NCBI GenBank assembly: GCA_043228905.1 | Contig: JBHGNT010000003.1 | Span: 13,268,001-13,332,000 of the forward strand | Length of the DNA: 64,000 bases | Direction of reading: 5' to 3' | Source: Azolla caroliniana | Taxonomy: Eukaryota > Plantae > Polypodiophyta | Shown: one piece after another, positions 1 through 64,000 of the stretch | Layout: each line of letters opens with the position of its first letter | How positions within the stretch are numbered: position 1 is the first letter of the stretch | Made by a program: the position numbers and the translations under genes | The notes under the pieces: model-generated | Seen by the model: the letters and a program-made list of their open reading frames with translations, nothing else | Told to the model about the DNA's origin: nothing | Databases searched by the model: none

Positions 1-490
1 ACTACACATGTTGCACCTAACTACAAAACCATATTCTTTGCGGAACGGCGAAATCGTACACATCCATACATGTTAGAGGCCATACCGTTATCTGCCATTC
101 GAACCATTGCTTCCATGCGACTTAGCTCACATGCATTGCGATGTGAAATAGGGCGTTGGGGTACAAGTGATGAGAGTGGTTGGCTATGCACACTTTGCCC
201 TAAACAAGTTCGCGAGTCTGAGTATCACACTTTGATACAATGCTCTGCCTTTGATCATATTTGACCATGCTTTCCATATCTCTTCGATCGAGCCCAATCC
301 TTGCATGAATTCCTCTCACAACCACAATGTGCACTCTCCATTGCAACATTCATTGGTAAAGTTCTTGAACATCAAGAGTCACTACTCACTGTCACACGTA
401 TCACGTGAAATGTAATATTTTTGGTCTCATAGGTCATATTTGACCTCCGAAGACGATAATATAATCTATCTCTCTCTCTCTCTCTCTCTT
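1..490 (+). mobile_element. 3' end of LINE (same family as 491-4832), ending in TATC/(TC)n tail
   Basis: Near-identical to ~4360-4830; encodes the C-terminal motif LSSHALRCEIGRW..CTLC..ESEYHTLIQC; begins at the window edge. Confidence 0.9.
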
Positions 491-550
491 CTCGTAGGGT
501 TTGGTCCTACAATCACACACACTCGTAAGCCCACCTCAAAGTTCAGGAGT

Positions 551-1390
551 ATGATTGATAATGAGCCGAAATCACCAACAAATGTTGATTCCAATGCAAT
601 AAACACAATGGACAAAATGCTTATGAGTCACTTCATTTCTCTTCAAGAAACTATAAACAAGCAAGGTGAAGAGATTAGGATGTTAATGAAAGAGAATGCT
701 AAGCTCCAAATTATTGCCATTGAGAATGAAAGTCTTAAGAAAGTGGTTGCAAAACTTGAAGAAGAGATTCAAGAATGTAAAAGAGCTTCTTTCCAAACAA
801 ATAAGCGCCTTAACAATATTGAGTTCAAGGAAGCATTAAAAGAAGAAAAATTAGATACAATGAGGCAGGATGTAAGTGAGATGAAAAATGTATGTACAAC
901 AAGATCATGGGCCGATGTATGTGGTGGGGATGGGGTATCAAACTCATCTAATATGCATGTGATGCATCAAGAGAAGAATATCAAAAGCATAGATGCCCGA
1001 GAATTGAAAGAACATGAACGAAGATCAAAGAACATTGTCATCCGTGGGATTAGAGAGGAGAGTATGGAAACACCCGCTTCCCTAGGAAAGTCCATTGGTG
1101 AATTTTTTAGCATGCATTATGGGATGTCGGATGTGAATGTATATGGGGCACACCGAGTTGGGAAACATGGTGTTACTCGCTCCGGAGAAAGGCCTATTGT
1201 ATGCACAATGACAAATGATACAAAGCGGCGGATCATACTCAAAAATAGTTCGGTATACCTCAAAGGTACACAATGCTTTGTGAGTGAAGATCGTACTATC
1301 TCACAACAAAATGCTCGTCGTAAAGCATATGAAGAAAGATTGAAAAACAAGGTTAAGGATGTGCTTAAAGATGGAAATGTAGGCAAATAG
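551..1390 (+). CDS. LINE ORF1 protein (coiled coil + RRM-like), 279 aa from first ATG
   Basis: Uninterrupted ORF; heptad-rich N-half; RRSKNIVIRGI, AHRVG and RPIVCT motifs typical of LINE ORF1p. Confidence 0.8.
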   Translation: MIDNEPKSPTNVDSNAINTMDKMLMSHFISLQETINKQGEEIRMLMKENAKLQIIAIENESLKKVVAKLEEEIQECKRASFQTNKRLNNIEFKEALKEEKLDTMRQDVSEMKNVCTTRSWADVCGGDGVSNSSNMHVMHQEKNIKSIDARELKEHERRSKNIVIRGIREESMETPASLGKSIGEFFSMHYGMSDVNVYGAHRVGKHGVTRSGERPIVCTMTNDTKRRIILKNSSVYLKGTQCFVSEDRTISQQNARRKAYEERLKNKVKDVLKDGNVGK

Positions 1391-1429
1391 GGACACGTGA
1401 CCTATCAGACTAAACCACGTCTTTTACGA

Positions 1430-4400
1430 CTATGCTTTTGGAATTGCAATGGATACCCATAGAATGCGAGATTCGGCATAGAGGAGTTCATCCATGACTC
1501 GGATATCACACTTCTTGTTGAAACATGGGAGCATGATACTCAAAGGATTCAAGGTTTAGGAAACTATAATGTACACTCTTTGATATGGAAGAAAAATTCA
1601 AGACAAAGAAGAGGACAAGGAGGGGTGGCATGTTTGATTAAGAAGGAAATAGAGAAATATGTGTCAATCGTAAAAAATGATGAACATAAATGCTACATAT
1701 GGCTCAAAATAAAAACACCCAATGATTTGCCCACTTTTGTCGCTAGATGTTACATTCCTCATCAAGATTCTAACTTTTATGCTTGTTTGGATAAAGATCA
1801 ACCTTTTGCAAATCTAGAAGATGATATTTCTTATTTCCCATCCAAAGAGGAAATTATTGTCTTTGGTGACATGAATGCTCATACAAAAATTTTCCAGCTT
1901 GATTCACAAGAATCTTTCATGTCACATATCTCAAGGATGCAAGAGGATAAGCAAATGTATAGCCACTCTTGTAGCAATGAAAAAGATCTGAACCAATTTG
2001 GGAAACTACTCCTACAAATGTGCAATAGTACCGGATTGCTTATTGCAAATGGTGTTTCCTTATGACCCAATACTAATGCCTTTGCATGTAGAAAACACAA
2101 CGGACATAGTGTGATTGACTATGTGCTACTTTCCGAAGGTATTTTGGATCGTATACATAAATTCTCACTTGAGGAATGGACATTGGAATCCGATCATAGA
2201 ATTTTATGTATTGATCTCAAATGTATGCATAGGTTTGATTGTGAGAAGGTGATTGAAGATACTAAATAACCGCATTTGAGCATGAATCTTAAGTGAGCAC
2301 CCATGTATTCCAAAGTCGTTGAGGATATGTTACAAATGACAAAGATACAACATGGTGCCACACTAGAATGCAAATGGGAAGCTTTCAAGAATGTCATTCT
2401 CTCATGTACAAACAAATGTTTTTCGACCAACAACACATCATGGAAATGCACCAAGAAATGTAGGAAAAAATGGTTTGATAAAGAATGTCATGAAGCTCGA
2501 AAGTGCCTTATGGTTTTGGATGTAGTTAAGGATAAAGAAAATTACCAAAAGCATTTGCATGAGTATAAAAGGCTTATTCAAAGAAAGAGACGAATATGGG
2601 AAGTTACTCAACAACTTCTCCAAACACAAGAGAACGCGCATGCATGTGCTAAATTTTTGGGAAATCTAAAGGGGAAATGTGTTGAGAGTTATGGTGACTT
2701 AACTCTTCATGACTTGTCTATGCATTGTAAGAATTTATATGAGTTATCTCTTGCCAGAAAGATGATGTGTTATGGTTCTCTTTCACATATGTCTCCCTTC
2801 TTTACAATTGAAGATATATGGATAGGACGTAAGAAATTGGCCTCTCGAAAGGCAAGCGATCGTCAATGTATAAAGGCTGAAATGCTCAAATTGACGGGAA
2901 AGGAAACACATGTATTGATATTCGATATGTTTAATGATGCATTGCAACATGGTATGCCATATGATTGGACTACAAATTGGATCAAGCCTTTACATAAAGG
3001 TGGAGGTGTAAATAATGTAAACAACTATCGAACCATCATGGTTGGCTCATTAATGGCAAAACTATTTGAATGTATAATGGAATCAAAGATAAGTGTATGG
3101 GCAAAACAAAATGGTAAGAGAGCTTATGGACAAGCTGGCTTTTGAAAACACCAGAGCACCATTTATCATCTTGTCACCCTTCGAGTATTAATGGAGGAAA
3201 GTCACCTTAGAGGTAAGGGTTTATATTGTTGCATTGTAGACTTCAAGAAAGCTTTTGATATGGTACCTCGTGAGCATCTTTGGAGGTGAATGGAAGAACT
3301 TGAGGTGCCAACTGAATATATGCTTGCAATTTCCCGAATATATGAGAAGGTGATATGTTGTCTGCGTATGAGAGATAGAGAAGATTTTTTCAATAGAACT
3401 ATTGGTGTTAAGCAAGGATGCCCACTCTCACCAACATTATTTGATCTATGCATTGATGAATTAGAAGAAATGGTTACCAAGGTTGTAAAGGAAGAATGTG
3501 TTGAAGAAGTTGCCATTGGGAAATTTTGTGATTATGCTTTTGTTATATGCGGATGATGTAGTCCTTTTTGCAAATACTTTAGGAGATGCACAAAAGCTTA
3601 TGAAGGCATTGGACAAAAATTGCATGCATACTAAATTAAGTGTTGATAGCTCAAAAACAAAGATTATGCTTGTAGAGAGCCAAAAAAGAGATAACCATGC
3701 ATTATGTACAAAAATGAGCCACTTGAATGTGTGGAAAGCTTCAAATAACTTGGCCTCGAAGTTCCTTCAAATCAAAGATGGAATGAATGTGCTACACGTC
3801 GCTTAGAGGCAGGTAAGCGAGCATATTATGCATTTGAGAACACATGCAATCTTGGAGATATTAAGTGTTGGGTCCTCAAGAAATATCTTTTCGACACTTT
3901 GGTGACACCGGTTCTTCTCTATGGGGTGGAAGTATGGGGCGGTAGCATCCCTAAAGCTACGTGGAAAGAGTTTGAAAATGTCCAAAAACATTTTCTTACA
4001 AAGTTTCTACAAGTTAAGAAACAAACGCCCTACACCCTCCTCCTCCTTGAGACGGGATCGCTTCCCATTGAGATCATGGCCATAGAAAGGGTTGTTGAAT
4101 ACATGCATAAGGTTCAAAAAAGCCCCTCACATTAACTTCCTAGAATTGCATGGGAAGCAAGCAAAAAGATCCAAAAGACATATAAAAGCAAAATTTTGTG
4201 TTCCGATTGGATTCAAGATTTAGAAAAATGGTTTGGTAGATGGGATGCAAGACGCTTGCTTCATGATGCAGCACTAGATTCCTCTCAAAATGATGCCTTT
4301 TTGCAACGCCAATGTATCATGATGTCGGAAAAATGTGGAGGCTCACGCTTCACACATTATACTACAAATGTTGCACCTAACTACAAAACCATATTCTTCG

Positions 4401-4770
4401 CAGAACGGGGAAGCCATACACATCGATACATGTTAGAGCCCATCCCGATATCTACCATTCGAACCATTGCTTCCATGCAACTTAGCTCGCATGCATTGTG
4501 ATGTGAGACGGGGCATTGGGGCACAAGTGATGAGAGTGGCCGGCTATGCACACTTTGCCCTAAACAAGTTCGAGAGTCTAAGTATCACACTTTGAGACAA
4601 TGCTCTACCTTTGATCATTCGACTATGCTTTCCACATCTCTTTGACCACGCCCAATCCTTGCACGAATTTCTCTCACAACCTCGATGTGCACTCTCAATT
4701 GCAACATTCATTGGTAAAGTTCTTGAACATCAAGAGTCGCTACTCACTTTCACACGTATCATGTGAAATG
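1430..4770 (+). pseudogene. LINE ORF2 (endonuclease + reverse transcriptase), disrupted by stops and frameshifts
   Basis: Collinear fragments 1580-2065, 2303-3145, 3290-3556, 3498-3806, 3899-4135, 4196-4501. Confidence 0.9.
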
Positions 4771-4832
4771 TAATATTTTTGGTATTTGACCTCTGAAGAC
4801 GATAATATAATCTATCTATCTGTCTATCTATC

Positions 4833-5175
4833 TTCTCTCTCTTGCTCTCTTTCTGCAACCTCACGCTATCGCACTCATTAATAGAGGCTACAATTGTTTT
4901 GTACCTCATGATACTCTTCTACACATGCCCTAAATGTATTTATACTCATACATCATATGGGCTATAATTTACAAATGTAGCCCCAACTACACATCACTAT
5001 TATTATTATCTATAGTTATAATAATAATAATTGACAATTCATAAACCAACTCTCTATTGTTGACTCTTCGACTCTTGGCACACAACCCAAACAATCGGCT
5101 CCTCCTTATCTTCAACTATCAACTCTTCTAGGCCCAAACAGTCGGCTCCTCCCACTTGAGGGACATATTCCCAAC
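4833..5175 (-). repeat. Probable LTR remnant into whose microsatellite the LINEs inserted
   Basis: Minus strand begins TGTTGGGAATATG at 5175 and abuts copia RT sequence; the other end is not visible. Confidence 0.4.
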
Positions 5176-5176
5176 A

Positions 5177-7274
5177 GATCAAGCGAAATCAGACGACAAA
5201 GACTCTCCTACTCTCCCAGTCCGACTACCTCTGCAAAGTGTTGAAGCGCTTTAGCATGGAGAACGCGAAGCCAACACCAACATCGCTTCCCACATTGATC
5301 CGACTTTCAGACAGAGACTCTCCTTTGACAGATAAGGAGAAAGAGGTTAATGGAAAGATACCCTATGCATTGGTCGTAGGAAGTATCATGTACGCAACGG
5401 TGGCGACCCGACCCGACCCGACCTTGGCTATGTCGTAGGAGTCGTCCGCCACTACATGTCAAACCTGGGACGGAAGCATTGGGAGGACATCAAGCACATC
5501 TTTAGGTACCTAAGAGGGACCGAAGATGCACAACTAACTTTCGGATCGTCAAAATCAACCTACGTCGAAGGCTACACGACGCAGCTAAGGATGTGATCTG
5601 GCTACACTGACTGACTACCAACTTCTCGGCGATGAGCTGAATCGAGTTGGCCAACCATCTATTGCGACTCACAGAGCGCAATACACCTCATCGAGATCCA
5701 GTCTATCATGAGAAGATGAAACACATTGAGGTGCGGGTTTTGTGATGGCTTAAAGTGTGCGGCACTTCATCAGGGGTTTGTTTGTGGTGGACTGAAGTTT
5801 AGACGTTTTTCACGTGTCTAAACCTAAGTTTATGGTAGGGGAAGGGGGGTATGTGAGGGGGAAAGGAAGGGATAAGGATATGTTTAGCGGTGAGATTGGG
5901 GTATGTTTAAACTTAAGAAAAAACAAGCGAAAAGTTGAGAGACAAATTCCATTAACAAACAAAATTTTGAAAGAACCTAAGATGAGAGAATCGAATGAGT
6001 GATTTAGGATTAAAGATAAAGATGAAAGAGAGAGGGGGAATGTTTATTAAACCAAAAAAAAGATTTAGATCTTCCCTTTGTGAGGGAGATTTATTTAAAA
6101 CAAACAAAACATTTAAATTAATATTAAGGATTAGGAGGTAGGGAGAAGACGGTTTGAGATCGGGATCAAGGGGAGAGTGTTTGAGTAGACGAACTTAAAC
6201 GGATTAGGGATAAGTTTTAAGGAAGGAGGGTACTTAAGACAACTAGTTAAAAATGTACTAGAATAGATAATATTTAAAGGTTTAAAATAATATTTAAGCA
6301 AAAGATTACTTAAATAATTAGTTAAAACAAAAAGGAAGAGGATTACGATGAATACTTAAACAAGTTCTTAAGAGAAAATGTGAAACAATTACTAAGATAA
6401 TTACTTTAAAAATATGACAAAATTATTTAGACAAGTACTTAAATGAATGAGAAAAAAATTTGGACAAATGTTTAAGCAAAGGTTTAAACAATATGAAAAA
6501 GTTATTTAGACAAATGCTTGGCAAAATATTTAAGCAAATACTTAAACAAATGTTTAAACAAAATACCAAATCAAATTATTAGACAAAACATAAAAGAACA
6601 TGAAACAATGAGCAACACATAGAGAGGAAGAGTATCTGGGAGCTAGTAACCGAGAAGAAGCTCGAAGTCCAGAAGATCGATACCGAGTTGAACATCGTTG
6701 ATTGCTTGACCAAGCCACTCCCAGATCAACGCTTCGGAGCACTGAGGATGAAGATGGGACTAAGACAAGCAATCAAGACAAAGAGAGCCAAGCAAGGAGT
6801 AGAAGGTAAGATGATCCAATCGTTTCAAACAAACCAATCCGAACGACTAGGCTAGATACTTATTCTACCTCTGTCGACTCGTTTGTACGCCAACTGACTT
6901 GTACTATTTAGATCAATTTTGTAATCTAAGTTTATGGGGCAGATAACCCCAATTACTTGTACACGTAGGAAAGAGTAGTTCTTTTACGGGGGAGTTTGTT
7001 AGCATAAAAGGCAAACTCCTTCTACTTTGTGTCCTCACTAGTGTGAGCACGTCCAATAGTTAGGATTTGAGTATATAAGCTCTAACCTAATGTTGTGATA
7101 CGTGCAACTGATTATTCTTGTATCTTGACTCTCAGAGAGAGCGAGAGAATAACAGAGAATAATGAGAATCACCATTGAAGCTTATCTTCTTGTCTGCTTA
7201 CTCCTCTTGCTACATAGTTGTGCATGTTGTTGACGGTGCACTTTTAACACACAGGTCCTCACACATCTTCCACA
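5177..7274 (+). mobile_element. Ty1/copia 3' fragment (RT end, RNase H, PPT, 3' LTR ~6997-7274)
   Basis: PYALVVGSIMYA..TRPD; KHIEVR (to ~5736) resumes as ELVTEKKLEVQKIDTELNIVDCLTKPL (~6640); PPT GGGGGAG at 6988 followed by TGTTAG. Confidence 0.8.
5738..6630. other. Unclassified AT/purine-rich insertion splitting copia RNase H; degenerate ~14-bp repeats at 6340-6590
   Basis: RNase H reading frame stops at ~5737 and resumes at ~6632. Confidence 0.55.
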
Positions 7275-9178
7275 CATATCGTGCTAGAGAAGGGTGGTCA
7301 TTTTCACCACTAGTGAAAAGATTTCGTCGAAATCAACGCCATATTCTTGTTGGAACCCTTTTGCTACTAATCTAGCCTTGAATTTTGGGTTGGCCGAATA
7401 AGACGTCTCTTTCGGAAGATCACGTCATTTTTTCGGAAGTTTGACGTGGTCCCAAGTCTTATTTTGTCGAATGGAGTTCATCTCTGACTCCATCCCAAGA
7501 GCCCATGTGGCCGAATCGGGGGATGTCGATGCTTCTTTGTATGACGTCGGTTCGCCCGTGTTTGTGAAGAATATACCAACAGAGTACCTCTCTAGAGGTT
7601 GCGATAGTCTTTTGAATCTCCTTGGTATGACTGGGCTAGCCTGATCGAGTGTTTGGGTTGGATGTTCTAGAGCCAAAACGTTCGGTTGTGCCATATCGTT
7701 TGGAGTCTATTAGGTGCTAGAGGATTCGGCTACTCGTGAAGCCGATCTCATGTTTTGGGGTAGGCTATCATGAAGGCTCGACACTTCTGAAAAAGTTACC
7801 CTTTGGACTTCAATAGGCCTTTCAGTTGTTGATCTGAAGGCATTTCAGCTTTTGGCCAAACTGGTTCTCTACCATGGCGAGCCATTCAGAAAAGATCGAG
7901 AACACCCGATCTTTGGTTCAGACAAGGTATGCCCACACCTTTCGAGTTGAATCGTTGATGAAGTAGGAGACTCCACCAAGAGACTGAAGTGGCATTGGGC
8001 CACACATGTCTGACTGGACCAAATTGAGTTGACTCGATTCTCTTGGTGTTGCCATGGGGTGTAACGCGGCTGTCTGTTTTCCATACCAGCAATGCTCACA
8101 AAACTGATTATCGTAACGGAGAGTTTGGGGATGTATCTAGCTCTAGATAAATGTGTGATGCTGGCCTTGCTAAGGTGTCTGAGTCTGTCGTGCCATAACG
8201 ATGACGCGGGAATATCAACCATAAACAAGTCACCCTCTCTAAGTGTGACATATAGTGGGTATAGAGAATGTACTTTCGAACCTCGAGCAAGTAGGAGATT
8301 CCCCCTATGGAGTGTCCACCCTCTTGATGAGAAGCCAACATGGATGTCGTCTTCATCAAGTTGTCCGACCGAGATCAGCAGTCTTGAGAGCTCAAGTATG
8401 TGTTGGACATGATGTAGTACTAGTGTGGAGCCACCATGTGTCATAGTGTGCTCCATTCCTCAGTCGTAAGCAGAACATCAAATACGACTGAGTGTTCTAT
8501 GAACAAAGTGTTTGGGTCATCCCTCAGTACTTCAGCTGAAGAGCCGATGTAGTTGACCTCCTCATGCCGGCCACCCTTCTAGTCATCTAGTTGAGCTTTA
8601 TCATTCTTGGCTTTGAGGGCGGGGCAATCAGCCTTGATATGTTCGGGTTCCTTGCAATAGTTGCAGGTTCAATTATCCTGGGGCTTGCTTTGGCTTCGCA
8701 AATCTGTCAACGATCGGGAAGAACTTCTCCCTCGACTGTTCAGTCGGTTAGCTTAACTTTGTACTGCATAGATGTCACTAGCCAAATCGTTTGCAAAGAA
8801 TTTCCTCCAAGTTGCTTCAATCAAGATTCAGCCTGTGAGTACATAGTACTTTACTGCAATGCTGATGCATTGCACATAGTTTTGACCAAAGTTTCTGATT
8901 GCTTTTAAATCTTCTTCAATTGTCATCCCTTGAGCCGAAATTTGGGAGCTTAAGCATTCGTACTCATTTAGGTGTGCTTGGACCAAGTCAGATTCTTTCA
9001 TCCGAAGGTCGTAGAGGCTTCGGATCAGGTATATCTTTGTTGCACCGACCTTCTTTTCATAAGTGTTCGAGAGTGTCTTCTGTAAAAGAATATGTGTGCA
9101 GAAGTGTATGCGAAACACAGATACATAGTTCAAGAAACGACAGTTCGGTGAAACACAGAAAACGCAAAGATGGACAAG

Positions 9179-9222
<44 letters not shown>

Positions 9223-9638
9223 AGACAACTCAATTCTATTTCAAAAAATAATAACGCTTAGTGAGCACTTCTTATACACGCCCTTAAATCGGGCTGACAC
9301 AAGTACTAACAGTACTTGACTGCTCATAAATGAGCCTACTACACTTACTCCCAAAACTATTCCTTACGAGGAATATCTTACGACCTCTCGGTGTCTGCAC
9401 CGTTACGGCCATGTTGTGCGTAACTGTTTTACACACCCAATTACACACCAAATGTTGAGCTTGTCTCTCAACACTCCCCCTCAAGCTCAACTTGAGGTTC
9501 CACCTACTCTTCCGGATCTTCATTGCGGCCTCTTCTAGCTTCATGCCTTACTCGCGCTCCTCGACCCTTTCGGTCGCCTTGTCTACTCGTTGGACCCTTC
9601 TCAGCTCCTTCGTTGTCGCGGTGTTGGCGCCTCTTCTG

Positions 9639-10805
9639 CTACCCTTTTCTCCGCTTGGCCCTCAATTGATTCATGATGTCTGAATCGAACATTCTGATTG
9701 AACCGAACTCTTCCGATTCAATTCCGCTCTCATCTGAATTGGTTGTCTCCAATTTGTCTTCTGTCTTCAGGCCTTTGACAATGTCGGACCACGTTTTGAT
9801 CTTGGCCTTACTTACTCCTTGTTCAGTTGTCTTCGGCTCTTCCCTAAGATTACGACCCTTGCTTGCTTCTTTGGCTTTTTCAGGTGGCCCGAAATCGAAT
9901 TCTTCATCTGACTCCACGTCGCAGTCAATTCTGCTCCTTCCACGCTCTTGTTCATGTTCTTCCTTTCTCCCCCTCAAGTTCGGCATGTCGAGGTGACGCA
10001 GCCCAAGCTCACCTAAGAAATGCCACAACTTTTCGAGACCAAGGGGCTTGGTGAAGATGTTGGCAACCTGCCGATTTGTCGGAACGTAAACCAGTTCGAC
10101 TTCACCTAAAAGGACCCGCTCGCGAACAAAGTGATAGTCCACCTTAATGTGGTTGGTTCGGGCGTGAAATACGGGGTTTTTCACAAGGTGGATACTGCTG
10201 AGGTTGTCGCAATAGATCGTTGTCGGATCAGACATCTCCACATGCAGATCCCGTAATATCCGCTTCAGCCAAATGACTTCGCACATAGCGACAATCGCCC
10301 CTTGATTTTTGGCCTCCGTGCTCGACAGTGCTACTGTCGGCTGCTTCTTATTGCTCCACGTGATCGCCGCACTTCCTAATGAGAAGGCATATCCGGACGT
10401 GGATCTACGATCGTGGGAATTTTTGGCCCAATCAGAATCCATGTAGCCGACTAATTGTTCGACTACACCTGCCCGATATAACAACGCCATGTCTGTACTG
10501 CCGCTGACATATCGCAATATCCTTTGCGCGCACTGAAAGTGTTCAACTGTAGGCTGCGACATGAATTGAATGATCAATCTGACCGGGTAACTAAGGTCCG
10601 GCCTGGTGATCGTCAAATAGATGAGGCTTCCGACAATTTGTCGAAACCGTGTCGGGTTGCATGCCTTTCCCAACTCTCGGTGAAGCTTTGTGTTTCGATC
10701 AAGAGGGGTCGAGATGGGCTTACAGTCTGCCATCCTGAACTTGAAGACCATATTCAACATGTAATGACGCTGGCTGATCAATATGCCTTCGGGGGTGCAG
10801 ATCAC
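9639..10805 (-). pseudogene. Copia B RT C-terminus + RNase H with charged C-terminal extension
   Basis: IVGSLIYLTITRPDL, DSDWA, YCDN, HARTNHIKV, ANIFTKPL motifs. Confidence 0.85.
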
Positions 10806-11872
10806 TTTGATCCCAAGGAATTAATGAAGGTCTTCAAAATCCTTCATTTCGAATGATGCCGCAAGTTGAGACTTTATGCAGCGGATTTCGTCCAGGTTGG
10901 CACCAGCTATGACTCAATCATCAACATAAAGTAGAATACTTACCGGTCCATATTGACCTTGCCAAACAAATAGTGAAGCGTCTGATTTCGACATCGTAAA
11001 CCCCATCCTATGCAACTGTTGCGTAATCTTGGCGTTCCAGTCTCACGAGGCTTGCTTAAGTCCGTAGAGTGACTTCTTCAGTCAGAAAATTGCCGAGGTG
11101 TTTTGTTCAAATAGAAATCTGGGGTGCTATACCATGTACACTTGTTCCTCAAGATCACCTTGTAGGAACGCGTTCTTTACATCCATCTGATGTAAGTGCC
11201 ACCCCTCTGCCGCAGTTAATGATAGCAGAACACGCACGGTAGTCATCTTCGCGACAGGCGCGAAAGTCTCGTCGTAGTCCACGTCGTGCTTCTACGCATA
11301 GCCTTTCGCAACTAAACAGGCCTTGTATCGATTGATTGAGCCGTCGGTGTTGTATTTCACTTTATACACCCACCTACATCCGATCTTCTTTACACCCTTC
11401 GGTGCATCAACCAAGTCCCAAGTCTCATTATCAGTCAAACTACGCATCTCTTCCTCCATTGCGGCATGCCAGTTTGCATCTTTGGCCACTTCTGCATAGC
11501 TCTCTGGCTCACGCACTTCCGCCACTCATGTCATGTACGTGTAATGGTGCGCCATGTAATCATTATACCCGTATCTCTTTACGGGGTTCTTCAGTCAAGT
11601 AGATCGGCGTAATTCGTGATTACCCGATTTCACGACCTTTTCAGCTAATGTCGACCTCTTTCGTGGAGGTTCCGTTTCAGTTTGCCCATAGTCAGACTTG
11701 CTCCGATCTAACTCAACATTGTCGGATCGTACTCCAACATCGTTTTCTTCCCTTTCTCCTCGCGCGCAAACTGTCTCCTCGGTTATTTACGCGGGGACAT
11801 CACGGTTGAGTCTTCACTACTCATCATCTCTTCATTTGGTTGGCCATTTCGGTCCAACCCCTCATTCGGCCT

Positions 11873-12344
11873 TGTTAAGATTCTATTACTAATCAATAGA
11901 CCAAACTAAAGTAAATGAAGGAAAATAGAATGGATAGAAGAACCCGTTCCACCTAACCACCCCCGAGCTATGATCTAGACATAGCCAACCTACCACCGAC
12001 GTCCCATACCGCCGGATATTAGGATGACTAATACCTTGGAAGAGATAAACACAATCTCCGAGACAAAACCTAGCCCGAAGCACCGGTGTCTAAGACAGCA
12101 ACCTTCTGACGTAATGTCCCTATGAGGGTAGCTAAGCCTCATATTTATACCTTTTCCTAGGCCCCTTGAATAGATGTGCCTTTCTAAAAGGCTCTCCATT
12201 CATTGGTTGTCCAAATCATGATAGTGCATGCACCAATCATTCCTTCTATCCAATCATTAGTCCCCTTTTTAACATTAGTGAACATACCCTTCACTAATGT
12301 AAATATTGGTGACCTACCCTCACCAACGTTATGTGTACATAACA
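11873..12344. repeat. Solo LTR (472 bp) inserted in copia B
   Basis: TGTTA...TAACA termini; TSD GGCCT/GGCCC; removing it restores FPLSGPNEG, homologous to FRLSGPNGR in element C. Confidence 0.85.
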
Positions 12345-15268
12345 GGCCCACTCAACGGAAATGAGATCAGACTCTCTCTCAAAGCTCCAATGTCCTCATC
12401 ATGCGAAGGCATCTCAGCCTCGCTGACTTCTTCTTCAGAATTCGGAATGGATTCATGGGGTACTGGAAGGGAAGGGAAGTACCACGAAGCGAACTCGTCG
12501 AACACGACATCTGGACTTACGCGTACTTCCTTTGTTCGGGGGTGATAACACTTATACCCCTTCTGCACGTCTGAATAGCCGACTAAGATGCACTTTTCGG
12601 CTTTGGCGTCCAGCTTCCCCCTCTTTTCCTTTAGCACATGCACATATGCAATGCTATCGAAAATCCTCAAGTCTGCCAAGTTTGACTTCTTCCTGAAATA
12701 CAATTCATGTGGCGACACTCCTCCATTAGTAGAAGTCCAATTCTGCAAGTAGACAGCCATCCTCACGGCATCAGCCCAATAGAATTTCAGCATATGCTTC
12801 TCTTCACACATTGCCCTGGCCGCTTCTTCGATTCTCCGATTCTTCCGCTCGGCCACGCCGTTCTGCTACGTGTATCTATACGAGAATTCGCGTCGAATTC
12901 CCTCCTTCTATAGATAAAATGTGAACTGGTTGGAGAAGTACTCCTTCCCACCATCAAACCGTAGGCATTTGATCTTACGCCTTGTTTCCCTTTCCGCAAG
13001 GCTCTTCACCTTCAAGAAACATGCGAAGACTTTGCTCTTCTTCGCGATCGTGCATACCCACGTGTGCTAAGTGAAGTCTTCGATGAAGGTTATGAAGTAA
13101 TGACTTCCACCGAGACTCACGTTCTGTGCCGGACCCCACACATCCAAATGGATCTAATCCAGTGGATTTCGACTACGATTACGCTCGTTGGGGAATGGAA
13201 GTCGGTGTTGTTTTCCCATCTGGCAGGCTTCGCAGACTTGGCCATTCCGGCCTCGAAATTTCGGCAAGCTGAACACAATGTTCTTCGTCTGCATTTCACA
13301 AAGTCGTGGGAAGTTAATATGGCCAAACCGCTTATGCCACAGGTCAATGTCCGACTCGACCTTCTGTCCTTTCACAAACATAACGGTGCCCACATTGTTG
13401 GTTTCAAGGATAAACATCCTCCCTTCACGGCGCCCTTGCGTGATTACTTTGCCCTCCTCTTCTATGAAGCACCCTAGATGCGTGAATCGAACCTGCATCC
13501 CTTGGTCGACGATATGACCGATCAACACCAGGTTCTTCGTTATTGTCGGGACGTGTAGCACGTTCAAGAGTTTCCCTTTCTACCCGACATGGCTGAGGGG
13601 AACTTCACCGACATGTTCGATGGTATGTGGGTTGTCATCTCCCGTTTCGACTACCCCTTGCTTTTCCGGCTTCTCCAAGTACGAGAACCATTCCTCGTGA
13701 CTCGTCATATGATTTGACGCTCTAGAATCAACATACCACACCTCGCTCGATTTAAAGGTGTTCACGGCCATTGAATTGGCCTTGTGCTTCATTACAAAGG
13801 CAGGTCCCGATCCATTTCCAACTTGTTCGGAGTCCTCAGCGTAGTGCGACTTTTCACGCCTTCCTGTGTCTCTTCCGCTCGATCCGGCTTTGTCCAAATC
13901 GGCTTTCTTTTTCCAGCACTCCCTCTCCTTGTGGCCTTTCTTGCCACAATACCAGCATTCTGTCCACACCGTTACGGCCATGTTGTGCATAACTGTTTTA
14001 CACACCCGATTACACACCGAATGTTGAGCTTGTCTCTCAACATCTTCCATAGTTGGAACACAATTGAACATGATTGCAATGTGACGTACATTGATTCCGA
14101 CATGTGCATCCGAATGGTGGCGCGGACAATTCAGTCCAACTTCATCCACTCATTTCGCTTCTATCCTTCTACAGTGTTTTCAGTCTCGATTGGGTCCATC
14201 TGACCCTTGACTATCAAATAGTCTTACATCTACTCCTTCAAGAAATTCAAGTTTGATACGTTGAACTTAGAATCATCTTTGATATGCTGGATGTTTTTGC
14301 CATCTGTATCGATTGGTAAGGCTTTGTCTAGAACCGACTACGAACAGTGGTAGGGTGGAACCGGCTAGCTCACCTGAATTCGTTCTAGACGGATTTGGAC
14401 ACGAGTCGATCGGCTTCACTATTGGCAAGTTCTGTCCAGAGTGACTACAGCTAGTCGGCCTAGCCGAATTGGACCCAAATTACCGATTAGGTTTCGATGA
14501 TAATTGGATGCTATGTTTGCTCAAAGTGGCTACAACGAGTGGAGGGATAGAATCGACCAGTCTTCCTGAATATCGCCTAGTCGAGTTGAGCACAGTGCCA
14601 ATCTGGTTCCGAATACCAATTTCAGAGGCTGATCACATATTATGTGCCATTCTTGACGTCGAGCCTGTTCCAAATGGCTATAGTGGTTGGGTAGATAGCG
14701 TCGACTGACCTGCCATATGGAAAACAGTTGGGGCCGTTATAGTAGAGATCCCACTTTGAGTGGTTACAATCATAGGAGCAAAAAGCAGCTGACTTGCTTA
14801 CTTTAGAGGTGATTAACACAGTGAGATGCAGATCTGCAATTGTCTTTCTCTTTTCAAAATGAGACCTTGGTGGTTGAAGATAGATGAGGAGAAACAACGA
14901 ATTGAAGAACCTTGCTCTGATACCAGATGTTGCAGATAAGCCCTTCAGTCTGGAAACGAGAACAACATCTTCTGATAAAGATCACCAAGTTGATAACAAA
15001 GATTAACAAGTTAACTTCCTAATATCAAGATCAAGATAGATTCTTAGAGAGAAAGAGACAAAGAGGCACACAATATGTAAGTGTATTATTTGAACTCAAA
15101 GTTACAATGGAGGAAACAACACCACCACATAACTAGGTTACAAAGGTCAGTTTAAATACTAACCGACCTCGGGCAACTACCCTTCCCAATAAATTTACAA
15201 ATATGGCCTAGACCTAATCTGTCCAATGGGACAGTGTGAATACGTCCATTATGAATCCGTATTCGACA

Positions 15269-17800
15269 CTCTGCTCTAATGATGTCATGAGGCACAATCG
15301 ATTTGCTTCGGAGTTGATGTGTAACATCATCATCATCAGTGGTTTCTCTAATTGTGCCCACATCAAAGGGTGGTATCCATGGAGCCCAAACCACTAATGC
15401 ATACATGAGGGAAGGGGTCATTAATCAGTTGAAGAGCCACCCCTTAATTCATGGGTCTTGAAATTATGCATGGTGGCGTTATCTCTCTAAGAAAGAGAGG
15501 GATGCATATCCTCTTGTTAGTCTATCTTTGGTTGCTTGTGTCATCGAAAATTTACTTGAGCTAGCATTGAAGGTGACTCCAAGATATACATATGATCCAA
15601 CTACTTCAACTAGTCTATGAGAGAGTGTTAGGTGACATTTAGTCCTAGCTCACGCAGATGTGTGGAAGATAATGACTTTTCCCCTAGATTCACTACCAAT
15701 CTACTTTGTGTGCAAAAGTCATCTAAAGCATTAAAGGGCCTTTGTAGGTCGCGCTCAGACTCCCTAGGACTACTTAGTTGCCTCCCTTACTAGCAATAAA
15801 ATTAGTGATCTCATTGAATGTAGATCTCAAAAAGAGTCAATGATAGGGGACAACCTTGTTTTACACCAATGGTGCTAGTGAAACGATTGGATAGGCCGCC
15901 TAGACATTGTACGCACCTAGAGACTTGCTCATATAAAGTGCATCGATGGCCCAAATCTTGTAATCTAGTATCTCCAAGCTTTTAAGCCTATCAAATAACC
16001 GTTTTCTAGGGACTATGTCAAAGGCTTTGTGGAAGTCCACAAAACAACAATATAATTTCTTCTTGCAAGCCTTGGTATGGTCAATTAAGCATGTAAGTGT
16101 GAAGATATAGTCAATAGTAAAGAAGGCTCATCTAAAGGGGGTTTGTCACGTGCTCGAAGACTTAATGTCTCCATATAATCATTGAGCTCTGCTTCCATCA
16201 CTACACCTTATAATTTAGCAAGCATATGACCAATCATAATGGTCCTATATGTATTTGGGTCCATGGAGTCCCCTCCGTTATGTATAGTGGCTATTGTGTT
16301 CATGGTCCACTATGGTGGAAAATCCTCCGTGCGAGCACAGTTGAAGAGTAAATTGAGAAAATGAACAAGGCACTCTCGAGCATATATCATATGTTCAACT
16401 TGCAATCCTGTATGACCCATGGAATTTCTACGTTGTAATTTTTTTATGTCCTTAGTGACCCTAAAGGTCATGAAAAAATGTCCTTGTGGTAGGTCGAGGT
16501 GTAGAAGGCATAAGAATGGGTGGCTAGTTTGGGACTTGGAAAAGTATCTCTGTATACATATGCCAAGTGTTAAGATCCTCGATGGGTGTTTGTGGTCTTG
16601 GTTCCCATAGTCCCTTCCATGCAATCAAGCAATCGCTACTCATGAGCATATGGAAGATTTCCCAATATTGAGATGCCTCCCACACTCTTACGATGTGTCA
16701 ACATGCGCATTTCTTTACGAGCATGTATGTACTGAGGTAATAGTACCACTACGTCAGAAGACTTTAAGTTGTCTATATAAGTCTCTACAATCCTCATTAT
16801 ACCATCTATTTTGTGGCATTGACCTTTCTCTACCTTGCTTAGAGTATTTCGTGTGTGGGAAACTACTAATTGCTACGAAATGAAGGATGTGTGTGAGTTG
16901 TGTGGTAACATTCTCTAAAGGCAAGGAAGAATCAAGAGAGGTGAGGTGAGTTTGAACATGCTGAGAGTAGATATCCGAGAGCTCATGTGTGAAATATATT
17001 ATGGTGTGATGGATTGGTTAGGTAGAGTTGGTGGTGTCGGTGATATCACTTTTTAGCTCAAAGTATAAGAAGCTATGGTCACGACTCACCACAATAGGGT
17101 ATGGGCCCACTAGAAGGAGTTGATCATGTGGATACCTTCAAGGCATTGTATTAGATAATCGATCATGCTTTCCCCTCCTCCATGCGGAAAACATGTGAGC
17201 CCAACCACTTTGCTAAACCAGAATATATGAGCATCTAGTGCCAACTTCCAAGTTTGAGCAGATGATGGCCAAAGCTTGTGGTGTTTGCACCTTGGTCTTT
17301 TGATCTATGTGTCATGCCTATAGCTAAAGAATCAACACTGGTCATTTTTAGGTTTTTATCTATCTGAAATATTATGCATTGTCGGGATTGGGTTCTCACA
17401 TTGAAATCTCCTACAAGGAAGACTTCCCCTCTGGATTATGTCATCCAATAAAGGTTTGCATTGGAAAGGCCCATGTCACACTCCTTGATCAACTAATCTC
17501 GCATCTCTAGCCATATTAGAACAGGATCCTTTTGGGGGAAAGTAACAAATGGCGAAAAATATGCATGTTCTTTGGTACTAAGGACTTTCACCCACATAGA
17601 ACAAGCTTCTAGGTCTATTCTTAGTATTTCTTAATTTAACCCTTTCGTTATCATTTATGTATGTGGCCATCACCGCACACACTATACTTTAATAGCTAGA
17701 AGGTTCAAATTTCAATGCAAACAACCTTGTATAATAGTGATAAAGCAAGGCTTGTTCGGACGGACTACCTACTAGAGATAGTCAAAGCGTAATGAAATAA
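15269..17800 (-). mobile_element. Degenerate LINE (APE-RT remnants, second family)
   Basis: Minus-strand remnants of YRTIMIG, CFVDFHKAFD and QGCPLS-like motifs plus endonuclease-like segments; heavily decayed, ends approximate. Confidence 0.7.
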
Positions 17801-18487
17801 AGAATTTGAGCACTAGAAAAGCCAAGCATTAAATTAGGACTACCCTATGCCAATCATGCAAAGATGGATAAAGATGGATAGTTCTAGTATCTATGGTATG
17901 GCTTTCTTAGCCCTTGGTTTTGTTGTTCAAATCTTCACGAAGAATGGTGATTCAATTTGTGAAAGGTACAAACACAGATTGGTCATCGTCCTTTGCCAAT
18001 CGTGCCTTTCCAAATAAGGGCAATGTTCATAATGCATTCTTGGCCATCTTGAAGTTACATCTCTTTTGGGTTTTTCTTACTTTATACCAAGTGCATCCAG
18101 AATTTTGTGATTTGGACATCCATAAAAATCAAACCACATGGTTCTCAAAGACTTTGATACCCAATCGATATGAACTGTAGAGAGAAAGTTGTGGCTAGAT
18201 TATTTGATCTCAAATCATGTTATTGATAAGAGTAATTAACAACCCTTTACAGTCTTCACATTATGATCTCAAATACTATTATACATAGATCATAACAAAC
18301 CTTTATAGTCTTCAGAAGATAACTCTAATACATGAGTATTTTGAAATTACAAACAGGGATCACGCGAAATATATATAGTATCCCAGTTAGTACATTTTTC
18401 CTCGGAATGTACTTACTTGTACATTATTGCAGAGCAGACGAACCTGGAATGTTCAAACTTATCAACGGAATAGAAAACGGCAAAGCC

Positions 18488-21400
18488 TCATACAAAGCGA
18501 TGATCATGAAACAATTGATTTGGACCATCACGTCCAGACTCTGAAAAGCTCTTCTTTAATATATGGGTTCCTTCTTGTCGCCTCACCATCACATCCTCAA
18601 TGGATTTTGCACATTTTAACACCAGCAAATCTGAATCTACCTCCCCCGCAGCTGTAAGAAGTTTAATCCAGTTCTCTGAAAGGACAAAAAATAGCAATAA
18701 TTTAAGTTTCCATTACCCTTTCCAGAGGGGCAGCGAAACATAATTTAACTTTTCATAATTCTGGTATGGAAAATGAAGGTGCTATACAAAAGCGTGCACA
18801 AACCTTGTGTAGGCTGTATTTGTATTTCGCAAAGAGTCTTCAGAATGCCAATTCCATACTGGAATTCAGAAACAATTTGTAAGGGCAAGATTGATGTATA
18901 TGTATTTTAACGCAGTAGCCTGAACTGACCTTGTGTGCCGCTTGGAGGAGGTCAATGCCCCTGTGTCCAATGAACTCAGGATCTAATGAGCCAGTATAGA
19001 TGAACTTAATCATTGCCTTGGCTATGCTGAAGGATACATCTCTGAGCTCGAGTACATTCGAATTGTGAATTGCCAAGCCCTCCAAATTCAATTTGAGCTT
19101 CTGCATTATTTTAGATTGAAACAGGTCAAATGCATGAAATGCAAAATATTAGTTTCTAATCAGGCTAATTGAGACTTACCTTTGATGCCCCACTGAGCAA
19201 TATCCTGAGGGCATTGATTTCCTTGCCTTCAACACTTACATTGATGGTACTATGATTTCCACTTTCAAAAACATTACTCCATCCTTTTGTCACAAAACTT
19301 GTGGTGTCTGGAGAATTTTCATGAACTCCCTTCTTCGCCATTTTCTTCAAGGTAGCTCCTGCCAGCAACTTCAACACTGCATCCCAGTGTCGGTACTCCC
19401 AACCTGCAAGTAAAGATAGCGTGATTTCCAACTACTCCAGGTGCATGGATAGACAAGTTTAAATCTACGAGCATCCCCTCAATTTGGATTGAGTAGCCAT
19501 CTGTGAATGTAACGAAATAGAAATTATTCAACAAGCCAGGCAACATAGAACAAACCACAGTGTATTGAAAAAGCCTGCTCAGAGAACATACAATGTGAAC
19601 AGAATTGCTGATTGACGTCTCCTAAAAACATTGGATCATGCCATATTGCAGGCTAGCTAATATACCTTTGAGATATTGCAATATATTCAAGGGATATTAT
19701 CTTTCAGGATCTCATTTATTTAGATTATAAATCCTTTATAGAAAGAAAAAAGGAAACAAGTCATGCTTGCAAATACTATGAATTCAAGCAAAACAGAGAC
19801 AAATGGAAATAAGGAACAGAAACATGACGCAATCTGCATGAGCAGAATATAAACTTTTAACCAATGTGAATAAACAGCATATGCTCCATAGTAAGAAATC
19901 CATCAAAGTATTCATCTTCAAGTTGAATCCTTTCATATTGATACTGAGTTTGATTGATGTTGTTTCATGCATGCCTATAAGATAATGGCAACCTTTTCTG
20001 GATGAACTAGATAACATACGGCATTGCAATATATATATTGAAGTGATAAGATGCTGGGTCTTAGTCTTTGGATTATAAGACATTAGGGCTTCTAAAAATG
20101 ACGCAGACAGCTCAGCACCAAATGCTAAAGGAAATAGAGCTAGTAAAGTTTGATCCATTTCTGTTGCAAAGTAGATTGTAGGGCTTTAGCCTTAAAGTGC
20201 ATCAAGTATTTCTATTGTAGGGTTCCATCAATGTTGGACGCCCTCCTCAAAATCTGTTACACACATGGGTATATACAGCGTTCTTCAGTTTCTGGTCTGT
20301 TGAGTTCACCACGTTTTGCATTCGTATCTGAAAATATTAAACTTCCTCAGCTACACAAAATATCTATAAATGTTGAACACGTTATATAAATTAGAGTACC
20401 CACATTAAACAGGATGTAAGGCAGCAGATGGCATTTCCTCTATTTTAGAAAACAATTGTCACATGACCCTATCACTATATGGCCCAATTTGGAGGTCCAA
20501 TTTCAGTATGCGCATTAAAATCTTAAAAATCAAATCAAAGCCTAGACTTACCACTAGAATCTTGTCTAACAACTTGACATTGCCATTCTTAGGAAGGTCT
20601 TCTGGACACTGGTAATGTTAACAAAATAATATTGATACCAAACAGGAGATTATCTAGCTCTAGATGGATATTAATTGTTGAGAAAATTAGTCTCATTATT
20701 CCCTTACCTCCCCGCATCTATATTTGTGTTGGTTATGAACCTTTTAAATCTGTCTTCAGGATTCTTATTGTTTCCAGTTAGCTTCAATTCAGTGAGACAC
20801 AACTTGCTAAGACACAATATAGTTTTGCGGCTGCCATGAGGAGAAACGATTATAACAAACACATGCAAGGATAATGAAGAACTCTAGCAACTGACTATCT
20901 GAAACTACCATAAACACATGCAAGCATGATGAACAAGAATCAAACAGATGGCTGCAAATCAAGAAAGTCCTTCACTACCTTGAACTTCACCAGAAGTTTA
21001 TACGCATGCATGTAATTGTATAGTTTGGGCAGAAGCTAAATATCACAAAATACAAGGATGCATAAGATCCAGTCAAATCACCTAACTTCTGGCAAGTTAT
21101 TATCATTACAAAAAACAAGACTGTAAAATATTGCTAATTGCCAACTTTTCTCTAGAAAATGTCATATAATTGACCAGTAGAGCTCCTTTGCAATCATTGC
21201 ATATCCTATGTTAAATTTTCCAACTGAAGATTAAATTTACCAAAATATCTTGAATATCAAACAATTAGCAAGGATTCGATAAGAAGAAATACCACGTAAG
21301 TAAAGCACTGACTTCAGTTCCAACGCTAGAAGTAGTGGTGTCTTCTGGTCTAAGCTGATCTTTTTTGTTTCCAGGGATGGAGATGCTGCATCAGAGTAAC

Positions 21401-21880
21401 TCTTTGCATCATAGCGCCGCACAATTGACAGCTTCTTTGATATCCCTTGCGAAGGCATTGGTGCAGCTTTGAAACATGGATCTGCACCTCCCTGGTTCAG
21501 CAGACACTCTATCACATCCAGCTTCCGCCGCAACTCAAACTTATACACAGACAAGTGCAGAGCTGTCATGCCCTATTGACACCACAAAAAACATGAACAG
21601 ACAAGCAAGAAACAAATTCTCTCTGTCTCTCTGATATCCATTGAGCTTATAGCAGCTTTACCTGGTCATTATAGGCATTGACATCGATTATGCATTTCTT
21701 GAGTAGGATATTTAGAAGCTGAAGATTTCCTTCTTCAACACTCCGGAAGAAGCTGGATACGTTTTGTGAAGCTTTTTTCTGGTCATGATAATCGTCGTGA
21801 GATATGGCAACATCTTCACGGTGAAATGAAGCCGTAGGTGATGAAGGTATGTCACCTTCATATCGAGGAGGTTCTTCCAT
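18488..21880 (-). CDS. Ankyrin-repeat + BTB/POZ domain protein, 6 coding exons, 378 aa
   Basis: Exons 21880-21662, 21572-21293, 19403-19180, 19100-18930, 18858-18804, 18675-18488 with GT-AG introns; total 1137 nt in frame. Ankyrin motifs (DVNAYNDQGMTALHL, KTPLLLA); BTB motifs (VSVEGKEINALRILLSGAS, KAMIKFIYTG, LLQAAHKYGIGILKTLCE). Confidence 0.85.
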
Positions 21881-22085
21881 CTCCTTGTCTGTGTCATACG
21901 GAAGAAGCTGAATATATAAAATGAGAATTTCTTTCTATATATGTACATACTACATATACTATATATATATATATATATATATGTACATATTAATTAGCGA
22001 ACGCCGTAAGTAAAATGGATTCTTAAGCAAATAAGTGAATATTAATTAGCGGCACCATTAATCATCTAATCATCTAACCATTAAT

Positions 22086-22573
22086 ACTACAAATGTTGCA
22101 CCTAACTACAAAACCATATTCTCCGCGGAACGGGGAAGCCGTACACATCAATACATGTTAGAGCCCATCTCGATATCTACCATTCGAACCATTGGTTCCA
22201 TGCGACTTAGCTCGCACGCATTGAAATGTGAGATGGGGCGTTGGGGCACAAGTGATGAGAGTGGCCGACTATGCACACTTTGCCCTAAACAAGTTCGAGA
22301 GTCTGAGTATCACACTTTGATACAATGCTCTGCCTTTGTCATATTCGTCCATGCTTTCCACATCTCTTCGATCGAGCCCAATCCTTGCACGAATTTCTCT
22401 CACAACCAAGATGTGCACTCTCGATTGCAACATTCATTGGTAAAGTTCTTGAACATCGAGAGTTGCTACTCACCTTCACACGTATCACGTGAAATGTAAT
22501 ATTTTTTGTCTCATAGGTCATATTTGACCTCCGAAGACGATAATATAATCTATCTATCTGTCTGTCTATCTCT
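22086..22573 (+). mobile_element. 5'-truncated copy of the LINE family at 1-4832
   Basis: Near-identical to 4360-4830 including the (TATC)n tail; ~200 bp upstream of the ANK-BTB start codon. Confidence 0.9.
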
Positions 22574-23165
22574 CAATGAAAACGCACAATTATATTAATA
22601 AATGTGTGTGAAAAACACGAGTTACAATGGGTCTCACAATAGAGTATGGTCACCCTGTAGCCCCTACTAGAAAATCTCCTGCTTCTTATGAACCTAACTA
22701 AGATTTAAAATTTTTAACCGGCCACTTTCCTACAACTGATAATGTCATTTTTAGCATATACCAAATCAAATTATTATTTTTAGTGCAATACCAAATCAAA
22801 TAAATCACACAAAAAAATAGCACTGCCCTTTGCCTTTCGTTTTTGTTGTGGGCCATAATTGATCAATATTGTAGAAAACGTTGGACTAACATAATCTATG
22901 GATTCCATTTACAAGAAAGGGAAACATATTTATACACAATCCATGTATTCCAAAGAGAATAATAAAATTAAGAAAAGTAAAATATCTCGGATATATGGAA
23001 GATATGAAACAATAAAGGATCTTGTTTCAACTATGGATCTTCCAATATATCAAAAAATAAAGAAGAAAGAGGAAGGGTCATATTAGCCTACGCGCACATG
23101 AAGTCACATTTTAATGTAAAAGAAATCGAGTCAATGCACATGTAAAGAATGGAGAGTGTAGTTGA

Positions 23166-23208
23166 TGTTGTGCAGCGGAAGAAAACTATGTGTTTGTTTG
23201 TGTAACAG

Positions 23209-23243
<35 letters not shown>

Positions 23244-24487
23244 AAGACAGAGCTTAGAGAGACAAAGAACAATAAGCTATATTAGAAAATATGAAATACA
23301 TCCAACTATGACTTAGTTGCAAAAGGGTTGGTTTAAGTACCAAATAACTTAAGGAAACTGTCCTTTCTACTATTTACAAAAACTAGCTTGAACCTAGAGT
23401 GTTCGTTGCTAGTGTGAAAGTCATTGCATTGAGGTAGTCGGGTTTGATTCTCAACATGCCCCTTCAAACACAACTTCCGATCGCTAGAAAGTCATCTTGT
23501 TGTTTGGTTCATTTTGGCTCTCTGAGTTCCTCGATGCTATGTTCGGATAGTCAATTGGGTCGGCTTTGACTGTTCTCCTTCGTCTTCAACTCCCCTCGTG
23601 AGATCGGTTTCTTACTTCGATCGACTAATTGTCTGCTATGTTCTACTCATCGGTGGGGTCATCAGTGGTGTTGTACTCCCCCTCAAGCTCGACAATGCAG
23701 GTATCGTTAGACCAAGGTCTAACATGAATTGCTTGAGCTTGTCGACTCCTATGGCTTTCATGAAGATGTCGGCTACTTGAAGGTTCGTGTTGATGTGCTG
23801 CAAGTCAACATCTCCAGCTTGCATGCGCTCTCAGATGAAGTGATAGTGCACTTCAATATGCTTGGTGCGCATGGAACATTGGGTTCCAGGCTAGATAAAT
23901 ATTGTTCATGTTGTCGCAGTAAAGGAGAATTGGATCCTTGATGGGAACGCCCAGATCCTTCAATATTCTTTTTAGCTAAACGGCTTCACATGCAACCACG
24001 GCCACACCCCTATATTCAGCTTCTGTGCTCAACAATGTTGCATCTTGTTGTTCCAAGATATGGCTCCACTGCCAAGGGAGAAGGCGAATCCGGATGTGGA
24101 TCGTCAGTCGATCTTTTAGCAAGCCCAAATTGCATCTGTGTACCCTTCGAGTCAAACGACTGTGTCTGACTTATACATGACACCATAATCCATTATCCCA
24201 CTAACGTACCTGAGTACCCTCTTAACGCAATCCAAATGAATATCCCGAGGTTTCTGCATGAATTGGCTGAGTAGATCGACCGAATAGCTGATGTCGGGTT
24301 GAGTGATGGTGAGATAGATTAAGCTACCGATCAGCTGACAATACTTAGTTGGCTCACACTCTTGTATTCCAGAGTTGGCATCGAGCTTTAGGTTTCGATC
24401 AAGAGGGGTTGACATATGTTTGCACTCTGTCATCTTGAGCTTGTATAGCAAGTTGACAATGTAGTGACGTTGAGAGATCATCATCTT
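23166..24487 (-). mobile_element. Ty1/copia 3' fragment (RT end, RNase H, 3' LTR 23166-23456)
   Basis: LIGSLIYLTITQPD and VADIFMKA..LRGS motifs; PPT-like tract at 23457-23465; TGTTG...CAACA LTR termini. Confidence 0.8.
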
Positions 24488-25042
24488 GACTAGTTCCCCA
24501 TGACTTTTATGTTAGGAAACAGGTCCCTCCAGAAGGGAAGGAGAATGCGAGTCAGAGAGAAAGGTAAGCTAAATTGGTCAATAGCAACTCGCCCGAGGCC
24601 GATAGGCCAAGGCCGAAAATTTGACTGATTCCCTATTCGATAGAGGCCGAAAAATCGAATAATAAACACATTCGGGTTCACAAGTTGAAGGATCGCGCGT
24701 TCCACTTGTAGAATCTTCTTGAAAATATCCAAATATACCCTCTCTACGAAAATTGGATGCACTAGTATCACATGTTCCACAACTTGATTAGAATTTGCAA
24801 ATATAAAAATCCATGATAGATCTCCGAGTGGAGATCATTAGAAATTCAAATAAGTTTGGATGTGTTGATAAGTTAATGTAGGCATAATAAAGTTCAACAA
24901 TGGCTCAATATCTCACTAATTTGTGACATGGCAAACACTAAGTTAAAGACTTATATTATTTTGGTAAGTTTTACAAAAATATGAGATGTACTTGTGACCA
25001 TACTAATAAAATGAGTTATAATTTATACTTTGACCCATACTC

Positions 25043-25321
25043 GTATGTATATAATTGTGGACAATGTAGGATAGTGAACTTTAGGATAATGTGATTAGAA
25101 TAACAAACTTATTAAGGTATTTAATACTTGTATTTAAAGTTGATCTAATCTATTCCTTAGTTTGTTCGCATGGGATCAAACCATATGTATTTAATTGTGG
25201 ACAACGTAAGACAGTGAACTTTAGGATAATGTGATGGAAATAACAAACCTATTAAGGCTTTCAATACTTGTATTTAAAATTGATCTAATCTATTCCTTAG
25301 TTTGTTCGCATAGGATCAAAC
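25043..25321. repeat. Diverged tandem duplication of ~139 bp
   Basis: TATGTA..AATTGTGGACAA...GGATCAAAC occurs twice in succession. Confidence 0.8.
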
Positions 25322-26099
25322 TCTGAACAATAACGCAAGTGGAACTACAAGCGTATAAAAACATGCGGATAACGCTAGTGGAACCATTATCCACACATTA
25401 CACAATCTAAGCAGCAATGGAAGAGAAACATAATAGTTTTAACAATAGAAGACAAAGGTCCATAATATATGGATTGGTATATATTAGACACGGAATGACA
25501 ATCTCGACAATTGATTGCAAATAACAACATGGACAGTCATGGCAACAATTCTACGAGCATGTTATGTTAAGGTAAAGTTTGATTGAAATCAGCCTTAATG
25601 TAAACTAATTCTTATTTCTCCATATTGGTAATTAGCAATGCACGCGGTGAAACCAATGACATAAGTCAATAAACCAAGTATATAGAAATAAATTTGAAAC
25701 ATATAGAAGATTATAAAGAATGGAATACACCATGTAGAACCCAAATTTTGTATTATTAATGTGAATTCCAAACAATATATTTCGTGAACAAAAGAGTCTA
25801 TTACATAACAATCAAATCGTCAATGTCATATCTCTTATAGAAGTCTCTTCGGCTATACGTGCATTGTCTTCCCCTGTTAGCCGAGCGAACGTAATGTTAC
25901 GACCATCCTGGGGGCTTCACTGTCAAAACTTGTATGATAGCACGTGAGTTCATCAAAAGGGGTTTAAATTAGTCACTGAGATATAGAATGTATATATATA
26001 AGGGTATTAATAAATATTTTGAAAATATATTTACATAAGGCTATTATCAACTATGCTTGATTTTTTTTTTATATAAGCCCATGAAATATTAGATATGTC

Positions 26100-27574
26100 A
26101 ATGAGATAGTAAAGAATATATTATGCATACATATATACCTACATTCAAACATTACATCCATGAATATATATGTACATACATTACACCCATTTATACATGC
26201 ATATTGACTAAACATAGATATATGTACAAATATATATTACCATATGTAAAAATGTACATATACATACGTACATACATTACATACTACATACATATTAGAA
26301 TAAGCCATATATATTGACATACATATATACATAATACATACATAAAAATGACATATTACATATATACATACACATTCTTACAAACATATTTTATATATTA
26401 TATATTACACACATATATTGTTATACACAATTTATACAAATGCATATATACATTCCAACACAAAAAAATAAATTACATATTATATACATACACATACATA
26501 AATTAATACATGAGATTACTTATTACATGTACATACAAATACAAACACGTTACACATATATGCATATATGCACATAAATAAATTAGAAATTGCATATCAT
26601 ATAATCCATATTTATTACACAATATACAAATTTACATACATAATTTACATATATAAATGTACATATATATAATTTACATATATATAGATACATCTGTATA
26701 GATATATTACATATATACATACATACACACACATTAGATATATGTATACTTACACATACATCGGATATATACATGCATATTATGTACGTATTAGAAACAT
26801 ACATCCATATATGAGCTATGTACATACAAAACATGAAAAATATCCCAAAAATATACATACATAAATACATTACATATATACGCATCCATACATTCGTACA
26901 CGTACATACATATCACCATATACACACACATATAGATACACGTACATTAGATATATACATATGTATTATGCACATATTACAAAGACATCCATGCACATTG
27001 AATCATGAATATGGACATATACATATATGCATACACATACATACATATCACCATATATATACGTACATATGCCTACAATGTTATAAGTTTTACAAACATA
27101 CATCCATACACATATATACATACATTACATACATGCATACACATACATATGTTACATATGTATATTACATAGACATACATATCATCACAAACTACAATGT
27201 ACATATATACATACATTACATACATGCATACACATACATATGTTACATATGTATATTACATAGACATACATATCATCACAAACTACAATGTACATATATA
27301 CATACATATTACGAACAAACATCCACACACACACGTATGCATGCATGTATGCATACACATACAAACATACATACATTACATATTACATATACACACATGT
27401 ACCTACATATATATGCACACTACAATAGTACGTATATGCATACACATACATACATAAATACATTACATATGCATGTATGCATACACATACATACATTGCA
27501 TATGCATATATGCATACACATATGTACATTCATACATGGACATACATGATATTCCTTTATACATTGCTACATAT

Positions 27575-27621
<47 letters not shown>

Positions 27622-28290
27622 ACACATAGATACATTATACATACTCACATGCCATACATACAATATATACAACACATGCAATTCAATACATACATACATA
27701 TACACATGCCATACATACAATGCATATATACAATAATGCATTTAATACAATACGATACAATGCAATACATATATGTACATACATGCATACACACATCCAT
27801 ATGTAGACACAACACATACATATATATGCATGCAATACAATACATGTGCATATTGTATATAGAACACATGCTATACATACAATACATACTTAAGCACATG
27901 TATAGAACATAAACACACACACATAACACATACATACAACCATGCAATACAAAACATACATATATATGCACATATATAGGACATACACACAAGCACATAA
28001 CACATACCCTACATACTCACATGCCATACAATATGTACATACATACACACATGCCATGCATACTGATACAATATATACAATACAATATGTACATGCATAC
28101 ATACATACAATACATACATATATATACACATGCACATATATACAACATACACACATGCCATAAATATAATACATATATATGCAATTGTATAGAGCATACA
28201 CATACATACACACAAAGAACATACATACATATCCATATGCATAAACACACACACTTGTATAGAACATACATACATAGTACATACACAAGC
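26100..28290. repeat. Low-complexity (CATA/TACA/CA)n tract with an internal ~91-bp duplication and a (CA)n run
   Basis: Alternating purine-pyrimidine sequence, G-poor on plus strand; duplicated unit at ~27120-27300; (CA)n at ~27578-27619. Confidence 0.9.
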
Positions 28291-28480
28291 TATAACGCTC
28301 TTTTTAAAATGCTAATTGTTTTAAAAAATGGGGGAAGAAAGGGGGGGGAGATTACATATGCGTTGTGTTTTAGCAAAAAAAAATGGGGGGGGAAAAGAAG
28401 AAATTGAGAGAGAGAGAGAGTGTGTGTGTGAGAGAGAGAGATGCCATCCTTCCCATTTCCCTCCACACAAAAAGGAAGCT

Positions 28481-28918
28481 ATGGCTGAAGGAGGAGAAGA
28501 TGTTCTTGTTGAGGCTGCTGCAGCCACATAATCAACACCTGCAGTCGGAGAGCCAATGGATATCCTAACTAGGCTACAACTTGTGCTTAAGAAGGCTCTA
28601 ACACACAACGGTATTGCAAGAGGGCTACATGAGGCAGCAAATGCTATTGAAAAACATGCAGCTGAGCTTTGTGTATTGGCTGAAGATTGCAACCAGCCTG
28701 ATTACATGAAACTTGTACAAGCACTTTGTTCAGAGCATAATATTAACTTGATCTCTGTTCCTAGTGCCAGGAAGCTCGGTGAATGGGTTGGGCTTTGCAA
28801 GATTGATTCAGCGGGGAATGCCAGGAAGGTTGTTGGTTGCTCATGTGTAGTTGTGAAGGATTATGGCGAGGAGACAGAGGGTCTCAATGTGATCTGGGAG
28901 TATTTGAAAAATCAGTGA
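28481..28918 (+). pseudogene. RPS12: Processed pseudogene of cytosolic 40S ribosomal protein S12 (eS12)
   Basis: MAEGGEDV..., [51 protein letters not shown]; intronless; in-frame TAA at 28529-28531; UTR-like flanks bounded by (GA)n. Confidence 0.9.
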
Positions 28919-29272
28919 TTTTGAGGCTGAATGGCTTTCATAGGTGGTTTAGGGTTTCCTACGTCGTGCCCATGCTCTTGGTACGTATCAAAATCCGCGG
29001 GTACCTTCGGTAGTTCCTGTTTTTCGGGTTTTTGTTTGGAGAGAACTGGACTATAGTGATGAGTTAGAGGAGGATGATGATGATGCAATGGATTCTTTTC
29101 TTCCTTTTATGCAATACTAGATTCCTTCTACTTAGTTTGGTTCACTTTAATGCATATACTTAAAACTAAAAGGTCATATTTTTATGGATCTTTTGATTCC
29201 TTTTGAAACTTAACATTAACACTCTTGTTGTTGTTTCATAATGAGATAATCTAATGTCAACCATTGATCATC

Positions 29273-29313
<41 letters not shown>

Positions 29314-32300
29314 CTACATGAGGTGACCTCTTCAAAGTGGCCTTCCACTAGCAAACAAGGATGTGCAAGATGAGCTACAATAAGGCGGGAGTTTGTTTTC
29401 ATCAGGATCTAGACCACTTTCTGAGGGTTCTTGGTTAAGTACCATATATATATAAGTTTTTAACCCTATTCGTATGTGTGTATGTGTATTTGCATATGCA
29501 TGCTTGTGTTTGTATGCATATATGAATGCATGCACACATGCATATGCAACATTCCCTCTTAATTTGTGTATTTGCTATTGTCATTTCACAAGCAAGAAGA
29601 GCTCTTTTGGTCTTGCGTAGCCTCATGCGGCTTCAAGAAGTGATTGACAACAGAGGGCGGATATTCCAATGACAATCGAACAAGAGTTTGTTGTGATCTT
29701 TTGTTTGCAACTATCGTTCTGATCTTCTTATTTTATTCATACAACATATTAACCTTTGGTTTCATATTGTTACTATATAGGTGCTCAACTTACTGAATGA
29801 GGGTGCTCGACAAAGAAGAGGTAAAAAATGTGTTTTCATGTGTGTAGGTTTGCAAATTTCAGATTAGGTGTTCTTAAATTGAAAGCTTTGCGGATTCTAC
29901 AACTTACTTACTCTATTTCTGTTGTAGAGAGATTAATGGCTATGGCTATGGAAGAGAAGATGTTTTATAGGTTAAAAGTATGATGTGTGAGTGGTTGCAT
30001 TGTAGCAACTTAGGGCTCAATGTTTCTTAGAGAAAAACTCAGTGTGTTGTTTCTAATATTGCAGTAACTTTATGTAGTAAGTTCTTGCTCAAGTTAAATG
30101 TTGTGAATTATTCTTAGATATCATATGATATTCTTGTTATGATATATGCTCTTTTAGATATATCGTTTTGCACTTCCATGAAGCCACAATATAAGCATTA
30201 TTATATAGACATGTTATAGAAGATGGAATGGAATGAAGATCGCCTTTAATGCTTAGTGCTTAGATGGTGATCCTTCTTTGGAATGAAGATGGTGTGAAGA
30301 CACATGCTCCACACTAACATACAAACAATTTTTTTTAAACAGAAATAAGGAAGAAAATATATTTAAAAAGTAGAAGCAAAAATTAATGTGTTGCAATTCA
30401 ACTCATATATAAATAAACATGAAATACAATACAATACATATGTACATAGATTGACCCATGCGTAATATACATGGTATTTGACATGTATATTTCATAGTAT
30501 ATTTGAACATGTATGATACTGGTATCAATGTGTTTTATAAAATCATTGAAAAAGTACTAAAATCAATCAAAATATTCCTTATCCTTCCACTTGTGAACGC
30601 GAACGTGTTAATAATAATAATAGATTTGGCTGATAGTCGAATCGGCCGAAGTCGACTTGAGGCCGGATTTGTAAATAGTCATATATGAAAATGAGTATAC
30701 ATAGACTTAGGGCAAGTAGTTAGGTATCATTATAATGATTGTTGTTGAAAAAGTTATTGTGTGTAGTTGCCTCTGTAACCAGAGTGTAAGTGAGAGAGAG
30801 TGTGAAAATTAGAAGTAACTCTGTTGTAACCATCTGTTAAACGAAGACGAGCTAAAATACATTGTAGCGGAAATCCAGGGGTACATGTAGGATCCGGGCG
30901 GGACCACTGGGGTCTTGGACCGAGGAGAGATGGGTTTCCAGAAGGTAGAGCTCTCTGTAGCCGGATATGCCGTCGAGACACCAACCAGAGCAGTTCCGAA
31001 TGCGACCTGGAGACAACCGATCTGGACGCATGTCGGAATACGACCAGAACGCGTAGAGGGAGAGCTCGCCCTTCATAGTCGTGTTTATAGAAGGCTGAAG
31101 GACTTAAGTATATATATTTATATGCATATTAATAAGTACGCGGACTACGGTCCAGTTCACCGTGCTCACATGCACACATATATACACTAGGAAGAGGAAA
31201 ACCCCAACACACCGAACCGAAAACCAACTCTTTGCACAAAAAACACACAGAGAAGTTTATATATATATTCATACAAGACAAAGAAATACAACTCCGACCT
31301 CGAGCCAAACTAAGGTAGATTAGGTTACAACAGCGGTCTACTGCCAAGCCGCCGATCGGGGAGCACTCGAGCTCATCGCGTCGAGCAGGGTGTTGCATAG
31401 GAGATAGAGCGGAAGCAAAAACCCCCTGAGTACATACGAGCTCCGAACCGGACCAAACCCTAAACAGACACGAAGACTCCACCCACACGAGGACGAAGAA
31501 GAAGAAGAAGACCTAGATTAACCCTAAAGAAAGTAAGTAAGAAAGTCATTCAGAAGACAAAGCTACCATACCTTGGACCTAAGTGGTATACCCCCAAAAC
31601 TCAAAATGGGCAACCCTTTTACAAGAGACCCTCCCTTCCTTTTATAGCCCAAGGAGGGAGAGACGTTACAATGTGGGATAAATCCCTTATTACATGGGAT
31701 TCTCTGTCCCAACTTAACTCCTATTTGGCATCATAAAGGCACCTCCATTATGTTACACGGGTATACAAGGGTGAGTGCTCACGCCGCACCTCGCCGATAT
31801 TCCCATTAGCGTCGGTTTTCTCACTATGGCCGTGAATCTCCACGACATCAGCCCCCACCAAACTGCACATCCACCGGTACGTGCCAAATCTGAAGAAGGG
31901 TGAGAGATTCCGGCCGTAGTGAGCAACCGGCCTTCGGTAATCCGCATCCCGGCTACCGTGTGGCCTTCGCTGGTCCAAACCGTCGGCTCCGGTTCCATCC
32001 TCGCACTAGCCTCTCCGTAGGCTCGATCGACCAGTCGACATGCCGTTTGCCGCGATCTTCTCTCGTATGCGTGCTCGTCCTGTGGCCCTTGATTGACCAT
32101 ATGCACGCTCCTCGCTTCCCCGAATACTGGTGTCCTCCACGTACGAGGAACACCTTGTAGTGGCCCCTTGGCCGCTTTCAACTAGCACCGCTCCAACCAG
32201 TTCGGTGCCTTCTACTTGTCGTCGTCCCCTCGCCCCCACCAGCTTGTTATCTCGGGCTTGGCTTGCCACGCCAGTCGTTTCCACTCAGACTAAGCCACTG

Positions 32301-33952
32301 AGATCTCTGAAGCAGGTGTGGAGGATCCTTCTCCGGCCTCTGATGTTGTTTCTGGCCACCGACCCGAGCAACCTATTTTGCCCCAGGTTTTCGTCCCGAC
32401 ACCTCCGTGCGCCATCTCGTTCCTTGTTCGGCACTACCTGTGCCAAACCGACCCATATCTGCGCCTTTACGTCGGCCTGCGATGGCCATACGCACGTCGT
32501 CCTATCCGCTCCCGGGTATGCCCTTTTCGGTTCGACATACCGCTCCCTGCTTGGGTGTCCTCGGTAGCTTTCCGTGCTACTACCCACGAAGGATCACCCT
32601 CGCCCGTTTCGGCCCGCTTGGCCTCCGTTGTCCTCGTGATGCCTTGGTTGCTCAATACCTATGTTGCTAGTGCCTTCATCCCCTTGCCGCCACTGTCAGC
32701 CTCTTGGTCTTACGTCGACCCTCGTGGCCGATGACCGAACTCTCTAGCCCAGTGTGGAGGATCCTTCTTGGGCCTCCCATCCGTTAGGCAATCGACTCGT
32801 GTACCAAGAGCGCTCGATCTTCGTCCTTCTGACCCGGCCGATCAGGTCTAGTTTCGGTATGTGGCCGCATCGTCGGCCTTATACCTCTTTTCGCTCTTCC
32901 AGACCTCTCGTAGGACCTCGCTCGCCTTCTGTTGCTATTGTTGCCTTCGTCCCCTTGTCCCCTCGCCGCCACCATCAGTCTCTTGGTCTTACGTCGGCTC
33001 CCGATGCTGAACGCCGAAGTCTCTAGATCCGGTGTGGAGGATCCTTCTTGGGCCTCCCGTCTTTCCCGACTCTATCTCGAGTCGTCCTTCTCCGCAAGTC
33101 GGGAGGGTGGCTCACTCCACACCCTCTCCCGTTGTCGAGGTTATCCTCGCGGACACGTAGAAGTCGGGCAAGACCACGGGGGTCTCAAACCAAGGAATCG
33201 AGAAAACGAGGAGGGAGGAGTTTGAGGACCGCGTAGGTCTTGAGACCACGGGAAAACAGGTAAGGCTAGTGAACGAGAGAGGGTAAGAGAGTCGTGCGAA
33301 GACGCAAACACGGGAAAGACACTGAGAACAACGTTTGTTAGGTAGAGAAGGTTTTTATTAAACAATACAGGTGCACGGTGCTGTGGGTGATTACAACTGG
33401 ATCAGAGCTGGCGATGGAGCGTAGAGCTTGGCAATAGCCAGACACGAAGGTACGTGGACACGCTGAAGGTCGATTCCCCGGTCGGGAGCACTCGGGCGTC
33501 TGACACATGCAGGGGGGGAAGCGCCTTCCGACGATCAGTCCTTACCCTCCTCTCTGTATCTCCTCTCCTCCCAAAAAAAATGGCATCCCCAAGACAGTTG
33601 AAGGTCGCCCCCTTTATAGCACAAGGAGCGACCGTTACAACCATTCATGACCCGTCGCTTTCCCTTCCTAGATTCTCTCCCCTGATTCGCTCCCCTCGTA
33701 ACTCTCCCTACATATGCGATGTCTATTTCTTCTTTAATGCCCTAACTGCCTAGTACCCCTCCGTATACTCATGCCTAGTACTTTCCCTATTTAATTCTCT
33801 CGAGGCGTGCATTCGCGTAAACTGGTGTTCCTGTGCGTTTCACCTTGCTTCTACCTATGGCTTGGAATCTTCACGATATCCACCCCCACTAAACCACACA
33901 TCGTCCGGTATGTGCTGGATAATGAATTTAGTGGAGGATTTCGGGCCATCAG

Positions 33953-36900
33953 TTACTTGTCCTCCTCTCCTAAACTGGTGTTTTCGGCTCCCGGGTCCGG
34001 TTCCTCCTCGTTCCGACTCTTGAAGGCTTTTATCCGCTTCCCGGCCACCGGAGTCGTTATTCGCGTCCCGTCGAGCTCCGCGAGATGATACGTGGCGTTA
34101 TCGTTGACGCTATTTACCACGTACGGCCCGAACCATCGCTTCGCGAACTTGTGCGTAGACCTATGCTGGTTGTCGAGGCTACTGTCGTAGACTAACACCC
34201 AGTCGCCTTCCTCAATCTTCCTTGGCCGGAGCTGGTGTGTTCGGTCGAATCGGGCTTTGTTTCGGATCCTTGCTTCTCTCACCCTCGTCGTGGCTCGTTC
34301 CATGTCTTCCGGTCTTTGCTCGAGTTTCCGGATTCATGCCACTAGCAACTCTTCTCTGCTCATTTCGCTAGCCCAATTGATCACTGCCCAGGAGGCGATC
34401 ATTCGCTCTACTAGCATGATGGGTTTCTGTCCGTACATTAGTTCTGTTGGCATGTACCCTGTCACCGAACTGTGGGTAGTCATGTCCACCTATAACGCGT
34501 ACGGGAGCAACCTCGGCCAGTCGCCGATGTACAATGGCCTTTACAATCAGACCGTGGCCCCATTCAATCTTTCCGTTTGCCTCCGGGTTGTACGCCATTG
34601 TGAGGGACAATTTTACACCTAACCGATCGAACAGTTCCTCGGCCTCTTCCTCGTCCAGATCTCCTCAGTCAGCTACGATTTTCCCCACGCACTCATATCA
34701 GCATATGACATCCTCGATCAGAAACTTGTATATGACCGCGGTGGTCTTGTTTGTTAGTGCTCGTCCCTCTACCTGGTTGGTTAGGTCCTCTCTAGCCAGC
34801 ACTAGGTATCCATTCTGACCTTCGCCCATCGGCATCGTAACTAGGTCAACCATCCATTTGAAGTGCACGGTCGGAGGATAAGTTGGGTGTAGTTCGTCGC
34901 GGTGTCAAACCACCGAGTGCATCTGGCAGCTTTCGCACGTGGACACGAAATCATGCACGCTCTTGTACATGCCTGGCCACCAATATTTTCCCTTTATCTT
35001 CTCGAATGTAGCCCATGTACCCCGGTGTCCAGACCAAGGGTTCTCGTGGAACTCCGATATCAGCTTTTGTTGGTCATCCGCCCATGCTATTACACGGAGC
35101 GGCGCGTCGTTTCGCCTTTTTGGGACCCTCCAGATTTTTCCGTTTCACAGGAAATATCGATATGCCTTCTTCCGGAGTTGTCCGGCCTCCTCCTTAGTCA
35201 TCATGGCGTCTGTCGTCATTGTCTCCAGAAATCTCCCGATTAGAAGCCACTCCCCGTCGTAGCCGTCTTCGTCGAACTCATTCATGGGCGGAGCGCTTCG
35301 CCCTTTTATCCTCATCCTTGTTGATTTGAAGAAGTCTGCGCCAACTTCTTCGCTCTCTAATACCATACCGTCCTCATCCTCAAATCTTGCTCTAGAAAGC
35401 ATATCGGCCATGGTGTTGTCTTTACCCGAGATGTGTCGTACCTCTGGGTTCAAGGACTTGATGTATGCAATCCACTTGAGCATGGCCAGGTCGGGAGTTG
35501 TGCATATGGAGACCATACCAAGAATCGGCAAGCAGTCCGTTTCGATAATTACTTCTGTCCCGATTAGGTAATCTTTGTCGACCTTAACCGCCAATACGAT
35601 ACCCCATAGCTCGCGCTTGACTTGGGCGTACCCTCGTTGTCGCTCACTCAGTACCTTCGCACCAAAACGGATAGGGAAGCGCATGCCATCTTTGTCCTCT
35701 TGATTTACGGCCCACCCGATCCCGGTCGGGCTGGTGTCCACAGTGATGTAGACCGGAGTTACCGGTGCATATTCCGCTTTGCGCAAAGCCGGTGCCGCAG
35801 TAAGCGTTCGTTTTAGTTTCCGCACCGCCTCTATATGTACCTTCGTCCATTCGAATTTCCTGTTCTTCTTCAGCAGGCCGTAGAGTGGTTCGGCAACGTG
35901 CGCGTAATGAGGGATCCATATGTGGTAGAAGGCGCATGCCCCCCAGAACCGCCGGACCTCTATGACAGATCCGCACTCCTCCATTGCCGAGATGGCCTCT
36001 ACCTTGGTCGGCGATGGCTTCCGGCCGTACGACCCACATAGGTGGCCAACCACTAATATCTCCGGTTGTCCGAAAGCCGACTTTTCTCCCGAGAAGGTAA
36101 GCCGTGCGCCCTCGAGCCTCTGTAGTATCTTCTCACAGTCGGAGATGTGGTCCGCGACAAACCTTCGGTACCCGTCCGCGCCGACTGACTCATCCTTAGC
36201 GTCTTCCGGACACCCCTTTATGGGGACATCATCTAGGAAAGGCATGGTGATTTCCGGGATGCAATCCCTTAGAACTCTATTCATTGCATTCACCATGTGT
36301 GCCACCGAGTTGGTTCCGCCTTCTGGTAGGGTACACATTCAAACTAGGCTGAGAGGGGTCCACATCGTCGTGATGTCCCTGCTTTCCACGGCGAGCTGGA
36401 ATTGGTCGTACCCCGAGTAAAGATCTTCGACCGAGTATATGGACCTTCCGGCAAAGGCTTCAACGAACTCGTCGATCGACGGCCCGACTCCCGTATTGCG
36501 GATGGTTACTTTGTTGACCGGTTGTAAGTCCTGGATAAACCGCAGCGTGCCGTTCTTCTTTGGTACCGTAAACCACCGGTTAGAATAGGGGGCACTCAAC
36601 GGTTCGAGGATGCCCAACTCCACTTTCTACTTAAGAAGATTCATCAGCATCGGCATGTGAGCTCTCAGTACTGGGATCAGCTTGAGACTCCATGGTATGT
36701 GTGTTATTGTAAAGATCACCATTGGCTCGATGATGGTCGGGTCGACGCACCCGATCTCTCCCGGTGAGAATGCGAAGGCCTTCCCGTGCCTCTCGAGCAT
36801 TTTTCTGAACCGGTCCTCTTCCGCCGGCAGTAGGAAGCTACCCCCACCGATCTTCAGCTCTCGTAGCGTTTTGTCGGTGAAACGGTGTCCTATGCCGGCC

Positions 36901-38083
36901 GGATTTCGTAGGCTCAGGTTGGTAGTGACCCCCTTTATTCGTCCCCAGCTGCCCTCCAGTAAGGGAGCCGCTACGAGCTTCACCTTCCGGTCCACAGTCT
37001 TGTATTTAGTGTCTACTTAGGCGATCCGATGCGCCCTGGTTCCTCTTTCGAAGTCTGCAATGACTTCATACATGTCGATCGAGTTGACCGGTATGACTTG
37101 GTCTTCGCTCAGACCTCCTTCGACTACCTTCTCGATTTCCCCCATGGTGTCATCGAACAAGACCGCCTCCACGGTTTCCCCAATTCCTTGGTCGTGGCTT
37201 AAGGCTCCGCACGCCTTCAAGCGTATCTTGGCCTATTTTCTTTCTCTACCGCTGATGCTGGCTATGGTACACCCTCCGTTGTTGGAGAACAAAACTTTCC
37301 TACCTATTTTACAGGTGTGGGGAGTTTCCCGGTTGTTCGGACTATCGTGGCCCCATGCCTTGATAGCCCTATCTAAAAATCCGGCTTATCATCACTTCCG
37401 AGGGTGTCCCAGTTTTGTTCGTGGTTCTTCCGAACGGTCAAAAATTGGACGGAGTGACGACCGTCCTGACTTTTTACCCTCGCATAGGCTGAACCATTGT
37501 CTAGCACTTTCGTCTCCATTCTAGCCGCCGTGATGTATGGTTCCCTGAGGATGACCAGGTGGGAGGACGTTTCTTGCACAAAAAAGTGTTGGTTTATGTC
37601 CACGTCTCCGATGCTCACCTTGACGTTCAGGCAGGTCCCGTGCAGCTCTTCCGTGGCTCTTGTTGCCACGCGTATTTTCCACCCGTGTTTGGTGTTGATC
37701 GGCCAATTTCCCTTTTTGTAGAAGTCCATGGACATTAGGTTAATTTCCGACCCGTGGTCGATTAATGCCACCACCGGTTCCTTGACATTCCCGATTCGAA
37801 CTGGGGTTTCTGTAGTAGCTCTTGCCCAGTGCGGCTTGGCATAGTGGCTTTCCACGAGCTCGTCTTCTGTGGAGATCTCGTTGAGGAGTGCCGCCCTCAC
37901 CTCAACCGGCTTCTCGGGCTCCAGTTCCGTCACGAGACGCTTTCTCTTCATGAGGTCCTCGATGTTGTCGTGGAACTCCCTTCTTGCTATACCGAGCACT
38001 TCCCTAACCGTGAGTTCTATGCGACTGTCGAGAACTCGCTCTTCTAGAACCTTTTGTAGGTTCGTTGTTTTCTCGATTTCCAT
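33953..38083 (-). pseudogene. Element G pol (protease, RT, RNase H, integrase), disrupted
   Basis: ALIDHGSEINLM; WFTVPKKNGTLRFIQDL; DLYSGYDQ; PFLDD; VDTSPTGIG; IETDC; YNPEANGKIE; WFGPYVV. Confidence 0.9.
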
Positions 38084-38540
38084 GCTTATGCGGAAGCTCG
38101 GAATCCTGCCCTTCTCCTTCTCCTAGGACCCGGTCGGAGTGACATTGTTCTTTTTGGGCGTGCTTTGGGTGTCATACCTCCCCGAAGGGCCCTCTCCCCT
38201 GGTTTTCCCCGCTCGTCTTTCGTCGATCAGGGCCTTGTAGTTCCCACACGCGGCTTCCACAAAGCCGGAGCTTTCTTCAACGGTGGAACGCTTCAACGGG
38301 GTCGTTCCACCCGGTAATTTCATGCACACGTTCTTCTGCACGCTCAGCTTCTCCCTTCTGCAACCTTCCTCCCGTCAAGGTCTCAAGAATAGCCGGCCAG
38401 AACCCAGGGTTTGAATCGGGTTTGGCCGCCTTTTCCCCTACTCGGATGCTGGCCGAAGCCGAATAGTGGATGGCTTCGACGTGCCGGGCCGCAGCCTCTT
38501 CATGCCACCTCCTCTGAAATTCGTGTCGAGCAGTCTTCGT

Positions 38541-38822
38541 TGTTACCCCGTACGAGATGTACGGAGAGTCAAGTGTGATGAGCGAGGGTTGAATGTGATC
38601 ATGATGTTGTTGTGTATGTGTAGGGGGCATAAATGTAATTGTGATCTATACGTATGTGAACACATGCACACGTGTGTGCATGTGGATGGATACGAGGAGG
38701 TGTGAGTGAGTGTCCAATATGAATGCTCGAGGGGGGTTACACCCCTATGTATCTACCCCCTCTTGTACTATTTAACCCCTTATGGGGAATGAATGAAACA
38801 TGAATGAACATTTCTGTCTTAA

Positions 38823-38868
<46 letters not shown>

Positions 38869-41152
38869 TCATCTCTCTTTCTCTCTCTCTCCCCCTTAAC
38901 GTTGAATCCCCTTGGGAGGGGGGTGGAGCCATTCTAGGCACCACCCCCCACCCCGCAATGCTTCTCAATGCACATGATCTCTCTTGCCATCAATCCCATA
39001 CCCTCCATCATCATCATAACCACCATGTCTATCTTTATCATGATTATCATCGTCCTTAACCCTAACCCTAAAACCGATAACACCTTTTGGCGACCACTAA
39101 GGCGACCCCCCTTTGGAGACGGAGTCCAAGAATGATACGTGGCGATGCAAGAAAAGTGACAAATGATGGTGATGATGTGCAGGAACTGACAATATGTACA
39201 AGTGAGTGAGAAATTGAAGATTGACAATGTATTCATCACAAAACGAGGAATCGATGAATTGACAAAGAAGTGTTAAGCATCTCTAATTCATGTTTAGTTA
39301 TAAGCAGAGACAAATATATCCTCTGATGTGTGTTAAAGTAGAGACAAAGTTGTCCATAGTTTACAAGTTAAAGCACAAATGTGTCTCCTCATTATCACCA
39401 TTTCAATCATCATCATCATATCCACCTAGATCATTCTTAACGAAGAGGGAGAAGATGATGATCATGATGAAGGCGAATATGAACATGAAATGCTATGTGG
39501 TTCGTGCAATTATGCTTCGTTGACAAAGACAGTGAAGGACGGAGAAATAAACGCACAACCAAATAGAGACGATTGAAGGGCCCGAAAGAAAGTGATGGCC
39601 GTACGGCCAAAAGGACCGAACAGAGCCGAAGACAAACACGGTTAGACACAACCGAACCGTGGCCAAAACGGAGGCCGGAAGAACGCTCAGATAGTGACGA
39701 TTGAACAGAGCGGCCACGCGACTGGAGGTTGGCCGGACAGGGCTGGCGACGACTAGAAAGGCGTCAGGAACGGTCACCACCAACTGACAACAGCCGGAGT
39801 GGAGCGGCCGGAGAGCGGTCAGAATGGCCAGATAATGGCTAAAGAGTAGCCGGAATGGTCGAACAACGGTTGAAGAGCAGCCGGGCAACAGTCGGAATGG
39901 TTGGAGTGGCCGGATAGTGGCTGAACAACAACCGAAGCAACCGGGCAAAGGAAAACAACAGTTGGACAAGAGACCAGACGAGAAGACACGGCGTCAGAGC
40001 GGCAACGGCCAGACCGGTGGCTAGAAAGGCCAGACCAATGGCGGGACAACAGACAATAGCGACAACCGGAACAGCCATGAACGATGGCCGAAACAACAAC
40101 AAAGACACTGCCAAACCATGGAGGTGACGCACACATGAAGGAAATAGGACATAACAGAGATAGAGGAAGAAAGATGAAGAAGAAAACAGGAAATGACATA
40201 GAGCAGAAGGATAGGAAGCAACAAAAATGGCGGTGGTAGAAGAAGAAGAAGACAGAAAGGAACGGAATAGAAAGATGAATTAGAAACAAGAGAAAGAAGA
40301 AGATAGAAGAGAAAATGAAGAGAAGAAAGCTAACGAATCGCAAAACGGCGGGAAGAAGAGAAAGATGCAGACAACGGCAAGAGAGAAACGTAAGAAGCAG
40401 AGAAGAAGAAAAAAGAAAGAAAAAAAAAAGAAAGGAAAAAAAAAGAAAGAAAAAAAAAAAGAAAGAAAAAAGGAAAACAATATGACCTAAATTAAAGCTA
40501 AAAATTGGAGGGGTATTAGACAAAAGGGTACATAATTAAATTTTTAAAAATCAAAGGGCACTGACAGAATTTTTTAAAAACTCATCAACCTAAATGATAT
40601 GGACACGATCCACACACAACTCACAAGATACAAAGAAGAACATACATATACACGACATGATTTTGGACCCATGACGAAGTTCGTAAGCCGACAGAACGAG
40701 AATGTTCGTGTCGCGGAAAGATTTGCTGACCGACAAAGATGTTCGAGTCAAGCACTCCGATCGAGGGAGTCGATCGTTGAAAGGACCGATAGAAGTCCCG
40801 GTCGAAGAAATATCATCATCAAGGCATGTGGGATCGATGTGCAAGGCACTCTCCCACGAGCGTGCCATATTGTGTTACCCCGTATGAGATGTACGGAGAG
40901 TCAAGTGTGATGAGCGAGGGTCGAATGTTATCATGATGTTGTTGTGTATGTGTAGGGGGCATAAATGTAATTGTGAATCTATACGTATGTGAACACATGC
41001 ACACGTGTGTGCATGTGGATGGATACGAGGAGGTGTGAGTGAGTGTCTATTATGAATGCTCGAGGGGGCTTACACCCCTATGTATCTACCCCCTCTTGTA
41101 CTATTTAATCCCTTATGGGGAATGAATGAAACATGAATGAATATTTCTCTCT

Positions 41153-41189
<37 letters not shown>

Positions 41190-41403
41190 TCATCTCTCTT
41201 TCTCTCTCTCTCCCCCTCAACGTTGAATCCCCTTGGGAGGGGGGTGGAGCTATTCTAGGCACCACCCCCCACCCCGCAATGCTTCTCAATGCACATGATC
41301 TCTCTCGCCATCAATCCCATACTCTCCATCATCATCATAACCACCATGTCTATCTTTATCATGATTATCATCGTCCTTAACCCTAACCCTAAAACCGATA
41401 ACA
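38541..41403 (+). mobile_element. Element H: non-coding, non-autonomous LTR element (TRIM/LARD-like), Arg-type PBS
   Basis: LTRs 38541-39082 and 40873-41403 (TGTTA...TAACA), highly similar; TSD TTCGT; TGGCGACCAC after the 5' LTR; 1.8-kb internal region with no recognisable domain. Confidence 0.88.
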
Positions 41404-42373
41404 TTCGTGTGTCACTCGCATGTACCCAGCTGTTCGAAAGGTAGACTACATTACTCCTGACTGCTTCTCTGAAGTCAGCGCATGCTCTCCAGGCATGTCC
41501 GGTGGCGTCACACCATACACACCTCTGATTGGTCGCCAGTCGCCAGTCGCGCGGCTAACCCTCATCACTTCGGCGGGCTTGGGTGATCTAGAGGTCGCGT
41601 ACCATCCTTGTTAATTCTTCTAGCCCTGCACCGCCCGCAGGTCCCGCGACTATGTTCGTCGGGGTTGGGCCTAGCTCGAGCCACCTCCTCGTTTCTTCCA
41701 TTCGGGTCGGCATCGGTTCGGCCCTAATTTCGACAGCCGGTCTGACGGACGAGGATCCCTTTTCTCTCCAGTCTCGGCGTTTGTCAATCCAGTTGCATAC
41801 TTCTTTGACAGTCGCCCAGTCAGTCGTTAGATCTCGACTGGTTTTCAGAAGAAGACCCACGCTTTCCCGGACGCGCGAATTGAAAGACATCACAAAAAAT
41901 AGGACTTTGCTTGTTTCAAGCACGGTTCGGTCCAATCTAGAGAGTCGCGCGAACCGTGGCTCGAACTCCTGGAGGAGCGCCGAAGCGTTTTGACCCTTGT
42001 CGGGGCTATTGACGCAGTTCATAAAATCCTTTCTTGATAGACGGAGTGAGTCATCATAGTTGTACCTCTCGAGAACTTCCTCTGCGAATTCCGCCCAATC
42101 GTGATAGCCTGCTTGTATCTCAACCATCTCTATATGGATGTGTGGGGTTACGACCCGGGGAAACCCTGCTAGCCGTCTATCTTCGCGTTTGTTCCTCATC
42201 TGCATTTCAGATTTGTAAGCCTCTAAGTATCTCATGGTGTCCTTTCTGCCGAACCAGCCTATCTTGCTGACTGTTGCTTCTATGGCCTGGTCGAGGGCAC
42301 TCGCGCCCTCGCCAACACTAACCAGGCAGTCTACCGCCACCGCCATTGCTTCTGCAAGTTTGCTTCCTCTCAT
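41404..42373 (-). pseudogene. Element G gag (N-terminal part; continues left of insertion H)
   Basis: 261-aa ORF homologous to the Gag of I, K and L (F.G..RYL..YK.EM, KVL.FV, LT.DWA.V). Confidence 0.8.
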
Positions 42374-45111
42374 CTCCAGATTCCTTTGCCGCCCTTTTTC
42401 ACGTGGGGTTCACCAACGATGTTGAGGTTATCCTCGCGGACACGTAGAAGTCGGGCAGGACCACGGGGGTCTCGAACCAAGGAATCGAGAAAACGAGGAG
42501 GGAGGAGTTTGAGAACCGCGTAGGTCTTGAGACTACGGGAAAATAGGTAACGCTAGCAAACGAGAGAGGGTAAGAGAGTCGTGCGAAGATGCAAACACGG
42601 ACAAGACACTGAGAACAACGTTTGTTAGGTAGAGAAGGCATCCCCAAGACAGTCGAAGGTAACCCCCTTTATAGCACAAGGAGTGACAGTTACAAGCATT
42701 CATGAAGCGTCGCTTTCCCTTCCTAGATTCTCTCCCCTGATTCGGTCCCTTCGTAACTCTCCCTACATATGCGATATCTATTTCTTCTTTAATGCCCTAA
42801 CTGCCTAATACCCCTCCGTATACTCATGCCTAGTACTTTCCCTATTTAATTCTCTCTAGGCGTGCATTCGCATAAACTGGTGTTCCTGCGCATTTCACCT
42901 TGCTTCTACCTATGGCCCGGAATCTTCACGAGACCGTTGTACCGCATTCTGGCCTCCCCGTAGGCCTACCTCTTCCTCCCTTCTGAATCGGTTATCCGGA
43001 AGTCCGCTCCGCCCGGTTCTCGTCCGGGTACGTCCGTCACTCTGCATTTCCGGGTCCCGTTCTCTTGCCGCCACCATCAATATCTTGGTCTTACGTCAGA
43101 TCTGATGCTGACCACCGAAGTCTCTAGCCCGGTGTGAGGTGACCCATAGGACCGGTCTTCGTTCCTTCGCTTCCCTAATCTTCTCTAGAACTCGTCGTCG
43201 ACCTCCTTGTTGTGCTCCCGCCTCCATCTTCCATCTGTCTAGGTCTCACGCTAGCTCTTGGGCCAACCGCCGGAGTCTCCGGATGAGATGTAGGGATACC
43301 GATTCTAAAATGACTCCCGACGACTTGTCTGAGGCCACCGACCCTTTTAGTGGTGTAGGTGGAAAGCATCCGCTCTATGATCGATCAAGCCCTGCTTGGG
43401 CTTGATTCTCCAATGTTCGGAGTTTCAGCACCGATGCAAATCCCCCCAGACTCGTTTCGTACCCTCGATCGTCTTCTTCCCGAATTCTGACCTTCGCCTT
43501 GGTCGATCTTTCTCCCCATGTAAAGAGGGTGGCTCGTTCCGCCTGCTCTTCTGTATCGGCACCTCTAAACCGAACCCAACCCTTGTCAATCGGGCTCTAC
43601 TTCCTCCCCTTTGTCTTCCGTGTCTCGGGACGGTTTCGGTCGAACGATCCACATCCGGATCATGCTCCATCCGAATTGGAATGCGGACCAGTTCGATCCT
43701 CAGTCGAGTCAACTTCCGATTCCGCTCCCTTCGGCGCCGCCTCTCATTTCCTCCTTCTCTTCAGTGGTTCTGTCCTTGACCTCCTCGTAGGCCGTTTCCC
43801 ATCCATCTTCGCTGGCATTGTGCCAGGAGTCCTCGTTGGCGCCTTCCATCTCTCTGGTCTTATGTCGACACACGGGCTCGACTACCGGAGTCTCCGGAAT
43901 CCGCGTGGAGGGTTCTTCTCCCCTCCTGACCTCCTTGTCAGACGGTCTTTCTACACAAGTTGAGAGGGCGTCTTGCTCCACACCCTCTCCCGTGGTATCA
44001 TTGTACCATTCTTCGGCCTCTGACTGGGCCATGTCCGCCTTGTTCGGAAGGCCGACTAGCTCTGAGTCTTCGGAATCCGTCCACATGTCGGATCTCTCTT
44101 CTTCGTCAACCATCATCTTCAGAGCCTCATATGCTTCTCGGACCAAGGCTTCGACATCGAGCTTCGCTGATCCTTCTTGTTGTGTGCCCACCTCCTGCGT
44201 GATGGCGCACTGTCGCACGTTATCTTCCCTTTACCTTTTGCAGACCGCTCCTCATCCAACCATCGGCAAACTCATTCAACTTTCGACCAATCCTCAGTGA
44301 GGCCATTCGCTCTGTCGTCATCTTCAAGCTTGATGCTGATTGCGTCCCATTCCACTCTGTCGATCGACCTAACGAACAATAGGACTTTGTCCACCCCCAC
44401 CAATCTTTTTTCCCGCTTTGGGAGCCGGGTAAAGCGCCGCTCTAACTCCTGGAACACCTTCGTTGCACCCTGGTGGGTCGTCACCAATGCAACGCACTGG
44501 TCGAAGTCGCATCGTGCCCGTCCTCCGTATGCCTATAGGAGCGCCTCTTCGAAGCCCTCCTCGGAACTATGTGCTTCTCAGAGCTCCTTTACTTCCGCGT
44601 GCATATGGACAACAACGACCCGACAGAAGAACTCCAGCCTCAACGCCTCGTCTATGCCACACACCTCCATTTCCGTGTTGTAGGCTTCCAAGTAGAATGG
44701 GCCTTTGTCCCCATTGAAATGACTGACTCTTTCGACCACTCGCTCAATAGCTTGTTGCGCGTCTTCTCGTCAATCTTTGCACTTTGGTTAAAAAAACAAA
44801 TGACCTGAAGGCCTTCATGATGATGAAAACCACTTCTTTTCTTCGGCCGGCTTCTTCCGCCTTTTTGTCCGCGGAAGCAGCGCATGGTGCTTCTCCGCCA
44901 GGCCGGCCGTTATGCTTTCGATTTGATCTCACTATGCCCGGATTTGCTTGTGCAAACTATAAGCATGGTAATTCCTTCATCGTCACTCGTCCGAACTCCA
45001 TTACCACTTTAGCCACAATTTCCCCGAAGTCTTCGTCTTCCAACTCCATGCTCCCTTGCCGCCCTTTCACATTGGGTTCACTAAAGATGTCGTCGAAATC
45101 CGGGGGTATGT

Positions 45112-45793
45112 TGTCATGGAGAAAACCGTCCCTAGGCGGAATCGGAGAATGATGTGTGTGAATTGGCCCTTACATGCGGACACAAGTTTTGTTGTAATGT
45201 ACATATTTAGATACAAGTAAGCTGATGTGAATATCCTAGGTCGCACATATTTGATAGGTAGGAAATCGAGGCATATCTCTATCCGAAAGGACAGAGAATA
45301 AAGATGATGTAACAAGTTGTAACGGCCTCCCTCCTTGGGCTATAAAGAGAGGGAGAGGAATCGTAAAAGGGATTGCTTTTGTCAAGGACGAAGTGCTACC
45401 GGTATGGGACCGAGCTCTTCTCCATCTTTCTCTGTATTTGCTCTGTGCAGGTTTTCGGGAGGCTGACTCTGCTCTACGGAACACCCGAGTGCTTCCAGCA
45501 GAGTCTCCATCTCGCTCTTCTACGTGCGTGTGCGTAGCCGTAGGAGATTTGTCGCTCACCGGCCTGCCGGTTATAACCCCTTTTTCATCAGAATATATAT
45601 ATACATATACGCATTCGTCTCGTTTCCATTGTTTCATTCAGTTGCGGTTTCTATGTATTTGTGTGTGTGTGTGTGTGTGTGTGTGGAAGCACAGCCGTTG
45701 TCTTTCTTGCTCCTACTCCTGATCGGTTATTCCTCAGTCCAAGACCCCCATGGTCCCGCCTCGTTCTATACGCACGCGCGTAACAACGTGACA
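45112..45793 (+). repeat. Solo LTR J (682 bp), related to the Trp-primed families
   Basis: TGTCA...TGACA termini; TSD ATGT/ACGT; removing it restores the start of the element I LTR; carries the shared U5 motif at ~45736-45760. Confidence 0.82.
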
Positions 45794-46107
45794 ACGTGTC
45801 GGATCCGGGCGGGACCACCGGGGTCTTGGACCGGGGAGAGATGGGTTTCTAGAAGTTCTGGCTCTCTGGAGCCAGATATGCCATCGAGACACCAACCAGA
45901 GCAGTTCCGGATGCAACCTGGAGACAACCGATCCGGACGCGTCCCGGAATACAGCCAGAACGCATAGAGGGAGACCTCGTGCGTACACGCATACGCTGGC
46001 CCTTCTTAGCCGTGTTTATAGAAGGCTCGAAGGACTTAAGTATATATATTTATACGCATATTACTAAGTACGCGGACTATGGTCCGGTTCACCTTGCACA
46101 CATGCAC

Positions 46108-47072
46108 TGTTACGGGCATGACCATATAATATCCCGTGGTGAGAATTTACCGTAGTATTCTATACATGTGGATAAGTGTGAGGGTTAAACGAGAGTATAA
46201 AGAAGGGGAGGATTACTTTTCATCCTCGGGATTGAGACAACCCATTAGGCCAAGTGTGAACTTGCCTGGGGGCCTTGGGTATCTCTATAAATAAGAGGCC
46301 TAGCTACCCTCATTTCATCATCTTTTGACTACGTCAAGACTCTATTCTTGTGGTGGGTCAACTCTTGTAGCGAGCACGCCAGCACCAGGCACGACTCGAC
46401 ACTACGACGGTGGTATGGGACGCCAATAAAGGCTCGAGTCCGTCTCGATCCCTTCGCTCGGGGGTGGTCAGGTGGATCAACACCCTTCTTTCTCTCTCTC
46501 CTATCTATCTATCATTCTTTTCTTCTTATCATACGCTTACATAAGATCATATCACTAATAGTTGGTTTCAGAGCTCATGTTCTAATGTTTCTTTTGTTGT
46601 CTTTTGTCTTCTTGATTGACGGTGATTGATCGATGTGCGGTCGGATTTGATCCAGACAGCGATCAACAAAGGAACTTCGGTAATCTTTCTTGTTTTTTTT
46701 TTCTATTTTTTCTTCTCCCTTCTAATCATGTATATGGTCATATGTAATTTTTTTTTCATTAATTCAATGATGTTGTAGTGGTAATTAATTGATTATATAA
46801 AACGTTTACCTATGTGCACAAGGTCAATACCTCATTTGACATATATTTAATATGTGATTAGTGTCGTATGCATACGAGGTTAATACCTCAATTACGTATT
46901 ACGTTCACAAACATATTTTACGTTTGTGTATGAGGTCATTACCTTGATTTGTATGTAAATGATATGCGTTTGGTGTCATATGCATATGAGGTCAATACCT
47001 CAATTGCGTATTATGATTAACCCTTATGTTTAGATGTTTCGTGTGCGTAGAGGGTATATGCCTTGATTACGT
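46108..47072 (+). mobile_element. Element D: 5' LTR (46108-46560), degenerate Met PBS and 5' UTR
   Basis: TGTTA start; TATA-like CTATAAATA at ~46285; TGGTTTCAGAGC at 46563; UTR with degenerate repeats. Confidence 0.72.
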
Positions 47073-47263
47073 TGTCATGCCTTTCGGCGCCGGATCGTTG
47101 CGTGAGTCGAGTGGGAACCGCCGGGGTTTTGGACTAGGAGGAGGAAGAATTTGAGGCTAATGTAGTTATGAGTAGATTATAAGAAAGAGATATAAATACG
47201 TCGTGAATCCCAGGACTATAGTTTGTTTCGTGAATCCCACGAGTATAGTTTATTCCGTGAATC
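47073..47263 (-). repeat. Terminal ~190 bp of an element K LTR in inverted orientation
   Basis: Reverse complement closely matches 52106-52296; flanked by ACGT. Confidence 0.88.
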
Positions 47264-47446
47264 GCCAACACCAGGTACGACTCGACGCCACAACGGTGGT
47301 ATGGGATGCCGATCGAGGCTCGAGTCCATCTCAATCCCTTCCCTCGGGGGTGGTCGGGTGGATCGACACCCTTCTTTCTCTCTCTCCTATCTATCTATCA
47401 TTCTTTTCTCCTTATCATACACTGACATTAGATCATATCTCTAATA
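47263..47446 (+). repeat. 3' part of a D-family LTR
   Basis: Similar to 46377-46560. Confidence 0.8.
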
Positions 47447-50254
47447 GTATTTTCATCAGTATACTTTCCTCGAAGGTGATAATAAAGATCTGATGTTATT
47501 TCAGTGAAGCTAATCATGTTAATTTCATGGAAACTTTACAATATCGTATGGAAAAATTAAAGTCCTGGATGAGATCAGCCCATCATGCCTTACAACCTTT
47601 CAGGTCTTGTTGGTCACAAAAATATTTCAAGGACTCGTGGTCCATAGTTACCACAAATCGATTTCCATAAAGATAATGGTGCCATGTATAATTGCAAATA
47701 ATTCCTTTTCTTGAACAGTATACTGACATTCAGCAGAATCAAGTTTCTTACTCTCGAATGCTATTGGTTTACCATCTTGATATAAGACAACACCTATAGC
47801 ATAATCACTTGCATCGGTTTCAACCTCAAAAGGTTTTGAAGGATCAGCTAAAAGAAGAGAAGGAGCCTTGCATACCAGGTCCTTGAGTTCCTTAAAGGCG
47901 AGGTCTAGTGTAGCATTCCAGAAAATAGGTTTTGTAGACTTACGTGTTTGACCTTTTCGAAGATCAGTAAACGGTGTCGTCAATTGGGAGTAATTATGAA
48001 GGGATTTTCGCAAACACCCGACAAAACAAAGGAATGATCGAACTTCTCGAATATTCCGAAGAGTGGCCAAAGCTTGATTTTCTCGATGCGAGAAATATCA
48101 ATTTCAACTCCTCTTTCGGTTATGAGATGTCCAAGATAAGTAATTGATTTCTTGAAGAACTCAAATTTTGAGAACTTTGCATAAAACTGTTTGTCACGCA
48201 ATGTTTGTAAAACAAAGCGAACATGTTTAGCATGTTCTTGTAATGTACAACTATAAACTAAAATATCATCCAAGAAAATAACGACAAATTTTCCAAGTTG
48301 TTCTTGGAAAATGTCATTCATTTCTTGTTGAAATGTAGCCGGAGCATTGGTCAAACCAAAAGGCATAACTAAAAACTCATAATGGCCATAGCGCGTACGA
48401 AATGCCCTTTTAGGAACATCGTCCTCACTTATACGAATTTGATGGTAGCCAGTATGGAGATCAAGTTTCGTAAAATACTGAGCTCCCTGGAGACAATCAA
48501 TTAGATCCTCAGCCCGGGGCAATGGATACGAATTCTTGATCGTCACTTTATTCAAGCGTCGGTAATTAATACACATACGCCATGTGCCCTCTTTCTTTTT
48601 AACCAAGAGAACTGGTGCACCCCATGGAGATTTACTGTAATGTATATAACCCATTTGTAAATAGTCCTTGAGTTGCTTAGATACCTCATCCTCTTCGGAT
48701 CAACTTAAGCGATAAGGAGGTATACTTATTGGTGCAACGCCAGGTATAATATCTATACGATGGTCTATATTACATTTAGGAGGTAACCCATCTGGTAGTT
48801 CACTCGAAAAAACATCACGAAAATCATTTAAGATTTCATCAAGTTGTTGTTCTTCAAAATATGTTAATTTAAACGAGACATTATCGATATTGTAAATGTG
48901 AATGTCCGGATCAAGTACACAATAAAATAGAGGAGAACAAGACAACTCGGATATTGATGGAGAGGAAACAATCGAGAGGGATTGTTTTTTTACGCATTGA
49001 ATAAAATGAGTAGAATTGTTCAGTACAAATGTTATTGAATGATTAACCCAATCAATAGATAAAGAAGAGTTTTTATTATAGAACCAGGGATAACCCAGTA
49101 TTACATCAACGGTACAAAGATTCATTACATGGAAGTCTACTTCCTCTATATAAGTATCAATAGAAATTCCTAATGAATGAATCGCCCCATTGATGTATTG
49201 TACTCTTCCATCAACCAAGTGCACCATATAGGTGTGATCACTTACGGTGGGTTGGATTCTCCATATCTGAACCAAACGATCATTCACAAAGTTGTGTGAG
49301 CTTCCCGAATCAAACAAAAATTGTACGGGAGATCCATTGATATACCCATTTGCGCGTAGTAAATCACTGGGACCCAATACATAGTGAGGGAAAGAACATT
49401 GATAATTACTTAAATGATGTGTATAGACCTGAAGGACATTAGGAATCTGAGATTTATGGTGTGTAGCTTTAGCTTTGCTATCGTGCTCTTTCCATTGGAG
49501 CTTTCGACATTGCTCTTTTGTTGACCCTTCTTTTTGCAGAATACGCAAAAAGGATGTTGTTGCTTAAAATCGCGATCCATGAATTCGTTGGGTGTCTTGC
49601 GTTTCCCAGCGAATTGCGACTGCTTAGTCCCAGGCGCTTCATTGGGTTTGTTGTGGTCCTTCTTCGAAGTGCGTAGATAGCGAAGAACTATTTCAACGGC
49701 CTATTCGAAGGATTTTGGATCCTTATCATGCACTATCTAGTGATAGTCTGAATTGGGGATGCCATTGACAAAACAAGCTATTAACCAATTGTCCCTTCTA
49801 GACCCGATTTTTGGATTTGGGTTCTAGTATGGTGAACATAGTCTTCTAGCGAGGAAAACTTCCTACTAGAGAGGTTCATTAAAGCTTGTGCTGCCTCAGT
49901 TCGAGATGGAGGTTGAAGAAATTGACCCTTAAAAACTGTGACAAAATTTGTCCAGGTATCGGGCAATTTCCCCAAAGTTCAGAGCCCACGCTACCAGGCG
50001 GCAGCCTTACCCCCTAGTTCTCGGCCGACATATGCAATCTTCGTACTATCTGGCATGGGATAGAGCTCAAAATGAGACTCCCATTGGCCCAACCACGTGC
50101 AGATTGCTTCTTCGGTTCTTTCATTTTTTTCTCCCATAAATGGCTTAACGACAAACGATGGTTCACCTTGTTGCTCATCAGGTCTATTAGTCTCATGTTG
50201 TAAACTAATGACACGTGCCTCAAGAGCACTTTGACATTGCCAAAGTTCGGTCAT
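47447..50254 (-). pseudogene. Element E: Ty3/gypsy (chromovirus-type) gag, protease, RT and RNase H; integrase not present in window
   Basis: FLFDSGSSHNF; [13 protein letters not shown]; YPLPR; [13 protein letters not shown]; FLDDILVY; ETDASDYAIG; EKELFAI. Confidence 0.9.
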
Positions 50255-51661
50255 CTATTGAGTAGTGAAACTAAGTTATTGGCTTAATATTGTAAAATAC
50301 ATATCAATGGACATTTCTCCAAGAGGATTTCCTTGAGTTCCTTCCGCTTGAGCGAATGACATCAGGCAGTTATTTTGAGCCATTGAATGGTTATTTCTAG
50401 CAAAGAAATAGGATAAGCTTAGACAAATATTCATAACATCATGTTGTGATGTAAACATATCATGGGCAAACATTAATCGATATCATGATCTTAGGTCAAT
50501 ACCCCTCTAGACGTATGAGATGAGGTTGAAGATAATGGAAACACAAAGGTGTTTCACAAACACCGTGGAGGTGACAAATTAATGTCTTTCCCTTATCTCT
50601 ATATCGATTTTTTCATGGCGGATCCCCGAGGCTCAACAACCATGTATGTTTGCGTCATGAATAGTTTATACATGAAATTTTTTTAACAATAAACTATGTT
50701 TGGGTGCCCACATATGTGGTTTCGGCTCTTTAAGTCCTATTACGAGGACCTCGAAGTGCACTTAGACCTCAAGTCTAAACGTGTGTTATAGTCATATGTA
50801 TCAACGATGTTGTATGGTCTTGGTCATATTTGAACTCGAGACCTCGAGAACAAATGCATTAAACACTTGAGCCAACCAAGTAGGTTGCTTTCTTGAATGT
50901 TTAATATTTAATGCGTATAAAAGATATGCGAGGCATTTGCCCATATATGTGTTTTTAAAAGAAACATATATGTCAAGAGTCCTTATTTCCCCCTCGTTTA
51001 GCTCAAACTTTGTTAGTACGTTACCTAACCTCAAGTCTCATAATTACGATGGCATACGCCAAAGTGCAACCTAATGGTCAAGCCAAATGACCCCTCTCTT
51101 CGTACTAGGCCCACATGGCCCATCACATGGTTACGTCATTACGAATGTCTTTCGTAAGAAGGATCTCATGGTGGCATCGTATCCATGTAATGAGGGAGGG
51201 ATGTTGGATATGGGTGTCATAGGAGTGACCTCACATGAAGTGGGTTAAGCCCTATGTACTCAACACCATTGTGGCTATGATTGTTTCATTACATAACGAA
51301 ATATCGAAGTGACCAACGGGGATGTCAACGAAAAATTGTTGAAAAAGGGATGGTGAAAACGCCATTCTCAAAAAAATGTGAGGGCGTCCACCAAGATCCT
51401 TTCCCCGAAAAGGAAAACATTCGATTTAAAATCACGTAATAACTTATATACGCATATGTATATTATCACATATATACGATCAACAACGTATACACGTGAC
51501 CACATATGCCTATATTAACAAATCATTATATTTAATAGCCAAAAATGACGTAATCGAGATACGTTGTCGTAGTGTATTTCGTACACTATGTGAAAAACTT
51601 ATAAAGTACCCGATTTAATAAATATGAAGAAAACGAAAAAAATGTGAGAATACATGTTACA

Positions 51662-51733
51662 TGCATAGGGCAAGATTGGAACCTTGTACCTCCATGTTAA
51701 TAATATGAAGGCTTACCATTACACTAACACATC
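51662..51733 (-). promoter_or_regulatory. tRNA-like Pol III A-box/B-box module in K 5' LTR
   Basis: A box TAGTGTAATGG (51726-51716), B box GGTTCCAATCT (51683-51673), T7 run downstream. Confidence 0.55.
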
Positions 51734-53013
51734 ATGAGTGTTAAAGAAATAGATATCCCACATAGAAAGGTTATTTCACGCATATTTTCTAGGAAAAAAG
51801 CTTTAGTTACAAGAAAAACGCATGATAGAAAAAAGCTACACATGCACATTTAACATGCATGAACACTATAGTTGATAAAAACGCATGAGGTTAGAAAAAG
51901 CATTATCACTTTTAGAAAAAGCATGTTAGAGAAAGCATATAGTTTATAGATAGAGAAAGCATGGACTCAATAATTAAAGAAAGCATGGATTGTTAAGACT
52001 CTCTCATCATTATATAAGGATGGGGAGCACAATTTAATAGGAGTGTGAAAACTTTGGAAATTGGATATATTTCTAAGAACACCAATTAATAAATAATATT
52101 CGTGGGATTCACGAAATAAACTATACTCGTGGGATTCACGAAACAAACTATAGTCCTAGGATTCACGACGTATTTATATCTCTTTCTTATAATCTACTCA
52201 GAAGTACATTAGCCTCAAATTCTTCCTCCTCCTAGTCCAAAACCCCAGTGGTTCCCACCCGACTCACGCAATGATTTGGCGCCGAAAGGCACGACACAAG
52301 TGGTGAACCCGATGTGAAGACGGGTGGCAAGGAGATGGAGAATCAACAAGAGGCGATGAGTACGATGATGATGATGTTCGAGCGGATGCTACAAGAACAA
52401 CGAGCCATGTTGGAGATCATGGTGGCAGTAAAGCGGCTCCTACAACGAAACAGACAATTCAACGGTGTCGTGCCTTTCGGCTCCGGATCGTTGCGTGAGT
52501 CGGGTGGGAACCACCGGGGTTTTGGACTAGGAGAAAGAAAAATAGAAATAAGGCTAGTATAGAATAGGTATAAAGAGTTATAAGATAAGAATCTCGTGAA
52601 TCCCACGAGTTTAGTATATTTAGTCAATATTTAGGTAGTAAGAGAGAATTATTTTAGCAAATTCGTGAATCCCACGAATATTTTAGATTGATTGATCATT
52701 ATAGAAAAATAATCAACAAAAACTACAATGTGCTCCCCATCCTTATATAGTGATGGGAGAGACTAAGCATAGCTACATGCTTTTTTCTAATATGTTCATG
52801 CACACTAAATGTGCATGTGATGCTTTTCTAATCCTTGCTTTTATTTGCTAAATATAGTGCTCATGCACGCTAGATGTGAATGAGTCACTTTTTAGTTGCT
52901 TGCGTTTTTCTATAAAATATTCACGCACTCTAAAAATGCATGATTTACCTTTTAATAAAGGTAGGCGCAAATAAAGCACTTATAGTTATTAAATCTATTT
53001 GTAGATCACTAAA

Positions 53014-53085
53014 GATAAGGTAGCATAATGGTAAAGTTGAGGTTTGGCTACGTGGAGGTACAAGGTTCAAATCTTGCCCTATGCA
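53014..53085 (+). promoter_or_regulatory. tRNA-like Pol III A-box/B-box module in L 3' LTR
   Basis: A box TAGCATAATGG (53021), B box GGTTCAAATCT (53064), tRNA-like spacing. Confidence 0.62.
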
Positions 53086-53175
53086 CGTGATAAATATCTT
53101 GATATTCTTATTTTATTTATTGGTGATAAATATCTTGATATTCTTATTTTATTTATTTATATGTAATTAAATCGG

Positions 53176-55263
53176 TTATATTATTTTTACTTTTTCACGT
53201 AGTGTACGAAATACACTACGACACTCGCCCCCTCCGAACCCGCACATCCTCCGGTATTTGCCGAAGTTGCCGATGCTCGTTGTCTCCCCTTCATCCTCCG
53301 TTTGTCCCGCTATGTCAACTTTGTCTCTCCATTTTGAGTAGACCCATTCTTTCCACCCGAACCATTGTCGCCATCCGATCCACCATATTCTTTGTTCATT
53401 CGTGGTAGTGTCTTTTACTGGGCTCTTTCTTGTCTTCATCAACCTTGACTTTTTTCCGGATCGCTCTCGTCCGATCAACTTTCGGTTTGATCGGCTTCCG
53501 ATCGGATTCGTATTCGGCCGAATCGGAATCGGTTGTTTGGTTTCGATTGAGTCGGTCTCCTTCCGACCCGGTTTCGATCTATCGGTTTCGGTTTCGGTTG
53601 GCTTTCTTTTCCTCGTTTTCACCAGCCTCGACTGGTCCAACCTCCGATTGAGTCGAATTAGCTTCTTTCCGGATCGGTCTCGTCCGATCGGCTTTCTTTT
53701 CCTTGTTTTCACCAGCCTCGACCGGTCCAACCTCCGATTGAGTCGGATTAGCTTCTTTCCGGATCGGTCTCCTTCGATCGGCTTTCGGCTAGGTCGGCTT
53801 CCATCCATATTCGCGTTCGGCCAAGTCAGACTCGGTCGATCGGTTTTGACCGAGTCGACCCCTTTTCGGGTCGGCTTTCTTTCGGGTCGTCTTTCGGCCG
53901 AATCCTCATTCGCCCGGTTCGGCTTTCGTTTGTATCGTCTTTCGGCCGAATTCTCTTCCTTTCGGTTCGGCTTTCTTTCGGATCGGAATCCCGTCCGGAT
54001 CACCTTCCATCCTAATTGGCTTCCGACTTTACCTTTCTTGCCGCCACCTCCCGTCTCTCCGGTCTCACGTTGCTTCTCAGACACAACCGCCGAAGTCTCT
54101 AGAATTAGTGGGTAGGAATCCTCGGTATTATCATCCTCCATTGTTTCACCCATAGCCATATTCTCGGCTATCTCTCCGTCGTATGCATCGACTTCGACCT
54201 TTGTTTTCTCTCCGCCACCTTCCGTCTCTTCGGTCTCACGTTGCCTTTCAAACGCAACCGCCGCAGTCTCTGGAATCAGTGGTGGGGAAGTCTCGATATG
54301 GCCATCCGTCGTTGATTCGTCCATAGCCACCTTCAATTCGATGTCATCTTTCGTGGTGACCTCCTCAATCAAGTCCTCCTTGCTCTCTTTCACTGCATCA
54401 ATTATGCAAACATCAATTATGCTTACCCCTTTTTCACCCGATGTTTCGGACACTTGTATTCCGAAATCTTCTTCTACACTTGGGTTATCGGCCTTATCCT
54501 TCGTCGTTGTTCTTTCGCAAGACAAGAGGGTAGCTTGTTTTACACCCTCTTTCGTCGCACCATCATGTTGTATTTCGGCCTTCATATCGGCTCCATCGTT
54601 TGTCTTCAATCGACCATCCTTCATCGGCCATGTCGTTGACAAGATTCTCATCTTCCTCTCATCATGTCTCCGGCATACCCTTTGGACTTCGGCCCAATCT
54701 TCAGTAAGACCATTCGTACCTTCATCGTCTTCGAGTTCAATCCCGATGTCCTTCCTTTCTTTCCGATCAATCGATCTTATGAACATTAGGACTTTATCCT
54801 CCCCCACCAATCGTTGTTCCCGCTCCGAGAGTTGAGCAAGATGATGCTCGAACTCTAGGAATGCTTGTGTTGCACTTTGGTGGGTCTTCTCCGATGCCAC
54901 CCATTCATCAAACTCTCGCCGATCTTGTCCCTTTGATCTCTTGTAATCATATGCCTCTCGTAAAGCTTCTTCGAATGATCCCCATGTCGAGTTTTGTTGC
55001 CGTATCTTGTGGATTCTCTCTTGTAGCTCATCCGTGGCCACCCGATTGAAGGATGTCACTTGCAATCCTTCCGGTATCCCACATCGTGTCATCTCCGCCT
55101 TGTAGTCACGTAGATAGCGTGACACATCGTTTCCGTTGAATTGTCCGTTTCGTTGTACGAGCCGTTGTACTACTGTCGTGATCTCCGACATCTCGCGTTG
55201 TTCTTGTAGCATTCTCTCGAACATCATCATCATCATGTTCATCGCCTCTTGTTGATTCTCCAT
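53176..55263 (-). CDS. Gag-like protein with acidic middle and Arg/Lys-rich repetitive C-terminus, 695 aa from first ATG
   Basis: Intact ORF filling the whole internal region and ending in the 3' LTR; N-terminus homologous to element G Gag; no protease, RT or integrase motifs. Confidence 0.85.
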   Translation of the reverse strand: MENQQEAMNMMMMMFERMLQEQREMSEITTVVQRLVQRNGQFNGNDVSRYLRDYKAEMTRCGIPEGLQVTSFNRVATDELQERIHKIRQQNSTWGSFEEALREAYDYKRSKGQDRREFDEWVASEKTHQSATQAFLEFEHHLAQLSEREQRLVGEDKVLMFIRSIDRKERKDIGIELEDDEGTNGLTEDWAEVQRVCRRHDERKMRILSTTWPMKDGRLKTNDGADMKAEIQHDGATKEGVKQATLLSCERTTTKDKADNPSVEEDFGIQVSETSGEKGVSIIDVCIIDAVKESKEDLIEEVTTKDDIELKVAMDESTTDGHIETSPPLIPETAAVAFERQRETEETEGGGEKTKVEVDAYDGEIAENMAMGETMEDDNTEDSYPLILETSAVVSEKQRETGETGGGGKKGKVGSQLGWKVIRTGFRSERKPNRKEENSAERRYKRKPNRANEDSAERRPERKPTRKGVDSVKTDRPSLTWPNANMDGSRPSRKPIEGDRSGKKLIRLNRRLDRSRLVKTRKRKPIGRDRSGKKLIRLNRRLDQSRLVKTRKRKPTETETDRSKPGRKETDSIETKQPIPIRPNTNPIGSRSNRKLIGRERSGKKSRLMKTRKSPVKDTTTNEQRIWWIGWRQWFGWKEWVYSKWRDKVDIAGQTEDEGETTSIGNFGKYRRMCGFGGGECRSVFRTLREKVKII

Positions 55264-55279
55264 CTCCTTGTCACCCGCC

Positions 55280-55297
55280 TTCACGTCGGGTTCACCA
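55280..55297 (-). promoter_or_regulatory. Primer-binding site complementary to tRNA-Trp 3' end
   Basis: Plus strand TTCACGTCGGGTTCACCA matches the plant tRNA-Trp 3' end as recalled; adjacent to the LTR. Confidence 0.8.
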
Positions 55298-55849
55298 ACT
55301 GTGTCGTGCCTTTCGGCTCCGGATCGTTGCGTGAGTCGGGTGGGAACCACCGGGGTTTTGGACTAGGAGAAAGAAAAATAGAAATAAGGCTAGTATAGAA
55401 TAGGTATAAAGAGTTATAAGATAAGAATCTCGTGAATCCCACGAGTTTAGTATATTTAGTCAATATTTAGGTAGTAAGAGAGAATTATTTTAGCAAATTC
55501 GTGAATCCCACGAATATTTTAGATTGATTGATCATTATAGAAAAATAATCAACAAAAACTACAATGTGCTCCCCATCCTTATATAGTGATGGGAGAGACT
55601 AAGCATAGCTACATGCTTTTTTCTAATATGTTCATGCACACTAAATGTGCATGTGATGCTTTTCTAATCCTTGCTTTTATTTGCTAAATATAGTGCTCAT
55701 GCACGCTAGATGTGAATGAGTCACTTTTTAGTTGCTTGCGTTTTTCTATAAAATATTCACGCACTCTAAAAATGCATGATTTACCTTTTAATAAAGGTAG
55801 GCGCAAATAAAGCACTTATAGTTATTAAATCTATTTGTAGATCACTAAA

Positions 55850-55921
55850 GATAAGGTAGCATAATGGTAAAGTTGAGGTTTGGCTACGTGGAGGTACAAG
55901 GTTCAAATCTTGCCCTATGCA
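55850..55921 (+). promoter_or_regulatory. tRNA-like Pol III A-box/B-box module in L 5' LTR
   Basis: Same as 53014-53085; A box at 55857, B box at 55900. Confidence 0.62.
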
Positions 55922-58026
55922 CGTGATAAATATCTTGATATTCTTATTTTATTTATTGGTGATAAATATCTTGATATTCTTATTTTATTTATTTATATGT
56001 AATTAAATCGGTTATATTATTTTTACTTTTTCACGTAGTGTACGAAATACACTACGACAACGGAAACGATGTGTCACGCTATCTATGTGACTACAAGGCG
56101 GAAATGATGCGATGTGCGATACTGGAAGGATTGCAAGTGATATCCTTCAGTTGGGTGGCCATGGATGAGCTACAAGAGAGAATCCATGAGATACGACAAC
56201 AAAACCCAACATTGGGGTCCTTTGAAGAAGCTTTATGAGAGGCATATGACTATAAGAGACCGAAGGGACGAGCTCGACGCGAGTTTGACCTGTGGGTGGC
56301 ATCGGCGAAGATCCACCAAAGCACGACACAAGCATTCCTAGAGTTCGAGTATCATTTTGCTCAACTCTCAGAGCAAGATCAAAGATTGGTATGGGAGGAT
56401 AAAGTCCTAATGTTCGTAAGATCAATTGATCAGAAAGAAAGGATGGACATCGGGATCGAACTCGAAGATGATGACGGTGCAAATGGTCTTACCGAGGATT
56501 GGGCTGAAGTCGAAAGAGTATGCCAAAGATATGGTAAGAGGAAGACGAGAATATTGTCGGCAACAACATGGCTTATAAGGGATGATCAATTAAGGATGAA
56601 TGATGTGGTTGATATGAAGGCCGAAGTACAATTCAACGATACCACAAGAGAGGGTGTGGAACAAGGCATCCTCTTGTTTTGCAAAAGAATGATGACCAAT
56701 GATAAGGACGATGACTTGAGAGTGGTGAATGCTACTTTAAGGGTGGAAGAAAGTTTCGGGATACAAGTGTCCAAAACATCGATTGAGAAAGGGGTAAGCA
56801 TAATCGATGCTTGCATGATCGAGGGAGATAAATAGTGTGAGGCAGTCATGATTGAGGAAGTAGCCACGAAAGATGACATCGAATCAGAGGTGGCTATGGA
56901 CGAGTCAATGGCGGATGACCGTATCGAGACTTTCCCACCACCAATTCCAGAGATTTTGGCGGTTGCGTTCGAAAGGCAATGTGAGACCGAAGAGACGGAA
57001 GGTGGCGGAGAGAAAACGAAGGTCGAAGCTGATGCATACGATGGAGAGATAGCCAAGAAGGTGGCAATGGGTGAAATGACAGAGGACGATAATACCGAGG
57101 ATTCTTGCCCACTAATTCTAGAGACTTCGGCGGTTGTGTTCGAGAACCAACGTAAGATCGGAGAGATGGGACATGGTGACAAGGAAGGCAAAGTCGGAAG
57201 CTGGTTCGGATGGAAGATGATCCGTATGAAATTCCGATCTAAACGAAAGCCGAACCAAGTGGGTGTGGATTTGGTCAAAATTCGATCGGTCGAGCCCGAC
57301 CTGGACGGAAATTGTTCCAACCGGAAGCCGATCGGACGAGACCGATACAGACAAAATTTAATCCGACTCAACCAAGGGTCAAACCGGTCAAGGTTAGTGA
57401 ACATAAGGAAAAGGAGGCCAACCCAAACCAAGACCAATCGGTCGAACCCGAACCGAAAGGGGCCGACTCAGTCAAAACTGATTAAACGAGTCTGATTCGG
57501 CCGAACGCGAATACGGATGGAAGCCGACCTAGCTGAAAACCAATCAGACGAGACCGATCCAGAAAGAAGATAATCTGACTCAACCGAAGGTCGAAGCAAT
57601 CGAGGCCGGTGAATACGAGGAAGCTGCCAACCAGGCACACTACCATAGACGACAAGGGCCAAGTGGATTTGAAGGATGTTACCGAGGATGAGATCTCAAA
57701 GAAGGAGGGCTTTAACATAAAGATTGTCAACTCTAATGCGAGATTGTACGGCGAAGGTGGATGAAGTGCGGAGTGTCTTGACCAAGGAGATAGTCGGAAC
57801 GAAGGTGGCACAAGCACGAGACATGAAGGGTTAAGCTCAAAAAGAGCACAAGGAGTCATGACAACCTGTCATGGCCATGCAAAGAATGAACGAAGAATAT
57901 GGTGGATCAGATAGCAACAATGGTTTAGGTGGAAAGACTGGATGTGCTCAAAATGGAGAGACAAAGTCGACATAGCGAGAGAAATAGAGAGTATTACAAA
58001 TGGAGAATAACGAGCTCCAACAATTT

Positions 58027-61000
58027 TGTTGAGAGACAAGCTCAACATTTGTGCGTAATACGATGCGTAACTAGTGCGTAGACTGGGTGCATAAAACTGG
58101 TACGCAGACCGGTGCGTAGAAAGGCTGTATCGGTGCGTAGACCGAAAGGCCGTTGGAAAGATATTCCTCGTAAGGAATAATTTTGGGAGTAAGTGTCGAG
58201 GCTCATTTATGAGCAGTCAAGTACTCTCAGTACTTGTGTCAGCCCACTATCAGGGCTTGTATAAAAGTGCTCACTGAGCACATCCTATGTACAGATTGAG
58301 TATTATTTTCGAATTTAAGTTCTTGTGTTACTCTCTCTCTGTGTCTCCCGTGCGTACTATGCAAACCTAAGCTTTCCATTAAACCTGCGTTTTCTATTGT
58401 TTGGTTTTCCTATATTGCTTCCGCACGCCATTCTTTTCATGGTATCAGAGCGCGAGGGTTGAGAACTTCTGTAGCTGACTTTGCTTGAAGGAAAAACCAA
58501 CAAAGAAGAACAAGAAAACTGATGGACAGAGGAATGGCTAGCTCGCTTCCAACGGAGAAGCTCGACAGAACCAACTACGCATCTTGGTCCTACAAGATGC
58601 ACCAGTACCTGCTCGGACATGGTTACTGGAGCTATGTCGATGGAGCAAATGACACAACACCTGATTCGACACACAAAGACTTCCCAGCGTGGGAACAATC
58701 GGCGAGCTGAGTGCTATACTGCTTCGCGTCTTGTGTGGGTGAACAGCTGCTAAGCTACGCTCGGGATGCAAAAATGCCGAAGGGTGCATGGGAAAATCTG
58801 AAGAAGATTTTCGCCGCAAGCACCACAGCCAGGAAGCTTAAGCTTCGACTGGAGTTGAACAACCTACGACAACGCGATTTGTCGGTGGTTGACTATACCT
58901 CGAGGATTAAGGACATATGCGACTCCTTAGCCTCCATCGATGTGAACATCGAGGAAAGCGAGATGATCCAGGTCTGTCTCGGGGGTTTGGCGTTGAAGTT
59001 CGGGGTGTTCCGAACTGCAATGTGTACGCAAGAGAATATGTCGTCCTTTTTCGACTTATAGTCGATGCTCCTGGTAGAGGAGAACCACGCGGGTGCGTCG
59101 ACGAGTACGCACACCAACAACAAGATGTTGTACATGGAGGGAGAAAGGCCCCGTGGTCGTGGCGGACGAGGCGAGTCGGTACGCAATGGAGGCGGCCGAC
59201 GGGATCAAGGAAGAAGGCACCGAAGTGATGCCGACAGCAATTCCGGACCCTCCGGAAACAGGGGGAGTCGAGGCGACGAGAACCAGAAAGGGAAATCCGC
59301 CACAGAATGCTGGTACTGTGGCAAGAAACGCCACAGGGAGAGCGAGTGCTGGAAGAAGCGCGCCGAGTCGGAGAGGTCTGATTCTGGACATACCGACAAA
59401 GGAAATCGGCAGCGATCGCACTATGTCGAAGGATCTGGAAAAGCCGGAAAAGGGTCAGTCTTCATGACGAGACACGAAGCAAACTCAATGAAGCAGTTCA
59501 CGCCGAAATCAGACGAGGTGTGGTATGTCGACTCCGGCGCGTCAAACCACATGACGTGCCACAAGGAGTGGTTCTCATACCTTGAGAAACCGACGCAACC
59601 AAGAGTAGTCGCAACTGGAGACGACACTCCGCATCCGATCGCGAATGTCGGTGAAGTTCCCTTGAGCCATGTCGGGCAGAAAGGGAAACTTATGAATGTG
59701 TTACACGTCCCGACCATCACGAAGAATCTGGTGTCGGTCGGGCAAATCGTCGACCAGGGATGCAGGTTCGGTTTACGCATCTTAGGTGCTTCATTGAGGA
59801 AGAGGGCCGTATTATTGCGCAAGGCCGCATAGATGGGAGGATGTTTATCCTCGACTCTACTAACGGTGGCACCGCAATGTTTGCGAAGGGACAAAAAGTC
59901 GAGTTGGACATCGACTTATGGCACAAACGGATAGGCCACGTCAATTACCAGCGGCGTCAAGACCTGCAATCGAAACAAGTGGTGTTTGGATTGCCCAAAT
60001 TTAGTGGCCGGAAGGCACAAATTTGTGAAGCCTGCCAGCTTGGGAAGCAACACCGACTTCCTTTCCCAAACGAGCGTAATCAGAGCCGGAACAAGCTAGA
60101 CTTGATACACTCTGATGTGTGGGGGCCAGCACAAAACATTAGTCTTGGCGGGAGCCGATATTTTGTCTCCTTCATCGATGACTACACGCGGCATACGTGG
60201 ATCTACCTCATTGAGAGGAAAAGCGAAGTCTTCGACTGTTTCCGAGACCTCAAAGGGTTCGTGGAAACGGAAACAGGAAGAAAGATCAAGTGCCTGCGGT
60301 CGGATGGCGGAAAAGAATACTTTTCCGGTCAATTCAACGGTTATCTACAACAGATGGGAATTCAGCGCGAATTCAGTTGTAGATACACGCCAGAGCAAAA
60401 CGGCGTGGCCGAGAGAAAAAATCGGTCAGTTGTGGAAGTTGCACGCGCAATGCTGGAGGAGAAGAGCTTGCCCAAGTTCTATTGGGCCGACGCGGTAAGA
60501 ACCGCGGTATACATCCAGAACCGGATTGGAGAAAAAGTGTCGGCGCACGAGCTATACTTTGGAACAAAGCCGAACTTGCGACACTTATGAGTTTTCGGTA
60601 GCATTGCGTATGTACATGTGCCGAAGGAGAAAAGGAGGAAGTTGAACGCAAAAGCCGAAAAGTGTATCTTGGTCGGCTATTCGGACGAGCAAAAGGGTTA
60701 TAAGTGCTATAACCCGCGCACCAAACAACCGCATGTGAGCCGCGACGTTGTGTTTGATGAGTCTGCATCCTGGTACTTGCCTCCGACTCCGGATCTCACC
60801 TCCAATCCGAATTCTGACGATGAGGACAACGAGGCTGAGGTGCCTCCGGCTGAGCCTGAAATCGGGACCCCCAAAGAGAGTCCGATTTCGTTTCGGTTAA
60901 GTGGACCGAATGGACGACTGAGTCGGTACGACCAGTCTGATGAAGAGCCGGCGAGTAGTGGAGACTCGGTCGTGCATTCCCCACGCAGGAAGCCGAGGAG

Positions 61001-63742
61001 ACGGCTTACGCGCGAAGAGAAAGGGAAGCAGAAGGTGTCGGATTCCGGCACGGATAGGAACGAGTCAGACCGACGCGAGTCCGACTTCGAGGGAAGTGGT
61101 GACGGGCCTTCAGGAACGAAGTCCGCATTGGCCGAGAAGACCTCGACATCGGCAAATGACCGATTACACCGATCTACCCGCCAAAAGAACCCAGTTGTGT
61201 GGTTTGGATACAACGAGTACATGGCGCATCACTATGCGTACATGACCCGTGTAGCGGAAGTGCGCGAGCCGGGGAGCTACGCAGAAGTGGCGAAGGACGC
61301 GAATTGGCGCGCTGCGATGGAGGAAGAGATGCACGCATTGGCGGAAAACGAGACCTGGGATCTGGTTGACGCACCGAAGCGTGTGAAGCCGATCGGATGT
61401 AGGTGGGTGTAGAAGGTCAAGTACAACACCGACGGCTCGGTCAACCGATACAAGGCCTAGTTAGTGGCAAAAGGCTACGCTCAGAAACATGGCATCGACT
61501 ACGATGAGACGTTCGCGCCGGTCGCAAAGATGAGGACCGTCCGTGTTTTGCTCGCAGTAGCCGCGGCCAAGGGGTGGCACCTACATCAGATGGATGTAAA
61601 GAATGCATTCCTACAAGGTGAGCTTGAGGACCAAGTGTACATGGTACAGCCCCCCGGATTTCACTCCGGAATGAACACGTTGGCAGTATGCCGATTGAAG
61701 AAGTCCCTTTACGGACTGAAGCAAGCCCCGAGTGCTTGGAATGCGAAAATCACGCATTGGCTGCGTCGGATGGGCTTCGCGACATCAAAATCGGACTCCT
61801 CGTTGTTCATTCGGGAAGGTCGACTCGGGCCGATCAGTATTTTACTCTATGTTGATGACTTGGTCATCACCGGCGCCGACCTAGGTGAGATCAACCGCGT
61901 GAAGCTCTAGCTTGTGGCATCATTCGACATGAAGGATCTGGGGGACCTTCATTACTTCCTTGGGATCGAAGTGATCCGCACCCCCGAAGGCATACTAATC
62001 AGCCAATGTCATTACGCGCTGAATATGCTCTTCAAATTCGGGATGGCAAACTGTAAGTCCATCTCGACTCCTCTGGACAGAACTGTCAAGCTTCGCCCCA
62101 ATTCCGGCAAGGTTTGCGATTTGACAAGGTTCCGAGAAGTTGTCGGAAGCCTTATCTATTTGACCATCACCCGACCCGATCTCAGTTATCTGGTCGGGGT
62201 GATCAGTCAATTCATGGCGCAACCTACCGAGGAGCACCTTCAGTGTGCGCAACACGTACTGCGGTACGTAAGCGGCACTAAGGACCGCGGACTGCTATAT
62301 CAGACCGATATAGCCCCGCAGTTGGTCGACTACACTGATGCTGACTAGGCCGGCAATGTCGCTGATCACTGATCCACGTCCGGACATGCATTCTCTCTTG
62401 GGAGTGCCGCGATAGCGTGGAGTAGCAAGAAGCAGCCGACAATTGCACTGTCGAGCACCGAAGCCGAGTATAGAGCAGCGGCTGTCGCAACATGCGACGC
62501 CATATGGTTGAAGCGGCTACTTAAGGATTTGCAAGTCGAGGTGTCCGATCCAACAACGATCTACTGCGACAACCTCAGCAGCATCCAACTCGCGAAGAAC
62601 CCCGTCTTCCACGCACGAACCAAGCACATTCAGGTGCACTACCATTTTGTCCGTGAGCGTGTCCTTTCTGGTGAAGTCAAACTTCAATATGTTCCGACGG
62701 ATCGGCAGACCGCCGACATCTTCACCAAGCCTCTTGGTCTGGACAAGTTGAGGCATTTTTTGGGTGCGCTTGGGTTGCGTCACCTCGACGTGCCAAACTT
62801 GAGGGGGAGCAACGTCCCAGATGACCACGAAAGGGAGTAGGAAAGGAGTGGAAAAGACCTCGGATCGGCTGAAGAAGTCGAGAGCGGATCCGCGGAAGAG
62901 TCCGAAAGCGGACACAAGGGGAGCAGCCGAAAGAAAGAGCCAAAGCCAACCAGGCATGGGGGAGATGACGCCGTCAAGGGCGAGAAGACCGGAGACGAGT
63001 TGGAGACAGCCAACTCGGATGAGAGCAACTCGGAAGAGAGCTCGGACGAGAGCGAAAACCGATCGGAGGTAGCTGAGTCGGTTCGGATGTTTGATTCAGA
63101 TACACTAAATCAACTGAGGGCCAAGCGGAAAAGAAGGCAGTAGGAGAAGCGCCAACACTGCGACAACAAGGGACCTGTGAAGGGCCATAGGAGTAGACAA
63201 GCCTACCAGAAGGGTCGAAGCGCTCGGAGTCGAACATGCCGAGGAGCGCGAGCGAGGCGTGGAGCTAGGAGAAGCCGGAGCGTAGGTCCGACAGAGTAGG
63301 CGGAACCTCAAGTTGAGCTTGAGGGGGAGTGTTGAGAGACAAGCTCAACATTTGTGCATAATACGATGCGTAACTAGTGCATAGACTGGGTGCATAAAAC
63401 CGATACGCAGACCGGTGAGTAGAAAGGCCGTATCGGTGCGTAGACCGAAAGGCCGTTGGAAAGATATTCCTCGTAAGGAATAATTTTGGGAGTAAGTGTC
63501 GAGGCTCATTTATGAGCAGTCAAGTACTCTCAGTACTTGTGTCAGCCCACTGTCAGGGCTTGTATAAAAGTGCTCACTGAGCACATCCTATGTACAGATT
63601 GAGTATTATTTTCGAATTTAAGTTCTTGTGTTACTCTCTCTCTGTCTCTCCCGTGCGTACTGTGCAAACCTAAGCTTTCCATTAAACCTGCGTTTTCTGT
63701 TGTTCGGTTTTCCTATATTGCTTCCGCACGCCATTCTTTTCA
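58027..63742 (+). mobile_element. Element C: full-length Ty1/copia retrotransposon, 5716 bp
   Basis: 413-bp LTRs 58027-58439 and 63330-63742 (about 11 substitutions by eye); TSD AATTT; PBS TGGTATCAGAGC at 58440; PPT GAGGGGGAG. Confidence 0.96.
58522..62840 (+). pseudogene. Element C gag-pol polyprotein (gag, CCHC, protease, integrase, RT, RNase H) with several stops and a frameshift
   Basis: CWYCGKKRHRESEC; WYVDSGASNHM; HSDVWGP; LRSDGGKEY; QNGVAERKNR; QMDVKNAFL; LLYVDD; HARTKHI; ADIFTKPL. Confidence 0.93.
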
Positions 63743-63883
63743 AATTTCGGCACATACCGGAGGATGTGCGGGTTCGGAGGGGGCGAGTGTCGTAGTGTAT
63801 TTCATACACTACGTGAAAAACATATAAAGTACCCGATTTAATAAATATGAAGAAAACAAAAAAAGAAGAGAATACATGTTATA

Positions 63884-63955
63884 TGCATAGGGCAAGATTG
63901 GAACCTTGTACCTCCATGTTAATAATTTGAAGGCTTACCATTACACTAACACATC
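63884..63955 (-). promoter_or_regulatory. tRNA-like Pol III A-box/B-box module in K 3' LTR
   Basis: A box 63948-63938, B box 63905-63895. Confidence 0.55.
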
Positions 63956-64000
63956 ATGAGTGTTAAAGAAGTAAGATATCCCACATAGAAAGGTTATTTC

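What the first reader, a model, noticed from the sequence alone, without database searches (positions are those of the whole stretch)
53014..53115. tRNA-like Pol III promoter module inside the LTRs of a Gag-only retroelement family
Seen: all four K and L LTRs contain, ~110-200 nt from the LTR 5' end and antisense to the element, an A box (TAGCATAATGG in L, TAGTGTAATGG in K) and a B box (GGTTCAAATCT / GGTTCCAATCT). The box starts are 43 nt apart in both subfamilies, as in a tRNA gene, and T runs follow. Between K and L the sequence upstream of the A box and most of the inter-box spacer differ, while the A-box core and spacing are kept. K also retains a CCTTCAT/ATGGAGG stem where an anticodon arm would be. 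Known: Cassandra TRIMs carry 5S rDNA Pol III boxes in their LTRs, and TFIIIC-bound tDNA can act as a chromatin barrier. Inference: a tRNA- or SINE-derived analogue that makes a short antisense Pol III RNA, or shields the LTR promoter inside a TE nest. Other copies: 51662-51733, 55850-55921, 63884-63955.
Basis: partly seen in the sequence, partly recalled or inferred. Interest (0 to 1): 0.8.

Follow-up and report, generated by a model that had tools for sequence, protein, structure and literature searches.

The report
Pol III promoters inside retrotransposon LTRs
Several families of plant jumping genes, including self-sufficient ones from two separate lineages, keep the two control boxes of a tRNA gene just upstream of their own promoter while the rest of the tRNA shape is lost, which likely lets them recruit the host's tRNA-gene machinery to keep that promoter open.

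Summary
All four LTRs carry an antisense A box and B box 43 nt apart. The module is not special to the Gag-only family. It sits in U3, upstream of the TATA box, in autonomous Phygy-type Gypsy families and in chromoviruses: 72 of 113 LTRs picked without regard to it, against 0 of 180 shuffles. One strict pattern gives 2,295 genome-wide hits against 0. Across families the boxes and spacing are kept (identity 0.72-0.84), while the anticodon region (0.29), flanks, cloverleaf and terminator position are not. One family carries two tandem modules, one carries both orientations, two carry it in sense only, and one has none. Best reading: a selected, orientation-independent TFIIIC/Pol III site acting on the LTR's own promoter. 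A functional antisense RNA and primer-tRNA bridging are disfavoured. No occupancy or RNA data exist. Closest known: Helenus TRIMs (sense, non-autonomous) and foamy-virus U3 Pol III genes. The scan noted tRNA-like units in fungal retrotransposons before, but not this module.

The parts
53021..53031 (+). A box of the tRNA-type module in the 3' LTR of element L (antisense to L)
53064..53073 (+). B box of the same module, 43 nt from the A box; preceded by the conserved AGGT (tRNA positions 44-47) at 53056-53059
55857..55909 (+). Module (A box to B box) in the 5' LTR of element L
51674..51726 (-). Module in the 5' LTR of element K; its B box has C at purine position 57, a variant seen only in this insertion (2 of 26 K-like LTRs)
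63896..63948 (-). Module in the 3' LTR of element K
52466..53223 (-). 3' LTR of L, 758 bp, TG...CA, identical to the 5' LTR (0 differences); TATA box about 52743-52749
55302..56059 (-). 5' LTR of L, 758 bp; TATA box about 55579-55585, 271 nt downstream of the module
55280..55297 (-). Primer-binding site of L, 18 of 18 complementary to the 3' end of the host tRNA-Trp
53224..53236 (-). Polypurine tract of L
53176..55263 (-). 695-aa ORF of L: Gag-like N-terminus (33% over 163 aa to the Gag of an autonomous relative, E 1e-30), low-complexity tail, no pol
52462..56063 (-). Whole L insertion with 4-bp ACGG target duplication, inserted in the gag of K
51565..52296 (+). 5' LTR of K (732 bp; TATA at 52011; tRNA-Trp PBS at 52301-52318 with 1 mismatch; ACGT target duplication)
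63788..64000 (+). Start of the 3' LTR of K (733 bp, runs past the window end; 94.8% identical to the 5' LTR)

Best explanation
The module is a tRNA-type A-box/B-box promoter kept in the U3 region of these Gypsy LTRs, and it likely works on the DNA by binding TFIIIC (with or without full Pol III assembly) to keep the element's own TATA promoter open in transposon-dense chromatin. Shown: position in U3, 100-290 nt upstream of a TATA box; retention of boxes, AGGT and 43/44-nt spacing across deeply diverged families; presence in autonomous elements of two lineages; both orientations; a tandem duplication; decay of the B box in old copies. Inferred: selection acts on the replicating element lineages, not on the host; TFIIIC binds; the benefit is a barrier or nucleosome-free zone beside the Pol II promoter; any short Pol III RNA is a by-product.
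For: Module-independent samples: 72 of 113 LTRs carry it with <=2 mismatches, 71 of the 72 at 43/44 nt although 35-54 was allowed, against 0 of 180 shuffles. Cross-family identity: A box 0.72, B box 0.84, AGGT 0.91-1.00 per column (not part of the selection), anticodon region 0.29, flanks 0.32-0.38. These Phygy families are only about 60-65% identical in Pol. In 8 alignable K/L-type LTRs the B-box window is the best kept of the 75 ten-base windows printed (0.93; LTR 5' end 0.88, TATA region 0.81). Positions 60-61 of the B box are kept (1.00, 0.96), as a TFIIIC site needs and primer pairing would not. Orientation is free: family G is sense in 24 of 25 LTRs and its variable spacer resembles K/L spacers (0 of 200 shuffles as good), which points to a tolerated inversion; metagenome family H, sister to K/L in the integrase tree (100/100), has a different sense module at the same place; family B has both. 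Family D has two tandem modules with boxes kept and only 11 of 20 variable spacer bases shared. The critical B-box C is present in both LTRs in 34 of 40 module pairs. Precedent: a fission-yeast tDNA barrier needs the A box and Pol III and is independent of orientation (PMC2040200, passages).
Against: No binding, chromatin or RNA data. Family C lacks the module (0 of 13) and still has copies with LTRs up to 97% identical, so it is dispensable for transposition. A young autonomous K/L subfamily (LTRs up to 100% identical) carries G-to-A changes in both boxes, and 4 of 40 pairs carry the C-to-T B-box change in both LTRs. Old K copies have mostly lost the B-box CpG (TG in 14 of 26), so most genomic copies are probably inactive. 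Distance to the TATA box varies (114-284 nt in antisense families). tRNA genes acting as barriers in plants was not found in my searches. The anchoring on boxes inflates box identity.
Confidence: 0.5

Rival explanations
1. The module is a Pol III gene whose short RNA is the useful product (an antisense regulator, decoy or miRNA-like precursor), as with the Pol III small-RNA genes in foamy-virus U3.
For: Both boxes, not only B, are kept at tRNA spacing. T runs follow at +31 to +37 in K and L. One chromovirus family folds the module into a long hairpin (z -2.8 to -6.1 in 3 of 5 subfamilies). SFV precedent (PMC3993851, passages).
Against: First T4 run lies +1 to +467 nt past the B box, only 5 of 20 modules fold better than z -2, and the folds differ. 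In chromoviruses the B box ends 11-32 nt from the LTR end, so the RNA would often run into variable flank. Sense and antisense versions coexist. The transcribed middle is not conserved.
Confidence: 0.17
2. The module is an inert relic of a tRNA or SINE captured once and carried along, or its conserved bases are sites for other transcription factors that merely resemble A and B boxes.
For: Dispensable in family C. One gain explains the Phygy distribution. Degenerate boxes in a young autonomous subfamily and CpG decay in old copies. Kojima notes that many LTRs hold tRNA-like pieces.
Against: Only the positions invariant in tRNA genes, and the exact spacing, survive while the sequence between and around them falls to chance identity; the same pattern holds in a separate chromovirus lineage and in both copies of a tandem duplication.
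Confidence: 0.15
3. On the element's RNA the antisense module pairs with the D loop, variable loop and T loop of the primer tRNA, bridging the RNA ends for minus-strand priming or transfer, as in the bipartite PBS of Ty3.
For: Antisense orientation and U3 position fit. Host tRNA-Trp, the primer, has the same 43-nt spacing and AATGGTA and AGGT motifs. Ty3 U3 binds the T and D arms of its primer (PMC5371799, passages). A similar HIV-1 U3-R report exists (title seen in a reference list only).
Against: tRNA-Trp never ranks first in duplex energy or identity for any of 15 modules (ranks 2-10 among 9 host tRNA types plus one false call). Positions 48-51, which would be free to pair, are not conserved (0.12-0.36). 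Chromoviruses that appear to self-prime carry it. Sense-only families cannot pair this way. The host tRNA panel was incomplete.
Confidence: 0.1
4. The module marks LTRs as Pol III-type landing sites for the integrase (Ty3-like targeting), which would explain the nesting.
For: Elements are heavily nested in the window. Ty3 targeting of Pol III start sites is recalled knowledge.
Against: Only 6 of 198 Phygy outer flanks hold an A/B-box pair within 250 nt, while 153 of 198 show the NCGN target. L sits in the gag of K, not next to a module.
Confidence: 0.04

Closest known systems
Helenus / TRIMp3 (Kojima 2024, PMC10886601; main text parts 1-4 of 6, figure legends and supplement passages read)
   Same: tRNA-derived A and B boxes inside LTRs; boxes conserved while tRNA function is lost; PBS and PPT present; tRNA scanners can miscall the module (one family-D copy was called tRNA-Ser).
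   Different: Helenus elements are 311-1263 bp and non-coding; in the supplement entries I saw the boxes are in sense, proposed as the element's own promoter; the only plant family is from Selaginella. Here the module is mostly antisense, lies upstream of a TATA box, and is shared by autonomous gag-pol elements, which the paper considers unlikely for TRIMp3 partners.
Cassandra and Ajax TRIMs (5S promoter in LTR; as described in PMC10886601)
   Same: Captured Pol III promoter in an LTR.
   Different: 5S type-1 boxes, non-autonomous, Pol III makes the element RNA. Here type-2 boxes sit beside a Pol II TATA promoter.
Pol III miRNA cassettes in the U3 of simian foamy virus (PMC3993851, passages)
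   Same: Pol III units with A/B boxes in the U3 of an autonomous retroelement; dispensable in some settings.
   Different: Those have conserved stem-loops and terminators and make miRNAs; here fold and terminator are not conserved.
tDNA heterochromatin barriers and ETC sites of yeasts (PMC2040200 and PMC3395662, passages)
   Same: A+B-box dependence and orientation independence of tDNA barriers match the conservation pattern.
   Different: Those are fixed host loci with tested function; ETC sites have a B box only. Here the site travels with a retrotransposon and function is untested.
Phygy and Tcn1 clades of plant Ty3/gypsy (Neumann et al. 2019, PMC6317226; passages and supplementary table 5 read)
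   Same: 4-bp NCGN TSD and tRNA-Trp PBS (Phygy); chromodomain, overlapping gag/pol and apparent self-priming (Tcn1).
   Different: No Pol III module is mentioned in the passages and table that I read; two larger supplements could not be opened.
Bipartite PBS of Ty3 (PMC5371799, passages)
   Same: tRNA-complementary sequence in U3.
   Different: No specificity for the primer tRNA here, and sense-only families exist.

Membership tests
Type-2 Pol III promoter | A box consensus | tested here: met
   degenerate in one young autonomous subfamily
Type-2 Pol III promoter | B box consensus (GGTTCGANTCC per PMC3395662) | tested here: met
   the window's K copies have C at position 57
Type-2 Pol III promoter | tRNA-like box spacing | tested here: met
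   43/44 nt in 71 of 72; host tRNA-like sequences 42-45 nt in 28 of 30
Type-2 Pol III promoter | T-run terminator close downstream | tested here: inconclusive
   +31/+37 in K/L but +1 to +467 across 20 modules
Type-2 Pol III promoter | TFIIIC/Pol III occupancy or transcript | not testable with these tools
   needs ChIP or raw RNA reads
tRNA gene | Cloverleaf pairing | tested here: not met
   9.4-11.0 of 21 pairs versus 9.1 shuffled and 21 for host tRNA-Trp; no ARAGORN or Rfam call in the window
Helenus (TRIMp3) | tRNA-derived A/B boxes in both LTRs | tested here: met
Helenus (TRIMp3) | Short non-coding TRIM (311-1263 bp) | tested here: not met
   L is 3.6 kb with a 695-aa ORF; autonomous carriers are about 7-8 kb
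Helenus (TRIMp3) | Boxes oriented so that Pol III can make the element RNA | tested here: not met
   antisense in K/L; sense in the Helenus entries seen; family G is sense but has T4-T5 runs within 45 nt
Phygy | 4-bp TSD with NCGN preference | tested here: met
   ACGG (L), ACGT (K); NCGN at 153 of 198 outer flanks; exact 4-bp match in 7 of 15 putative solo LTRs and 5-bp in 0 of 15
Phygy | tRNA-Trp PBS | tested here: met
   18 of 18 in L
Phygy | Ty3/gypsy domain order without chromodomain; coding region fills the internal part | tested here: met
   Pfam on autonomous relatives: RT, RNase H, integrase, no Chromo; size 7.3-7.9 kb, at or just under the published 7.7-10 kb
Phygy | Phylogenetic placement with reference Phygy sequences | not tested
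   no reference set was available; trees used own-genome rows only
Tcn1 chromovirus (second carrier lineage) | Chromodomain, overlapping gag and pol frames, 5-bp TSD | tested here: met
   Chromo in 5 of 6 frames scanned; overlap in L448 and 5-bp TSD in L446
Tcn1 chromovirus (second carrier lineage) | Self-priming PBS | tested here: inconclusive
   no tRNA-type PBS and an imperfect match to the sequence 35-40 nt after TATA in 2 of 3 loci
Ty3-type bipartite PBS | U3 segment specifically complementary to the primer tRNA | tested here: not met
   tRNA-Trp ranks 2-10, never first, for 15 modules
tRNA-derived SINE | Free copies outside LTRs with tail and TSD | tested here: inconclusive
   of 288 box pairs in 1.38 Mb of held own-genome DNA, 228 match the LTR set, 53 lie at ARAGORN tRNA calls, 7 are other; the held DNA is biased toward these LTRs; one unplaced repeat remains

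The most novel reading that the evidence does not exclude
Autonomous LTR retrotransposons of two separate Gypsy lineages have each co-opted a stripped-down tRNA gene as a portable, orientation-independent TFIIIC/Pol III chromatin barrier that shields their Pol II promoter inside heterochromatic nests, seeding thousands of TFIIIC sites across the host genome.
Probability: 0.35. Interest if true: 0.85.

Novelty: new variant of a known kind. Interest (0 to 1): 0.65.

Why it matters
Pol III boxes in LTRs are described for tiny non-autonomous TRIMs, where they are thought to replace the Pol II promoter. Here they sit beside a TATA promoter in full gag-pol elements, in either orientation, and survive long after the tRNA fold has gone. 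If they bind TFIIIC, retrotransposons carry their own insulator or anti-silencing module, a counter-defence I did not find described for plant elements. It would also give a direct test of whether tDNA-type barriers work in plants, with natural controls in one genome: families with none, one, two, sense or both orientations. It also warns that tRNA and SINE annotation in such genomes can be inflated.

Tried and rejected
RNA evidence: no RNA holder was listed; four runs were laid, all contigs and probably DNA, so they say nothing on expression, strand or ends. Functional tRNA: rejected. Conserved RNA fold or terminator: not found. Donor tRNA: none identifiable; best identity to a true host tRNA 41 of about 71. 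C-to-T B-box master lineage in K: not supported, the change is scattered on the tree (8 changes; 189 of 500 shuffles as low). Ty3-like targeting: disfavoured. Cross-species depth: the metagenome scan gave 111 loci, many very close to this genome's families and mostly with incomplete LTRs, so it adds families (L315, L338, L343) but does not show a wide host range; its Gag test failed on a bad option and was ignored. The TATA search failed, so its 'share of windows' statistic is missing. The tree had a stray long branch (L207) and 8 short rows dropped; it was redone with outgroups, where the RT tree gives one gain plus a loss in family C and the integrase tree one gain. Whether chromoviruses got the module independently or by U3 exchange with Phygy is not resolved. 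The host group (moss or fern) was not determined. The original Ty3 and HIV-1 papers were not available. Two Neumann supplements were too large to read and may hold LTR sequences that bear on the range of the module.

Full report
OBSERVATION. A relaxed pattern finds these four and nothing else in the window; 200 block shuffles give a mean of 0.07. No tRNA or Rfam family is called. K and L alone give weak contrast: spacer 19 of 32 identical, flanks 20 and 21 of 30. The proposed anticodon stem is complete in one K LTR only and uses the variable-loop bases.

THE ELEMENTS. L (52466-56059, minus strand) has two identical 758-bp LTRs, a 4-bp ACGG duplication, a polypurine tract and a PBS that is 18 of 18 complementary to the host tRNA-Trp. 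Its single 695-aa ORF has no Pfam hit but matches the Gag of an autonomous relative (33% over 163 aa) and scores 0.94 with retrotransposon Gag clusters in the Atlas. L is inserted in the gag of K, which also holds a Copia element. The 4-bp NCGN target and tRNA-Trp PBS are the published marks of the Phygy clade (PMC6317226, passages and supplementary table); 153 of 198 outer flanks show NCGN. Placement against reference Phygy sequences was not tested, and the host group (a seed-free plant is inferred from these lineages) was not determined.

THE MODULE IS LINEAGE-WIDE. One strict pattern gives 2,295 hits in the 523-Mb genome against 0 for its control. Two variants give 1,684 against 1 (this one includes true tRNA genes) and 2,019 against 0; the sets overlap in part. 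To avoid selecting on the boxes I sampled LTRs by the LTR-PBS junction (83 LTRs from the first 100 of 2,393 hits, 7 duplicates dropped) and by a PPT-LTR junction (30 of 145). An antisense module with at most 2 mismatches was present in K/L 29 of 36, A 14 of 21, B 5 of 6, C 0 of 13, other 1 of 7 and T 23 of 30; 71 of these 72 were spaced 43 or 44 nt although 35-54 was allowed; 0 of 180 shuffles passed. Families A, B, D and part of K/L are autonomous, with 5.6-5.8-kb internal regions and RT, RNase H and integrase. The Gag-only K and L elements share LTRs with such an autonomous family. Family T is a chromovirus with a Chromo domain, far from Phygy in both trees, and further chromovirus families carry the module too. 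Within Phygy the RT tree implies one gain and a loss in C; the integrase tree implies one gain.

WHAT IS CONSERVED. Over 73 modules in four families (one flank tRNA dropped), between-family identity is 0.72 for the A box, 0.81 for the next four bases, 0.29 for the anticodon region, 0.91-1.00 for AGGT, 0.23 for the four bases before the B box, 0.84 for the B box and 0.32-0.38 for flanks. Box values are inflated by anchoring; AGGT and spacing were not selected. In an ordinary alignment of 8 natural K/L-type LTRs the B-box window is the best conserved of 75 printed windows. The cloverleaf is gone: 9.4-11.0 of 21 pairs, 9.1 for shuffles, 21 for tRNA-Trp. The first T4 run lies +1 to +467 nt past the B box and 5 of 20 modules fold better than z -2, in different ways. 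In chromoviruses the B box ends 11-32 nt from the LTR end. The critical B-box C is in both LTRs in 34 of 40 module pairs, but old K copies have decayed (TG in 14 of 26, scattered on the tree), so selection acts on replicating lineages and not on resting copies.

NATURAL VARIANTS. Family D has two tandem antisense modules 136 bp apart with boxes kept and 11 of 20 variable spacer bases shared. Family B adds a second, sense module in 5 of 6 LTRs. Family G has Phygy ends, PPT and tRNA-Trp PBS, and a sense module about 100 nt from the LTR end and about 100 nt before the TATA box in 24 of 25 loci examined out of 41 hits; these were found by similarity to a region that includes the module. Its spacer resembles K/L spacers and no other family's (0 of 200 shuffles), which suggests an inversion. 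Metagenome locus L315, sister to K/L by integrase and absent from this genome, has a different sense module at the same place; it is a single contig family.

MECHANISM. Kept boxes, kept spacing, free orientation, a tolerated duplication and no conserved product point to a DNA site for TFIIIC beside the Pol II promoter (inference). A fission-yeast tDNA barrier needs the A box and Pol III and works in either orientation (PMC2040200, passages), and the B-box C is needed for TFIIIC binding (PMC3395662, passages). I give this 0.5. Against it: family C does without, a young autonomous subfamily has degenerate boxes, and 4 of 40 pairs carry the C-to-T change in both LTRs. A functional short RNA (0.17) has a precedent in foamy-virus U3 (PMC3993851, passages) and some support from a chromovirus hairpin. 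An inert relic or other factor sites (0.15) does not explain which bases survive. Primer bridging as in Ty3 (PMC5371799, passages) fits the antisense cases, but tRNA-Trp is never the best partner for 15 modules, on an incomplete panel of 9 host tRNA types, and sense-only families cannot do it (0.10). Targeting to Pol III sites is disfavoured: 6 of 198 flanks hold a box pair.

COMPARISON AND NOVELTY. Helenus TRIMs are the nearest published system: tRNA boxes in LTRs, conserved at the boxes (PMC10886601, parts 1-4 of 6 read). They are short, non-coding and, in the supplement entries seen, sense. The paper remarks that not a few LTRs hold tRNA-like pieces but analyses only TRIMs, and argues that autonomous partners would not share such LTR sequence. 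So the finding works like a captured Pol III promoter of the TRIMp3 kind but fails Helenus membership on size, coding and orientation. I found no paper describing such a module in Phygy, Tcn1 or other autonomous plant LTRs (passages of PMC7466625 show no mention of tRNA or Pol III); subscription papers and Repbase entries are outside these searches. Earlier scan notes report tRNA-like units inside fungal retrotransposons but not this module.

VERDICT. Real, selected, lineage-wide and without functional data: a new variant of a known kind, interest 0.65.

Noticed in passing
L408, L409, L413 (G000:C1:17174000-17183400 and others): Autonomous Phygy family D carries two tandem antisense modules 136 bp apart in each LTR; ARAGORN calls one copy (L412) a tRNA-Ser(tga).
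   Followed up: yes
L149, L217, L227, L246, L259, about 330 nt from the LTR 3' end: Family B LTRs hold a second A/B-box module in sense orientation, also 43 nt.
   Followed up: partly
L444:1239-1454 and L451; L456-L480: Family G has Phygy ends and about 1-kb LTRs, and in places a very short internal region (about 215 bp or less between PBS and PPT) with tandem arrangements: a possible Phygy-derived TRIM-like element with a sense module.
   Followed up: partly
L187, L191, L196: In one chromovirus family the spacer pairs with the B-box region to form a long hairpin at the very start of U3 (z down to -6.1); covariation was not tested.
   Followed up: partly
window 33130-42931: Another Phygy element (minus strand, RT 66% identical to family B) groups with module-less family C; a further element with about 540-bp LTRs (38541-41403) is nested in it.
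   Followed up: partly
window 58027-63742: Copia element with 413-bp LTRs (97% identical) and a TGGTATCAGAGC-type PBS nested in K; no module in its LTRs.
   Followed up: partly
window 53176-53223: The 695-aa ORF of L reads through the polypurine tract and stops 48 nt inside the 3' LTR.
   Followed up: no
G000:C8:17.79-17.83 Mb, C16:4.99-5.11 Mb, C5:10.10-10.13 Mb, C5:17.99 Mb: Tandem arrays of tRNA-Trp matches (83 genome-wide) and of tRNA-Lys/Asn; tRNA-Trp is the primer of this abundant lineage.
   Followed up: no
L389:1345-1830 and L420:1410-1851: A roughly 490-bp repeat (85% identical) with an A/B-box pair that did not match the LTR families examined; possible SINE or unplaced LTR.
   Followed up: partly
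K/L LTR positions about 340-360 and 540-560 (L numbering): Two further conserved LTR motifs (a TGCATG-rich motif before the TATA box and a repeated GTGGGATTCAC motif after it) are nearly as well kept as the boxes.
   Followed up: no
window 26100-28300: Long degenerate TA/CA-rich tandem repeat region.
   Followed up: no
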